50,106 bases of DNA, from positions 1 through 50,106 of the forward strand of contig BTVJ01000054.1 in assembly GCA_045863395.1 (NCBI GenBank), in the 5' to 3' direction. Each line of letters opens with the position of its first letter. The first letter of the stretch is position 1. Positions 1 to 50,106 of this stretch are shown here, one piece after another. The position numbers and the translations under genes are program-made. The notes under the pieces were generated by a model, which made no database searches, was not told the DNA's origin, and saw only the letters and a list, made by a program, of their open reading frames with translations. Source of the DNA: Myxococcales bacterium. Lineage in GTDB: Bacteria; Myxococcota_A; UBA9042; JABWCM01; BTVJ01.

Positions 1-217
1 GCGGACTCCGTGCAGCAGTCGCCCGGGGTGCCTCCTCCGCAGGTCCCACAGCCGAAGCCGTCGACCTCCGAGACGCAGAGGTCGTCCCAGGCGGTGTCGC
101 AGCAGTACCCGTCGAGTGCGCAGACGCATGCCTCCACGGCAGCGTCGCTGCACCCGGGCACAGCGGACTCCGTGCAGCAGTCGCCCGGGGTGCCTCCTCC
201 GCAGGTCCCACAGCCGA
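1..217. repeat. Intragenic direct repeat: identical 55-bp copies at 1-55 and 163-217 (162-bp / 54-aa period)
   Basis: gcggactccgtgcagcagtcgcccggggtgcctcctccgcaggtcccacagccga occurs twice exactly. Confidence 0.92.
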
Positions 218-2216
218 GCTCGTCCACTTCGGTCACGCAGATGTCGTCCCAGGCCGTGTCGCAGCAGTACGGGTCGGTAGCGCAGACGCACCCCTCGATG
301 ACCGGGTCCGTGCAGCCCGCCCCGTCACCGGGCTGGCAGCAATCGCCAGGAGGGGTCTCGCAGCCGGTGTAGCCGCACTCCGTGGTGCACTCGCCGACGC
401 ACTGGGCGTCCCAAGCGGAGTCGCAGCAGAAGGGATCGAGAGCGCACACGCACGCCTCGCAGGCGCAGCCCCCACAGCCGGGCTCGTCCGAAGTGACGCA
501 CGGGTCGCCGCAGGTGTTGGGTCCCGCGACGCACACCCCGCCGAGGCAGGCGTCCCCCGTCGTGCAGGGGTCACCGTCGTCGCACGGTGCGGCGTTTCCG
601 GTTGCCGTGCAGCCGCTTGCCGGGACACATGCGTCATCCGTACAGGGGTTCCCGTCGTCGCACGGAGTCGCCGCCCCACCGACGCACACGCCCCCGTCGC
701 AGAGGTCTCCCGTCGTGCAGGCGTCCCCGTCGTCGCACGCCGCGGCGTTCGCCGACGCCACGCAGCCGGCCACCGGGTCGCACGAGTCATCGGTGCACGG
801 GTTGCCGTCATCGCATAGCGCGGCTCCGCCCCCCGCGCACGAGCCACCTGCGCAGGCGTCGTTCGTCGTGCATGGGTCGCCGTCGTCACAGGCCGCCGTG
901 TTGTTCTCTGCCGTGCAGCCCGTCACTGGGCTGCACCCGTTCGTCGTACAGGGGTTCCCATCTTCGCACGCCAGCGCCGGTCCCCCCTTGCAGACACCGT
1001 CCGCGCATGCGTCGCCGGTCGTGCAGGCGTTGCCGTCGTCACACGACGCCGCGTTGGCCGTGTGAGAGCAGCCAGCCGCAACGTCGCACGCATCATCGGT
1101 GCAGGGGTTGCCGTCGCTGCACCCGTTCGCGGCGCCGACGCACACGCCCCCTGTGCACTTGTCTGCGAGCGTGCAGGCGCTGCCGTCATTGCATGCCGCG
1201 CCCTCCGACTTTGGAGCGATCTGGCAGGCTCCGCTCACGGGGTTGCACGTGTTGGACGTGCACGGGTCCGTGGACGCCTCACAGGTCACGATGGTCGCGG
1301 GGTCTACGATGCACGCGTTGCCCTGGCAGATCAGAACGCCGTTGCAGGCGTTGCCGTCATCGTATGGTGAGCAGTCCGCGGTCACGGCGCAGTCGCACTT
1401 GTTCGGTCCCGCCGCGCACAGCCCCGCCTGACAGGTGTCGCCTTGGGTACAGGGGTTGCCGTCGCTGCAGCTTCCCCCGTCTGGAGTCGCCTTCACGGAG
1501 CAGGTGCCGCTGGTCGGCTCGCACGTGGACTTGGCGCACGCACCATCCGCCGACGGATCGCACGTGACCACGGTCGCGGGGTCGACCCGGCACGAGCCGT
1601 CGTCGCACATCAGCGTGCCATTGCAGAGGTCGCCGTCCTCGAAGGCGCCGCAGTCCGCGTCCACCCCGCAAGGGCAGCCGCCAGGGGTGCCCGCGCAGAT
1701 GCCGTTGGTGCACGCGTCACCCGTGGTGCACGGGTCACCGTCGTCGCACGGTCCGGTCAGCGTCGTGTAGGAGCAGCCCGACGAGGGGTCGCACGTGCCC
1801 TGGAGGCAGGGGTCGTCGTCGGCGCACGTCACGGCGCGGCCAGTACCTCCGTCGCACGCTCCGTCGAGGCAGGACGTGTCCTCCGTGCACGCATCCCCGT
1901 CGTCGCAGGGCGTGAAGTTCTTCACCTGGCCCTTGACGCAGACCCCTTTCGCCGTGTCGCAAGCGGCGATCTCGCAGGGGCCGAGCCCTGACAGCACGCC
2001 CGCGCAGTCCGCATTGGTGAGGCACGTCGGGGTGCTCGTGTCGGCGCCCACGTCAGCCGCAGCGTCGTCAGCGCCGGTGTCGCCGCCCGCGTCAGCGTCT
2101 GCCACCGTACCGTCACTGCCCCCATTGTAGGGTCCCGTCTCCGGGCACCCGCTCAACGCAAGCGCCATGGTCAATCCAGCGGCACCGACCCAGCGGGCCA
2201 GGCGTCTGCGCATCAT
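1..2216 (-). CDS. Cysteine-rich repeat lipoprotein, 3' end truncated by window edge (>738 codons)
   Basis: Absent from the ORF track because it is open at the edge; translated manually. GGAGGA RBS at 2222-2227, then MMRRRLARWVGAAGLTMALALSG-C (lipobox), a D/A/G linker, many CDDGNPCTxDxC repeats, and 54-aa CVCxxDxxCCDxAWDxxCV repeats. Plus-strand ORFs such as SPVVQGSPSSH are its antisense shadows. Confidence 0.88.
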   Translation of the reverse strand, partial: MMRRRLARWVGAAGLTMALALSGCPETGPYNGGSDGTVADADAGGDTGADDAAADVGADTSTPTCLTNADCAGVLSGLGPCEIAACDTAKGVCVKGQVKNFTPCDDGDACTEDTSCLDGACDGGTGRAVTCADDDPCLQGTCDPSSGCSYTTLTGPCDDGDPCTTGDACTNGICAGTPGGCPCGVDADCGAFEDGDLCNGTLMCDDGSCRVDPATVVTCDPSADGACAKSTCEPTSGTCSVKATPDGGSCSDGNPCTQGDTCQAGLCAAGPNKCDCAVTADCSPYDDGNACNGVLICQGNACIVDPATIVTCEASTDPCTSNTCNPVSGACQIAPKSEGAACNDGSACTLADKCTGGVCVGAANGCSDGNPCTDDACDVAAGCSHTANAASCDDGNACTTGDACADGVCKGGPALACEDGNPCTTNGCSPVTGCTAENNTAACDDGDPCTTNDACAGGSCAGGGAALCDDGNPCTDDSCDPVAGCVASANAAACDDGDACTTGDLCDGGVCVGGAATPCDDGNPCTDDACVPASGCTATGNAAPCDDGDPCTTGDACLGGVCVAGPNTCGDPCVTSDEPGCGGCACEACVCALDPFCCDSAWDAQCVGECTTECGYTGCETPPGDCCQPGDGAGCTDPVIEGCVCATDPYCCDTAWDDICVTEVDELGCGTCGGGTPGDCCTESAVPGCSDAAVEACVCALDGYCCDTAWDDLCVSEVDGFGCGTCGGGTPGDCCTES

Positions 2217-2341
2217 GTGAGTCCTCCATCGGCGTCGTCGTGGACTGCCTGTGGTTTCGCGTCCGTCTGTGTTGGGCATTCCGACTTGCGAGCGCCTCGG
2301 CGAGCCTGCCAGCGTCGCCTTGGCTTTGACCGCGTGTCTTC

Positions 2342-2370
2342 ATTCTGTGGCTCACGGCCGACCCTGTCAA
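2342..2370 (-). promoter_or_regulatory. Putative sigma70 promoter for the Cys-rich lipoprotein gene
   Basis: Minus strand TTGACA-17 nt-CAGAAT in the intergenic gap. Confidence 0.55.
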
Positions 2371-2478
2371 ACCGACTCCGGCGAGGCGCATCCCCGTTCG
2401 GCGCGCCCCGGGCACACGGTCTCACCCCGACGCATGGACGCCGCCGCGCGTTGGCGCCGTGCGTGAAGTCTCCACACG

Positions 2479-3654
2479 TCAGTCGAAGGTGTCCGCCGGC
2501 TCCGTGCTCCCGCCGCCCTCTCGCGCCGACCACCAGAGGGCGGCCCCGGCCCCTCCCAGCACGGGCAGCATCAGGGACCCGACGCTGGCAGGGTTGCTCA
2601 GCTCCATGTCGACGGTCGAGCCCTTGCCGCCCACCTTCACCGTTGCCCTTCCGCCAAACCGGGCCTTCACCCACTGGCCGAGCTCCTCCATCGCGGCCTC
2701 ATCGGTCAGCGCGTCACGGAGCAGCGGGTCCAGCTCTCCGTCGGGGAGCAGAGGGGCGATGCCCAGCAGGCCGTGGACCAGCGCGTCCGTCGCGGCGTCC
2801 ACCATCGACAGGATCGCTGCCGATGCCCGGAGCAGGTGCCCCACCCGGCGCCCCGCCGCCGGAGACGACGTGGTCACGCGGAGGTGGGCGCCTGAGCTGT
2901 CCACGGTGTAGACCAGGTGACTGATGCCTGAGAGCAGGTCGGCCGCGGCGCGCATGGACGGGCTCTCCCCCAGGCCTTCGACGGCCCAAGGCGGCGCCGC
3001 GAGGTAGATGAAGCCGCGAGTCCCCTTGCGGACCGAGGAGGCCAGCCGACCGTTCGCCCGCTTCGGATCCGCCTTCGACGGCTTGCGGGCCACGCTTTGG
3101 TGCACGGCCTCCCGCGGCCCGACGACCAACGTCGTGGAGTCCAGCAGCGCGACCACGTGGTCGGCAAGCTCCGGGGCATCGGGGATCGGGTACAGCCGGA
3201 CGCCGCCGTAGGTGGAGTCCGCGGAGCCAAGCGCCTCGTCGATGCGCGTCGCGGCCAGGTTGCCACGAGCCCGGAGGAGCATGCGCACCTCATCGGCGCT
3301 CGGGAACTCGAAGCTCAGCGTCACGCTGCCCACGTCCCGGCGAAGGTCGACGCCGAGCTCCGTGGCGAGCTGCGCCAGCGCGACGCCGAGCATCGCGCGT
3401 CCGGCCACCACGCCTTCCCGGAGCTCCTTGTCCCGCGTGACCACCTTGAGCCCCTCCACCTCGCGCAGCAGCCCGTCCAGGGCCGCCATGGCACCCTGGA
3501 CGTTGCCGTGGACGGCAACGTGGGCGCCCGGAAGGATCCCGCGAGCGGCCTCCTCCGCCGTGTCGTGGGGCGCGGTCAGCGCGCCGTCGCTGCCGGAGCC
3601 GAACGCGCCGAGCAGCCCGAGGATCATCACGAGTCCCGCCACTGCGCTGGTCAT
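2479..3654 (-). CDS. Hypothetical exported/membrane protein (391 aa)
   Basis: GGAGGA RBS 5 nt before ATG 3654. N-terminal hydrophobic segment ([16 protein letters not shown]) and C-terminal hydrophobic segment. No family recognised. Confidence 0.7.
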
Positions 3655-3787
3655 CACAGTCCTCCATGGGCGCGAGGGTAGGTCCACATCGGCTGGCCTT
3701 CACCCAGGCGTCGGGCCCCCGCCTTGCGGCCCTGCCCGCACGCTGCTAATACCGCCTCCAGGACCTGAACCGCCCGAGGAGCCTACC

Positions 3788-5437
3788 ATGGATCCCCTGA
3801 CAAAGTGCCCCGCCTGGCGCTCACTTGCCGCGCACCACCTCTCGGTCGCCCCCCTCCACATGCGCGACCTGTTCCGCGACGACCCAGGCCGCTTCTCCCG
3901 GTTCTCTCGGCAGGTGGGAGAGCTGCTCGTCGACTGGTCCAAGCACCGGATCACGGAAGAGACCATGCGGCTGCTGGTGGCGCTCGCCCTCGAGCGGGGC
4001 GTCGAGGCCCGGCGGGACGCCATGTTCCGAGGCGAGCGGATCAACACGACCGAGGACCGCGCCGTCCTCCATGTCGCGCTCCGGAACCGCTCCGGGCGCC
4101 CGATCCTCCTCGACGGTGTCGACGTCATGCCCCTCGTGCAGGCTGAGCTCGAGCGGGTGCGCGCCCTGTCCGATGCGGTCCGCTCCGGCGCCTGGACGGG
4201 GCACACCGGCGCCCGGATCTCGGACGTGGTCAACATCGGCATCGGCGGCAGCGATCTGGGCCCGGTGATGGTCACCGAGGCGCTCCGCCCCTACTGGAAG
4301 CCCGGCCTCCGCGTGCACTTCGTGTCCAACGTGGACGGCGCCCACCTGGCCGACACGCTCGCCCCCTTGATGCCCGCGACCACCCTGTTCCTGGTCGCCT
4401 CCAAGACCTTCACGACCCAGGAGACGCTGACCAACGCCCGCTCTGCCCGCGCGTGGCTCACCGCAGCGCATGGCGAGGCGGCGGTCGCCCGCCACTTCGT
4501 CGCGTTGTCGACCAACGAACGCGAGGTGCGCGCCTTCGGCATCGACCCGGCAAACATGCTCGGCTTCTGGGACTGGGTCGGGGGGCGCTACTCCCTCTGG
4601 TCCGCCATCGGCGCGTCCATCGCCATCGCCGTCGGCTACGAGCGCTTCGAGGAGCTGCTTGACGGCGCCCACGCCATGGACGAGCACTTCCGCACCGCCC
4701 CCGCCGAGGACAACCTCCCCGTGATCCTCGCCCTGCTCGGCGTGTGGTACGGAGGCTTCTTCGGCGCGACCGCCCACGCCGTCCTCCCCTACGACCAGCA
4801 CCTCCACCGCCTCCCGGCCTACCTGCAGCAGGCGGACATGGAGAGCAACGGCAAGGGCGTGGGCCTCGACGGCGCTCCCGTGCAGTGGCAGACCGGCCCC
4901 GTGGTGTTTGGTGAGCCAGGGACCAACGGGCAGCACTCCTTCTACCAGCTCCTCCACCAGGGAACCCATCTCATCCCGTGCGACTTCATCGCGCCGGCGA
5001 CCTCCCACCACGCGCAGGGCGACCACCACCGCGTGCTCCTGTCGCACTTCCTGGCGCAGACCGAGGCGCTCATGCGGGGCAAGACCGAGGAGGAGGTGCG
5101 CGCGGAGCTCGCGGCCAGCGGTCTGGGTGGAGCGGCCCTCGACGCGCTCGTCCCGCACAAGGTCTTCCCGGGCAACCGCCCGACCACCTCGATCCTCTTT
5201 CGGACCCTGGACCCGCGCACGCTCGGCATGCTCGTGGCCCTGTACGAGCACCGCATCTTCGTCCAGGGCGCCGTCTGGGGCGTGAACCCCTACGACCAGT
5301 GGGGAGTTGAGCTCGGCAAGCAGCTCGCCGGTCGCATCCTCCCGGAGCTGGCGGACGACGCCCCGGCTGCGGCGCACGACTCCTCCACGAGCGGCCTCAT
5401 CGGAGCCATCCGCACCCTCCGGGCAGAGCCACGGTAA
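3788..5437 (+). CDS. pgi: Glucose-6-phosphate isomerase (549 aa)
   Basis: Motifs [75 protein letters not shown] before ATG 3788; the ORF-track extension from 3212 is spurious. Confidence 0.97.
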
Positions 5438-5624
5438 CCGTGCTGACGCTTGGGCGCCCCCTCGGGGCGCGCCGGAGTTTCTCGTCCGTCCAAAACGATG
5501 TATGGTTGCCGTGGAGTGAGGCGCCACGCGGCGCCTGAATTCAGAGCGGCGAGGCTCGTCCACGGCGGCGCTCGGCGGCCGGCCGGGCCATCCGGTTCAT
5601 GTCCGTTCTGCTGGGAGGTGCTCG

Positions 5625-6065
5625 ATGTTCGCAAGAGTCTTCACGCATGTCATGCTCGCGGCGGGGATCCTCCTCGTCGCCCCTGCTGCTCACGCCCAGG
5701 ACGCCCCCGACGAGGCGACGGTCCCCGGCGAGCTCAACGTCAAGATGAACGCGGAGTATGCGCGGCTCACCGTGGACGGAGAGGAGTGGTCCGAGCACGA
5801 GTTCAGCGGCGATGGCCGCACCATCTACATCAAGGAGCTCGACCGCACCAAGGACCACACCATCAAGCTGACGCCGACGGTCGGGGGCCTCGCCCCCATC
5901 GAGTTCGTCATCTCCGGGAAGGACTTCAAGAAGGCGCGCCAGAAGGACAAGACGTACCACTTCGTCGCGAGCCGCACCATCAAGTTCGAGAAGGCGACGG
6001 TTGCGCCGGCTCCGACGCCGGCTCCGGCTCCTGCCCCCGAAGAGGGCTCAGAGCCTCTGGACTGA
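5625..6065 (+). CDS. Small secreted protein, PEGA-like beta domain with Pro/Ala tail (146 aa)
   Basis: GGAGG RBS. Sec signal ending AHA-Q. GELNVK...ARLTVDGEEW resembles a PEGA domain start. Confidence 0.75.
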   Translation: MFARVFTHVMLAAGILLVAPAAHAQDAPDEATVPGELNVKMNAEYARLTVDGEEWSEHEFSGDGRTIYIKELDRTKDHTIKLTPTVGGLAPIEFVISGKDFKKARQKDKTYHFVASRTIKFEKATVAPAPTPAPAPAPEEGSEPLD

Positions 6066-6111
6066 CGATCCTCTGGCGGGGCTCCTGCGGCTGCCGCGGG
6101 TGGAAGAGGCG

Positions 6112-7326
6112 ATGACGAGCTCGGAGCCGAGGCGCCTGTGTCCGAGCTGCCTCGTGACGTCGAGCGAGGAAGCCTGCCCCGAGTGCGGCGTCTCCACCAT
6201 CGACGAAGACACCTTCGCCTTCGCCGACCCTCTGACAGGCCAGACCTACGCCGGGCGCTTCAGCGTGCTCTCGCGGATCGGCATCGGCGGGATGGGTGTC
6301 GTCTACAAGGCCCACGAGGACGCGCTCGGGCGTGACGTTGCGCTCAAGGTCCTGCGCCGGGAGCTGGCGCGCGACCTGCCGACCGTCCAGCGCTTCTACC
6401 GCGAGATGCGGGCCACGTCGCGCATCTCCCACCCGAACACCGTCCGCGTCTACGACTTCGGCCATGGCTCGGACGGGTCTCTCTACCTGTCCATGGAGCT
6501 GCTCCAGGGTGTGACGCTGGCCGAGGAGCTTGGGCGCTGCGGTCGGCTCCCTGCGGCGCGGGTCGTGCGCATCGCCATCCAGGTCGCCAAGGCGCTCCGC
6601 GCCGCCCACGCCGAGGGCATCATCCACCGGGACCTCAAGCCCGAGAATGTGATGATCGTCGACCACTACGGGGAGACGGACAGCGTCAAGGTCCTCGACT
6701 TCGGCATCGCCCGATTCGCCGACCCGTCGAGCGCCACCGAGGAGCGGACCCTCACGCGCACGGGGCTCGTCGTGGGGACGCCCGCCTACGTGTCGCCCGA
6801 GGCGGCGACTGGCGGCAAGGCGGACGAGCGCGCGGACCTCTACTCGCTGGGCATCCTGATCTATCACCTGCTGGTCGGAGAGCTGCCTTTCGACGACTCG
6901 AACCCGATCAGCGTGCTGTACAAGCACGTGCACGAGGCGCCGGTGCGCCCCACCCAGCGCGGAGTGCAGGGGGTCCCTGAGGCCCTCGAGGGGCTGCTGA
7001 TGGCCCTGCTCTCGAAGCGCCCGGGGGATCGGCCGCCGTCCGCGGACGCGTTGGTCACGTTGCTCTCGGTGAGCTTGTCGTCGGCGGCAAACCTGGTGCC
7101 GCCCCGCGCCGACACGCCGCCCCGCCGCGACACGGTGCCGAGCATGAGGGCCGTGGGCGGCCGGCGCGTGGTCCCAGACCGGCGAGGAGGAGAGAGGCGG
7201 GGCAGGCGCGCCTCGATCCTCGCCCGGCTCGACCCGAGCGGAGAGCGTCGACGCGCGCTCCTCTGGGCCATGGTCGGAGCTGCCGGTGCCGCCGCGGTCG
7301 CGGTGGCGCTCAACGTCTTCGGCTGA
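6112..7326 (+). CDS. Hanks-type Ser/Thr protein kinase with N-terminal CxxC..CxxC zinc ribbon and C-terminal TM (404 aa)
   Basis: IGIGGMGVVY, VALK, HRDLKPEN, KVLDFG, GTPAYVSPE, DLYSLG. CPSC...CPEC at the N-terminus and ALLWAMVGAAGAAAVAVALNVFG at the C-terminus. Confidence 0.93.
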   Translation: MTSSEPRRLCPSCLVTSSEEACPECGVSTIDEDTFAFADPLTGQTYAGRFSVLSRIGIGGMGVVYKAHEDALGRDVALKVLRRELARDLPTVQRFYREMRATSRISHPNTVRVYDFGHGSDGSLYLSMELLQGVTLAEELGRCGRLPAARVVRIAIQVAKALRAAHAEGIIHRDLKPENVMIVDHYGETDSVKVLDFGIARFADPSSATEERTLTRTGLVVGTPAYVSPEAATGGKADERADLYSLGILIYHLLVGELPFDDSNPISVLYKHVHEAPVRPTQRGVQGVPEALEGLLMALLSKRPGDRPPSADALVTLLSVSLSSAANLVPPRADTPPRRDTVPSMRAVGGRRVVPDRRGGERRGRRASILARLDPSGERRRALLWAMVGAAGAAAVAVALNVFG

Positions 7327-7387
7327 GACGGCGGCGCGGACACGCACTCCGGGCAGAGCCCCGGCGCGGCACCCCGCCTGAGGAGGG

Positions 7388-7675
7388 CTACCCGCGGCCG
7401 CTGCTGGCGCGCTTCGAGGCCTTGAGGGGGTTGACCGGCTTGTGCTCTTGGGGCTTGGCCATCTCGATGTGCGTGGCGAAGTTGCAGGTGCCGAAGGCCC
7501 ACTTCGCGCTCGGGTCCGCGTAGGTCACGCAGTACTTGCCGGTGGGGCGCTCGGTGACGCGGTTGCACCCGTTGCACTGCTCCACGATCTGGTTGCAGGC
7601 ACCACCCGTGAAGGTGCACCCGCGGGGAGCCATGAAGCTGCACTCGAGGCCATTCTTGATCGTTGTGCACTGCAT
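7388..7675 (-). CDS. PxxKW-family cysteine-rich small protein (95 aa)
   Basis: 8 Cys, a PSAKW motif, CNFATH and a C-terminal NPLKASKR, matching the deltaproteobacterial PxxKW family pattern as I recall it. Confidence 0.82.
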   Translation of the reverse strand: MQCTTIKNGLECSFMAPRGCTFTGGACNQIVEQCNGCNRVTERPTGKYCVTYADPSAKWAFGTCNFATHIEMAKPQEHKPVNPLKASKRASSGRG

Positions 7676-7745
7676 CTCTGTTCAACCATCCTTGGGGGTG
7701 CGACGGCGTTCCCCCGCCGCGCGCGTGTCCGAAAAGCAGCGCGGA

Positions 7746-7773
7746 ACTATACGGTTGTCGGCCTTGGAGTCAA
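7746..7773 (-). promoter_or_regulatory. Putative sigma70 promoter for the PxxKW gene
   Basis: Minus strand TTGACT-16 nt-TATAGT. Confidence 0.55.
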
Positions 7774-7789
7774 CCCGAAAGTTGTGCCC

Positions 7790-8494
7790 CTACTCCGACG
7801 TGGCGTCGGCGATGCGCTTGTAGACCACCGCGTAGTAGCGGGAGGCCACGTGGCTGAAGAGGCGGTCCTGGTCGAGGTCGTCGATGTGCTCGAAGTGGAC
7901 CGCGACGTGGAACCCGTCGCCATCCGGCTTGATCCGCACCACCCGGCCGATGGTCGCGATGACGCCGTCGTCCCTGCGGCTGGGGATCCGGAGGCGAACG
8001 TCGAGCAGGTCGCCCTTGCTGACGAGTCGATCCCAGGGGAACGCCGCTCCGTTGCCCGAGAGGTCGACGGTCTGGGTCCGCCACGCCGTGTCGCCCGTTG
8101 CGACGGGGTGGGCCTCCTGCTCCTTGGCGGCGTCCTCCGTCGTGCGAGCCTGCAGCACGTCGACGAACAGGGGGACCTCCGTGTCGGCTCGGATGAAGTC
8201 CCTGCGCTCCCCTGCGGTGGGCGCGCCCGCGGTCTCGATCTCGACCTGCCCTGCGACGGGCGCCGCGGAGATGCGGCCCTTGAGCCGCAGGATCGCCTCC
8301 GCGCCCGCGTAGATGAGCGTCACCGGGGCGCCGACCGCAAGCGCCGGCGTCTCTGCGGGCGCGAGGTCGAGCGCCAGCAGCACGCCGTCCGGGGTGACCG
8401 TCTCGGCGTGCGCTGGTAGCAGGTGCACTTCGCCGCCGTAGACGGCGATGCACGTAAGGTCCTGGCCCGCCTGGGGGAGCTTGTAATCCGTCAT
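7790..8494 (-). CDS. PilZ-domain c-di-GMP receptor, YcgR-like two-domain layout (~234 aa)
   Basis: RxxxR switch (ERRDFIR) and DxSxxG (DLSGNG), followed by GRVVR...AVHF. Start uncertain (8494, 8503 or 8545). Confidence 0.85.
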   Translation of the reverse strand: MTDYKLPQAGQDLTCIAVYGGEVHLLPAHAETVTPDGVLLALDLAPAETPALAVGAPVTLIYAGAEAILRLKGRISAAPVAGQVEIETAGAPTAGERRDFIRADTEVPLFVDVLQARTTEDAAKEQEAHPVATGDTAWRTQTVDLSGNGAAFPWDRLVSKGDLLDVRLRIPSRRDDGVIATIGRVVRIKPDGDGFHVAVHFEHIDDLDQDRLFSHVASRYYAVVYKRIADATSE

Positions 8495-8549
8495 GGGTCC
8501 CATCCAACCTTGATGGAGATCCGCCCCGCGGGGCGGCATCTGCACGCCG

Positions 8550-11525
8550 TCAACCGTCGGAGTGCAGCACCTTCCGTACCTCGCGCAGCGCGTCCTTCAT
8601 CTCACGCGATGCGGAGTTGCACGTGGTCACGGCGACGCCTATCTGCTCGAGGGCCTCTTCGCGCTGGCTCTCGTCCGCCGTTCCCTCCTGCATCTCCTCG
8701 ATGAAGTCGTCGATCAGCTTGATGTTGTTACGCCACACGCTCGCGAGATCGTTGACCCGCTCGAACAGGGGGCGGATCTGCTGGGTGACGCCCCCCGATC
8801 CGTTGGTGCCCGGAGTGAGCGTGGCGGCGGTGTCGAGCTTCGTGCGGAGCTCCTCGAGCGCTGCCTCGAGCGTCGCTGCGCGCCTCTCCGATTCGGCAGC
8901 CTGCGCCGCAGCCTCGGCCGCTCTCCGCTCCGCGTCCTGCGCCCGCCTGGCTGCAGCGGTGAGCTCCTCCGCGTCGGCGCCAGGCGTCGGGGTGGTGGCC
9001 TGAGCCGCCCGCGCCGCGGCGTCCCGCTCGGCGCGCTCCAGCCGGGTCCGCAGCTCTTCGAGGGCCTGCTCTGCCTTCGTCCGCGCCTCGATGGCGGCCT
9101 CCAGCTCCGCTGGGTCAGCGCCAGTCACCGGCTGGTCGCCCCGCGCCGCCCTCAGATCCGCCAGGAGCTGCGACACGCGCCGCGTCTGGGCCTTGTGGCC
9201 GAGCTTCAGGTTCTCGTTCTCCGCGGTGAGCTCCGCGACCTTCGCCTCCAGCTCCCCGGCGGCGCGCTGCGCCGCCGCGAGCTCCTTGGCCGACCGCGCG
9301 GCGCCGGCGCGCCCCTCCGCCGTCTCCTTCTCGACGTCGGCTGCTCGGCTGGCGGCCGCCTTGGCGGCGTCCTCGGCCTGGCGGCGCGCGGCCTCCGCGG
9401 CCTCGACGGCCCGCGACAGCCGCTCGGCCTCCGCGCGTGCGGCTTCCAGTGCCTGGGTGCGCGCCGCGTCCTTGCTCGCTGCGTCCTGAGTGCTGCGCAC
9501 CGCCTCCTCACGCTCTCGTGTGGCGGTCTCCAGGGCCCGGCGGGCCTGGTCCCGGTCGAGGCGGAGCTCATCGAGGGTCGCCTCCAGCTCCTGGATTCGC
9601 TCCCGAGCGTCGAGCAGCTCCGCCTGGTCCGCGGCGTCCGCGAGGGACCGGCGCAGGTCGGCCGCCTCCGCCCGCGCCGCCTCCGCCCGCGCGGCCTCCC
9701 CTCGCGCCTGCTCCTGGGCCAGCCTGGCAGCCTCGCTCGCCTGGGCGTGCTCCGCCCGGAGCCGCTCCACCTCGGCGGTGGCTGCGTCCAGCGCGCGCTG
9801 CAGCGCGCTCGCCTCCTGGCGGATCAACCCGACGGCCCGCTCCGCGCTGTCCGTGGCCGTGCGCACGAGGTCCTCGAGGCGCTGCACCTCCTGCCCCGCA
9901 CGCTCCCGGTCCCCGCGGGCTCCCTCCAGGTCGCGCCGCAGGTCCTCCTCGCGCTGGCGCGCCCCCTGCTCCGATGCCTCGGCCTCTGCGCGTAGCCGCC
10001 TCACCTCTGCGTCCAGCGCGCTCCGGTCGCCTGCTGCGCGACCTTGGAGATCCTCGACCTGGGCCTGCATCGTCCGTACGCGTTCGACCGCTTCGTCGCG
10101 CTCGGTCATTGCGCGGTCGCGCTCCGCGGCGAGGCGATCTCGCTCCGCTCGCGCCCGCTCCAGATCCGCCGCCGGTGCTCGGCCCCGCAGCTCCTGGGCG
10201 AGCGCGTCTCGCTCCCGGCGCAGGTTCGCGATCTCCTCTTCGGTCGGGCGCTTCGCCAGCTCGTTCTTGAGGCGGTCCAGCTCCGCGGTCCCGGCCTGGA
10301 GCGCCTCACTCGTTGATGCCCTCTGCGAGGCCAGTCGCTCGAGGTCCGCCCGCGTCGCCTCGGCCTCCCCGCGCGCCGCCGCGAGCGCGGCCCGTACCTC
10401 CTCGAGCTGGTCGGCGATGGCGCGGGCGGCCTCCCGCTCGGCCTCCAGGGCGCTGCTGGTGGCCAGCGAGTCCTCGACCGCGGCGTCGGCCTCGTCACGA
10501 GCCTGCTTGGCGTCCCTGGTGGCGACCTGGAGCTGACGTCGTGCCTCCTCCAGCTCTGCCTGGGCCGCGTCCAGCGCCGCGACGGTCTCCTCGAGCTGGC
10601 CGACCGTCGGCCCCTCCGGGTTGGTCCGGGGCTCCACCTGCCCTTGCCCGAAGGTGTCCTCGAGGCGCGCCTCCAGGGCTACGACGTGTTCGTCCAACGC
10701 TGCGAGCTGCTCGTCACGTTGGGCGATCTCCGCCCGCATGGAGCCGGCGGTCGCCTCCAAGTCGGCGATGCGCGTTCGCGCGACGTCCAGCTCCTTCTCG
10801 GCGCGGCGGGCACTCTCGAGCATGCCGTGCATCGAGTCCAGCTCGATGCGGAGTCCATCGAGGGACGCCTCGCGGTCCTTGAGGGTGCGACGTGCCCGAT
10901 CCAGCTCGGTGCGCAGGCGGAGCATCTCCTGATCGTCCTCGAGCAGGATCCCCTCGTCGTCCTCGTCGGGCGTCTGGCTCTGCCACTGGGAGGGCTCGGC
11001 CTCCAGATCGACCACCTGCGGGAGCTTCTCGCCGGTAGGCGGCCTCTGACCCTCCCGCATCTTGCTGATGAAGCCGGCGAAGGTCTTTGGTGCGAAGTCC
11101 TGCCCGGCGCCGTCGTCGGCGCTCGCCTGGTTGGCGGACCACGCCACGTCGATGCGGCCGTCGAGCTCCGATGCCTCGACCTCCTCGATCGCCTCCTCGT
11201 CCCACTGCTCCTGGGGCTGGTGCCGCTCGTACTCGTCGAGCGCGAAGCGCATCTCGAACTTGCCGCACATGAACAGGTCGCCGTCGTGCAGATCGCTGGA
11301 GGTGACACGCTGACCCGCGTAGAACGTGCCATTCGAGCTGCCGAGATCCGTGACGGAGTAGGAGCTTCCGTGCCAGGTGATCTCAGCGTGGCGGCGCGAC
11401 ACCGTGTTGTCGTTGGTCCGGATCTGGCAGTCCTTGTGGCGCCCGACCGTGATCACCCGCTGCTCAGGGCCGACGGGCGCCCAGGCCTCGCTGCCAGCTT
11501 CGTCTCGGAAGTACACCTTCGCCAC
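8550..11525 (-). CDS. FHA-domain protein with very long coiled coil (~991 aa)
   Basis: GGGAGG RBS before GTG 11525. FHA motifs VGRH..C.I..DNTVSRRHA and DLGSSNGTF, an acidic linker, then >700 aa of A/E/R/L heptad-like sequence. Confidence 0.88.
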   Translation of the reverse strand: MAKVYFRDEAGSEAWAPVGPEQRVITVGRHKDCQIRTNDNTVSRRHAEITWHGSSYSVTDLGSSNGTFYAGQRVTSSDLHDGDLFMCGKFEMRFALDEYERHQPQEQWDEEAIEEVEASELDGRIDVAWSANQASADDGAGQDFAPKTFAGFISKMREGQRPPTGEKLPQVVDLEAEPSQWQSQTPDEDDEGILLEDDQEMLRLRTELDRARRTLKDREASLDGLRIELDSMHGMLESARRAEKELDVARTRIADLEATAGSMRAEIAQRDEQLAALDEHVVALEARLEDTFGQGQVEPRTNPEGPTVGQLEETVAALDAAQAELEEARRQLQVATRDAKQARDEADAAVEDSLATSSALEAEREAARAIADQLEEVRAALAAARGEAEATRADLERLASQRASTSEALQAGTAELDRLKNELAKRPTEEEIANLRRERDALAQELRGRAPAADLERARAERDRLAAERDRAMTERDEAVERVRTMQAQVEDLQGRAAGDRSALDAEVRRLRAEAEASEQGARQREEDLRRDLEGARGDRERAGQEVQRLEDLVRTATDSAERAVGLIRQEASALQRALDAATAEVERLRAEHAQASEAARLAQEQARGEAARAEAARAEAADLRRSLADAADQAELLDARERIQELEATLDELRLDRDQARRALETATREREEAVRSTQDAASKDAARTQALEAARAEAERLSRAVEAAEAARRQAEDAAKAAASRAADVEKETAEGRAGAARSAKELAAAQRAAGELEAKVAELTAENENLKLGHKAQTRRVSQLLADLRAARGDQPVTGADPAELEAAIEARTKAEQALEELRTRLERAERDAAARAAQATTPTPGADAEELTAAARRAQDAERRAAEAAAQAAESERRAATLEAALEELRTKLDTAATLTPGTNGSGGVTQQIRPLFERVNDLASVWRNNIKLIDDFIEEMQEGTADESQREEALEQIGVAVTTCNSASREMKDALREVRKVLHSDG

Positions 11526-11892
11526 AGAACGCCTCCCCGTCCATGGGACGGGCCCGGACACCGCGGCCACTCTGGGCTGGGCACCGGGCCCTGGCTGACG
11601 ACGGGCCCAGGATAGCCGATGCTCCACGGGCTGGCAACGCACGGGAGGGCGCTCGCTCTGCGGGCTCGGCCGAGCGTCCGCCCGCTCCGCGGCGGCCAGG
11701 GCCACGCCGATCCTCGCTTCGGGCGCCGCCCTCCCGCCGGGCCCTTGGTCACATTGATCAGGGCGGCGGTCGTCGGCTATCGTGTCCGCGGTCCACTCGG
11801 GTCGTGTGCCAGGCGTCGTGTAAGCATGGTCGGGAGCGGCCGGCCGTTCAGGCTGGGCACCCCCCCGGATGTGCGGAGGGCTCGGTCGTCAG

Positions 11893-14259
11893 ATGCAGCA
11901 TTGGAAGCTCCTCGTCGCCTGCCTGCCTGCGCTCATCCTGCTCGACGTGCCGGTCGCCAGCGCCCTCGCGCCGGAGGAGGAGGCACAGAGCCTTCTCCGC
12001 CAGGCCGTCGTCGCCCTGGACCAGGACAACGTAGAGCCTGCCCTGAAGCTCCTGGACAAGTGCGCCGACGCCGGCGCCCTGGTCCGGGACGCCTCGTGGC
12101 GGGACGCGATCCTGGAGGGGGCGAACCAGGCGACCATCGCCGTCCTCATGGCGGCGGGCGCGGCCAAGTGGGAGCAGGGCAGCTTCGACCAGGCGTTCAG
12201 GCTCTACCAGCGCGCCGTGGACCGCGGGCGCCTCGGGCTCCTGACCGACGAGGTCCGCCGCACGGCCGCCAAGGCGCTCCACCTGCACATGCTGCAGCTC
12301 TGGCTCGCCGGAGACGAGGTGCAGGCCCGGACCGTGGCCGGGTTGGCGCGGACCGCCGCCGCCGCCGCGTGGAGCGGCCAGTCCGCGGAGCACAAGGCCC
12401 TCGACGAGCTCTCGAGCCGCATCGCCCGGCCGCGGAGCATCGAAGTGCTGGTCCGCTCCGAGATCGAGCGCACCAAGCGGGCCATGGAGGCGGACGCGCC
12501 GCGCTTCCCCGACCCTCGGCAGCCCTGGCGCATCGGGCTGCTGGCCCACACCCTGCGAGCCTTCGACCTGGCGACGACCCTCTTCGAGCGGGCCATGGCG
12601 GCGGCCGAAGGCGGCACGTCCACCCTGGACAGCGCCATCCTCATCGGGGCCCGCGAGAAGCTGGAGCACGCCCGCGCCCTCGTCCGGAAGCTGGTGGTGC
12701 GCTCCAACGTGCCCTTCTACACAGTGGAGGTGTGGCGCCCCGACGCCGCCCTGCCCGAGGGGAGCGCAGAGGCGGACGACGCGACTGCCGGCGTGTCGTT
12801 CACGGTGCATCCCGGTCGGTACATCATCAAGGTGTTCAACGCCGAGTACGGGACCTGTGAACGCGACGACGTCGCCGTGGAGAGCACCGATGCCGTCGCG
12901 GTGTGCCGCTTCACGGCGCCGCCCGTCGCGGTCACGCTCGACACTCAGCCGCGCGGCATGGAGGCCCGCGTCTCTCCGAGCGATCAGATCGACTGGCGCG
13001 CCGTTCCCTTCGCACTGAACCTGATGCGCGGTCGCTACACCCTGAGCGTCAAGCACCCGAAGTTCCGAGAGCCCATCGACGTGCCCTTCGTCGTCACGCG
13101 CGAGGGACGCCAGGAGTTCGACCTGGATCTGAGCCGCGGATCCCTGGAGCTGGCCATCCCGCCCGCCAATCAGGGCGCCCGCGTGCGGGTGGACGGGAAG
13201 GACATCCCCCGCGCGCTGGGCAACAGCATAGACGTGGACGCCGGGGCCCACACCGTCGAGGTGTTCCAGTCCGGGTTCCAGACGTGGCGCCAGGCGGTGG
13301 TCGTGCGCCCCCTCGATCGCACCCTGGTGAAGCCGGAGTTCATCGCGGGCGTGGGCGATGACGAGGTCGCGCCCCCTCCCCGTCGCAGCGCCCTGGTCAC
13401 CGCGGGCTACGTGGCGCGCCTGCACGACGTGGAGCTGACGGGGTATGACCGCAACGGCACGCTGAACACCGTGTCACGGTCCTACCCCGTGCATCACGCG
13501 CGCGTCCAAGGGCGCTGGTTTCCGGTGGAGGACGCGGACCCCTACGCGCCTCGCTGGCTCGTGCTGGTGGGCGCCGACGTGGGGGTGGCGTCCGGCAACC
13601 CCATCGACGACATGCTCCTGGCGGTGGTCGCAGCCGGTGGCGGGGTCCAGCTCCTGTCGCGGGGCGGCGAGTGGGTGACGCTGGAGGGCTCGTGGCGCGT
13701 CGGCATCGACCGCTGGAAGTCCGCGTGGAATGAAGGTGCCTTCACCATGAACGCGCTCCGCCCGCTCGGGGTCGGCATCGGGGCTCGCTCACGGGTGGGC
13801 TGGCTCGCGGCAACGGCGGACGTGGGCTTCTCGTGGGGGACGGGCCAGAAGCGCCAGTCGACCACCGTCCCAGGCCTCCCCACTGGAGACGTGGACCTGA
13901 CCCTGATGGGCCTCGACGCAGCACTGTTCGTCGGCCTGGATCTCGTGGACATGGTGAAGCCGGACGACGACCTGGACGTGGTCTTCGGGGCGACCGGCTT
14001 CATGTCCTGGTACAGCGAGAAGCGCTCCGACAAGCCCTCGGCCTTCCAGGCGCTGGACGGTGGCGCAGGCGCGCGGATCGAGCTGTCCTGGCGACTCCGC
14101 GGCGCTGTGGACACCCGGATCTTCGCCGACGCGGAGCTGCGCTTCATCGGCGACTTCGCCCCGGAGCTGGCTCCTGTGTTCGACGAGAAGCAGGCCCTCG
14201 ACGCGGTCCCCGGAGCTGGGAACCTGTCGGCGGGGGCCGGCGTGGAGATCGGTTTCTGA
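11893..14259 (+). CDS. Secreted protein with helical/TPR-like N-terminus, PEGA-like repeats and probable C-terminal outer-membrane beta-barrel (~788 aa)
   Basis: Signal peptide MQHWKLLVACLPALILLDVPVASA. PEGA-like GARVRVDGK...VDAGAHTVEVFQSGF. Alternating amphipathic strands ending in GVEIGF (terminal Phe, BAM-type signal). Confidence 0.78.
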   Translation: MQHWKLLVACLPALILLDVPVASALAPEEEAQSLLRQAVVALDQDNVEPALKLLDKCADAGALVRDASWRDAILEGANQATIAVLMAAGAAKWEQGSFDQAFRLYQRAVDRGRLGLLTDEVRRTAAKALHLHMLQLWLAGDEVQARTVAGLARTAAAAAWSGQSAEHKALDELSSRIARPRSIEVLVRSEIERTKRAMEADAPRFPDPRQPWRIGLLAHTLRAFDLATTLFERAMAAAEGGTSTLDSAILIGAREKLEHARALVRKLVVRSNVPFYTVEVWRPDAALPEGSAEADDATAGVSFTVHPGRYIIKVFNAEYGTCERDDVAVESTDAVAVCRFTAPPVAVTLDTQPRGMEARVSPSDQIDWRAVPFALNLMRGRYTLSVKHPKFREPIDVPFVVTREGRQEFDLDLSRGSLELAIPPANQGARVRVDGKDIPRALGNSIDVDAGAHTVEVFQSGFQTWRQAVVVRPLDRTLVKPEFIAGVGDDEVAPPPRRSALVTAGYVARLHDVELTGYDRNGTLNTVSRSYPVHHARVQGRWFPVEDADPYAPRWLVLVGADVGVASGNPIDDMLLAVVAAGGGVQLLSRGGEWVTLEGSWRVGIDRWKSAWNEGAFTMNALRPLGVGIGARSRVGWLAATADVGFSWGTGQKRQSTTVPGLPTGDVDLTLMGLDAALFVGLDLVDMVKPDDDLDVVFGATGFMSWYSEKRSDKPSAFQALDGGAGARIELSWRLRGAVDTRIFADAELRFIGDFAPELAPVFDEKQALDAVPGAGNLSAGAGVEIGF

Positions 14260-14399
14260 TGGGGCAGCCGGCCGACGGGGTTGCATCGGCGCTGGAATCC
14301 GGGCCCGCCTGCCGTGTACTCTCCACGGGGAGCCCAAGTTCCAGACGGGATCAACGATCCGGACCAGCCGGACGAGCGGTTTCGAGGCACGGAGTGGAC

Positions 14400-17300
14400 A
14401 TGACAGCACCTTACCGATGGCTGCTCGCGGCGTGGGTCGCGGCACCCCTGGCCTTTGCTGCCTGCGATGACGCGCCGCCCCCGCCCACCTTCGATCCTTC
14501 AGACGCCAAGACCAGCTTCGAGGGCGACCCCAAGTCGGTGCTCAAGCTGTACGTGGCCAAGTCTACTCCAGCCGCCGACGGCGACGGGCGCATCGACATG
14601 GGCGACAACGAGTCGCTCAAGGTGGTGGTCAACGTCGAGTCCAACGACAAGAACCTGAACCTCAACGACTTCGGGGTCGTGTGGTGCGATCAGTACAGCG
14701 TGCCCGACGGCGAGGCCATCCAGCGGCTGTGCCCCGATCTGTGCGGCATGAAGGGCGTCGGAGGGGACGGCGCGCGGACGGCCGAGCTGTACTTGCCGCC
14801 GGGCGCCCTCTCGACCCTTGGAAAAGAGAAGCTGGAGCACCGGGTCCTCGCGCGCCTCTACGCATCCGACGAGCTCGCCAACCCCGACGTGTGCAAAACT
14901 GCGCCGCTCCTCGAGGACAGCGTGGTCATCACGCTCCGGACGGTCATCAAAGGCCCGGCGGTCACGGTGATGCCGGCGCCCGCCGACACCAAGTGCTACA
15001 CGACCTCGGACCGCCTGAAGGTGCGCATCGAGCCGCTGAAGGCCTACCCCAAGGCGACCTATGAGATCACCTGGTACAAGTCGATCCCGTTCGATTCGGA
15101 CCAGGTCAGCCGGCGCGACCTGGTGCAGGCGGGGCCCCTGTGGGTGTGCGAGGGGACCGAGGAGGTGCTCGACAGCCCGTGCCTGCTGCCCCCGTCCTCG
15201 ACGAAGAAGGGTGACACCTTCTACGTGACGGCGCGCCTCGTCTCGGACGGCTCGGGGAACGCCTTCAGCGGGGCGGAGACCCAGGACCCGCCGGCGATCC
15301 AGGTGTGCGACTCGTACCCGTCGTGCTCCGCCCCAAAGGTGTCGAACGATCCCGTCGGGGTCAGCGGTGCGGTCCGCTGCCTCATGGAGACCTGCACCGA
15401 CGCGGACAGCGACCCGGTCCTCGCCGACCTGGTGATCACGAACCTGTCGCTCGAGACCGGCGCCGCCCGGGAGCTGAAGGGCGTCGGGCCCTTCAACCTC
15501 GGCGCCTTCGGCAGCGCCGCCGTAGACGTGTCGTACAAGCTGACCGACGATCCGGGCTTCGTGCGCAAGGGCGACAAGGTGCGCTGCGACGTGTTCCCCT
15601 ATGGGCCCGACCAGGCGGCGTGGGCAAAGGACACGACGTACCCCTACGGCGACGGGAAGAAGAAGTCCTCCGACACGACGGTCGTGCTCAACACGCCGCC
15701 GGAGGTGACCGGGGTGAAGGTCGTGCCGCTCGACGCCTCCTACACCATCAACACCTCGTACCTCTGCGAGCTCGACACGTGGGACGACAAGGACGGCGCC
15801 GCGGACCTGTCGAACCTGCGCTTCACGTACACCTGGCACAACGGCTCCCTGGACTACGCCCTCATGCCGAAGACGCCCAACGTGGCCATCGGCACCCCGG
15901 GGCTGGTGGAGGCCAAGAAGTTCACCCCCGCGAAGGACGCGCCCGGGTCCATCGGCGCGGGTCAGGTCCTGTGCTGCAAGATCACCGTCACCGACACGGG
16001 CAACCTGGGGGCCCCGGTCGGGGACAGCACCTCGATGCTCAGCCCCAAGGAGGCCTGCATCAAGCTGACCAACGGGGCGCCAGAGATGGTGTTCCAGCCC
16101 GGTCAGAACAAGATTGCCCAGGTCATCGCCTCGTCCGTCCAGGGCAGCGCTGCCGAGCCCTACCCGCAGTGCCTCGACGTGTCCGACCTGGCGAAGACGC
16201 CCACGGGCTCCTTCCTCAGCGCACAGTCCTTGGTCTGCGACACCAAGGGGACGGGCAAGGACCCGGACGGCGACGCGGTGTTCATGCACTATCGGTGGTT
16301 CACCTGCGGGCAGGGCGAGGCGCAGCAGGAGCTGCTGTCGAAGGTGGACGATCCGCGGGCCCTCGCCAACTCGTTGTCCAAGGAGTCGACGGTGTGCTGT
16401 GGGGTCTCCGCGTGCGACGGCCAGGGCGCGTGCAGCCCCGAGATCAAGAGCGCGCCGGTGTTCATCCAGAACACACCCCCCAAGGTGGGCACCCCGACCG
16501 TGGTGGTCGGCGGCCTCAAGCCTACGGGCGACAAGCTCGGCACCTTCTTGTGTGACGTGGAGCTGCTGGACTGCGACGGCGACGACGTGGCGGGCAAGTC
16601 GGAGGTGCTGTGGAGCACCGCCGACGGGACGCCGCCCGCCTGGCCTGCGACTCTGATGACCAGCCTGGACAAGGTGAGCGGCCTCGGCTGCTCGGAGGGG
16701 CTCCGCTGCCGGGTCACCGCCAAGGACGGGAGCATCACCGCCGAGCAGGCCAAGGTCACCGCCTGGTCCCAGCCCCTCCAGCTCAAGAACGACCCGCCGA
16801 AGGTGGGGGCGGTCAGCATCTCGGGTGGCGTGAAGCCCACGGTGGCGTCGACGCTGACGTGCTCCTTCAGCGGTCTGGTGGACCCCAACGGCGACGATCC
16901 CGCGAGCGTGTCGGTGCGGTGGCTGGCGAACGGGGCGCTGCTGACCGAGACGTCCGCGGCAGGCACCGGCGGGAAGGCCGAGCTGAGCCTCGGGTCCTGC
17001 CAGAAGGCGCTCTACGCCGTGAAGAAGGGCGACGTGATGACCTGCGAGGTGCGCGCCTGCGACGGCTGTGGCGCGTGCAGCGACTACGTCGCGTCCAACA
17101 CCCCGCCGAGCGCCTCCACCGTCACGCTGCAGGACAGCCCGACGGTCGTCAGCGGCGCCGGCCTGGTCACGCTGACGCCGGAGGTCGGTGGCAAGGGGGA
17201 CACCTTCATGTGCGCCATCGACCTCGGCAAGCTCCAGGACTGCGATGGCGGCGAGCCCGAGTCCTTCGAGTACGTTTTCCGGTTGGTAGGACAGGGCGGG

Positions 17301-20300
17301 GTGGTCATCGCCAACGAGCAGGGCGTCAAGAGCAAGGTAACGCAGGCGCCCTTCAAGTTCGACCAGTGCCCGGCCATCGACGTGTTCTGGTGCGAGGTGG
17401 ACGTGCGCGACAAGGCCGACGCGTCGGTCCTGTCGCCCGCGCCCACGAGCGGCACCGTCCACCTGGACGAGTCGCCGCCGGTGGTGGCGGTGCTCCTGGA
17501 GCCTGCGGGTCCGAAGGTGGGCGACCAGGTGACCTGTACGACCACCGCGCTGACCGACGCCGATCCGGAGGATGTCCCCAAGCTGAAGCCGACTTGGAAG
17601 TGGTTGGTCAACGGGGCGAGCCGGGACGACCTGGAGGGCCTCCAGAAGATCACCCTCACCGAGGGGACCTTCAAGAAGAACGACAAGGTGGCGTGCACGG
17701 CGACCGTCTCCGACGGGTGCTTCCCCGCGGTGACCTCGGGTCTGTCCGCGGTGACCATCGCCAACTCGCCGCCCACCCTGTCTGGGGCAACGCTGGGCCC
17801 CGCGGCTCCCAAGATGACCTCGACCCTGACGTGCACGGCGGGCACCTACGCGGACAAGGACGGCGACCCCGAGTGGGCCGTGGTCTTCGAGTGGCAGACC
17901 AACACGACGGGCAAGCTGGACGACTGGAAGGCCGTCCCCATCGCGTGCCAGAAGGACGTGCCTGCCGAGCGCAAGAGCCTCTTCGACCTGGACCAGTGCC
18001 TGCAGATGGTACCCGCCAAGGGCCACCAGATCCGGTGCCTGGCTCGCGCGGTGGATGGGCCTCTGGCGCCGCCCTCGCAGAGCCCGGCGGCGACCTCTAT
18101 CGCCGTGACCATCGCGGACTCACCCCCCATGCTCCTGGACGTGTCGCTGGCCCCCTACGGCTCGTCCCTTCCGAGCGCGCCGTCCCTCGACCCGGGCCAG
18201 AACGTCCTGCGCTGTGCCGCGGACGCCAACGACCCCGACGGAGACGCGTTCTCCGTGTCTCGCATGTGGATGATCTACGGTTCCGACGGCGCCCAGAAGG
18301 GGGCCTTCGCTGGAGGAGAGGACCTGGACCTGGGCACCGCCGGAGTGTCCTCCTGCGACTCGGTCGTCTGCGAGGTGACCCTGAAGAACGCGCAGGGGCT
18401 CAAGGTGACCTCCGAGGTCCGATCCGCGGACATCCGTGGCGGCGGGTCCCTCTACTTCGGCGGCGTCCCCAACGCCTGGGTGGACCTCAAGCCCGGGACG
18501 GTCTCGGGAGTGACGAGCACGGGCACCCTGGAGCTGTGGTACTGGGCCGAGGTGCTGCCCGCGGTGGGGACGGTTCGCAACACCCTGCTGGAGCGTGTGG
18601 ATGCCAGCGTGGCCAAGCAGTGGGAGCTGGCGATTCAGCCCGGCGGCTCGGTCGCGCTCCGCAGTGGCAGCGCGAACTTCTTCACCCCGTCGGGTGCGGG
18701 CGTCGGCACTGCCCAACTCCAGGCCGGTGTGTGGACACACATCGCCCTCTCCTGGGACGCGGTCTCCGCCACCCTGTGGGTCGGCGGCGTAGCCGTTGGC
18801 ACCTGGAGCACCGCGCTGCCCTTCGACCTGGGGGCGACGCGCCTCGGCGCCTCCGGTGGCCGGGCTCCCGGCGGCTACATCGACGAGCTGCGCGTGCGCA
18901 GCGCCAAGGCGACGCCCCAGCCCAACCAGCCGTACCTCCAGAAGACCGCGGATACGTTGGCCCTCTATCACCTGGATCCGGCAGAAGGCGACGTCGTGGC
19001 CGACGTGACGGGCAACGGCTTCCACGGGGCATTCGGCTCTTCGCCAGCGGCGCGGCGCGTGCACGCCCAGCTCGACGCGTGCGGGCTGGTCGCGTGCGGC
19101 GCAGGCACCGACTCGTGTCTGCTGCCACCCACGTCCGTCTCGCTGGAGTACGCCGGCACGACCTTCAGCGGCGGCGTGCTGGAGTATGTGGCGCGGTGCA
19201 AGGCGTCGGGCGGCGTCGACCTCAGCGGCGGGACCGTCACGGACTACAAGTTCATGTGGTACGACCAGACGACCGGGCAGAACATCGGCGAGGCCAAGAT
19301 CGGGAAGGGAGAGGCCACCCAGAAGGTGGCGGTCGGCTCGGGCTGCCGCTACGTCACCTGCACGGCGGCGCCGCTGCCCCTCGGGGGAGGAGCCGAGGGC
19401 CCGTCCGCGTCGTCGGCGCCGGCCAAGGCGCTGTGCGTGCTCAACGGTACGGCGGTCGTCGACTTCGGCTGCGACGACGGCAACAAGTGCACGGCGGACG
19501 TGGCGGACCCGGTGACCGGCTGCGCCCACGACGTGGACGACGGGGCCACCTGCAGCACGCAGTGTGCCCAGCTCCAGACCTCCGCGTGCGTTGGCGGCCA
19601 GTGTCTGTGCTTGAGCCAGTGCTCCAACCCGGAGGACGATCCCTGCATCCAGGCCGTGTCCGTGGCCCCGGACGGGACGTGCATCTACGGCCCCAAGCAG
19701 AACGGGACGCCGTGTGTCCCGCTCTCGGCGTGCGTCTCCGGGGAGGGGCAGTGCCAGAGCGGCGTCTGCGTCAACGCGCCCCAGCTCTCCTGCGACGACG
19801 GGAACCCCTGCACCGACGACTGGTGCGACGAGGCGGCCGGCTGCAAGCACGCCAACAACGCGAAGGAGTGCAGCGACGGCAGCGCCTGCACCGTGGGCGA
19901 CGTGTGCCTCAACGGGTCGTGCAAGTCGGGCGGCCTGCTCGACTGCAACGACGGCAACACCTGCACCTCGGATGCCTGCAACCCAGGCGCGGCGACGCCC
20001 GCGGTGGCCTGCACCTACGTGCCCCTGACCGGCCCCACCTGCAGCGACGGCAACGCCTGCACGAAGAACGACGCCTGTAGCGCGGGCTCGTGCAAGGGCA
20101 CAGCGGACAACTGCAACGACGGCAACCCGTGCACCAACGACGCGTGCGACCCCGCCAAGGGCTGCGTCTACACGTTCAACACGTCCGCCTGCGACGACCT
20201 GGACGCCTGCACCAAGAGCGACCAGTGCGTCTCGGGCACCTGCCAGGGCATCGCGGCGAGCTGCAACGACGGCAACCCGTGCACCGACGACTCCTGCGAC

Positions 20301-22895
20301 AAGGTGGCCGGCTGTCAGTACGCGGCGAACACCGCCTCGTGCAGCGACAGCAACGTCTGCACCACCGGCGACAAGTGCTCCAACAAGGTCTGCGCGGGCT
20401 CCCTCGTCGACTGCGATGACGGCAACGTGTGCACCACGGACTGGTGCGACGGGGTGGACGGGTGCCAGCACGCCAACAACGCGGCGCCCTGCAATGACGG
20501 CAACGCCTGCACCACGGGGGACAAGTGCAGCGGCGGCACCTGTGGTGGCACGACGACCCTGGTCTGCAACGACGACAACCCGTGCACTGACGACTCGTGC
20601 AAGCCGGGGTCCGGGTGCAGCTTCGTGCCCAACGCCAAGGCCTGCGAGGACGGCAACGCCTGCACGACCGGGGACGTGTGCGTCCAGGGCGCCTGCGCCA
20701 GCGGGACGACGCTGGACTGCAACGCGAGCAATACGAACCCGTGCACATTCGCCCAGTGCAGCCCCGCCGTAGGCTGCCTGGCGGCCGCGCCCGTGGCCAA
20801 CGGCAAGCCCTGCGACGACAAGACCAAGTGCACGAGCTCCGATGCCTGCCAGGCGGGGGTCTGCAAGGGCGCGACGGTCGACTGCAATGACGGCAACCCC
20901 TGTACGGACGACTCGTGCGACGCGGTCCTCGGGTGCCTGTACCAGCCCAACGCGGCGCCCTGCGACGACGGCAACACCTGCACGGTCGGCGACTACTGCT
21001 CGGGTGGCGGCTGCTTCTCGGGCGCGGCGAAGGTGTGCAACGACAACAACGTGTGCACCAATGACTCCTGCAATCCGGTGACGGGGTGCGTGCACTCCAA
21101 CAACACCGTGCCCTGCGACGACGGCAACGCGTGCACGCCGACATCCACCTGCGGAGCGGGCTCCTGCGTGGGCTCCGGGCAGGTGGACTGCACCGACGGC
21201 AACCCGTGCACAGGTGACCAGTGTGATCCCGGGGTGGGCTGCTTCTACATCAACCTGGCGATCCCCTGCACCGACGGCAGCGCCTGCACCAAGGACGACC
21301 AGTGCGTCGACGGGGCCTGCAAGGGCATCAACCCCGTCGTGTGCAACGACGACAACGTGTGCACGGACGACTCGTGCAACCCCCAGACCGGATGCGTCTA
21401 CACGGCCAACGCGGCGAGCTGCAACGACGGCAACGCCTGCACCAACAACGACAAGTGCGCCAACAAGGCTTGCGGCGGGACCACCATAAGCTGCAACGAC
21501 AACAACGCCTGCACCGTGGACTCCTGCGACACGGCGACCGGCTGCAAACACACGCCACAGTCCGGTACGCCCTGCAACGACAACAATAGCTGCACGACGG
21601 TTGACACCTGCAGCAACGGCGTGTGCGTGGGCAGCGTGCCCCCCAACTGCGACGACGGGAACGCCTGCACCAACGACTCCTGCGACGGCGGCGCCGGCTG
21701 CGTCCACGTCAACAACGCCAGCGCCTGCGAGGACGGGAGCCTGTGCACGACCGGGGACTTCTGCCTCGACGGCATCTGCAAGTCGGGCTCCGTGGTCCAG
21801 TGCGCCGATGACGGCAACGCGTGTACCGCCGAGCTCTGCAAGCCGGAGGCCGGGTGCGGCTATGTGCCCCTCACGGGCAACCCCTGCAACGACGGGAACC
21901 CCTGCACCCAGGGCGAGAGCTGCTCCAACGGCGTGTGCGGCGGTGGCTCGGCGACCACCTGCCCCAGCGACGGGAACCCATGCACCATCGAGTCGTGCGA
22001 CCCGGTCACCGGCTGCAAGTCCACGAACGCCACCAACGGCACCCCGTGCGCCGACTCCAACCTGTGCACGCTGAACGACTCGTGCCAGAACGGGGTCTGC
22101 ATCAGCGGCCCGACCAAGCCCGCGTGCTGCAACCCGCAGGACTTCGGGCCCTACCCGTCCACGTGCGGCCAGGCGTTCGAGGGCGAGCTCTCGTCCGGCA
22201 ACGCCTACCCGAGCTACAACGCGACCTGCCCGGATCTATGGGGAGGCAACGACTACGAGCTGTGCCTGCCGACCTTGGCGCCCTCCACGGCGGAGCTGTG
22301 CGTGGACTTCCCGACCGCCACGGGGGCTGCCATGCTGCTCTACGACGGTGCCGAGACGCCCGCGGTGGAGTCGTGCCAGCTCGCGGTCGCCGATGGGACG
22401 TGCACCACGGTGCCCTCGACCAACCCGGGCCACGTGGTGGTGCTCGACAGCAAGTCCGCTGGTCCCCAGCAGGTGCGCTACCACGTGCGTTGCCCCGTGG
22501 GGGCCGCCTGCACCCCGGGGACGACCTTCACCTGCAACAACGCGTGGATGTGCCAGTCCACCTTCTGGACCAACAGCGTCGGGTCCCAGGCAAGCGACTA
22601 TGGCCCGAGCTGTGCGTCGGCGGCCCCGGGGCCCGAGCGCATGTTCAAGTTCACGCCGGCGACCACGGCGGTCCACACGGTATGGGCCTCGCCCAAGTCC
22701 CCTGACCTCAAGATCTACATCGCGCCGTCCAACGGCGGGTCCTGCAACCCCACCGACTGCACCACCTTTGGCGTGAGCCCGCGCCACTTCAGCGCCCAGG
22801 CCGGTCAGGAGGTCTGCATCTGGGTGGAGCTGCCCGCCACCGGCACACCCGCAACGGTGAACCTGAGCGTGAGCTGCTACGGCGCTCTTCCCTGA
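14400..22895 (+). CDS. Giant Cys-rich surface lipoprotein / putative adhesin (2831 aa): ~10-11 Ig-like repeats, LamG-like domain, CDDGNPCT repeat array, C-terminal beta domains
   Basis: GGAG RBS, ATG 14400, lipobox PLAFAA-C. Repeated N(T/S)PP.V...L.C...D.DGD...W...KKGD..C units. LamG-like TLELW..WTHIALSWD..GYIDELRV at ~18440-19050. Cys repeats at ~19465-22130. Confidence 0.9.
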   Translation: MTAPYRWLLAAWVAAPLAFAACDDAPPPPTFDPSDAKTSFEGDPKSVLKLYVAKSTPAADGDGRIDMGDNESLKVVVNVESNDKNLNLNDFGVVWCDQYSVPDGEAIQRLCPDLCGMKGVGGDGARTAELYLPPGALSTLGKEKLEHRVLARLYASDELANPDVCKTAPLLEDSVVITLRTVIKGPAVTVMPAPADTKCYTTSDRLKVRIEPLKAYPKATYEITWYKSIPFDSDQVSRRDLVQAGPLWVCEGTEEVLDSPCLLPPSSTKKGDTFYVTARLVSDGSGNAFSGAETQDPPAIQVCDSYPSCSAPKVSNDPVGVSGAVRCLMETCTDADSDPVLADLVITNLSLETGAARELKGVGPFNLGAFGSAAVDVSYKLTDDPGFVRKGDKVRCDVFPYGPDQAAWAKDTTYPYGDGKKKSSDTTVVLNTPPEVTGVKVVPLDASYTINTSYLCELDTWDDKDGAADLSNLRFTYTWHNGSLDYALMPKTPNVAIGTPGLVEAKKFTPAKDAPGSIGAGQVLCCKITVTDTGNLGAPVGDSTSMLSPKEACIKLTNGAPEMVFQPGQNKIAQVIASSVQGSAAEPYPQCLDVSDLAKTPTGSFLSAQSLVCDTKGTGKDPDGDAVFMHYRWFTCGQGEAQQELLSKVDDPRALANSLSKESTVCCGVSACDGQGACSPEIKSAPVFIQNTPPKVGTPTVVVGGLKPTGDKLGTFLCDVELLDCDGDDVAGKSEVLWSTADGTPPAWPATLMTSLDKVSGLGCSEGLRCRVTAKDGSITAEQAKVTAWSQPLQLKNDPPKVGAVSISGGVKPTVASTLTCSFSGLVDPNGDDPASVSVRWLANGALLTETSAAGTGGKAELSLGSCQKALYAVKKGDVMTCEVRACDGCGACSDYVASNTPPSASTVTLQDSPTVVSGAGLVTLTPEVGGKGDTFMCAIDLGKLQDCDGGEPESFEYVFRLVGQGGVVIANEQGVKSKVTQAPFKFDQCPAIDVFWCEVDVRDKADASVLSPAPTSGTVHLDESPPVVAVLLEPAGPKVGDQVTCTTTALTDADPEDVPKLKPTWKWLVNGASRDDLEGLQKITLTEGTFKKNDKVACTATVSDGCFPAVTSGLSAVTIANSPPTLSGATLGPAAPKMTSTLTCTAGTYADKDGDPEWAVVFEWQTNTTGKLDDWKAVPIACQKDVPAERKSLFDLDQCLQMVPAKGHQIRCLARAVDGPLAPPSQSPAATSIAVTIADSPPMLLDVSLAPYGSSLPSAPSLDPGQNVLRCAADANDPDGDAFSVSRMWMIYGSDGAQKGAFAGGEDLDLGTAGVSSCDSVVCEVTLKNAQGLKVTSEVRSADIRGGGSLYFGGVPNAWVDLKPGTVSGVTSTGTLELWYWAEVLPAVGTVRNTLLERVDASVAKQWELAIQPGGSVALRSGSANFFTPSGAGVGTAQLQAGVWTHIALSWDAVSATLWVGGVAVGTWSTALPFDLGATRLGASGGRAPGGYIDELRVRSAKATPQPNQPYLQKTADTLALYHLDPAEGDVVADVTGNGFHGAFGSSPAARRVHAQLDACGLVACGAGTDSCLLPPTSVSLEYAGTTFSGGVLEYVARCKASGGVDLSGGTVTDYKFMWYDQTTGQNIGEAKIGKGEATQKVAVGSGCRYVTCTAAPLPLGGGAEGPSASSAPAKALCVLNGTAVVDFGCDDGNKCTADVADPVTGCAHDVDDGATCSTQCAQLQTSACVGGQCLCLSQCSNPEDDPCIQAVSVAPDGTCIYGPKQNGTPCVPLSACVSGEGQCQSGVCVNAPQLSCDDGNPCTDDWCDEAAGCKHANNAKECSDGSACTVGDVCLNGSCKSGGLLDCNDGNTCTSDACNPGAATPAVACTYVPLTGPTCSDGNACTKNDACSAGSCKGTADNCNDGNPCTNDACDPAKGCVYTFNTSACDDLDACTKSDQCVSGTCQGIAASCNDGNPCTDDSCDKVAGCQYAANTASCSDSNVCTTGDKCSNKVCAGSLVDCDDGNVCTTDWCDGVDGCQHANNAAPCNDGNACTTGDKCSGGTCGGTTTLVCNDDNPCTDDSCKPGSGCSFVPNAKACEDGNACTTGDVCVQGACASGTTLDCNASNTNPCTFAQCSPAVGCLAAAPVANGKPCDDKTKCTSSDACQAGVCKGATVDCNDGNPCTDDSCDAVLGCLYQPNAAPCDDGNTCTVGDYCSGGGCFSGAAKVCNDNNVCTNDSCNPVTGCVHSNNTVPCDDGNACTPTSTCGAGSCVGSGQVDCTDGNPCTGDQCDPGVGCFYINLAIPCTDGSACTKDDQCVDGACKGINPVVCNDDNVCTDDSCNPQTGCVYTANAASCNDGNACTNNDKCANKACGGTTISCNDNNACTVDSCDTATGCKHTPQSGTPCNDNNSCTTVDTCSNGVCVGSVPPNCDDGNACTNDSCDGGAGCVHVNNASACEDGSLCTTGDFCLDGICKSGSVVQCADDGNACTAELCKPEAGCGYVPLTGNPCNDGNPCTQGESCSNGVCGGGSATTCPSDGNPCTIESCDPVTGCKSTNATNGTPCADSNLCTLNDSCQNGVCISGPTKPACCNPQDFGPYPSTCGQAFEGELSSGNAYPSYNATCPDLWGGNDYELCLPTLAPSTAELCVDFPTATGAAMLLYDGAETPAVESCQLAVADGTCTTVPSTNPGHVVVLDSKSAGPQQVRYHVRCPVGAACTPGTTFTCNNAWMCQSTFWTNSVGSQASDYGPSCASAAPGPERMFKFTPATTAVHTVWASPKSPDLKIYIAPSNGGSCNPTDCTTFGVSPRHFSAQAGQEVCIWVELPATGTPATVNLSVSCYGALP

Positions 22896-22987
22896 CCTCC
22901 GCCGGTAGGGCCGCCCCGTGGCCTCCTTGACATCCGTCGCTCCGGTGGCCGATCCTCCGGGCCACTGCCACCTCCGAGGAGCGCGCG

Positions 22988-23797
22988 ATGTTCATGGTGG
23001 ACGCCGAGGTCGAGGAGCGAGTCGGGCGCATCGAGCTCCCCTTCAACGCATACGGCTACGACCCCTATGGTGTCTCCCGGAGACACCTGGTCTGGTTCTA
23101 CTCGGCGCTGGCGGTGTTCTACCGGCGCTACTTCCGTGTGCGGGCCCACGGCGTCGAGCACGTGCCCGCGCGCGGCGCCGCCATGCTCATCGGCAACCAC
23201 TCCGGCTCCCTTCCGGTGGACGGGGGCATGGTCCTCGCGTCCATGCTCCTGGAGCACGAGCCGCCGCGGCTCGTCCACGGGATGGTCGAGAAGTTTGCCG
23301 AGGCGTGGCCCTTCGTCTCCGAGTGGTTCAACCGCATCGGCCAGTTCACGGGCCTCCCGGACCACGCGGTGCGCCTCCTGAAGGAGGGCCGCATGCTCAT
23401 GGTCTTCCCAGAGGGCGCGCGGGGGACGGGCAAGCTCTACAAAGATCGCTACAAGCTCGTGCGCTTCGGGACCGGGTTCATGCGGCTGGCGCTCCAGACC
23501 CGCACCCCCATCGTCCCGTTCGCCTTCATTGGCGGTGAGGAGGCCCTGCCGGCCATGTTCCACCTCAACGGCCTCGCCAAGCTGATTGGTGCGCCGTATT
23601 GGCCCGTTCCTCCCCACCTGGTCCCGTTTCCGCTCCCTGTGCCCTGCGAGCTGTACTATGGCGAGCCGCTCGTCTTCGAGGGAGACGGGACGGAGCCGGA
23701 CGAGGTCATCGAGGAGTACGTCGGCCGGGTCAAGCTGCGGATCCGCGAGCTCATCGCGGACGGCCTGGCACGCAGAGCGGAGGGCACGGCGCGATGA
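22988..23797 (+). CDS. Lysophospholipid/glycerol acyltransferase family protein, PlsC-like (269 aa)
   Basis: GAGGAG RBS. NHSGSLPVD (HxxxxxD-type), VFPEG, GFMRLAL and PIVP motifs. Confidence 0.9.
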   Translation: MFMVDAEVEERVGRIELPFNAYGYDPYGVSRRHLVWFYSALAVFYRRYFRVRAHGVEHVPARGAAMLIGNHSGSLPVDGGMVLASMLLEHEPPRLVHGMVEKFAEAWPFVSEWFNRIGQFTGLPDHAVRLLKEGRMLMVFPEGARGTGKLYKDRYKLVRFGTGFMRLALQTRTPIVPFAFIGGEEALPAMFHLNGLAKLIGAPYWPVPPHLVPFPLPVPCELYYGEPLVFEGDGTEPDEVIEEYVGRVKLRIRELIADGLARRAEGTAR

Positions 23798-24705
23798 AGG
23801 TCGTCATCACGGGCATCACTGGCGCCCTCGGGCGCATGGTGGCAGAGGAGCTGGTCCACGGTGGCCACCACGTCATCGGTATTGACCGCCGCCCATGGCC
23901 CGACGCCCCCCGGGGCGTCGAGATGGTGCGCGCGGATGTGCGCAAGCGGCCCGCCGAGGACGTGTTTCGCACGCAGCAGCCGGACGCGGCCATCCACATG
24001 GCGACGGTCACGCACTTCTCTGCGCGCTTCGAGGAGCGGTACCGCATCAACCTGGGCGGGACCCGCGCCATCTTCGACCACTGCCACAACTATGGGTGCA
24101 AGCAGGCCATCTTCGTGGGTCGCCACACCGTCTACGGGGCGGCCCCGGATGCCCCCATGTACCACACGGAGGCGGACCCGCCGCTTGGCGGCTCCACGTT
24201 CCCCGAGCTCGCAGACCTGGTCGCCGCTGACCTGTTCGCCGCCTCGACGCTCTGGCGGTACGAGGACCTGACCACCGCCGTGCTGCGCATCGTCTACACG
24301 CTCGGCCCGTCGCGCCGCGGCACCCTCGCCAACTTCTTGAGCGGCCCCCGGGTCCCTTCCGTACTTGGGTTCGATCCGCTCTTTCAGTTCATGCACGAGC
24401 GTGACGCCGCGAGGGCCATCGTCGCGGCGCTCCTGTCCCGCCTCCACGGCGTCTACAACGTCGCCGGCCCCCAGCCGGTGCCGCTCTCGTTCCTGTGTCG
24501 CATGACGGGCCGCCAGCGGATTCCGGTGCCCGAGCCCCTCTACGGGCGCGTCCTGGGTCGCTTCGGCTTCTCGTGGCTACCCGATGCGTCTCGCAAGCAC
24601 GTCAAGCACTCGATCGTCGTGGACGCCGCTCCGTTCCGCGAAGCGACGGGCTTCGCGCACGAGTTCGACGAGATCCAGACCATGGAGGCGTTTCGCTGGG
24701 CTTGA
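23794..24705 (+). CDS. NAD-dependent epimerase/dehydratase-fold (extended SDR) protein (303 aa)
   Basis: ATGA overlap with the upstream gene. MKVVITGITGALG Rossmann motif, HMA, NLGGT, QFMHERDAA, GVYNVAG. Confidence 0.88.
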   Translation: MKVVITGITGALGRMVAEELVHGGHHVIGIDRRPWPDAPRGVEMVRADVRKRPAEDVFRTQQPDAAIHMATVTHFSARFEERYRINLGGTRAIFDHCHNYGCKQAIFVGRHTVYGAAPDAPMYHTEADPPLGGSTFPELADLVAADLFAASTLWRYEDLTTAVLRIVYTLGPSRRGTLANFLSGPRVPSVLGFDPLFQFMHERDAARAIVAALLSRLHGVYNVAGPQPVPLSFLCRMTGRQRIPVPEPLYGRVLGRFGFSWLPDASRKHVKHSIVVDAAPFREATGFAHEFDEIQTMEAFRWA

Positions 24706-24792
24706 CGGGGTGGCCGTGACGCACCAGATGGGCTGGGAGCCGGGAGGTCCCTCTGATGCTGATCCAGTGAGTGTCGCGACGTTGGCGGAGGG

Positions 24793-25740
24793 CTACTTCG
24801 GGGCCTCGCCCCCCTCCTGGGAGCGGATCAGCCGGTCGAGCTCGCTCTTGGCGGTCTCGATGAAGGTCTTCTCGCCAGGGAGGTTCTCTGCCACCTCCAG
24901 GTAGCGCTTCCAGTGGGCGATGGACTGTTGGGCGTCGCCCTTCTCTTCCAGGGCGTAGGCCAGGTTGAACAGCGCCTGGGCGTAGTCTTCCTTGATCTTG
25001 ATCGCGCTCTGGTAAGCGCGGATCTCGTTGTCCACGTCCGCCAGCTTGTTGTAGGCGATCGCCATGTTATAGAACGCCTTGTGGTAGTTGGGGCGACGCT
25101 CGACGGCCTTCTTGTAGTCCTCGACCTCCTTCTCGCGTAGCGCCTTCTTGTCCGCGTCCGCCAGGGCGGCCTCGGCCTGCTTGCTGTACGCGATGCCCCG
25201 GTTGAACCAGGCGTCCGGCATGTCCGGGTCGATCTCGATGGCCTTCCCGTAGGCGTCGATGGCCTGCTCCAGCTTGCCCTTGCGCGCGTTGAGGATGCCG
25301 ATGTTCACCCACGCGTCCGCCGCCTTGGGCTCCTGCTGGACCACCTTCTGGTACGTCTCGAGCGCCTGATCCGCCTGCCCGCTGTCCTCCAGGGCGATGG
25401 CCAGGTTGAACAAGGCCTTGCCGTACTTCGGGTCCAGGTCGACGGCCTTGCGGTATGCCTCGATCTCCCGCGCAAAGTCCTTGTTCCGGCTGTACGCGAG
25501 GCCCAGGTTGTACCACGCCTCCTTGAAGTCCTTCCGTCCCTCCACCGCCTTCTCGTAGGCCTCCACGGCCTTGTCGATCAGGCCGGCGTTCATGTAGTCG
25601 TTGCCGAGCTTGAAGTGCTCGTCGGGGCTCTTCTCCTGGCCGTGCGCCGCCGTGGCGAAGAGCAGGGCGAGCAGTGCGGAAGAGAATGCGGCGGAGAAGG
25701 AGAGAGCGGCTGCCCTTCCCCTGGTTCGCTTCGTTTGCAT
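24793..25740 (-). CDS. Secreted tetratricopeptide-repeat protein (~315 aa)
   Basis: Signal peptide ending AHG-Q. About 7-8 TPRs (AWYNLG, ALFNLA, AWVNIG, AWFNRG, AFYNMA). Confidence 0.9.
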   Translation of the reverse strand: MQTKRTRGRAAALSFSAAFSSALLALLFATAAHGQEKSPDEHFKLGNDYMNAGLIDKAVEAYEKAVEGRKDFKEAWYNLGLAYSRNKDFAREIEAYRKAVDLDPKYGKALFNLAIALEDSGQADQALETYQKVVQQEPKAADAWVNIGILNARKGKLEQAIDAYGKAIEIDPDMPDAWFNRGIAYSKQAEAALADADKKALREKEVEDYKKAVERRPNYHKAFYNMAIAYNKLADVDNEIRAYQSAIKIKEDYAQALFNLAYALEEKGDAQQSIAHWKRYLEVAENLPGEKTFIETAKSELDRLIRSQEGGEAPK

Positions 25741-25806
25741 GGCCTCACACAAGCGGGTTGCCTCGGGGGAGCCCGGAGATGTATCTAGATCTCCGAATCG
25801 CCGCCC

Positions 25807-25835
25807 ACGGTATGAGAATCCCGGGCGCTTGTCAA
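25807..25835 (-). promoter_or_regulatory. Putative sigma70 promoter for the TPR gene
   Basis: Minus strand TTGACA-17 nt-TACCGT. Confidence 0.5.
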
Positions 25836-25887
25836 CCTTGTGCCGGAGCCGTCGAACATGCCCAAGCACGCCGAATTACGAGAGGTT

Positions 25888-26511
25888 GTGCGCTTCGTGT
25901 CCCTCTCTGGCCTGCTCCTCGCCGCTGCGTGCAAGCCAGACTCCGAGCCCGCCCACCCGTACAAGCAGGTGCCGCAGCATCCCCAGGCGGGCCCCACCGT
26001 ACTCGATGCGGGCAAGGCGCCCACCGAGGCGCCCACCCCACCGCCAGACAGTCCTCCGTCTGAGGAGCCCGTTGCGGCGGATGTCCGCGCGGGTGGTGAG
26101 GCTACCGTGGACGCAGGCGCTGCTGGAGCGGCCGTTGGGGGCCCGGACGGCTCCGGCGCGGCCGCACTCCCGCCAGAGGCGGCCGGGGACGTGTCGGCCC
26201 GCTTCTACGCCCTCGCAGGCATGCGCCTCGTCGGCCGCAGCCAGGAGGGCACCTCTCGGTGGCTCTTCAAGCAGAACGGGTTCTTCGAGCGGGAGCTCCA
26301 CGCGCCCGACCGCACCGTCACCGTCTGGAATGGGACCTGGAAGCTGGAGGCGGGTCAGCTCGGGCTCGCGTACAAGCAGACCGTCCGCACCGACGCCGAG
26401 GGCGCCGCGGCGGAGGCGACCGAGGGGACCGCGACCCTGCCCGTGGCGCTGGCGGGCAAGCTCAAGCTGGCCATCGGCGGGGTCGAGGTCTCCGTGGACC
26501 TCGACGATTGA
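25888..26511 (+). CDS. Hypothetical lipoprotein with Pro-rich linker and lipocalin-like beta domain (~207 aa)
   Basis: GAGAGG before GTG 25888 (alternative ATG 25858). Lipobox LLLAAA-C. WLFKQNGFF...WNGTWKLE beta pattern. Confidence 0.7.
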   Translation: MRFVSLSGLLLAAACKPDSEPAHPYKQVPQHPQAGPTVLDAGKAPTEAPTPPPDSPPSEEPVAADVRAGGEATVDAGAAGAAVGGPDGSGAAALPPEAAGDVSARFYALAGMRLVGRSQEGTSRWLFKQNGFFERELHAPDRTVTVWNGTWKLEAGQLGLAYKQTVRTDAEGAAAEATEGTATLPVALAGKLKLAIGGVEVSVDLDD

Positions 26512-26568
26512 GCTCGACGGTGATAAGGTACGCGGGTCTGACTTCCGCCCAGTCCGAGGAGAGCCCCC

Positions 26569-27231
26569 ATGCCTGACCCCACGGACCCGAAGCGCACCGA
26601 CGACGGCGGTGACGAGCGCGACGCGCGCCACGACCTGACGGCCAACGCCCGCCGGGTGGAGGACTTCCTCAAGCGCAACGCCGAGCTGGGGCTGGAGGCG
26701 CGGGTGAGCCGCAAGTACAGCTCGCTGGCGCGCGACCTCCTCTCGGACTCGGTCCCGCAGCGCCTGGACCCAGGTACGAAGAGCGAGGTCGACCAGGTCG
26801 TCGGCTTCGACACCTCGCACGTCCGCATCCACGTCGGGGAGCGCGCCCAGCAGGCCGCCGACGCCCTCAATGCCAGGGCCTTCGCGCTCGGCGACAACGA
26901 CATCTTCTTCGGTCGCGGGGAGTTCCAGCCGGGCACGGCCACGGGCAAGGCGCTGCTCGCCCACGAGATGACGCACGTCTACGAGCAGAGCCAGCCCGTG
27001 GCCCTCGCCACCAAGGAGGGGATCGCAGAGGCCGGCCTCAGACCGGGCGAGGAGACCGCCACGCGCGCCGAGCAGGAGATGTTCCGTCAGGCAACGGAAG
27101 ACGAGGACTCAGCCCGGCGCGACCTCCAGACTCGGGAGCTCACCATGATGGAGAAGGTGCTCCTCGAGGAGAAGATCATGAAGGTGCTCAAGGAGCGCCA
27201 GATCCTCGGCCGGGAGCGCCGCGGTCGCTGA
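26569..27231 (+). CDS. DUF4157 (eCIS core) domain protein, HExxH metallopeptidase-like (220 aa)
   Basis: GAGGAG RBS. GFDTSHVRIH...AADALNARAFALG..IFFGRGEFQPGT..GKALLAHEMTHVYEQ is the DUF4157 signature. Confidence 0.88.
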   Translation: MPDPTDPKRTDDGGDERDARHDLTANARRVEDFLKRNAELGLEARVSRKYSSLARDLLSDSVPQRLDPGTKSEVDQVVGFDTSHVRIHVGERAQQAADALNARAFALGDNDIFFGRGEFQPGTATGKALLAHEMTHVYEQSQPVALATKEGIAEAGLRPGEETATRAEQEMFRQATEDEDSARRDLQTRELTMMEKVLLEEKIMKVLKERQILGRERRGR

Positions 27232-27305
27232 CCTCGCGCCGAGCCCCGCGCGGGGCATGTGACCCTCCCGCGCTCACGCCTCCAGCGCAAATCTGGCGCC
27301 GTCCC

Positions 27306-28004
27306 TCAACGTCGCCTGGGGAGGGGAGCGTCGCCCTCCGCCGGCCGGCTGCGCGGCGCCAGCAGGGCGGAGATCCTCCCGACACCTGCGGCGAGCGTGG
27401 TCTCTGGGCCATAGGGCGCAAAGGGAACTGCCGCCACCTCGCCCTCCGCGGTCAACAACGGGGTCCCGTCAGGGGACACAACGTTGGTCACCCAGGTGGG
27501 GCCCAGCACCGGGTCGTCGAGCAGCTCGACGAGGGCGCCGCGCGTCAGGACCTCGTGGCCGAAGCTCCACACGTTGGACAGAATCACCAGGTCCCCCCGC
27601 GCTCGCTCGTCCTCGGGCGCGGCGAGGGGGACGGGGGCCAGCTCCGGCGGCCAGGGGTCGAGGGCGAGCAGGGCCATCACCCCGTCGGTGCGAACCGCCC
27701 GCGCGCCAATCTGCCGCTCCTCGGACAGGACGACCTTGGGGCGCGCGCCACCGACGAGCAGCCGCGTCGCGGTCAGGAGCCGCGGGCCGTCCGGTGTGCG
27801 CAGCGCGACGGCGGTCCCCTGGTGCCCCGGGAGCAGCAGGGGCCCCGCGTCGGCCGGTACCAGGAGCAGCGGCACCACGGAGGCCCGCAGGCGCACGCGC
27901 AGCGCTTCGGCGGCGTCCCAGTCGACCAGCGCGTCGGCGGCCTGCTGCGCGGCGCCCGGACGAGGGGCGAGCATCAGGCATGCGACGAGGGCGGCGCGCA
28001 ACAT
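27306..28004 (-). CDS. Secreted trypsin-like (HtrA-type) fold protein, apparently lacking the catalytic triad (232 aa)
   Basis: Signal peptide. [14 protein letters not shown] (cf. LTAxHVV), DGVMALLAL (cf. DLALL), [17 protein letters not shown] (cf. GNSGGPLxNxxGEVxGV). Confidence 0.65.
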
Positions 28005-28062
28005 GGGCGGAGACGGTAGCACGCCTCGGCCCGGACCGCCTACGCCGGCGCGCCAACAAGTG

Positions 28063-28092
28063 TTGCCGGGGAGGATCGTCGGCACGTATACT
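28063..28092 (+). promoter_or_regulatory. Putative sigma70 promoter for the TSP3 lipoprotein gene
   Basis: TTGCCG-18 nt-TATACT upstream of the GGAGGA RBS. Confidence 0.45.
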
Positions 28093-28140
28093 TCGGCGCA
28101 TTCGTGCCCACGTGCCGATCCGCAACCGGAGGACCCCACC

Positions 28141-31100
28141 GTGAAGCGATTCCGACCCCACTTGGCGCTCCTGAGCGCCTTCGCAGCGGCTGCCGCGTGC
28201 ACCGACGCCGGCATCACCCAGGGAACGGGTGCCGGGTCCGACGCGGATGCCTCGCAGGCCAGCGACGTCTCGGGTACGGGCGACGCCGGGCCCATCTGGG
28301 GGACGGACACCTCAGGCTCCGACACCACCTGGGGCGGTGGTGACGACGCGACGGACGCTGGCGAGCCCGAGGACGTGCCCGCGGCGCCGGACGGCGCGCC
28401 CGGCGTCGGGGAGTTCGGCTACGAGTGCAAGAGCAACGCGGACTGCCTGAGTGGTTACTGCGTGGAGGGGGTCAGCTCGACGGTGTGCACCAAGGGGTGC
28501 GTCGAGGACTGCCCGCAGGGGTGGGGCTGCAAGTCCGTCCAGAACACGGGCGGCGACGTGACGTTCATCTGCCTCTACAACTTCGTGAACCTGTGCCGTC
28601 CATGCGCCTCCAACGCCGACTGCGCGGCGGCGGGTGGCCTGGCCGTGGGCACCGCCGACCTGTGCCTCGACTACAGCGCCGAGGGCCGCTTCTGTGGCGC
28701 CGACTGCTCGGAGAACGCCTGCCCGCCCGGTTTCACGTGCTCGGACGTGGAGATGCAGCCCGGCAAGGTCCAGAAGCAGTGCGTCCCGGACTCGGGCATG
28801 TGTGAGTGCGAGCCCAAGTACGATGGCCACGCGACCACGTGCTTCGTGCAGAACGGCTTCGGCAAGTGCTCGGGCACGCGCTCCTGCAGCGGTGGCGCGC
28901 TCACCGAGTGCAATGCACCCATCCCGGCGACGGAGACGTGCGACGGCAAGGACAACGACTGCGATGGCCTGACGGACGAGGACGTCCCGACCCAGACGTG
29001 TGAGAAGACCAACGAGTTCGGGACGTGCGGTGGCAACGCCACCTGCAAGGCCGGCGAGATGGTCTGCAACGCGAAGGACGCCCAGATCGAGATCTGTGAC
29101 AGCGTGGACAACGACTGCGACGGCAAGGTGGACGAGGACTTCCCGGACACGGACGGTGACGGCAAGTCGGACTGCCTCGACTCCGACGACGACGGCGACG
29201 GCGTCAACGACCTGCAGGACAACTGCCCGCTGGTGCCCAACCCCGGTCAGGAGGACTACGACCTGGACGGCAAGGGAGACGCCTGCGATCCCGACGACGA
29301 CAACGACCTGGTCAAGGACGAGGACGACTGCGAGCCCTACAATCCGCTGGCCTACCCTGGAGCCCTGGAGCTGTGCGACGGCATCGACAACAACTGCAAC
29401 GGGCAGGTGGATGAGGGCTTCCAGGACCTGGACGGTGACGGCAAGAAGGACTGCGTGGACCCGGACGACGACAACGACGGCGTCCCGGATGGCCTCGACA
29501 ACTGCCCGACCATCGTCAACCCCGACCAGATCGACACGGACCTGGACGGCAAGGGCGACGAGTGCGACCCCGACGACGACAACGACACGATCCCCGACGA
29601 GCAGGACAACTGCCCGAAGACCCCAAACCTGGACCAGAAGGACAGCAATGGTGACGGGGTCGGTGATGCGTGCGCCGAGGACGCCGATGGCGACGGGGTC
29701 AAGAACATCAACGACAACTGCCCACTGGTCTGGAACCCGGACCAGTCCGACCTCGACAGCGACGGCCTGGGAGACGCCTGCGACGACGACGACGACGGCG
29801 ACGGCGTCCCCGACGCCATCGACAACTGCAAGCTGGTCAAGAACCCGGCGCAGCTCGACTTCGACAAGGACGGCCTCGGTGACGACTGCGACCCGGACGA
29901 CGACAACGATGGGGTCCCGGACGACGTCGACAACTGCAAGCTGGTCCCCAACCCGGACCAGGTGGACACCGACGGCGATGGGCAGGGCAACGCGTGTGAC
30001 CTGGACGACGACGGCGATGGGTCGCCCGACACCGTCGACTGCATGCCGCTGGACCCGAGCATCCACCCGAACGCCCCGGAGATCTGCAACGAGGTGGACG
30101 ACAACTGCAACGGCAAGATCGACGAGGAGGGGTCGGAGGCGTGCAGCAAGTACTACTTCGATGGTGACGGCGACGGCTGGGGGACCGCTGAGAACAAGTG
30201 CCTCTGCAACGGCTCGGGCAAGTTCACGGCGCTGAACACCGGCGACTGCAACGACACGGACACGGGGGTCAACCCGGGCCAGCCGGAGATCTGCGGGGAT
30301 GGCAAGGACCAGAACTGCAACGGCACGGAGAACGACGACAACGCGGTCGGCTGCACGCCGTACTACTTCGACGGCGACGGTGACGGCTTCGGCACGAGCG
30401 ACACCATCTGCCTCTGCACGGCGTCCGGCAAGCACACGGCCACGAAGACCGGCGACTGCAACGACGGGGACGCTGGCATCAACCCTGGCATCGTCGAAGT
30501 GTGCTTCAACGGCAAGGACGACAACTGCAACGGCGACCAGAACGACCTGAACGCAGTCGGCTGCACGCCCTACTACCAGGACGCGGACAAGGACGGCTTC
30601 GGGACCGGGACGGCCCAGTGCTTCTGCGAGCCCAAGGGCAACTTCACCGCGACCGTGGCCGGCGACTGCGTGGACGGTGACCCTGCCGTAAAGCCGACGG
30701 CCAAGGAGGTCTGCGGCAGCGGCAAGGACGACAACTGCAACGGAACGCAGAATGAAGAAGGCGCCCTCGGCTGCACCACGTATTACTACGACGGCGACAA
30801 GGACGGCTATGGCACGGCGCTCTCCAAGTGCCTCTGCGGACCCGTCGACCCGTACCTCGCGACCCAGTCGGGCGACTGCCTCGACTCCAACGGCGCGATC
30901 AACCCCGGCGCCAAGGAGGCCTGCAACAGCGTGGACGACGACTGCAGCGGCGCGCCGGACGACGCGCCCATCGCGACCCTCTGCGGGGCCCCCGCCAACG
31001 CCACCGTTGCCTGCGCCGGGTCGTGCTCCATCACGAGCTGCAAGGCGCCCTATGCCAACATGAACGGGCAGTACAACGATGGCTGCGAGTGCGCGTCGGA

Positions 31101-31566
31101 CGGCAACGACCAGGCTGGGGCCGGCAACGCCTGCGCCGCGGCCATCCACCTCGGGACCTTCGCCGACAACGGGTCGCTGAAGGTAGCCGGTGGCAACATC
31201 GTGCCGGCGGGCGACAGTGACTGGTATTCGATGCTCACGCAGGACTCGGCGGACTCGACCTGTGACAAGTTCAAGGTCCGCGCGCGGTTCACGTACAACC
31301 CGGGCAACCAGTTCGCCTTCGACGTGTACCGGGGTGGCTGCGCCGGCGGCAACGCCATCTGCGCGGCCAGCACCGACTTCGACTGGTACACGAACTTCTC
31401 CGCGGGCGGGAAGGGCGAGTGCCCCTGTGCGCCGGATCCCGGCACAACCAACACCAACGTCTGCACCGACAACAGCGCCTGGTTCTACATCCGCGTGTTC
31501 CGCAAGGACAACGCGCCCTTGTCCTGCGACAACTACGAGATCGAGGTCACCAACGCGGTCTACTGA
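28141..31566 (+). CDS. Cys-rich lipoprotein with thrombospondin type-3 Ca-binding repeats and MopE-like putative metal-binding repeats (1141 aa)
   Basis: GGAGGA RBS, GTG 28141, lipobox FAAAAA-C. DxDGDGxxDxxDNCPxxxNPxQxD repeats at ~29140-30030. ExCDGxDNDCDG motifs. Four ~70-aa YYxDGDxDGxGT repeats (210-bp period) at ~30150-30960. Confidence 0.9.
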
Positions 31567-31754
31567 GCGGTCCACTGATCTGCGGACCTGCCAGGGTATC
31601 TCTCCGCATCAGATTTGGCGTTGATTCGCCCTCCAGGGGCGCGATAAGCTCCGCCGGCTCCGGACCATGGACCCGCGCGGGCTGATCGACGCGAACAAGA
31701 AGATCCGGGTCTCGATGATCCCGGGGCCATGACCTGGCCCCCGGGCGGTGTTCC

Positions 31755-33176
31755 ATGCTTTTCAACAGCCTCGACTACGTGCTGTTCATGCTGCTCGCCG
31801 TGACCCTGTACTGGGTGCTGGCGCGCGCGGATCGGCTGCGCCTCGTGCTGCTGTTCCTGGCCTCCTGCCGCTTCTACATGGTGTGGAACGCCACCTACAT
31901 CGTCCTGATCCTGGGCTCCACGCTGCTCGACTTCCTGTGCGGCCTGGCCATCCAGGGAGCTTCGACGCCAAGACGGCGCAAGCTGTGGCTGGCGCTCAGC
32001 CTGGCGGGCAACCTCGGGCTCCTCGGCACGTTCAAGTACTACAACTTCTTCGCGGAGGCCTTTCAGCAGACCCTCGGCCTCGTGGGTGTGGACGTGAGCC
32101 TGCACACCCTCAATGTCCTGCTGCCAGTGGGAATCTCGTTCTACACCTTCCAGACCATGAGCTACACCATCGACGTCTACCGCAGGCAGATAGAGCCCAC
32201 CCGCAACCTGCTGCACTTCGCGGTGTTCGTCTCCTACTTCCCGCAGCTCGTTGCGGGCCCCATCGTGCGGGCGCGGGACTTCCTGCCCCAGCTCCTGAAG
32301 CGGCCCGTGGCCGACGCGGACCGGTTCAGCGAGGGCTTGTTCCTGATCCTCTGCGGGCTGGTCAAGAAGGTGGCCATCGCGGACTACGTGGCCGTAAACC
32401 TCGTGGATCGCGTCTTCGACAACCCGAGCGCGTTCACCTCCGTGGAGGTCTTGGTCGCGTTATACGGCTATACGCTGCAGATCTACTGCGATTTCTCGGG
32501 GTACACGGACGTCGCCCGGGGGACCGCCAAGCTCATGGGCCTCGAGCTGCCGGAGAACTTCAACCGCCCGTACATGGCGACCAATGTGGCCGACTTCTGG
32601 CGCCGCTGGCACATGACGCTGTCCACCTGGCTCCGCGACTACCTCTACTACCCGCTCGGCGGCTCCAAGGCCGGTCCGGTGCGTGCCTACGTGAACCTGT
32701 GGTTGACCATGTTCCTCATCGGGGTCTGGCACGGCGCGGGCTGGACCTTTGTCTTCTACGGCGTCGTGCAGGCGACCGCCATGGTCATCCATCGCCTGTC
32801 GGTGCGCCTCACCGGGCGCAAGGCGTCGGACGTGGACACCACGACGGTCCGCATCCTCAAGATTGCGATCACGTTCCACTTCGTGGTGCTCTCGCGCATC
32901 CTCTTCCGAGGATCCAGCCTCGACAACGCCGGCGATGTCGCATCCCAGCTCTTCGCCGGGGGGACGTCCGTCGCGCAGGTCTCAGCGTCTGTCTGGGTGG
33001 TGCTCGCGCTCGGGTTCCTGGCGCACTGGACCCCGCCGCGGCTGGTCCAAGGGTTGCGCCGCGCGTTCCAGTGGGCTCCGGCGCCGCTGCAGGGAGCCGC
33101 GATGGCTGGGGTGGGCGCCGTGCTGATGCTCGTCGCCACCAGCGACGTGGTCCCGTACATCTACTTCCAGTTCTGA
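31755..33176 (+). CDS. MBOAT-family O-acyltransferase (AlgI/PatA-like, 473 aa)
   Basis: MLFNS, FKYYNFF, LPVGISFYTFQTMSY, FPQLVAGPIVR, QIYCDFSGYTD, ENFNRPY, FWRRWHMTLS, GVWHGA, YIYFQF. Confidence 0.95.
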   Translation: MLFNSLDYVLFMLLAVTLYWVLARADRLRLVLLFLASCRFYMVWNATYIVLILGSTLLDFLCGLAIQGASTPRRRKLWLALSLAGNLGLLGTFKYYNFFAEAFQQTLGLVGVDVSLHTLNVLLPVGISFYTFQTMSYTIDVYRRQIEPTRNLLHFAVFVSYFPQLVAGPIVRARDFLPQLLKRPVADADRFSEGLFLILCGLVKKVAIADYVAVNLVDRVFDNPSAFTSVEVLVALYGYTLQIYCDFSGYTDVARGTAKLMGLELPENFNRPYMATNVADFWRRWHMTLSTWLRDYLYYPLGGSKAGPVRAYVNLWLTMFLIGVWHGAGWTFVFYGVVQATAMVIHRLSVRLTGRKASDVDTTTVRILKIAITFHFVVLSRILFRGSSLDNAGDVASQLFAGGTSVAQVSASVWVVLALGFLAHWTPPRLVQGLRRAFQWAPAPLQGAAMAGVGAVLMLVATSDVVPYIYFQF

Positions 33177-33187
33177 GAGACGAAGCG

Positions 33188-34957
33188 ATGACGCAGCAAG
33201 CGCCCCTCGACACTGCATCGGAGACGGACCGCTTCCAGCCCGTGGAAGTGGCTCCGCCGAGCCCGCGGATCGTCGAGGCGCAGACGCCCCCAGGCGACAG
33301 CGGCCTGGAGGCCCCCGAGGGCTCGGTCGGCATGCCGATTACGGGCGCCCGTGCCCTGGTACGGCTCTACGCGGCCGTCGCCGTGTGTGCGCTCCTGGCG
33401 GGCGCCACCTACCTCGTGCCGAACCTCGCGACGTACAGACCCTGGATCCCTGGCGAGCCTGCGCCCCTCGCTGCCGTGTTCTCCCTCGACCTGGAGGGCG
33501 CGAGCGCGCTGGTCAGCCCCTCCATTGCTGCCCCGGCCCAGCAGTACGCGTCTGCGGCGCAGGCACGGGAGCTGGTGGCGGCGGACCTGGGGGAGGCCGT
33601 CGCTGCCAACCTGGGCGAAGAGGCGGGCGTTGCCTATGAGGATGTGCCGCAGCCCGAGGAGGCGCAGGCAGAGCAGGCGGGAAACGAGATCGCCGTCGTC
33701 GGAGAGGCCCAGGGCGATGTCGCGGGTCAGGAGACGCCGCCCGTTGCGCCCATGGGGGCTGCGCACCCCAAGCCGCGCGCCGTGTCCGTGACTCCGAGGG
33801 AGATCGAGGGTCTCGCCAAGGAGCTGGAGGACCCATCGGGGAGGGCGATGGACGCGTTCTACGCATCGCTCCTGGACACCGCCGAGCACAAGGAGGGTGC
33901 CCTCACGAGGATCTCTCACTGGGGCGACTCCACCATCGCGGCAGACGGCATCACGAGCACCCTGCGGCGGCGCATGCAGCGGCGCTTCGGCGACGGCGGG
34001 CACGGGTTCGTCCTCATCGCGCGCAGCTACATGCCCTACCGACACAGCGACATCGTCCACAAGGAGAACGACGGCTGGAAGATCTACCCGGTCCTCAACG
34101 ACGGCCTCCGCTCGGGGGCCTACGGCTTCGGTGGCGTTGCGTTCCAGTCCCACGGCGGCGCCTGGTCGAGCTTCGGGACCGTGGCCAAGGGGACAATCGG
34201 CACGGCGGTCTCTCGCTTCGAGCTCTTCTACCAGGGGCACCCGGGGGGCGGGGACCTCCAGTGGTGGGTCGACGACGACCCCAAGGAGGTCCTGTCCACC
34301 AAGGCGCCGGAGACGGTGGACATGTGGAAGGTCATCGAGGTGCCGGACGGACCCCACGCTCTGTCAATCCGGGCCGCGGGGCGGGGCCAGGTCCGGCTGT
34401 ACGGCATGGTGCTGGAGCGCGAGGGACCCGGCGTCGTCTACGACTCCCTCGGCATCGTCGGCGCCCGCGCGGCCAGGCTGCTCAACGCGGACGCGGACCA
34501 CATGGCCGGGCAGGTCCGCCACCGGGACCCGGACCTCATCGTCCTCGCGTTCGGCGGCAACGAGGCGGTGGATCGGCGCATGAGCATCACATGGTATGAG
34601 GGCAAGCTCGCCGAGGTCATCCGCACCATGCGCGCCGGCAAGCCCGAGGCGTCCTGCCTGATCATGGCGCCTCTCGATCAGGGGGAGCGGGACGAGCGCG
34701 GCAACGTGCGCACCATCCCCATCGTCCCGAAGATCGTGGAGGCGCAGCGGCGCATCGCGGCCCAGGAGGGCTGCGCCTTCTTCGACACCTTCGAGGCCAT
34801 GGGAGGTCGCGGAGCGATGCTTCGGTGGTTCCGGTCCAAGCCGCGCCTGGGCTGGGGCGACTTCGTGCACGCGACCCCGGCGGGCTACGAGGTCATCGGC
34901 AACATGCTCTACAAGGCGCTGCTCAAGGGCTTCGCCGACTACATCGAGCGCCGGTAG
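33188..34957 (+). CDS. Membrane-anchored SGNH/GDSL family protein, PatB/Ape-like O-acetyltransferase or esterase (589 aa)
   Basis: ATG 11 nt after the MBOAT stop. One TM. Blocks WGDS, GIVGAR, FGGNE, DFVH. Confidence 0.88.
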   Translation: MTQQAPLDTASETDRFQPVEVAPPSPRIVEAQTPPGDSGLEAPEGSVGMPITGARALVRLYAAVAVCALLAGATYLVPNLATYRPWIPGEPAPLAAVFSLDLEGASALVSPSIAAPAQQYASAAQARELVAADLGEAVAANLGEEAGVAYEDVPQPEEAQAEQAGNEIAVVGEAQGDVAGQETPPVAPMGAAHPKPRAVSVTPREIEGLAKELEDPSGRAMDAFYASLLDTAEHKEGALTRISHWGDSTIAADGITSTLRRRMQRRFGDGGHGFVLIARSYMPYRHSDIVHKENDGWKIYPVLNDGLRSGAYGFGGVAFQSHGGAWSSFGTVAKGTIGTAVSRFELFYQGHPGGGDLQWWVDDDPKEVLSTKAPETVDMWKVIEVPDGPHALSIRAAGRGQVRLYGMVLEREGPGVVYDSLGIVGARAARLLNADADHMAGQVRHRDPDLIVLAFGGNEAVDRRMSITWYEGKLAEVIRTMRAGKPEASCLIMAPLDQGERDERGNVRTIPIVPKIVEAQRRIAAQEGCAFFDTFEAMGGRGAMLRWFRSKPRLGWGDFVHATPAGYEVIGNMLYKALLKGFADYIERR

Positions 34958-34959
34958 GG

Positions 34960-36252
34960 TTATAGCCCGGACCCGTCCAGGAGCGCCGCCGTCAACACCT
35001 GACCGAGCCGCTCGTAGCCGAGGCGGGTGAAGTGGACATGGTCGGACTGCGCCAGGGGTGGCTTGGCAGCGACCCAGTCGAGCATGGACATCTCCCCTCC
35101 CTGGAAGGCGACCAGGTCGAAGAAGCCGCACCCGGCCTCGGCCGCAACTCGGCGCTGAGCGGCGATCAGCGCGCCAGTCCGCGGACGAGGGCCCCACGAG
35201 CGCCGTCCGACCTTCTGCGGCCGGTCCGATGGCCCGATCAGCAGACAGGAGGCCGTCGGCGCCGCGGCCTTCACCTGGGCGACCACGGTGCGGAGTCTCA
35301 GCTCGTAGGCAAAGATGGGGTCGCGAGCATCCCCCGACTCGTTGGTCCCGTACGCGAGCACGATCAGGTCCGGGTCTCTGCGCTGCAGGTGCTCGCGGAA
35401 CAGCTCCTGGTCCCACTGGAGGTGGATGGCTGCGCGCGCGCCATTGATGCCGAGCGTGTCCACGATGACCCCCGGGGCCAGGCGATCCATGGTGACACCG
35501 AACAGCCGCACCTCGCCGTCGCCCCGCGGGCGGAGCTCGACGCTGTGGGGCCCGTCCTCCACGTCGAAGGTAGCGTAGCCGGTCTCGAAGACGATGGACG
35601 CCGAGTCGATGCGGCGCACGAGCTGGCCGTCGAGGTGGACGTCGAGCTGCCCCCCGCCAGGCTGGCGCAGATACCACAGCTCGATTCGTCCGACGCTCCG
35701 CCCATGCTCGCTGTCGACCGTGGTCGCCACCAGCGCGTAGTCCTGGTCGGACGTGGACGCCACACTCATCCCCGCCAATCCGTACCACCCGTCTCTGCGG
35801 TCGTCCTTCTTTCCGACGCGATCCGTGTGCCAGGTGTCGGTGCTGTCCAGGTTGATGTCCGCGTGCCGGTAGCCGTACCACGGGCGGGCGGGCATGACGA
35901 AGCCGTGGCCCGCGTCACCGAAACGGCTCTGCAAGATGCGGCGCACCGTCCCCGTGAAGGTGTCCCCCGCCACGTGGGAGGCGCCATAGAACAGGACCCG
36001 TGCCTGGCCCTCCCCGCGGCCCGCGCGGCGGAGCGCCCCGTGGAACCGCGCCAGTGCCTGGCCGCTTGGGTCCTCGATCCCGATGGCGACCCCGGGGCCC
36101 GGCGGAAGGTCCAGAGCTCGTGGCGGAGCGGGGAGGGCGCCCCCTGAGCCGGGCCCGCCCTGCGAGGGCGTCGCCTGGGCCTGAGCGGTCGGCTCCCACG
36201 CGAGGAGGAGCAGCGCTGCGAGGGTAGGGATGCGCCAGTGGCGGCCAGACAT
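34960..36252 (-). CDS. Secreted SGNH/GDSL family protein, paralogue of the convergent gene (430 aa)
   Basis: Signal peptide ending AQA-Q. Blocks YGASH, GINGAR, YGTNE, DHVH. Shares EDPSG.A...F and RFGD.GHGFV with the neighbour. Confidence 0.87.
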   Translation of the reverse strand: MSGRHWRIPTLAALLLLAWEPTAQAQATPSQGGPGSGGALPAPPRALDLPPGPGVAIGIEDPSGQALARFHGALRRAGRGEGQARVLFYGASHVAGDTFTGTVRRILQSRFGDAGHGFVMPARPWYGYRHADINLDSTDTWHTDRVGKKDDRRDGWYGLAGMSVASTSDQDYALVATTVDSEHGRSVGRIELWYLRQPGGGQLDVHLDGQLVRRIDSASIVFETGYATFDVEDGPHSVELRPRGDGEVRLFGVTMDRLAPGVIVDTLGINGARAAIHLQWDQELFREHLQRRDPDLIVLAYGTNESGDARDPIFAYELRLRTVVAQVKAAAPTASCLLIGPSDRPQKVGRRSWGPRPRTGALIAAQRRVAAEAGCGFFDLVAFQGGEMSMLDWVAAKPPLAQSDHVHFTRLGYERLGQVLTAALLDGSGL

Positions 36253-36259
36253 GCCGGAC

Positions 36260-36288
36260 ACTTTGGCAAACGGATGGTTTCGGGTCAA
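36260..36288 (-). promoter_or_regulatory. Putative promoter giving a leaderless mRNA for the second SGNH gene
   Basis: Minus strand TTGACC-17 nt-CAAAGT, then 7 nt to the ATG. No SD sequence. Confidence 0.4.
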
Positions 36289-36290
36289 AT

Positions 36291-37763
36291 CTATCTGATA
36301 TGGGAGGGATCGGGGGGCGACGGATCGGTCCAGTCCCCCACGGAGCGCAGCCACGGTCCATCCCGATCCATGCGCTCATACCGCTTCCAGGTGCGCAGGC
36401 CGGCCTCCCGGTTGCCCAAGGCGATCTGGCAGTAGCCGAGCAGGTAGGTGACGTCGGCGATGTTCGGGTGGCGCCTCTGGGTCGAGACGAAGCGCTTCAG
36501 CTCCGGCAGGACCTGCCCGCACTGTCCATCGCGGGCTGCCTTTGCCATGCGGGTGACCTCGGCGCGGGGCACCCGGGGGGACGGCGAGCCGTCGGCAGGG
36601 CTCATCTCCACGCGGGTGTCGCCGACTCCCGTGACGATGGCCACCTCGGGAGCGGGGGCCGCGATTCCCTGCTCGGGAGGGGGGGGCGCTCCCGAGAGAG
36701 GGTCCGTCGCATGTGAGCGCTGGGCGACCGCCGGCCTCGAGCGCCCCTTGTCGGTGCCACCCTTGCGTGCAGCCACGCCCGACGGTGGAGTGTCCTCGTC
36801 CTCCCGGTCCGCGTGGTGCTCGGCGTCGGGTCGCTGCGCCGCGGTCCCCGCCAGCCCGGTCGCTGGTCCCACGCCCGGGTCACCCGCCCCCGTGGGGAGG
36901 GCGCCAGTTGGGCCGTCGGCGACCGCCTCTGGGGCGGTGGTGTCGACACCATCGCGCGGTGGGCCCGCGGGCGTCGCCTCAGGCTCCGCGGCGGCCACCC
37001 TCTGGGCACCTGTCGGGGCGGCGCCAGCCGCGCTCCCCTGTGCCGTCTCGGGCGGCGTCGCCTGCGCGCGGGTCGCGACCATCTGCTGCGCGCCGGCACG
37101 GAGCACGGCGACCACCCCGGCGGCGTCCGTGACCTGGATCACCCCTCGGCTCACGGACACCAGGGCCCCCTCTGCGGCGACTCGCACCGAGAACCGGGTG
37201 CCGAGGACGCGGATCTCGGCGTCGCCCACTTGCACCACGAAGGCCCTCCGCTCTGCTCGCTTCGACACATCCGCCGTCAGCTCCCCTTCGATGAGCCTGA
37301 CCACCACCGCGTCGCGGGCATTGGCGACCACCTGCATCCGGGCTGTCGATGGGGCGGTCAGCGTGCTGCCATCCGCCAGGACCTCGTGGGTGGGCGCCCC
37401 CTCGGCGCTGACCGCCGCCCCCGCGGGCGAGTCGGCATTGGGGCTGCCCACTTGATGCACCGCCCGCGGCCAGAGGATCATGGCCAGAATTGCGGCCAGC
37501 GCCCCAGCAGGGACGAGCCACCACAAGGGGCTGGTGGCGGGCCTGGTCGTCGCCGCCCGAAGGCCCGCATCGACACGGCGCCAGTCGACGGCGGGGACGT
37601 CCGAACGCGCGGCCGCTGCCAGAGATCGAACCGCGCGTGCATGGCCTGCGTGCGCCTGGCAGGACGGGCAGGCGTCCAGGTGTCGCTCCCATCGCGCCCT
37701 CTCCTGAGGGTCCAGCTCGTCGCGCGCGTCGCGGAAAGCCAGGTCGAGGCCAAGCTCACACAT
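36291..37763 (-). CDS. Transmembrane anti-sigma factor: zf-HC2 finger, TM, FecR-like domain, low-complexity linker, C-terminal TPR-like domain (490 aa)
   Basis: HLDACPSC. TM LWWLVPAGALAAILAMILWP. FecR LADGS...L.EG...IRVLGTRFSV...VSVSRGVIQV. Overlaps the sigma gene stop. Confidence 0.87.
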   Translation of the reverse strand: MCELGLDLAFRDARDELDPQERARWERHLDACPSCQAHAGHARAVRSLAAAARSDVPAVDWRRVDAGLRAATTRPATSPLWWLVPAGALAAILAMILWPRAVHQVGSPNADSPAGAAVSAEGAPTHEVLADGSTLTAPSTARMQVVANARDAVVVRLIEGELTADVSKRAERRAFVVQVGDAEIRVLGTRFSVRVAAEGALVSVSRGVIQVTDAAGVVAVLRAGAQQMVATRAQATPPETAQGSAAGAAPTGAQRVAAAEPEATPAGPPRDGVDTTAPEAVADGPTGALPTGAGDPGVGPATGLAGTAAQRPDAEHHADREDEDTPPSGVAARKGGTDKGRSRPAVAQRSHATDPLSGAPPPPEQGIAAPAPEVAIVTGVGDTRVEMSPADGSPSPRVPRAEVTRMAKAARDGQCGQVLPELKRFVSTQRRHPNIADVTYLLGYCQIALGNREAGLRTWKRYERMDRDGPWLRSVGDWTDPSPPDPSHIR

Positions 37764-38436
37764 CGAGCACTCCCTCCTTCGCGAGCCGCTGCGTCACCTC
37801 CGCGCGCGCGGCGATCAGCCGCGACCGGATGGTGTTGTGCGGCACGCCGAGGACGTCCGCTGCCTCTTGGGGGCTCAGCCCCTCGACCTCGACCAGGACG
37901 AACACCGCCCGCTTCTTGGGTGAGACCTTCTCCAGCGCCCGACCGAGCCGCCGCAGGGAGCTCCGGCTCTCGATCTGGTGGCGGAGGTCCTCCGGTGCGG
38001 CCACGTCCGCGTTCTCGTCCGCGGAGAAGAGCCGCAGCCACCGCTTGCGCGACCGCCTGCGGACCTCCTGAAGTGCCACGTTGACCGTGATGCGGTAGAG
38101 CCACGTCGAGATCGCCGATTCGCCTCGAAACCGATCCAGCGAGCGGAAGACCTCGATGAAGACGTTCTGAACGACGTCCTCGACCTCGCCTTGGGCTCCC
38201 AGGATGTGCCAGGCCACGCCGGCGACCATCTCTCTGTACCTCGCATAGATCTGCTCGAAGCTCACGGCTTCCCGCGCAGCGGAACCCGTCAGTCGCTCGC
38301 TCGCCGCCTCTCTCGGGCCAGGCGAGTGCGCCTGAGCGCTCTCGCCGCCCGCGGTCGACTCGCAGGGAGTGAGCTTCCCGGCGGCTACGGCCTGCAACGC
38401 GTGGTCCTCCGGTCGCTTCGACCCGTCGTCAGCCAT
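37756..38436 (-). CDS. ECF RNA polymerase sigma factor (226 aa)
   Basis: Region 2 EDVVQNVFIEVFRSLDRFRGESAISTWLYRITVN. Region 4 RAVFVLVEVEGLSPQEAADVLGVPHNTIRSRL. Confidence 0.93.
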   Translation of the reverse strand: MADDGSKRPEDHALQAVAAGKLTPCESTAGGESAQAHSPGPREAASERLTGSAAREAVSFEQIYARYREMVAGVAWHILGAQGEVEDVVQNVFIEVFRSLDRFRGESAISTWLYRITVNVALQEVRRRSRKRWLRLFSADENADVAAPEDLRHQIESRSSLRRLGRALEKVSPKKRAVFVLVEVEGLSPQEAADVLGVPHNTIRSRLIAARAEVTQRLAKEGVLDV

Positions 38437-38495
38437 CTTCGTTGCCGTGCATGCCGGGATTGATCAGAGAATGTTGACGGTGCCCTGAAGCGGCC

Positions 38496-38963
38496 CTACT
38501 CGGGGCGGGGGATGGCGCCGGGCGTGCGCTGCGGCCCTCCCTCGTCCAGCTCGATCTCCAGGGTGTAGACGGAGCCGCCCGTGTCGGACTCGATCTCCAG
38601 AAAATAGCTCCCCTCACGCACCCGGATGTTGCCCCAGCTCTCCTTCCGCTGCCCGATCTGGTGCTTGAGCTTGTACATCTGCCCGCCGAACTGGTCGCGG
38701 ACCGTGATTGTGGCGACGATGTCCGGGTTGTCCCACCAGGCGTTGAGGGTCATGATGGTCTCGTAGACCGGGACCGTGAAGACCTTCCAGTCGGTGGTAT
38801 CGCCCCCCGCGCGGTCGAGGCGGTCATGCACGGGGACGCCGAGCGGCATCTTCTTGGCGCTGCCGCGCTTCTCGTCGCCGCCCGAGTTGTCGTTCGGCCC
38901 GATGCCGCAGCCGGCCGAGAGGGCGATGATTCCTGCGAGGAGCGTCACGCGTGCCGGGGCCAT
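38496..38963 (-). CDS. Lipoprotein with PPC-like beta-sandwich (155 aa)
   Basis: GGAGG RBS. Lipobox IIALSAG-C. GDTTDWKVF...GSYFLEI...YTLEI pattern. Confidence 0.75.
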   Translation of the reverse strand: MAPARVTLLAGIIALSAGCGIGPNDNSGGDEKRGSAKKMPLGVPVHDRLDRAGGDTTDWKVFTVPVYETIMTLNAWWDNPDIVATITVRDQFGGQMYKLKHQIGQRKESWGNIRVREGSYFLEIESDTGGSVYTLEIELDEGGPQRTPGAIPRPE

Positions 38964-38992
38964 CGAACCTCCGTCCAGGTGGGGACGGCTCT

Positions 38993-39020
38993 ACCGTAGC
39001 ACCTGCCCCGTTCCAGTCAA
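38993..39020 (-). promoter_or_regulatory. Putative sigma70 promoter for the leftward lipoprotein-sigma-anti-sigma unit
   Basis: Minus strand TTGACT-16 nt-TACGGT, with an extended -10 TG. Confidence 0.45.
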
Positions 39021-39140
39021 GCCGCTGGCAGAGGCACGGTGGATCTGCTATGCAGTGCTCCCGGGTGGCTCCAGGACAGCTCGCTCGCGGCCTCCGCACC
39101 CTTGTGCTCCGCGAGAATCAGACTTCACCGAGGACACGAG

Positions 39141-40289
39141 ATGCACACGACGAGAGGGCGATGGGTGGCGGGGGTGCTGGCGGCCGTGCTGCCGCTCTGG
39201 GCTTGCGATGGTGGTGGCGAAGAGCAGGGATCGGGCGGTGAGGGCCCGGGGGTCTCGCTGGACGTGGTGCAGGGGGGCTCGGACGTGATGGCGGGGTCCG
39301 ACGCGGCCGGAGGCGACCCCGACGTGACCGAGCCCGACGACGCGGCCGCGGAGCAGGACCTCGGCACCGCCACCCCGGACGTGGCTGCGGGGGACGCCGG
39401 GGGCGCCCCCGACACGAGCACCGTCGACCCCAAGGCCCTGCTCGTCTACGAGCCCACGGCCGCCGAGCTTGCCGCCTACCCCCAGTGCACCCTCGAGAAG
39501 ATGACCCTGACCGTGCACGGCAACAAGGTCGCGACCCTTGCGCTCGGAAACGGCGGCCACGATGGCCACGGGCTCGACGTGGATGGCGATCCGGCCACCT
39601 GTGCGCCCGTCGACGACTGCGACAGCGGCATCGACAACCAGCTCGGCGCCCTCGGCGCCATCGTCAACGGGAGCCTCGTGGAGTCGCTGGACGCGGGGGT
39701 GATCATGCTGGTCCTCGAGTACGAGGGCTACGCCGCGGCTGGTCCTGGCAACCCGTTCAACCTCAAGATGTACACGGCGCGCATCGACCCGGACGACGAG
39801 GACTGCGACTGGCAGACCGAGGAGTGCATCTACAACATCCGCGCCGACTCCTATGACGAGAACTGCAACCCGCTCATGACCTTCGACAATGCCGTGATCG
39901 CCTCTGACGGGGCGTTCACTGCCGGCGGACCAGACGGCAAGTTCATCCTGTCCGTGCCGCTCTTCGGGCTCACCGTGCAGGTGCCCGTGTACAAGGCCCG
40001 CATCATCGGGCAGGCCGACGTGAAGAGCGGCGTCGTCCTCGGCATGGAGGGGCTCATCGCGGGGGCGGTTCCCAAGTCCGAGCTCCTGGGCGCCGTCGAG
40101 GTGATCCCCGACGAGGAGTTCACCGCCACCGGCTTCAGCAAGGACTTCATCGTCAGCGCCATCGACAGCATCGTCGCCGACGACATCGACACCGACGGCG
40201 ACGGAGTGGGGGACGGCGCCAGCGTCGGCATCCGCTTCGGCGCCATCCCGGGAAAGCTCGCCGGCTTCGAGATCCCCGCGAAACCGTGA
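39141..40289 (+). CDS. Acidic hypothetical lipoprotein (382 aa)
   Basis: GAGGA RBS. Lipobox VLPLWA-C. D/G linker, GLDVDGD..C..GIDNQLG motif, C-terminal DIDTDGDG Ca-binding-like loop. Confidence 0.8.
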   Translation: MHTTRGRWVAGVLAAVLPLWACDGGGEEQGSGGEGPGVSLDVVQGGSDVMAGSDAAGGDPDVTEPDDAAAEQDLGTATPDVAAGDAGGAPDTSTVDPKALLVYEPTAAELAAYPQCTLEKMTLTVHGNKVATLALGNGGHDGHGLDVDGDPATCAPVDDCDSGIDNQLGALGAIVNGSLVESLDAGVIMLVLEYEGYAAAGPGNPFNLKMYTARIDPDDEDCDWQTEECIYNIRADSYDENCNPLMTFDNAVIASDGAFTAGGPDGKFILSVPLFGLTVQVPVYKARIIGQADVKSGVVLGMEGLIAGAVPKSELLGAVEVIPDEEFTATGFSKDFIVSAIDSIVADDIDTDGDGVGDGASVGIRFGAIPGKLAGFEIPAKP

Positions 40290-40367
40290 GGGTCTTCGCG
40301 GGCGGGCGGGAGCGCGGGGCTCCTCGTGCACGCCATTTGCCGGCGTCCGTGATATAGTCCCGCAGCG

Positions 40368-41027
40368 ATGGCCGTGCACGAAGACGAGCAGATCCTGATT
40401 GACCGCTGCCTGGGGGGTGACCAGAGGGCGTGGTCAGAGTTCGTCGAGCGGTACACCGACCTCGTCTACTCGTCGATCCACCACTCGCTGCGGGCGCGCG
40501 GCGCCCGAATGGGCTCCGACGAGGTCGAGGACCTGCACAACGGTATCTTCCTCGCCTTCATCGAGCGCGACGGCCGCAAGCTCCGCCAGTTCGACGGGCG
40601 CTGCCGGCTGACGAGCTGGATCAAGGTCGTCAGCGTCAACTACACCATCGATCGCCTCCGGCGGCGTCGCCGCGTGGTGTCGCTCGACGACTCGAGCGGG
40701 GACGGGCCCGGGCTCATCGCGCTCCTCGAGTCCGACGATCGGGTGGCCTCCGAGTCCTTGGAGACGCGCCAGGACCTGAAGCTCGTCGCGGTGGTCGTGG
40801 CGAAGCTGTCCAAGTCGGAGCGGGAGCTGGTGGACCTGCTGTTCGTCCAGGAGCGCCCCTTTCCCGAGATTGCGGAGAGGCTCGGAACCTCCCTTGGCGC
40901 CGTCTACACCCGAAAGAACCGCCTGATCGCCAAGATCAAGGACCGCTTCGACAGAGAGCTGAAGAAGGTCCGCGCGAACGCTGGTGAGAAAAGCCATGGC
41001 CGCGCGTCAGGGGACGGCAAGGCGTAG
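40368..41027 (+). CDS. ECF RNA polymerase sigma factor (219 aa)
   Basis: LIDRCLGGDQRAWSEFVERY, EVEDL..IFL, FDGRCRLTSWI...NYTIDRLRR, and region 4 EIAERLGTSLGAVYTRKNR. Extended -10 TGaTATAGT at 40350-40358. Confidence 0.9.
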   Translation: MAVHEDEQILIDRCLGGDQRAWSEFVERYTDLVYSSIHHSLRARGARMGSDEVEDLHNGIFLAFIERDGRKLRQFDGRCRLTSWIKVVSVNYTIDRLRRRRRVVSLDDSSGDGPGLIALLESDDRVASESLETRQDLKLVAVVVAKLSKSERELVDLLFVQERPFPEIAERLGTSLGAVYTRKNRLIAKIKDRFDRELKKVRANAGEKSHGRASGDGKA

Positions 41028-41082
41028 GGGGAGCGCGGGGACGACGCCCGCGTTGCTTCGACCACGCCAACGAGGTGAAGAC

Positions 41083-41721
41083 ATGACGGACCCCTACAGC
41101 CATATGGATGACCTGCTCCGAGCCGCGCTCTCCACCACCTGCTCGCTGGACGACCGTGAGCTCGCCGCCATGGAGGCCGACGGGCGCCTCGCCGAGCACT
41201 CGGCTCGCTGCGCGCCGTGCGCGGAGAGGGCAGCGGTGCTGGCTCGCATCGACGCAGAACCCGTCCGGGCGGCTCCCGCCGCGCGGGCAGCCATGGTGGC
41301 GCGCGCGCAGGCGCTCATGACCCAGCGGGAAGATCTTCTGACCGTGATCGTTCGCTGGATGAAGGGCGCGTTCGACGTGCTCACCGGCGGAGAGGCGCTG
41401 ATCCCCGCCGCCGCAGTGAGCCTTCGGTCCCTCGCAGAGGACGTCGTGCACGAGCCCGTGTCGTTCCGCAAGCGCCTGGGCGGCCTAGACTTGATTGTGC
41501 ACCTGGCGCCGCGCTCCGACGAGCGCTTCGACATCCTGTTGGATCCGCCGGGTGGCCCGTCGCATCGCTACGCGCTGCTGCGGGGTGGAAAGGAGCTGTT
41601 CTCGGAGGTCTCGCGCGGGGCGCGGGTCCGGTTCCCGGAGGTGGCTCCGGGCAGCTACGCCATCGCCGTGCACACCGGCGCGGACCTGGTCGGGCGGATC
41701 GTGGTGACTGTCCACCACTGA
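41083..41721 (+). CDS. Soluble putative anti-sigma factor: HxxxCxxC zinc finger plus C-terminal Ig-like beta domain (212 aa)
   Basis: GAGGTG RBS. C...EHSARCAPC (ZAS/zf-HC2). No TM stretch. C-terminus VRFPEVAPGSYAIAV. Confidence 0.75.
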   Translation: MTDPYSHMDDLLRAALSTTCSLDDRELAAMEADGRLAEHSARCAPCAERAAVLARIDAEPVRAAPAARAAMVARAQALMTQREDLLTVIVRWMKGAFDVLTGGEALIPAAAVSLRSLAEDVVHEPVSFRKRLGGLDLIVHLAPRSDERFDILLDPPGGPSHRYALLRGGKELFSEVSRGARVRFPEVAPGSYAIAVHTGADLVGRIVVTVHH

Positions 41722-41737
41722 GGCTTGCGGAGGCTCA

Positions 41738-43789
41738 TTGGCGAGGAGAGCGCCAGTACTGGTCCTCGATGTCGCGACGAACGGTGACGGGCTACGGGTC
41801 TCCCTTCTGGAGAAGACCCCGGGCACGTGGCGCACGGTCGTACCGCTATATTTGCACCACGTCGACCTGGACCGCGTCCGCACCATCAATCGGGATATCT
41901 ACGCCATCCTGAACCGGGCCAACCGGCGCGGCGACATCGACCGCGGGAGCAGCGACATGCTGCGCCGGGCGGGGCAGCGCCTCTTCGACGAGCTCTTGCC
42001 GGGGCCCGTCAAGGAGCGGCTGCGGACTGCCGCTGTCGCTGGCATCGATGAGCTCGTGCTGTGCCTGGACGAGCCGGTGGTGTACCTGCCATGGGAGCTC
42101 CTGCATACCGGGCACGGGTTCCTGGGGCTCGACTTCGTCATGGGGCGCATCGTGCGGTCGGAGCGGGGCCCACTGGGGCCGCCGCGCGTGCTCGACACCG
42201 AGCGGCCGAGCGAGATGCTGATCGTCTGTGACCCCCGTGACGACCTGATGGCCAGCTACTACGAGGGTGTCAGCATCCGCGACGACATGGACCTGCACCG
42301 TGATCGGGTCGAGGTCGCCCTCAAGTCGAGCGAGGTGGACGTCCCCTGGCTCCAGGAGGCCATCCGGGACTACGACATCGTCCACTACGCGGGGCACGCC
42401 GACTACGTCGCGCGGGCGCCCAACGACAGCGGGTGGAAGCTCGCGGGGGGGAAGCTGACGGCCCGGGAGATCCTTCGGGTCGCCGGTGGAGCCCCGTTCC
42501 CGCTGCTCGTCTTCGCGAACGCCTGCCGGTCCGGGACCATGTCGCCAGCGCTCCTGACCGAGCGGCACGGCGAGGGGGTCTTCGGGCTCGCCAACGCGTT
42601 CCTCATCGCGGGGGTGCAGCACTTCATCGGTGCGCTGTGGGACATCCCCGACGAGAGCGCCTGTCACTTCGCGCTGGCCTTCTACCGCTCGCTGATGAGC
42701 GGGGTGACCGTCGGTGCGGCGGTGCGCGCCGCCCGCCGGGCGCTGGTCAAGCGATACGGCGCCGACAGCGTGCTCTGGGGTAGCTACGTGTACTACGGCG
42801 ACCCCACCTACGCGATCTTCGCGCGGATCCCCCTCGATGCGCCGGCCGTTCCTCGCCTGCCCACCCCGCTGCCTCGGGCCGGAGCCGAGGTCGTGGCGCT
42901 CCCGCGCGCTGCCCAGCGACCGGCCGACGAGGTGCCCATGAGGCGCGTGGCGAGGCTCCGCGGGGCGCTGGCGCTCCCCGACCTGGAGCTGCCTCGCGCG
43001 CGCCTGCCCCGCGCTGCGCTCCCTGCGCTGGCCGCTGCGGCCGTGCTGGCGATCTTGGCGGCCGTGGCGCTGCTGCTCCTCGCGCCGCTGGAGGAGGAGC
43101 CGGCCCAGTACACCTATGAGTCGGTTCCCCCCACGCGGCTGGCGCAGCGGGATGTGGCGCCGCTCCGGCCCACCATGGCGGTGGCAAGCGCGGGCCAAGG
43201 CCTCGCCGAGCCTCTGCGGGCGGAGGCCCGGGTGTTCGTCCAGACCGTGGACGCCGCGGGCGGCGTGGAGGTCGTCGAAGTCCCGGCCGGGGCGGAGCTG
43301 ATGGGCGACGACGGGTTCCAGGTGCAGCTCCGCGTCAACCGGCCGGCCTACACCTATGTCTTCCTCGTGGGGACGCGGGGGGACGTGGCGCAGCTCCTGC
43401 CGAGCCCCGGTGCCGCCGTGCCGTACTACCGGGACTCGGACGCGTGGGTGCGGCTCCCGAGCAGCGAGAGCTGGTATCGGGCCAGCGAGCGGCGGGGGCT
43501 CTACGCGGTGGTCCTCGCGGGCTCGGTGCGTCCCGTGGAGGACCTGAGGTCCGTTCTGAGCGACGTGCAGTCCATCCGGGACAAGGTGGTCCGCGAGTCT
43601 CCGCTCGTCCACGTGCTGGTGCACCGGGTGCCGCTCGGGCCGCCAAGCCGTGGCACGTGGCGCCCGACCACCGAGGACGAGGCGGTGTCCGTCACGCAGG
43701 TGGACGTGCGGCGCTTCGAGCGGGAGCTGGCGGTCCGGCTGCGGCAGTCCTTCGATGCGGTGGAGCTGCGGATCCTGCGGGTGCGGTAG
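41738..43789 (+). CDS. CHAT-domain (caspase-like, clan CD) protease with TM helix and C-terminal DUF4384-like domain (683 aa)
   Basis: GGAGG RBS, TTG start. G..LFDELLP, LPWELLH, IVHYAGHA (His220), LVFANACRSG (Cys263), GLANAFL.AG...IGALW.I.D, FY..L..G, W.SYVYYGDP. TM at ~43015-43087. GDDGFQVQLRVNRPAYTYVF..G.V.QLLP DUF4384 pattern. Confidence 0.9.
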   Translation: MARRAPVLVLDVATNGDGLRVSLLEKTPGTWRTVVPLYLHHVDLDRVRTINRDIYAILNRANRRGDIDRGSSDMLRRAGQRLFDELLPGPVKERLRTAAVAGIDELVLCLDEPVVYLPWELLHTGHGFLGLDFVMGRIVRSERGPLGPPRVLDTERPSEMLIVCDPRDDLMASYYEGVSIRDDMDLHRDRVEVALKSSEVDVPWLQEAIRDYDIVHYAGHADYVARAPNDSGWKLAGGKLTAREILRVAGGAPFPLLVFANACRSGTMSPALLTERHGEGVFGLANAFLIAGVQHFIGALWDIPDESACHFALAFYRSLMSGVTVGAAVRAARRALVKRYGADSVLWGSYVYYGDPTYAIFARIPLDAPAVPRLPTPLPRAGAEVVALPRAAQRPADEVPMRRVARLRGALALPDLELPRARLPRAALPALAAAAVLAILAAVALLLLAPLEEEPAQYTYESVPPTRLAQRDVAPLRPTMAVASAGQGLAEPLRAEARVFVQTVDAAGGVEVVEVPAGAELMGDDGFQVQLRVNRPAYTYVFLVGTRGDVAQLLPSPGAAVPYYRDSDAWVRLPSSESWYRASERRGLYAVVLAGSVRPVEDLRSVLSDVQSIRDKVVRESPLVHVLVHRVPLGPPSRGTWRPTTEDEAVSVTQVDVRRFERELAVRLRQSFDAVELRILRVR

Positions 43790-43809
43790 AGGCGGGGCGC
43801 CGGGCGCAC

Positions 43810-43847
43810 AAAAAAAAACTGGCCGCGAGCCGAAGCCCGCGGCCAGT
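43810..43847 (-). terminator. Rho-independent terminator on the minus strand
   Basis: ACUGGCCGCGGGC-UUCG-GCUCGCGGCCAGU 13-bp stem (one G.U pair, cUUCGg loop) followed by 8 further U. Confidence 0.9.
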
Positions 43848-43995
43848 CCCAACCGAACCTCCTCAGAACGAGGGCGCGGGGTCCCTGCTCCCCGCCTCCC
43901 TCCAACCTCCCAGAGGCAGGTCGCTCAGGCGGGCGCCCCTGCAAAACGCCCGGCCTTGGCTGCCTCTGTTGCGCCGTTCCTCACGACGTCTCGGG
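43810..43995 (-). ncRNA. Candidate sigma54-dependent small RNA (~185 nt, three stem-loops)
   Basis: Lies between a consensus sigma54 promoter and an intrinsic terminator on the same strand, with no SD-led ORF contained inside. Stems at 43911-43968, 43870-43902 and 43818-43847. The 5' end is inferred from promoter spacing. Confidence 0.72.
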
Positions 43996-44005
43996 CTGCC
44001 ACCCT

Positions 44006-44021
44006 TGCAATGGCGGTGCCA
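44006..44021 (-). promoter_or_regulatory. Sigma54 (RpoN) -24/-12 promoter
   Basis: Minus strand TGGCAC-CGCCA-TTGCA, an exact match to TGGCAC-N5-TTGCW. Confidence 0.82.
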
Positions 44022-44168
44022 TGGCAAGGGTGTGTGGGAATGCCAGGTCCATGTGCCGTGTTTTCGGCCTGTTGCGCTCTCTCACTCCAGAACCTGCGGG
44101 TCAGGAGTACGCACCGCGAGGCGGGCTTGGCGTGGTGTGTGGCCCTGGCTGTTCAGCCAGCCCTTTGT

Positions 44169-44224
44169 TTTCAATACCTTGGCGTGGTGACAAATTGCGG
44201 CAGCCCCACTGTCGCACATTGTCA
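44169..44224. promoter_or_regulatory. IHF-like site plus imperfect inverted repeat (candidate enhancer-binding-protein UAS)
   Basis: TTTCAATACCTTG (44169-44181) has 1 mismatch to WATCAANNNNTTR. TGACAAATTGCGGCAG-CCCCA-CTGTCGCACATTGTCA (44188-44224) is 13/16 complementary. Confidence 0.55.
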
Positions 44225-44299
44225 TGGGCCAGTGAGGCTGGCGTGGCTGGTCCTCACTCATTGATCAAGGGGGGAACACCGTGGTATCCACCGTCCCCC

Positions 44300-45298
44300 A
44301 TGGACGCCGCTGTTGACCACTCCTTTCGCGTCGGACCGCTCGCGGTGCGGCCGGGCCTCGTCCTGGCGCCGATGAGCGGGGTCACGGACAGCGCGTTCCG
44401 GCGCCTCGTGAAGCGAGCGTCGGGCGAGAGCGTCGGGCTGCTCGTCACTGAGTTCGTCAGCGTCGAGGGGCTCACTCGGAAAAATTTGCGGACCTGCATG
44501 CGCATCTCTTTCAAGGTCACCGAGGAGCGCCCCTTGTCCGTGCAGATCTTCGGCGCGGACGTGGACCGCATGGCGGATGCGGCGGCCATGGCCGAGCAGG
44601 CAGGCGCCGATCTGGTCGACGTCAACTGCGGCTGCCCCGTGCCCAAGGTCGTCCGTCGCGGGGGTGGGGCGGACCTGCACCGGGATCTCCCGCGGCTCGG
44701 GCGCATCCTGAGCGCGATTCGCAGGCAGATCTCTGTCCCGCTCACCGTGAAGATGCGCTCCGGCTGGGACGACGGCTCCAAGAACGCGGTGGAGCTGGCG
44801 CGGGTCGCCGTCGACTGTGGGGTGGAGATGCTGGCCGTCCACGGGCGGACCCGCGTGCAGCTCTACTCCGGGGAGGCGGACTGGGGGGCTGTGCGGGACG
44901 TGGCGCGGGCGGTGCCGGTCCCCGTGGTGGGCTCGGGGGACGTCACGACGCCCGACGAGGCGCTCGCGCGGCTGGACGGGGTCTCCGGGCTGATGATCGG
45001 GCGCGGCGCCATCATGAACCCGTGGATCTTCCGGCAGGTGCACGAGCGCCTCCAGGGGCGCCCCTCCACCGAGCCGACGGTGCGCGAGCGCATCGACCTG
45101 CTGGTCGCCTACCGGGACCTGTTGGCGGAGTCGCTGCCTCGCAAGGCGCTGGCCGGCCGCCTGAAGATGATGCTCTCGCGCTTCGCCAAGAGCCTCCCCG
45201 GGGGTGATGCGCTGCGCCAGGAGGCCATGCGGCAGCAGGAGGTCGGCGCCATCCTGGACGTGGTGGAGGCGTGGGCCGGCGCTCGTGCGGCGGCCTGA
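44300..45298 (+). CDS. dusB: tRNA-dihydrouridine synthase, DusB-like (332 aa)
   Basis: LAPMSGVTDSAFR, TEFVS, VQIFG, DVNCGCPVPKV, PLTVKMRSGWD, VHGRTR.QLYSGEADW, GSGDV, MIGRGA..NPWIF. Confidence 0.92.
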   Translation: MDAAVDHSFRVGPLAVRPGLVLAPMSGVTDSAFRRLVKRASGESVGLLVTEFVSVEGLTRKNLRTCMRISFKVTEERPLSVQIFGADVDRMADAAAMAEQAGADLVDVNCGCPVPKVVRRGGGADLHRDLPRLGRILSAIRRQISVPLTVKMRSGWDDGSKNAVELARVAVDCGVEMLAVHGRTRVQLYSGEADWGAVRDVARAVPVPVVGSGDVTTPDEALARLDGVSGLMIGRGAIMNPWIFRQVHERLQGRPSTEPTVRERIDLLVAYRDLLAESLPRKALAGRLKMMLSRFAKSLPGGDALRQEAMRQQEVGAILDVVEAWAGARAAA

Positions 45299-45304
45299 AG
45301 TTCG

Positions 45305-45379
45305 TGTAACTCCTTGGTTGTAACCATTTGGTGACATGCGCGCTGGGTCGCTGGCCAAAAGGACCGCGTGACCTATAAT
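45305..45379 (+). promoter_or_regulatory. Putative nifJ promoter with upstream palindromic regulator site
   Basis: TGGCCA-16 nt-TATAAT (45352-45379). TGTAACCA-TT-TGGTGACA palindrome (45319-45336) and an extra TGTAAC half-site (45305-45310). Confidence 0.55.
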
Positions 45380-45445
45380 GGCGGCGGCCGTGGGCAGGAG
45401 CCGCACGTGGGCGCCACGGCCGCGCCCCGAGGACTGGAGGAAGCG

Positions 45446-48400
45446 ATGGCAGACAGGCGACTCGTCACGGTCGACGGCAACGAGGCCGCGGCGTCGGTGG
45501 CATACCGCACCAACGAGGTGATCGCCATCTACCCGATCACGCCCGCATCGGCGATGGGCGAGCTGTCGGATGACTGGGCGGCGCACGGGCAGACGAACAT
45601 CTGGGGTTCGGTGCCGCAGGTCAGCGAGATGCAGTCGGAGGCCGGGGCCGCCGGCGCGGTGCACGGGTCGCTGCAGGCGGGCGCCCTGACGACCACGTTC
45701 ACGTCGTCGCAGGGCCTGCTCTTGATGATCCCCAACATGTACAAGATCGCGGGGGAGCTCAGCTCCTTCTGCATGCACGTGGCGGCGCGCAGCCTCGCGA
45801 CGCACGCGCTGAGCATCTTCGGGGACCACTCGGACGTCATGGCGTGCCGGCAGACCGGCTTCGCACTGCTGTGCTCTGGGAACGTCCAGGAGGCGCAGGA
45901 CTTCGCCCTGGTGGGGCAGGCGGCGTCGCTGGCTGCGCGGGTGCCGGTCCTGCACTTCTTCGACGGGTTTCGGACGTCCCACGAGATCGCCCGGATCGAG
46001 GAGCTCACCGACGACGACCTGCGGGCGGTCATCGGCGACGACGCCGTGCGGGCCCACCGGGAGCGGGGGCTGTCGCCCGAGCGCCCCGTCGTGCGGGGTA
46101 CGGCGCAGAACCCGGACGCCTTCTTCCAGGCCCGCGAGGGCTGCAACCCGTGGCACGCCGCCATGCCGGGGCACGTTCAAGGTGCCTTCGACCGGTTGGC
46201 CGCAGTGGTGGGGCGCCAGTACAAGCTGTTCGAGTACGTGGGGCACCCGGAGGCGGAGCGGGTCATCGTGATGATGGGCTCCGGGGCGGAGACGGCCCAC
46301 GAGACCGTGGAGGCCCTCGTCGGGCGGGGCGAGAAGGTGGGGCTGGTCAAGGTGCGCCTGTACCGGCCCTTCAGCGTGGAGCACCTGGTCGCCGCGCTGC
46401 CGAGGACCACGCAGACGATTGCGGTGCTCGACCGGACGAAGGAGCCGGGGAGCGTCGGCGAGCCTCTGTACCTGGATGTGCTGGTCGGGCTGCACCAGGC
46501 CATGGCGCACGGGCGGACCTTCGAGCGCATGCCGGTGGTCTTTGGAGGGCGCTACGGGCTCTCGTCCAAAGAGTTCACGCCGGCGATGGTCAAGGCGGTC
46601 TACGACGAGGCCGCGAAGGCCCACCCGAAGAACGGCTTCACCGTCGGCATCGTCGACGACGTGAGCCACACGTCCCTCGAGGTCGATGCGAGCTTCGACC
46701 TGGAGGACGCGGACACCGTGCGGGCGGTGTTCTACGGGCTCGGCGCGGACGGGACCGTGGGGGCCAACAAGAACACCATCAAGATCATCGGGGAGGAGAC
46801 CCCCCAGTTCGCGCAGGGCTACTTCGTCTACGACTCCAAGAAGTCGGGCGCCGTGACCGTCTCGCACCTGCGGTTCGGGCCGCGACCGATTCGGTCGACG
46901 TACAAGATCCAGCGGGCCTCGCTGGTCGCCGTGCACCAGTGGGAGTTCCTCGCCAAGCTCGATGTGCTGGAGCTGGCCGACCAGGGCTCCGTGCTGCTGC
47001 TCAACGCGCCGGTGCCCCGGGAGCAGGTGTGGGGTGAGCTGCCCGCCGAGGTGCAGCAGGGCATCCTCGACAAGGGCCTGGAGGTGTGGGCCATCGACGC
47101 CATCCAGGTGGCGCAGGACGCCGGTATGGGGCGCCACATCAACACGATCATGCAGGTGTGCTTCTTCGCCATCTCCAAGGTGCTGCCGCGCGACGAGGCC
47201 ATCGAGCAGATCAAGGGGGCCATCCGCAAGACCTACGCGAAGAAGGGCGACGAGCTGGTGCGGCGCAACTTTGCCGCCGTGGACAAGACCCTGGAGAACC
47301 TGTACCGCGTGACCCCGCCCGGCGGCGTGACGGCGGTGTGGAGGCGGCCGCCCGTGGTCAGCGACGCGGCCCCGGATTTCGTCAAGCGCGTCTCGGCGGT
47401 GATGATGGCGGGGAGGGGTGATCTGCTGCCCGTCAGCGCCTTCCCCGTCGATGGCACGTGGCCGGTCGGCACCGCAAAGTGGGAGAAGCGGGCCATCGCC
47501 CTCGAGGTGCCGGTCTGGGATTCGTCCATCTGCATCCAGTGCAACAAGTGCGCGCTGATGTGCCCCCACTCGGCCATCCGGGCGAAGATCTATGAGCCCG
47601 CGGCGCTGCGCGAGGCGCCCGAGACCTTCAAGTCCACGGACTACAAGGACAAGGCGCACGAGGGCATGCGGTACACCATCCAGGTGGCCCCGGAGGACTG
47701 CACCGGGTGCAACCTGTGTGTGATGGTGTGCCCGGCCAAGGACAAGACCAACCCGCGGCACAAGGCCATCGACATGACGCCGATGGCGCCGCTGCGGGCG
47801 AGCGAGGCGATCAACTGGGAGTTCTTCCTGGGGCTGCCCGAGGTGGACCGGACGACGGTGAAGAGCGACCTGAAGAGCAGCCAGCTCCTGCAGCCGCTCT
47901 TCGAGTACTCGGGGGCCTGCGCCGGCTGCGGGGAGACGCCGTACATCAAGCTCCTGACGCAGCTCCTGGGGGACCGGCTGCTCATCGCCAACGCGACGGG
48001 GTGCTCGTCCATCTTCGGCGGCAACCTGCCGACGACTCCGTACACCACGAATAGTGATGGGCGCGGTCCCGCGTGGGCCAACTCGCTCTTCGAGGACAAC
48101 GCGGAGTTCGGCTACGGCATGCGGCTGGCGGTGGACTACCAAGCGCGGCTCGCGCGGGAGCTGTTGAAGGGGCTCGCGGCGGCGGGGGCCGTGGACGCCG
48201 GGCTGGCGGAGGGGCTGCTGGACGCGGTGCAGACCGACGAGGCGGGCATCCGGGCGCAGCGCGGGCGGGTCGTGGCGTTGCGGGAGGCGCTTGCGCGAGG
48301 CGGGGCTGCGGAGGCACGGCTCGCCTCCGTGGCGGAGTACCTCGTGCGGCGCAGCGTGTGGATCGTCGGCGGCGACGGGTGGGCCTACGACATCGGCTTC

Positions 48401-49018
48401 GGCGGTCTGGATCATGTCTTGGCCAGCTCCGCCAACGTCAAGGTGCTGGTGCTCGACACGGAGGTCTACTCCAACACGGGTGGGCAGCAGTCCAAGGCGA
48501 CGCCGCTCGGGGCCGCAGCCAAGTTTGCGGTCGCTGGCAAGTCCGTGGGCAAGAAGGATTTGGGCATGATGGCCATGAGCTACGGGCACGTGTACGTGGC
48601 CCGGGTGGCCATCGGCGCGAAGGACGCCCAGACGGTCAAGGCCTTCCAGGAGGCGGAGGCGCACGACGGGCCTGCGCTGATCATCGCCTACAGCCACTGC
48701 ATCGCCCACGGCTACGACTTGATGTATGGGGCCGAGCAGCAGAAGCTGGCGGTGAAGTCGGCGGTGTGGCCGCTGTTCCGGTTCAACCCGGCGCGCAAGG
48801 CGGCGGGGCTGCCGCCTCTGGAGCTGGACTCGGGGCCGGCGGCGGCCAAGGTCACGGACTTCATGCGCAACGAGATGCGGTTCCGCATGGTGGAGCGGAC
48901 GGACCCGGAGCGCTTCAAGTGGCTCATGGAGGAGGCGCAGCGCATGACGGCGCAGCGCTTCGCGGTGTACCAGCAGCTCGCCGGGGTCAAGTGGCCCGGG
49001 GGCGAGCCAGGCGCGTAG
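45446..49018 (+). CDS. nifJ: Pyruvate:ferredoxin (flavodoxin) oxidoreductase, single-chain (1190 aa)
   Basis: GGAGG RBS. DGNEAAA, AIYPITP, EMQSEAGAAG, GLGADGTVGANK, CIQCNKCALMCP, CTGCNLCVMVCP, FEYSGACAGCGE, GGDGWAYDIG, EVYSNTGGQ. Confidence 0.97.
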   Translation: MADRRLVTVDGNEAAASVAYRTNEVIAIYPITPASAMGELSDDWAAHGQTNIWGSVPQVSEMQSEAGAAGAVHGSLQAGALTTTFTSSQGLLLMIPNMYKIAGELSSFCMHVAARSLATHALSIFGDHSDVMACRQTGFALLCSGNVQEAQDFALVGQAASLAARVPVLHFFDGFRTSHEIARIEELTDDDLRAVIGDDAVRAHRERGLSPERPVVRGTAQNPDAFFQAREGCNPWHAAMPGHVQGAFDRLAAVVGRQYKLFEYVGHPEAERVIVMMGSGAETAHETVEALVGRGEKVGLVKVRLYRPFSVEHLVAALPRTTQTIAVLDRTKEPGSVGEPLYLDVLVGLHQAMAHGRTFERMPVVFGGRYGLSSKEFTPAMVKAVYDEAAKAHPKNGFTVGIVDDVSHTSLEVDASFDLEDADTVRAVFYGLGADGTVGANKNTIKIIGEETPQFAQGYFVYDSKKSGAVTVSHLRFGPRPIRSTYKIQRASLVAVHQWEFLAKLDVLELADQGSVLLLNAPVPREQVWGELPAEVQQGILDKGLEVWAIDAIQVAQDAGMGRHINTIMQVCFFAISKVLPRDEAIEQIKGAIRKTYAKKGDELVRRNFAAVDKTLENLYRVTPPGGVTAVWRRPPVVSDAAPDFVKRVSAVMMAGRGDLLPVSAFPVDGTWPVGTAKWEKRAIALEVPVWDSSICIQCNKCALMCPHSAIRAKIYEPAALREAPETFKSTDYKDKAHEGMRYTIQVAPEDCTGCNLCVMVCPAKDKTNPRHKAIDMTPMAPLRASEAINWEFFLGLPEVDRTTVKSDLKSSQLLQPLFEYSGACAGCGETPYIKLLTQLLGDRLLIANATGCSSIFGGNLPTTPYTTNSDGRGPAWANSLFEDNAEFGYGMRLAVDYQARLARELLKGLAAAGAVDAGLAEGLLDAVQTDEAGIRAQRGRVVALREALARGGAAEARLASVAEYLVRRSVWIVGGDGWAYDIGFGGLDHVLASSANVKVLVLDTEVYSNTGGQQSKATPLGAAAKFAVAGKSVGKKDLGMMAMSYGHVYVARVAIGAKDAQTVKAFQEAEAHDGPALIIAYSHCIAHGYDLMYGAEQQKLAVKSAVWPLFRFNPARKAAGLPPLELDSGPAAAKVTDFMRNEMRFRMVERTDPERFKWLMEEAQRMTAQRFAVYQQLAGVKWPGGEPGA

Positions 49019-49027
49019 GAGGCCGAG

Positions 49028-50032
49028 ATGAACCAGAAGCCGTCCCTGAAGACGACCTATCTCGGCATCGATCTGCCGCATCCGCTCGTGCCCGGGGCCT
49101 CGCCCATCGCGCAGGATCTGGAGCTGGTCAAGCGGGCGGCGGAGGCCGGGGCGCCCATGATCACCATGCACTCGCTCTTCGAGGAGCAGATCGTCGGGGA
49201 GCAGGTGGCCGCGTGGCGGGCCATCGACCAGCATGCCCACGCCTTCCCCGAGGCGCTGACGTATTTTCCGGACCCCGAGGAGTACGCGCTCGGGCCCGAG
49301 GAGTACCTGGAGCAGATCCACCGCATCAAGGAGGCGACCGGGCTGCCGGTCGTGGGGTCGCTCAACGGCATCACGCTGGGCGTGTGGCTGGATTACGCGC
49401 GGCAGATGGTGCAGGCGGGGTGCGACGCGCTGGAGCTCAACGTGTACCAGCTCGTGACCAACCCGGAGCAGGACGCGGCGGACGTGGAGGAGCGGACCAT
49501 CGAGGTGGTCGCGGCGGTCAAGGAGGTGGTCTCCGTGCCCGTGGCCGTCAAGCTGTCGCCCTTCTACACGTCGCTGCCGAACTTCGCCCGCGCCCTGTGC
49601 GAGGCCGGGGCCGACGGGATCGTGCTCTTCAACCGCTTCTACCAGCCGGACATCGACGTGGAGGAGCTGGAGGTGCGCCACGAGCTGCACCTGAGCACCT
49701 CCGAGGAGCTGAACCTGCGGCTGCGATGGCTGGCGGTGCTGTCCGGGCGGGTCGACGCGGACCTGGCGGTCACCGGCGGCGTCCACACGGGGCTCGACGC
49801 CATCAAGGCGATCATGGCGGGGGCGGACCTCGTGCAGATGGTCTCCGCGCTGCTTCTGCACGGACCCGAGCGCCTGCGTGTGGTGCTGGAGGACATGCGG
49901 GCCTGGCTGCAGGAGCACGACTACGCGTCGTTGGACCAGGCACGGGGGAGCATGAGCCTGCTTCGCTGCCCGGATCCGCGATCCTACGAGCGCGCCAACT
50001 ACATGAAGATGCTGCGCACCTGGGGGAGATAG
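49028..50032 (+). CDS. Dihydroorotate dehydrogenase-like flavoprotein, PFOR-associated type (334 aa)
   Basis: AGGAGG RBS, 9 nt gap after the nifJ stop. LKTTYLGI.L..P, SLFEEQI, ALELNVY, PVAVKLSP, LFNRFYQPDID, TGGVH, AGADLVQMVS, YERANY. Confidence 0.9.
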   Translation: MNQKPSLKTTYLGIDLPHPLVPGASPIAQDLELVKRAAEAGAPMITMHSLFEEQIVGEQVAAWRAIDQHAHAFPEALTYFPDPEEYALGPEEYLEQIHRIKEATGLPVVGSLNGITLGVWLDYARQMVQAGCDALELNVYQLVTNPEQDAADVEERTIEVVAAVKEVVSVPVAVKLSPFYTSLPNFARALCEAGADGIVLFNRFYQPDIDVEELEVRHELHLSTSEELNLRLRWLAVLSGRVDADLAVTGGVHTGLDAIKAIMAGADLVQMVSALLLHGPERLRVVLEDMRAWLQEHDYASLDQARGSMSLLRCPDPRSYERANYMKMLRTWGR

Positions 50033-50106
50033 GGAGGGGGGGGGAGTTTTCACCAAAAAAAATAACCGGAATGACCCCGGAGATCAGATATTAGGATACT
50101 TTTCAC

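Follow-up and report, generated by a model that had tools for sequence, protein, structure and literature searches.

The window, the whole 50,106 bp contig BTVJ01000054.1 (C54) of a Myxococcales bacterium (the named homologs nearest to the locus carry the same label), contains three co-oriented ORFs on one strand, in the order ECF sigma factor, middle protein and CHAT protease (Table 1). They are separated by gaps of 55 and then 16 bp, in keeping with a preliminary description of three closely set genes, and are indel-free when compared with contigs from four other runs; the locus is also covered by RNA-library contigs, although such contigs cannot demonstrate transcription. The first gene had been read as an ECF sigma gene, and its product indeed matches TIGR02937 (sigma70-ECF) with 73.5 bits against a cut-off of 42.9, Pfam Sigma70_r4_2 above its cut-off and Sigma70_r2 weakly (E 0.008). 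The best start of the middle gene is the ATG at 41083, which is preceded by GAGGTG and is where four of four close homologs begin; the GTG at 40984 was rejected as a start on these grounds. The CHAT gene begins with TTG, with GGAGG ahead of it.

Two genes for exported proteins, neither with a Pfam match, lie upstream. The small divergent one, which does not match the strict lipobox pattern, has a homolog at 10 of 29 related loci; the acidic one has a homolog at a single locus of the 29, that of the same-order genome, and appears from this distribution to be a local addition. An extended −10-like element (TG-n-TATAGT) lies 9 bp before the sigma ATG and may act as a housekeeping promoter, in which case the leader would be very short; a consensus scan found no full −35/−10 promoter ahead of the sigma gene. 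At eight of nine loci of one clade of relatives the sigma gene is preceded by an ECF-type promoter, GGAACTTTT-N12-CGTC, which is absent from the window. The strict form of this pattern occurs once per genome in five of five genomes and a looser form adds five sites; in the window's own genome the loose pattern finds 12 sites, against 0–14 at other spacings, and these sites are thus at background level. Control of a contractile injection operon by the trio's sigma factor is unsupported: the operon has its own sigma70-type promoter, is found in 79 of 107 genomes of the class as against 13 with a same-clade CHAT, and sits on another contig in the window's genome.

Table 1. Positions of the features at and near the locus, in window coordinates
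Feature	Coordinates	Strand	Basis
Small exported protein (Cys19 closes its signal-like N-terminus); divergent to the sigma gene, of which it is a conserved neighbor	38496..38963	-	tblastn
Acidic exported protein, encoded between the small gene and sigma	39141..40289	+	tblastn
Extended −10-like element	40350..40358	+	seen in sequence
ECF sigma factor, 219 aa	40368..41027	+	TIGR02937; Pfam r4 and weak r2; 24-member alignment
Candidate soluble anti-sigma, 212 aa	41083..41721	+	motif, hydropathy, family alignments, predicted structure
Arg115 codon, predicted P1 residue (L-R, then S)	41425..41427	+	invariance and analogy with PatU3 R117/S118
CHAT protease, 683 aa	41738..43789	+	Pfam, hydropathy, predicted structure
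Transmembrane helix, residues 431–449	43028..43084	+	hydropathy 2.93
DUF4384 match, residues 525–594	43310..43519	+	Pfam 28 bits, cut-off 27; Atlas features agree

The CHAT protease and the middle protein

Residues 77–355 of the third protein match the Pfam CHAT domain (E 1.9e-31, 110 bits) and include the dyad residues His220 in HYAGHA (codon at 42395) and Cys263 in NACRS (codon at 42524). In the predicted structure (pLDDT 91.6), residues 1–356 form an alpha/beta pseudo-protease and an active CHAT unit, for which Foldseek returns separase and Csx29 as the best folds (E about 1e-13); a sequence search of the PDB was uninformative. His220, Cys263 and Asp305 are invariant in 24 of 24 same-clade CHAT rows. 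Domain, dyad and fold all place the protein in the CHAT/separase type of clan CD, and catalytic activity is predicted. A Gly usually follows the catalytic His in caspases; here the residue is Ala, as in 15 of the 24 rows and 36 of 38 close homologs.

A Pro/Arg-rich linker joins CHAT to a single transmembrane helix, and beyond it lies a DUF4384 match that barely passes its cut-off, so that the proposed arrangement of an intact dyad, one helix and a DUF4384-like domain holds. The helix has an Arg-rich flank on the CHAT side (net +2) and an acidic one on the far side (net −4), charges that point to CHAT being inside; the lack of an N-terminal hydrophobic stretch likewise agrees with the cytoplasmic placement originally suggested, and the DUF4384-like domain would then lie outside. 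The protein has no Pfam TPR match, and its only NCBIfam match is to HetF (NF045509; 26.2 bits against a cut-off of 1200), a model matched by 13 of the 24 members.

The middle protein had been described as an HxxxCxxC finger protein with no transmembrane segment, and both features were found: the ligand residues are C20 and H39xxxC43xxC46 (CHCC), and the best 19-residue hydropathy is 1.33. Its predicted structure consists of a helical zinc-type N-domain with these ligands (about residues 1–82), a beta-hairpin, a disordered linker (110–116) and an Ig-like beta-sandwich (about 124–212). The zf-HC2 model, suggested earlier for a scan, is matched by only 12 of 36 family members (11 match RsrA, and six match CarboxypepD_reg weakly), and not by the window's own protein, which has no Pfam or NCBIfam match. 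The family N-terminus gives weak profile matches to the DdvA and ChrR anti-sigma domains (E 0.005–0.14, DdvA at 0.005). The HxxxCxxC motif is present in 27 of 36 and 8 of 30 rows of two family alignments, and many members lack it. Given this motif in a helical N-terminal domain and the gene's position at +1 behind an ECF sigma gene, the middle protein is a putative ZAS-type anti-sigma factor that, judging from its family, should inhibit the sigma factor.

The sole invariant residue of the middle protein is Arg115, present in 36/36, 30/30 and 24/24 rows of three overlapping alignments (the first two together hold 62 distinct sequences); these counts come from a gappy linker in which an aligner can stack Arg residues in one column, and the profile that retrieved the genomic set itself contains Arg115. 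This linker is the only stretch with pLDDT below 50. The residue after Arg115 is Gly, Ser or Ala in 27 of 36 and 27 of 30 rows, compared with 28% after other Arg residues. HetF cuts PatU3 between R117 and S118 (PMC9457339), separases are also reported to cut after Arg (PMC11506125), and by analogy Arg115 is a candidate P1 site for the CHAT protease.

Conservation, sensor swapping and predicted docking

A profile search of 401 genomes of the phylum matched 280, a tally that is not a family count because the matches are mostly through the short zinc-finger part; the genomic set added the 20 best-scoring full-length matches and left out G191 (partial), G294 and G134. A survey of gene neighborhoods, suggested in the preliminary description as a check, shows the triplet to be conserved, with sigma adjoining the middle gene at 28 of 29 related loci and a same-clade CHAT at 24. 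In the genomes of the five remaining loci a same-clade CHAT gene is found at another place for each middle gene; G186, for example, has three of both. The tails of the 24 adjoining CHAT proteins are exchanged: 15 have a transmembrane helix with or without DUF4384 (one ended by its contig edge), one has a TM-CHASE2-TM tail and eight have an AAA_16 STAND-TPR tail. Three of the 15 have fewer than 50 residues past the helix, one of these reaching its contig end. An exported TPR-CHAT protein with an intact dyad is encoded directly behind at four of nine loci of one clade. In the CHAT tree the STAND type forms one starred clade, and distance correlations among the three proteins are 0.50–0.69; owing to shared ancestry neither is used as proof. 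When the CHAT protein alone was used to scan the genome collection, the one locus returned was unrelated.

A modeled complex supports docking of the middle protein on CHAT, with a score of 0.73 against 0.24 for the best control; the mark for this score is reached by 116 of 157 solved pairs and 2 of 215 mismatched pairs. The runs have at least 57% of contacts in common and a partner pLDDT of at least 67. The Ig domain is predicted to dock by pairing its strand 170–176 with the CHAT edge strand 192–199; the interface residues placed with confidence do not include Arg115. Interface conservation on the Ig side is 0.55 versus 0.41 for the rest of the domain in one alignment and 0.43 versus 0.42 in the other, and on the CHAT side it is 0.49 versus 0.49 elsewhere. 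The pass may echo likeness to the solved Csx29-Csx30 complex. As regards possible homology to Csx30, the folds listed for the middle protein are generic Ig folds only (best Z 7.5).

Relation to known CHAT and ECF systems

Type III-E Craspase (Csx29, Csx30 and CASP-sigma) likewise has the fold of a pseudo-protease joined to an active CHAT (TM 0.63–0.64), and Csx30 is a two-domain anti-sigma whose N-domain binds sigma and whose C-domain, in some cases a DUF4384, docks on CHAT2 of the protease (PMC10028731; 10.1101/2022.08.17.504292). In contrast, the trio has a membrane anchor and lacks Cas7-11, TPR and a CRISPR link, and its predicted cut follows an Arg in a linker, whereas Csx29 is reported to cut within the C-domain, behind a Met or Leu (PMC10028731). 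The earlier statement that cas genes, arrays and a TPR sensor are missing stands for TPR and for arrays, the close direct repeats in the window being codon-periodic coding repeats or two-copy pairs; as to cas genes, the genome's three cas1 genes are all on other contigs, and the cas scan covered part of the window's ORFs. PADLOC gave weak matches only.

The HetF-PatU3-HetZ system of Anabaena PCC 7120 is a proven CRISPR-free cascade with an N-terminal cytoplasmic CHAT, one transmembrane helix and an outer domain (PMC9457339; PMC8406250). Its soluble inhibitor is cut between Arg and Ser, as is predicted for the trio, and sequesters a regulator whose gene shares its operon (PMC9457339), as the middle protein would sequester sigma. 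The trio's CHAT falls far below the HetF cut-off and is not a HetF ortholog by that measure; the outer domain of HetF is TPR and that of the trio DUF4384, and the trio's partner is a clear ECF sigma factor with a ZAS-type anti-sigma. Kaur 2021 describes EACC2-caspase proteins with a constant alpha+beta domain and caspase, variable TM-CHASE2 or STAND tails, and a neighboring ECF sigma gene and one more gene (PMC8195603); relatives of the trio show the same variable tails and sigma neighbor. Related designs have thus been published, and the novelty of the stand-alone receptor-caspase pathway proposed in the preliminary description was overstated. The third EACC2 gene, however, encodes DUF1822, interpreted as a TPR protein, self-cleavage is proposed, and the rows examined are cyanobacterial (PMC8195603). 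None of the trio's 36 middle proteins matches DUF1822 at E 0.05, remote homology being possible, and a genome search for DUF1822 found no match anywhere, with the controls likewise silent. The trio's CHAT model has an alpha+beta N-domain, the Kaur 2021 supplement lists no EACC2 alignment for comparison, and the 12 files of that supplement that were searched make no mention of DUF4384 (PMC8195603).

DdvS-DdvA of Myxococcus xanthus likewise combines an ECF sigma, a CHCC zinc anti-sigma domain, CHAT and a membrane crossing (PMC11506125). Its layout is the inverse: DdvA is an anti-sigma that spans the membrane, carries TPR-CHAT in the periplasm and is released by intramembrane proteolysis, whereas the trio's anti-sigma has no transmembrane helix and its CHAT is a separate gene product, N-terminal to its helix. 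In ECF54 the +1 gene encodes a carboxypeptidase-regulatory-like (Ig-like) protein and CHAT is close by, but the group is given as restricted to Actinobacteria, with a subtilase and TPR-CHAT (PMC7826278 supplement); the trio has Myxococcales-labeled homologs, no TPR and no subtilase among the eight window genes scanned with Pfam. ECF270, whose description suits the trio, has a soluble ZAS at +1 in Deltaproteobacteria, and its entry in that supplement mentions no CHAT (PMC7826278 supplement).

A possible one-cut sigma switch

We consider it somewhat more probable than its contrary that the trio is a CRISPR-free switch in which a single cut after Arg115 frees sigma. The N-terminal domain of the middle protein would hold the ECF sigma factor while its C-terminal Ig domain stays docked on CHAT. 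Engagement of the domain attached to CHAT (the outer DUF4384-like domain here, CHASE2 or STAND-TPR in relatives) would be the trigger, upon which the His220/Cys263 site would cut the floppy linker; the N-terminal fragment, set free, would probably be degraded, as Csx30 and PatU3 suggest, releasing sigma to act on its output genes. Counting against this reading are the Ala that follows His220 and the absence from the window of the ECF-type promoter that relatives of one clade have.

Cleavage might instead occur without receptor gating, CHAT being active by default and the helix and outer domain merely placing or restraining it, so that the amount or location of protease sets sigma output. HetF CHAT without its transmembrane and TPR parts is enough to cleave PatU3 in vitro and to complement the mutant, PatU3 is undetectable in the wild type (PMC9457339), HetF without its helix loses its membrane location (PMC8406250), and the very short outer parts of three TM-type members point the same way. 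We nevertheless think this unlikely, as recognized sensors replace the tail at 9 of 24 loci and both Csx29 and SAVED-CHAT are under allosteric gating. A little less likely still is binding without productive cutting, with CHAT either serving as an anti-anti-sigma that docks and strips sigma of its inhibitor, or cutting itself or other proteins while the middle protein acts as a securin-like inhibitor. The complex model speaks for docking alone, His-Ala replaces His-Gly, Kaur 2021 proposed autopeptidase activation (PMC8195603), and PCi inhibits PCaspase and is also its substrate; but the dyad and Asp305 are invariant, and an invariant Arg-small pair in a disordered linker suits a substrate and matches PatU3.

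It is improbable, finally, that the locus represents a conventional soluble zinc anti-sigma switch, responding to redox or metal as in ECF270- or ECF12-like systems, with CHAT a regulon member or a neighbor with another substrate. The window's CHCC motif would suit such a switch, as would the five of 29 loci with no CHAT nearby and ECF270, whose soluble ZAS is listed as its only conserved context (PMC7826278 supplement). Yet many members drop the zinc ligands, a loss that also weighs against the gated switch, and keep Arg115 and the Ig domain; the split genomes have one same-clade CHAT per middle gene, and the complex score is well above its controls.

The literature searched, mostly open-access papers, contained no published test of this protein family. 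Changing Cys263 or Arg115 to Ala (C263A, R115A) would be a precise and cheap test of whether the logic of Csx29-Csx30 and HetF-PatU3 is general outside CRISPR and cyanobacteria. Orphan CHAT proteins whose tails are TM, CHASE2 or STAND, and which have been proposed in print to cleave themselves, would also gain a candidate substrate from the gated one-cut switch. It is conceivable, though we regard it as doubtful, that the trio represents a wide class of receptor proteases, with a docking anti-sigma, a fixed Arg cut site and interchangeable sensors (outer DUF4384, CHASE2, NLR-like STAND-TPR), in which an outside signal would act through a cytoplasmic caspase-like enzyme to free sigma in one cut, with no site-1/site-2 intramembrane proteolysis; in one clade the exported TPR-CHAT would act first, so that two proteases would work in sequence on either side of the membrane, and the divergent contractile injection operon may be among the outputs. 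Such a modular sensor-protease-sigma unit would, if true, be a useful engineering part.

Organization of the trio and its protease

The preliminary description read this part of the window as a compact trio of co-oriented genes that encodes an ECF sigma factor, a soluble protein with an HxxxCxxC finger and a membrane-bound CHAT protease, and this layout is borne out. The genes (see table) are separated by gaps of 55 and 16 bp, and the first product is recognized as an ECF sigma factor by TIGR02937 (73.5 bits). The best start of the middle gene, ATG 41083, gives a protein of 212 amino acids that carries C20 and H39xxxC43xxC46, has no transmembrane (TM) segment and has no HMM matches of its own. 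In the third protein the CHAT domain spans residues 77–355 (E 1.9e-31), with His220 and Cys263 present; it is followed by one TM segment (residues 431–449) and a DUF4384 match (residues 525–594) that lies barely above the cut-off. The protease domain most likely lies inside the cell, as previously proposed, because the protein has no hydrophobic stretch at its N-terminus and the CHAT-side flank of its TM segment is the more positive one, as in 13 of 15 TM-type proteins, the window protein among them.

The window takes up the entire contig C54 of an 8.8-Mb genome. The locus had also been described as free of CRISPR, and the three cas1 genes of this genome all lie on other contigs; no array-like repeat was found. 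The nearest named homologs carry a Myxococcales label, and the DNA is present in sludge, wastewater, bioreactor and aquatic metagenome runs. An extended -10 element lies upstream of the sigma gene. Another sigma/anti-sigma pair directly adjoins the trio, and two very large repeat-coding ORFs in the window probably encode surface proteins.

Features of the window, its genome (G000) and related fetched loci (L handles); C handles are contigs of G000
Sequence	Coordinates	Strand	Feature
Window	40368-41027	+	ECF sigma
Window	41083-41721	+	Middle protein
Window	41738-43789	+	CHAT protease
Window	43815-43850		Strong 16-bp hairpin past the CHAT stop; T run on minus strand only
Window	36291-38436	-	ECF sigma and TM FecR/zf-HC2 anti-sigma
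Window	13833-22895	+	Very large ORF, repeats rich in cysteine and aspartate
Window	27484-31566	+	Very large ORF, repeats rich in cysteine and aspartate
G000 C43	10933-15070		Second ECF sigma, intervening gene, lipoprotein-like TPR-CHAT (HYAGHA, AACRS)
G000 C80	18546-19400		Pvc16 region
L074	2972-5996		Leptospira interrogans sigma, middle gene, CHAT ORF (unannotated)
L016	2680-6348		Fourth-gene TPR-CHAT
L017	10019-12934		Fourth-gene TPR-CHAT
L021	10606-13476		Fourth-gene TPR-CHAT
L022	10150-13311		Fourth-gene TPR-CHAT

His220, Cys263 and Asp305 are invariant in all 24 rows of the CHAT alignment. The best fold matches of the CHAT model (pLDDT 91.6, pTM 0.92) are separase and Csx29 (E ~1e-13, TM-score 0.55–0.64), followed by DdvA and SAVED-CHAT; the separase stretch LWDVTD, which we take to be part of the separase Arg pocket, aligns with Asp302/Asp305. 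Caspases usually have His-Gly at the catalytic histidine, whereas the residue C-terminal to it in this clade is mostly Ala (15 of 24 rows; Gly in only three).

The middle protein and its predicted docking

In the middle-protein model (pLDDT 85) a helical N-domain is followed by a hairpin, then by the linker at residues 110–116 (pLDDT <50) and finally by an Ig-like sandwich. Across the family the N-domain resembles anti-sigma domains (zf-HC2 in 12 and RsrA in 11 of 36 sequences; DdvA and ChrR weakly). The window protein has the CHCC residues of a candidate soluble zinc anti-sigma factor; in the family HxxxCxxC is kept in 27 of 36 database homologs and in only 8 of 30 genomic ones. Arg115 is the sole invariant column in all three middle-protein alignments (36, 30 and 24 rows), which overlap (the first pair together amounts to 62 distinct sequences), cover a gappy linker and relatives that are not independent, and include a genomic set retrieved with a profile that contains Arg115. 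The next residue is Gly, Ser or Ala in 27 of 36 sequences of one set and 27 of 30 of the other, against 28% after other arginines, and the residue before Arg115 is usually aliphatic or Thr.

The model of the CHAT:middle-protein complex scores 0.73, against 0.24 for the best control; among solved pairs 116 of 157 attain this level, and among mismatched pairs 2 of 215 do, a calibration that is only roughly valid given our own alignments, and the score may be partly helped by resemblance to the Csx29-Csx30 complex, whose structure is solved. The runs have at least 57% of their contacts in common, and partner pLDDT is at least 67. The confident interface sets Ig strand 170–176 against CHAT strand 192–199, Arg115 has no confident placement, and just one of three comparisons shows the interface to be better conserved than its surroundings. 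The model supports an association between CHAT and the middle protein, in agreement with the protease:anti-sigma contact suggested earlier.

Conservation, tail exchange and promoters

The middle-protein profile has matches in 10 of 107 genomes of the class, and a wider profile found further full-length matches among 401 genomes of the phylum. The trio does recur elsewhere, as the preliminary description required: among 29 related loci fetched from 27 genomes, the sigma gene adjoins the middle gene in 28 and a same-clade CHAT lies within the fetched stretch in 24. It lies directly downstream of the middle gene in 15 loci (TM visible in 14, the other ending at a contig end; DUF4384 at E ≤0.001 in four). 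One locus has a CHAT-TM-CHASE2-TM architecture, and eight have a divergent CHAT-AAA_16-TPR protein, all of one family and one starred clade of the CHAT tree. The CHAT tail is TM-DUF4384, CHASE2 or STAND-TPR in different loci, an exchange that points to the tail as the input; DUF4384 is elsewhere fused to kinases and other proteases. For the five loci that have no nearby CHAT, the genome encodes at another place a single same-clade CHAT for each middle gene (E ≤2e-87 versus 3e-25 for the next best), three for three in genome G186. Clusters resembling the trio occur chiefly in Thermodesulfobacteriota, Spirochaetota and Acidobacteriota. A Leptospira interrogans record (L074) keeps the gene order of the trio; its middle protein is cysteine-free and weakly similar (hhalign probability 22%, E 0.001) and has M-R-S at the matching linker place. 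Several pairs in the family that carries the STAND-type CHAT (L057, L059 and L063) have beside them a conserved exported protein of ~210 amino acids, and in L059, where this was checked, an M10-type metallopeptidase gene is near the pair.

Nine of the 29 loci have the trio transcribed away from a contractile injection operon with Pvc16, sheath and tube genes (confirmed with Pfam in one locus). Upstream of the sigma gene in eight of these nine is GGAACTTTT-N12-CGTC, which in its strict form has a single site in each of five genomes out of five and no site in the reversed control; it is an ECF-type promoter, probably an autoregulatory one, and a search of the window's genome found it absent there. 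The adjacency may be inherited synteny, because the injection operon has a sigma70-type promoter of its own, occurs in 79 of the 107 genomes of the class (this CHAT clade occurs in 13), and lies on a separate contig in the window's genome. That promoter (TTGAC-N-TGnTA, upstream of the Pvc16 gene) is common to 10 regions (L015–L018, L020–L023, L054 and the C80 region), and a conserved palindromic CCCCA-NN-TGGGG-type element, a putative operator, lies 150–200 bp above it. Four of the nine injection-linked loci carry behind the trio a fourth gene, whose TPR-CHAT product retains both His and Cys and has a signal-like N-terminus in the cases with an unambiguous start; no close copy was found in G000.

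Proposed mechanism and relation to known systems

In the scheme we propose, the N-domain of the middle protein would most likely hold the sigma factor, the Ig domain would most likely be the docking tag for CHAT, and Arg115 in the linker is most likely where CHAT would cut. This arrangement mirrors Csx30, whose N-domain binds CASP-sigma and whose C-domain binds Csx29 (PMC10028731), and the predicted cut mirrors the R117|S118 cut of PatU3 by HetF (PMC9457339). The trio would work like HetF-PatU3-HetZ and Csx29-Csx30-CASP-sigma and is a member of neither.

The earlier proposal of a receptor-protease cascade survives in part. An inside CHAT domain, the conserved trio and the modeled docking favor it, and sensor-gated cleavage of the middle protein is the reading to which we lean, with a little better than an even chance; strict gating fares less well, since HetF CHAT without TM and TPR is still active and complements (PMC9457339), and three TM-type members (one at a contig end) have very short outer parts. 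Cleavage without gating, which would accommodate both observations, is unlikely. Slightly less likely again is that the protease binds without cutting or cleaves itself; self-cleavage was proposed for EACC2-caspase systems by Kaur et al. 2021 (PMC8195603), whose proteins have variable TM-CHASE2 or STAND tails and are encoded next to an ECF sigma gene and one for DUF1822, whereas no DUF1822 match was found among the 36 middle proteins scanned. An independent zinc switch is the least probable, and the zinc ligands are, from the family's alignments, not essential.

The design has precedent: HetF is likewise a CRISPR-free protease with CHAT, TM and outer domain (PMC9457339, PMC8406250). By description, the sigma and soluble ZAS of the trio are consistent with ECF270, and ECF54 has a similar gene context but in Actinobacteria (PMC7826278 supplement); DdvA has a layout inverse to that of the trio (PMC11506125). 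No published test of the trio family was found in the literature searched. New here are an invariant arginine as predicted cut site, a model of docking through the Ig domain, the apparent loss of zinc dependence within the family and the swapping of sensors inside one family.

Follow-up and report, generated by a model that had tools for sequence, protein, structure and literature searches.

A probable sigma-54-driven, G-rich small RNA gene between CHAT and dusB genes in a Myxococcales bacterium

In a Myxococcales bacterium, the gap between a gene for a CHAT and DUF4384 protein (41738..43789, plus strand) and a dusB-type tRNA dihydrouridine synthase gene (44300..45298, plus strand) carries transcription signals on the minus strand. 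The locus raises the question of whether this gap holds a small RNA gene of its own and, if so, what its RNA (here RNA A) could do. The window analysed is the whole stretch of 50,106 nucleotides, contig C54 of a host genome of 8.77 Mb in 186 contigs (71% GC, 97.4% complete). The stretch is present in 20 sequencing runs from 10 studies, mostly metagenomes from bioreactors, wastewater, sludge and aquatic sites. A sequence-only reading had proposed an unannotated sigma-54-driven small RNA gene with the architecture of Pxr from Myxococcus. The pairing of promoter and terminator supports the gene part of this proposal well, as does the presence of rpoN, IHF and 45 activators in the host, and the stretch is probably a real, lineage-specific small RNA gene. 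The Pxr part holds for promoter type and hairpin layout; it does not hold for length, locus, C-run or Rfam match.

The sigma-54 promoter lies at 44006..44021 on the minus strand (TGGCAC-N5-TTGCA; GG of the -24 element at 44020-44019, GC of the -12 element at 44008-44007). It was claimed to be perfect and does match the full consensus; it is the sole match in the window, where 0.01 is expected (100 shuffles). Strict sites at spacing 5 number 21 in 8.77 Mb; control spacings of 2, 3, 4, 6, 7, 8 and 9 give 1, 8, 1, 7, 1, 2 and 9 sites, and the reversed pattern gives 5. Most of the 24 genomic sigma-54 sites inspected by eye stand before a Shine-Dalgarno sequence and a start codon. Counting from the -12 position by a spacing rule that we take to apply here, transcription would start at about 43996. 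The promoter lies inside a 33-bp inverted repeat (44000..44032), which was absent from the earlier reading and is new here. This self-match has a score of 13, reached by none of 150 shuffles, and it also yields a weaker plus-strand GG-N10-GC motif (44011-44026, 8 of 11 consensus positions). Elsewhere in the genome (C15:25641-25674), two strict sigma-54 promoters stand back to back, 18 bp apart and in opposite directions.

At the other end, an intrinsic terminator occupies 43810..43847 on the minus strand. The proposed cUUCGg hairpin and U-tract are both there, with a 13-bp stem and nine U; z is -7.3, and none of 200 shuffles folds equally well. The terminator ranks second among 59 U-tract hairpins of the genome, and several of the genome's strongest U-tract terminators close tRNA or 6S genes. 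A near-consensus sigma-54 site lies 60-450 nt upstream of three of the 59 terminators, against about 0.13 expected from the background rate; the three are that of RNA A, one on contig C38 and one before a tRNA gene. For RNA A, promoter and terminator face each other about 160 nt apart and delimit a predicted minus-strand transcript of about 187 nt (43810..43996), in agreement with the length of about 185 nt first given. Another U-tract terminator, on C64, comes after repeat units of some 36 bp that are separated by dissimilar spacers (about 39790-40110, plus strand); the repeats look like the end of a CRISPR array.

It is improbable that promoter and terminator are merely chance neighbours, or a silent remnant, with no functional RNA between them. 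The two signals are each rare and face each other, and the layout recurs: of 87 class genomes, 18 contain a promoter, 100-230 nt and T6 in this order, in 30 distinct units altogether, against 5 control matches. Some of the 30 are plainly mRNA starts or coding sequence. On the side of a non-functional locus, the transcript is known as a prediction only, the body of RNA A folds with a z of only -2.1 when the terminator is removed, and all searches for homologs were negative. Little can be concluded from the missing homologs, as even the nearest dusB has no more than 56% identity.

The closest genomes compared are two of the same order, none being closer than order level, and dusB in the relatives is at most 56% identical. 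BLAST of RNA A returned short pieces only, both in 60 relatives and in 400 phylum genomes; of the 19 foreign matches in the latter, 11 were inspected and none had a promoter. A single-sequence covariance model gave a best foreign E of 0.013 in 106-107 class genomes, with no promoter at any of ten weak matches inspected, and the same model over 84 loci gave one match, without promoter or terminator. An exact 20-mer matched five times in 185,579 genomes, in no case with a promoter or terminator, and a 27-mer had no match in viral contigs. Comparison of dusB upstream regions, proposed as a check, showed no divergent promoter-terminator unit in 29 class loci or in the 58 of 80 metagenome loci with at least 400 nt upstream (22 were too short). 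Pairwise alignment with 74 other sigma-54 plus T-tract units gave a best z of 2.8, and profiles of four multi-copy families and of a C-rich set left RNA A unscored except for its terminator. The Rfam scan of the window had nothing at gathering score. Between 43700 and 44350, with E up to 10, there were nine weak matches, mostly terminator-driven and not including Pxr. RNA A thus has no Rfam match at gathering score, including to Pxr, CsrB/RsmY/RsmZ and 6S, for which an Rfam check had been suggested.

Six of the 20 runs with the stretch are recorded as RNA. Four runs were compared, as contigs that carry no strand or end information. In two RNA runs the entire stretch is covered, promoter gap included; therefore DNA may be in them. 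In another RNA run, a contig ends at 43975 and coverage is absent as far as 44392, but the DNA run has holes at the same depth, and as this concerns a single study it does not count as evidence. No substitutions inside RNA A are listed in the compared runs, and therefore no covariation is countable; one run has one U fewer in the U-tract.

The whole minus-strand fold has -105.8 kcal/mol (z = -3.8), compared with -85.2 kcal/mol (z = -3.0) for the plus strand of the same stretch. Three hairpins had been described; this count stands if the terminator is included, the body itself having only two. Hairpin 1 (43911..43968, minus strand) has a long stem with interruptions, in the upper part of which U.G pairs occur. 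Folded alone, it reaches -35.4 kcal/mol (z -2.39), equalled by 4 of 200 shuffles. Hairpin 2 (43870..43902, minus strand) has an 11-bp stem and an 8-nt purine loop, AGCAGGGA; folded alone, it reaches -23.2 kcal/mol (z -2.16), equalled by 7 of 200 shuffles. The G.U pairs attributed to two stems were located in the terminator and in this upper part of hairpin 1. Unpaired linkers lie at about 43903-43911 and 43848-43869, and the 5' end is predicted to pair weakly, at long range, with the linker before the terminator.

RNA A contains no ATG, and its body is 43% G. The earlier view that no minus-strand protein gene is served by these signals also holds, as the long minus-strand frame from 43852 is best read as a shadow frame antisense to the CHAT gene. 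That RNA A is a short mRNA encoding a small peptide is very unlikely. The RNA is rich in Shine-Dalgarno-like motifs and has one closed frame, of 19 codons, with a GTG start 13 nt into the RNA; this GTG has no Shine-Dalgarno sequence before it. The last of the Shine-Dalgarno-like tracts, tract 4, leads to a TTG, the frame of which crosses the terminator without a stop.

The unit is opposite to both flanking genes, as first described; it converges with the CHAT gene and diverges from dusB. The 3' end of RNA A is 21 nt from the stop codon of the CHAT/DUF4384 gene, which is the last of a cluster of ECF sigma, putative anti-sigma and CHAT/DUF4384 genes (40368-43789, plus strand). A second ECF sigma cluster, with a zinc-finger/FecR anti-sigma, is found at 36291-38436 on the minus strand. 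This proximity speaks for action in cis on the ECF-CHAT cluster, either by convergent transcription from the sigma-54 promoter or by pairing with the 3' end of a read-through CHAT mRNA. The transcripts could also overlap, because the gap has no plus-strand U-tract terminator before 44145. Nevertheless, RNA A stops short of the CHAT coding sequence, and a folded, G-skewed body would be needless for a pure interference unit; action in cis is unlikely. On the dusB side, a sigma-70-like site, TTGATC-18-TATCCA (44261-44290, plus strand), ends 9 nt before the ATG and suggests that dusB has its own, nearly leaderless transcript. Similar sites are visible upstream of dusB in several relatives.

Regulation of RNA A would presumably depend on the region upstream of the promoter, where an IHF-like site and a 16-bp imperfect palindrome had been proposed. 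Both were found in place. The IHF-like site (44169..44181, plus strand) lies between palindrome and promoter and has one mismatch to what we take to be the consensus; a strain variant at 44176 sits in its unconstrained spacer. The palindrome (44187..44225) consists of two 16-bp arms, complementary at 12 of 16 positions, around 7 bp. It is not rare by itself, as an inverted repeat of equal strength is common in shuffles of the region. Its position about 190-230 nt before the predicted start makes it a candidate activator site.

The host genome encodes the proteins that such a promoter would require. The absence of rpoN had been named as grounds for rejecting the gene; rpoN is present, as is ihfA. 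There are 51 matches to Sigma54_activat, 45 of them full-length activator domains; none of the 51 is on contig C54, so no activator gene lies near RNA A. Hfq and ProQ were not found in the host genome.

What the RNA might do is best approached through its G-rich tracts. RNA A has 12 GGAG/GAGG 4-mers and four GGAGG in 148 nt; these counts are reached by 0.18% and 0.30%, respectively, of 118,352 genome windows. Against 2000 dinucleotide shuffles the enrichment is weaker (p = 0.026 and 0.034). The GGAG/GAGG count is the highest when compared with 76 sigma-54 plus T-tract units from relatives, and the runner-up (11) looks like an mRNA start. RNA A has four Shine-Dalgarno-like tracts on the minus strand. 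Tract 1, GAGGAAC (43976..43982), is predicted to pair with the loop of the C38 RNA described below; tract 2, GGGAGG (43906..43911), is mostly in an unpaired linker; tract 3, GGAGGGAGGCGGGGAG (43888..43903), is mostly in the 5' arm of hairpin 2, which buries the longest GGAGG tract; and tract 4, GAGGAGG (43858..43864), is in the linker before the terminator, with no closed frame after it. The only C4 run of RNA A is paired in the hairpin 2 stem, and the loops are purine- or U-rich. The 3' end of the 16S rRNA was not found in the assembly.

The host genome has only one other strict sigma-54 plus terminator RNA unit. This C38 unit (L141; L132:4647-4803; C38:59802-59646, minus strand, about 130 nt) is flanked by a cytidine deaminase gene and an unnamed gene. 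Its RNA has a 10-nt CU-rich anti-Shine-Dalgarno loop, CUCCUCCUUC, which is predicted to be fully open (opening cost 0.0 kcal/mol). The unit has no Rfam match at gathering score and is weakly like one unit of another genome (L143 of G006, z about 3). Judged from sequence, the Pxr-like unit of the host genome is the C38 unit, not RNA A. A shared activator site for the two genes, TGYCGCAATT, was considered and rejected: the motif, picked post hoc, has two genomic occurrences, one upstream of each RNA gene, and in an unbiased comparison the two upstream regions rank only 111th of 276 promoter pairs. On contig C1 (182068, minus strand), a self-folding leader about 200 nt long comes after a sigma-54 promoter and is rich in C and U ahead of the start codon.

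The opposite polarity of the two RNAs points to a possible function. The preferred mechanism, which is tentative, is that RNA A acts as a sponge, similar to RosA, for anti-Shine-Dalgarno small RNAs such as the C38 RNA. RNA A has four separate sites for the C38 loop, the most among 42 units; at least four are found in 7 of 600 random windows, but also in 64 of 300 shuffles of RNA A. The tracts are thus enriched relative to genome windows and not relative to shuffles. The best raw duplex with C38 RNA has -20.3 kcal/mol and is matched by 20 of 5200 start-codon windows, the RNA A window being about four times longer. Tract 3 forms the best raw duplex with the C38 loop, but opening it costs 9-13 kcal/mol.

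Pairing was scored by an approximate scheme of our own making that leaves out loop-loop kissing. With opening included, net pairing of RNA A with C38 RNA is -8.2 kcal/mol, equalled by 152 of 166 shuffles of RNA A and 91 of 193 random windows; strong, cognate-specific pairing through accessible tracts, as seen in sponges, was not found. Co-folding of the two RNAs is equalled by 80 of 100 shuffles and 88 of 100 random windows, and 236 of 1500 start-codon regions match RNA A in net binding of the C38 loop. There is no cognate preference: of 11 foreign C-rich RNAs, 9 are better partners for RNA A than C38 RNA is, and of 12 foreign G-rich RNAs, 10 are better partners for C38 RNA than RNA A is. A duplex of -22 kcal/mol was discarded as it was seen only with a 100-nt folding window and was gone at 150 and 300 nt. 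As net pairing is no better than in shuffled, random or foreign controls, the sponge mechanism rests on polarity, a fitting partner and the RosA precedent. It is the weakest step of the explanation, and direct pairing with mRNAs is nearly as likely.

RNA A is likely to be a signal-induced small RNA. In the sponge mechanism, an enhancer-binding protein at the upstream palindrome, aided by IHF, would turn the gene on. First contact with the C38 loop would be made by the exposed tracts 2 and 4 or by the hairpin 2 loop; hairpin 2 would then open to form a 12-bp duplex with C38 RNA, and mRNAs repressed by the C-rich RNA would be set free.

Direct pairing is the commonest mode among bacterial small RNAs. 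As a trans-acting RNA, RNA A might use its purine-rich linkers to repress C/U-rich targets, or to activate leaders by removing an anti-Shine-Dalgarno strand. This is possible to a similar, still low, degree, and the unpaired linkers of RNA A fit it. The target scans, made on rough gene calls (5200 frames), provide no favoured mRNA: the best duplexes of RNA segments S1 and S2 over 5200 start regions are close to those of five shuffles each, the best S2 match lies antisense to a coding sequence, and for S2 and S3 the longest uninterrupted complements are as long as in four shuffles each. RNA A is complementary at 26/28 positions to a stretch of a membrane-protein coding sequence on contig C12; 4 of 300 shuffles reach this, and a foreign genome yields an equal score. 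In favour of direct pairing, Pxr contacts mRNAs near the Shine-Dalgarno sequence in M. xanthus, which lacks Hfq, according to the accessible part of a preprint (10.1101/2025.09.11.675593).

The GGA motifs of RNA A could also bind a protein, making it a decoy for CsrA, in the manner of CsrB/RsmZ, or for another RNA-binding protein; a KhpB/Jag candidate of borderline score is present in the genome. The CAGGGA loop of hairpin 2 fits what we take to be the CANGGA motif of such decoys. However, the seven GGA in the body are not enriched relative to shuffles (p = 0.23), and only one GGA is in a hairpin loop. The gene csrA was not found in the 97.4% complete assembly by Pfam, by tblastn or by a profile built from five class CsrAs; it was not seen beside fliW or beside flgK-flgL-fliC, and only 5 of 87 class genomes carry it. 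FliW is an antagonist of CsrA. As fliW and a flagellar cluster are present, csrA could be missing from the assembly. The gene fliW stands alone at C146:3575-3952 (L169), away from the flagellar cluster at C34:58000-68000. A protein decoy is rather unlikely.

Sigma-54 plus terminator units elsewhere in the class provide context for the sponge mechanism. The RNA-like units fall into C/U-rich-loop types and G-rich multi-copy types, and RNA A aligns to none of them. C/U-rich-loop units are found in many class and phylum genomes (L133-L136, L143-L145, L155, L190, L196, L234-L237 and L267). Several of those in the class share an upstream TGTYGCA-N3-TGCRACA-like palindrome, which is matched at 12-14 of 14 positions in L133-L136 and L144; 12 is reached by 4 of 3000 random windows. 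In L259 (G001:C96:4659-4797), tandem A-rich repeats, each about 22 nt long, come after a sigma-54 site.

The multi-copy RNAs are dispersed, sigma-54-driven and 170-230 nt long, with many short hairpins and 3-6 copies per genome. They occur in G070 (L138, L154, L163, L194, L270, L271), G084 (L149, L168, L193, L269), G059 (L148, L165, L167, L268) and G090 (L239, L246, L250). Paired changes are visible in their alignments, 13 carry both a GGUGGUG and a GGGAGG motif, and the eight that were scanned have no Rfam match; they are possibly more novel than RNA A. G-rich and C/U-rich units co-occur in G059 and G084 as well. In G084, an exposed 10-nt purine tract of L149, L193 and L269 is perfectly complementary to a CU-rich tract of L190, and this CU-rich tract also occurs in L267 of G059; the pairing matrix shows no cognate preference of the three for L190.

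These observations allow a broader proposal, which is doubtful at present: in Myxococcota, C-rich Pxr-type RNAs driven by sigma-54 may be shut off by G-rich sponges also driven by sigma-54, without Hfq, ProQ or CsrA. RNA A would then be the sponge of C38 RNA, and the multi-copy G-rich RNAs of G059, G070, G084 and G090 would be independent versions. If true, this hidden layer would offer a testable route to signal-dependent inactivation of Pxr-type RNAs, the shut-off of which is left open in the available sections of the Pxr papers (PMC5568312, PMC5684412). A sigma-54 RNA with Shine-Dalgarno-mimicking chemistry, together with a C-rich one elsewhere in the same genome, makes a concrete two-RNA experiment possible. 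The present weight of the finding is moderate, as it concerns one orphan gene of an uncultured lineage, with no homolog found, a predicted transcript and no supported partner. No description of RNA A or of a myxobacterial RNA sponge was found in the literature, where supplements of a bioRxiv preprint may list sponge-like RNAs.

Among known systems, 6S RNA (RF00013) is similar to RNA A in length; RNA A has no match to the model and does not fold into one rod, and the 6S gene of the host is on another contig (C14:69618-69805). With CsrB/CsrC/RsmY/RsmZ, RNA A shares GGA motifs, one of them in a CANGGA-type hairpin loop. In contrast to these RNAs, its GGA motifs are not enriched, there is no Rfam match and no csrA was found in the host.

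Pxr (RF01812) of Myxococcus xanthus and the Cystobacterineae, a regulator of fruiting-body development, is the only genetically characterised myxobacterial small RNA found in the literature, where candidates such as MXnc1 are also listed (10.1101/2025.09.11.675593, in part). As far as the available text of PMC5684412 and PMC5568312 describes it, Pxr is intergenic, with a predicted sigma-54 promoter, an upstream enhancer region and several stem-loops. RNA A is likewise intergenic, with a predicted sigma-54 promoter, a candidate enhancer region upstream and stem-loops, in a host where Hfq was not found. RNA A, as predicted here, is nevertheless not Pxr. Pxr has 108 nt, compared with about 187 nt, and lies behind its activator genes pxrK/pxrR, whereas RNA A is flanked by CHAT and dusB genes (PMC5568312, available sections). 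The first stem-loop of Pxr is C-rich, its C-run being read from the antisense probe printed in the same paper; RNA A is G-rich and mimics the Shine-Dalgarno sequence with GGAGG tracts. The Rfam model of Pxr has no match in the host genome and none in 121 genomes, a scan that accordingly had no positive control.

The closest functional parallel is provided by RosA of Bacillus subtilis and RsaI of Staphylococcus aureus, to which Rfam scans show no sequence relation. RosA is a stand-alone RNA controlled by sigma-A and CcpA, with single-stranded G-rich regions that are proven to bind C-rich small RNAs, according to the sections available from PMC8216469. RNA A differs in its sigma-54 promoter, in the position of its strongest tract within a stem and in predicted pairing that does not exceed controls. 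It resembles both RNAs in being a stand-alone unit of about 200 nt with its own predicted promoter and intrinsic terminator, and in carrying several G-rich tracts complementary to a C-rich small RNA of the same cell.
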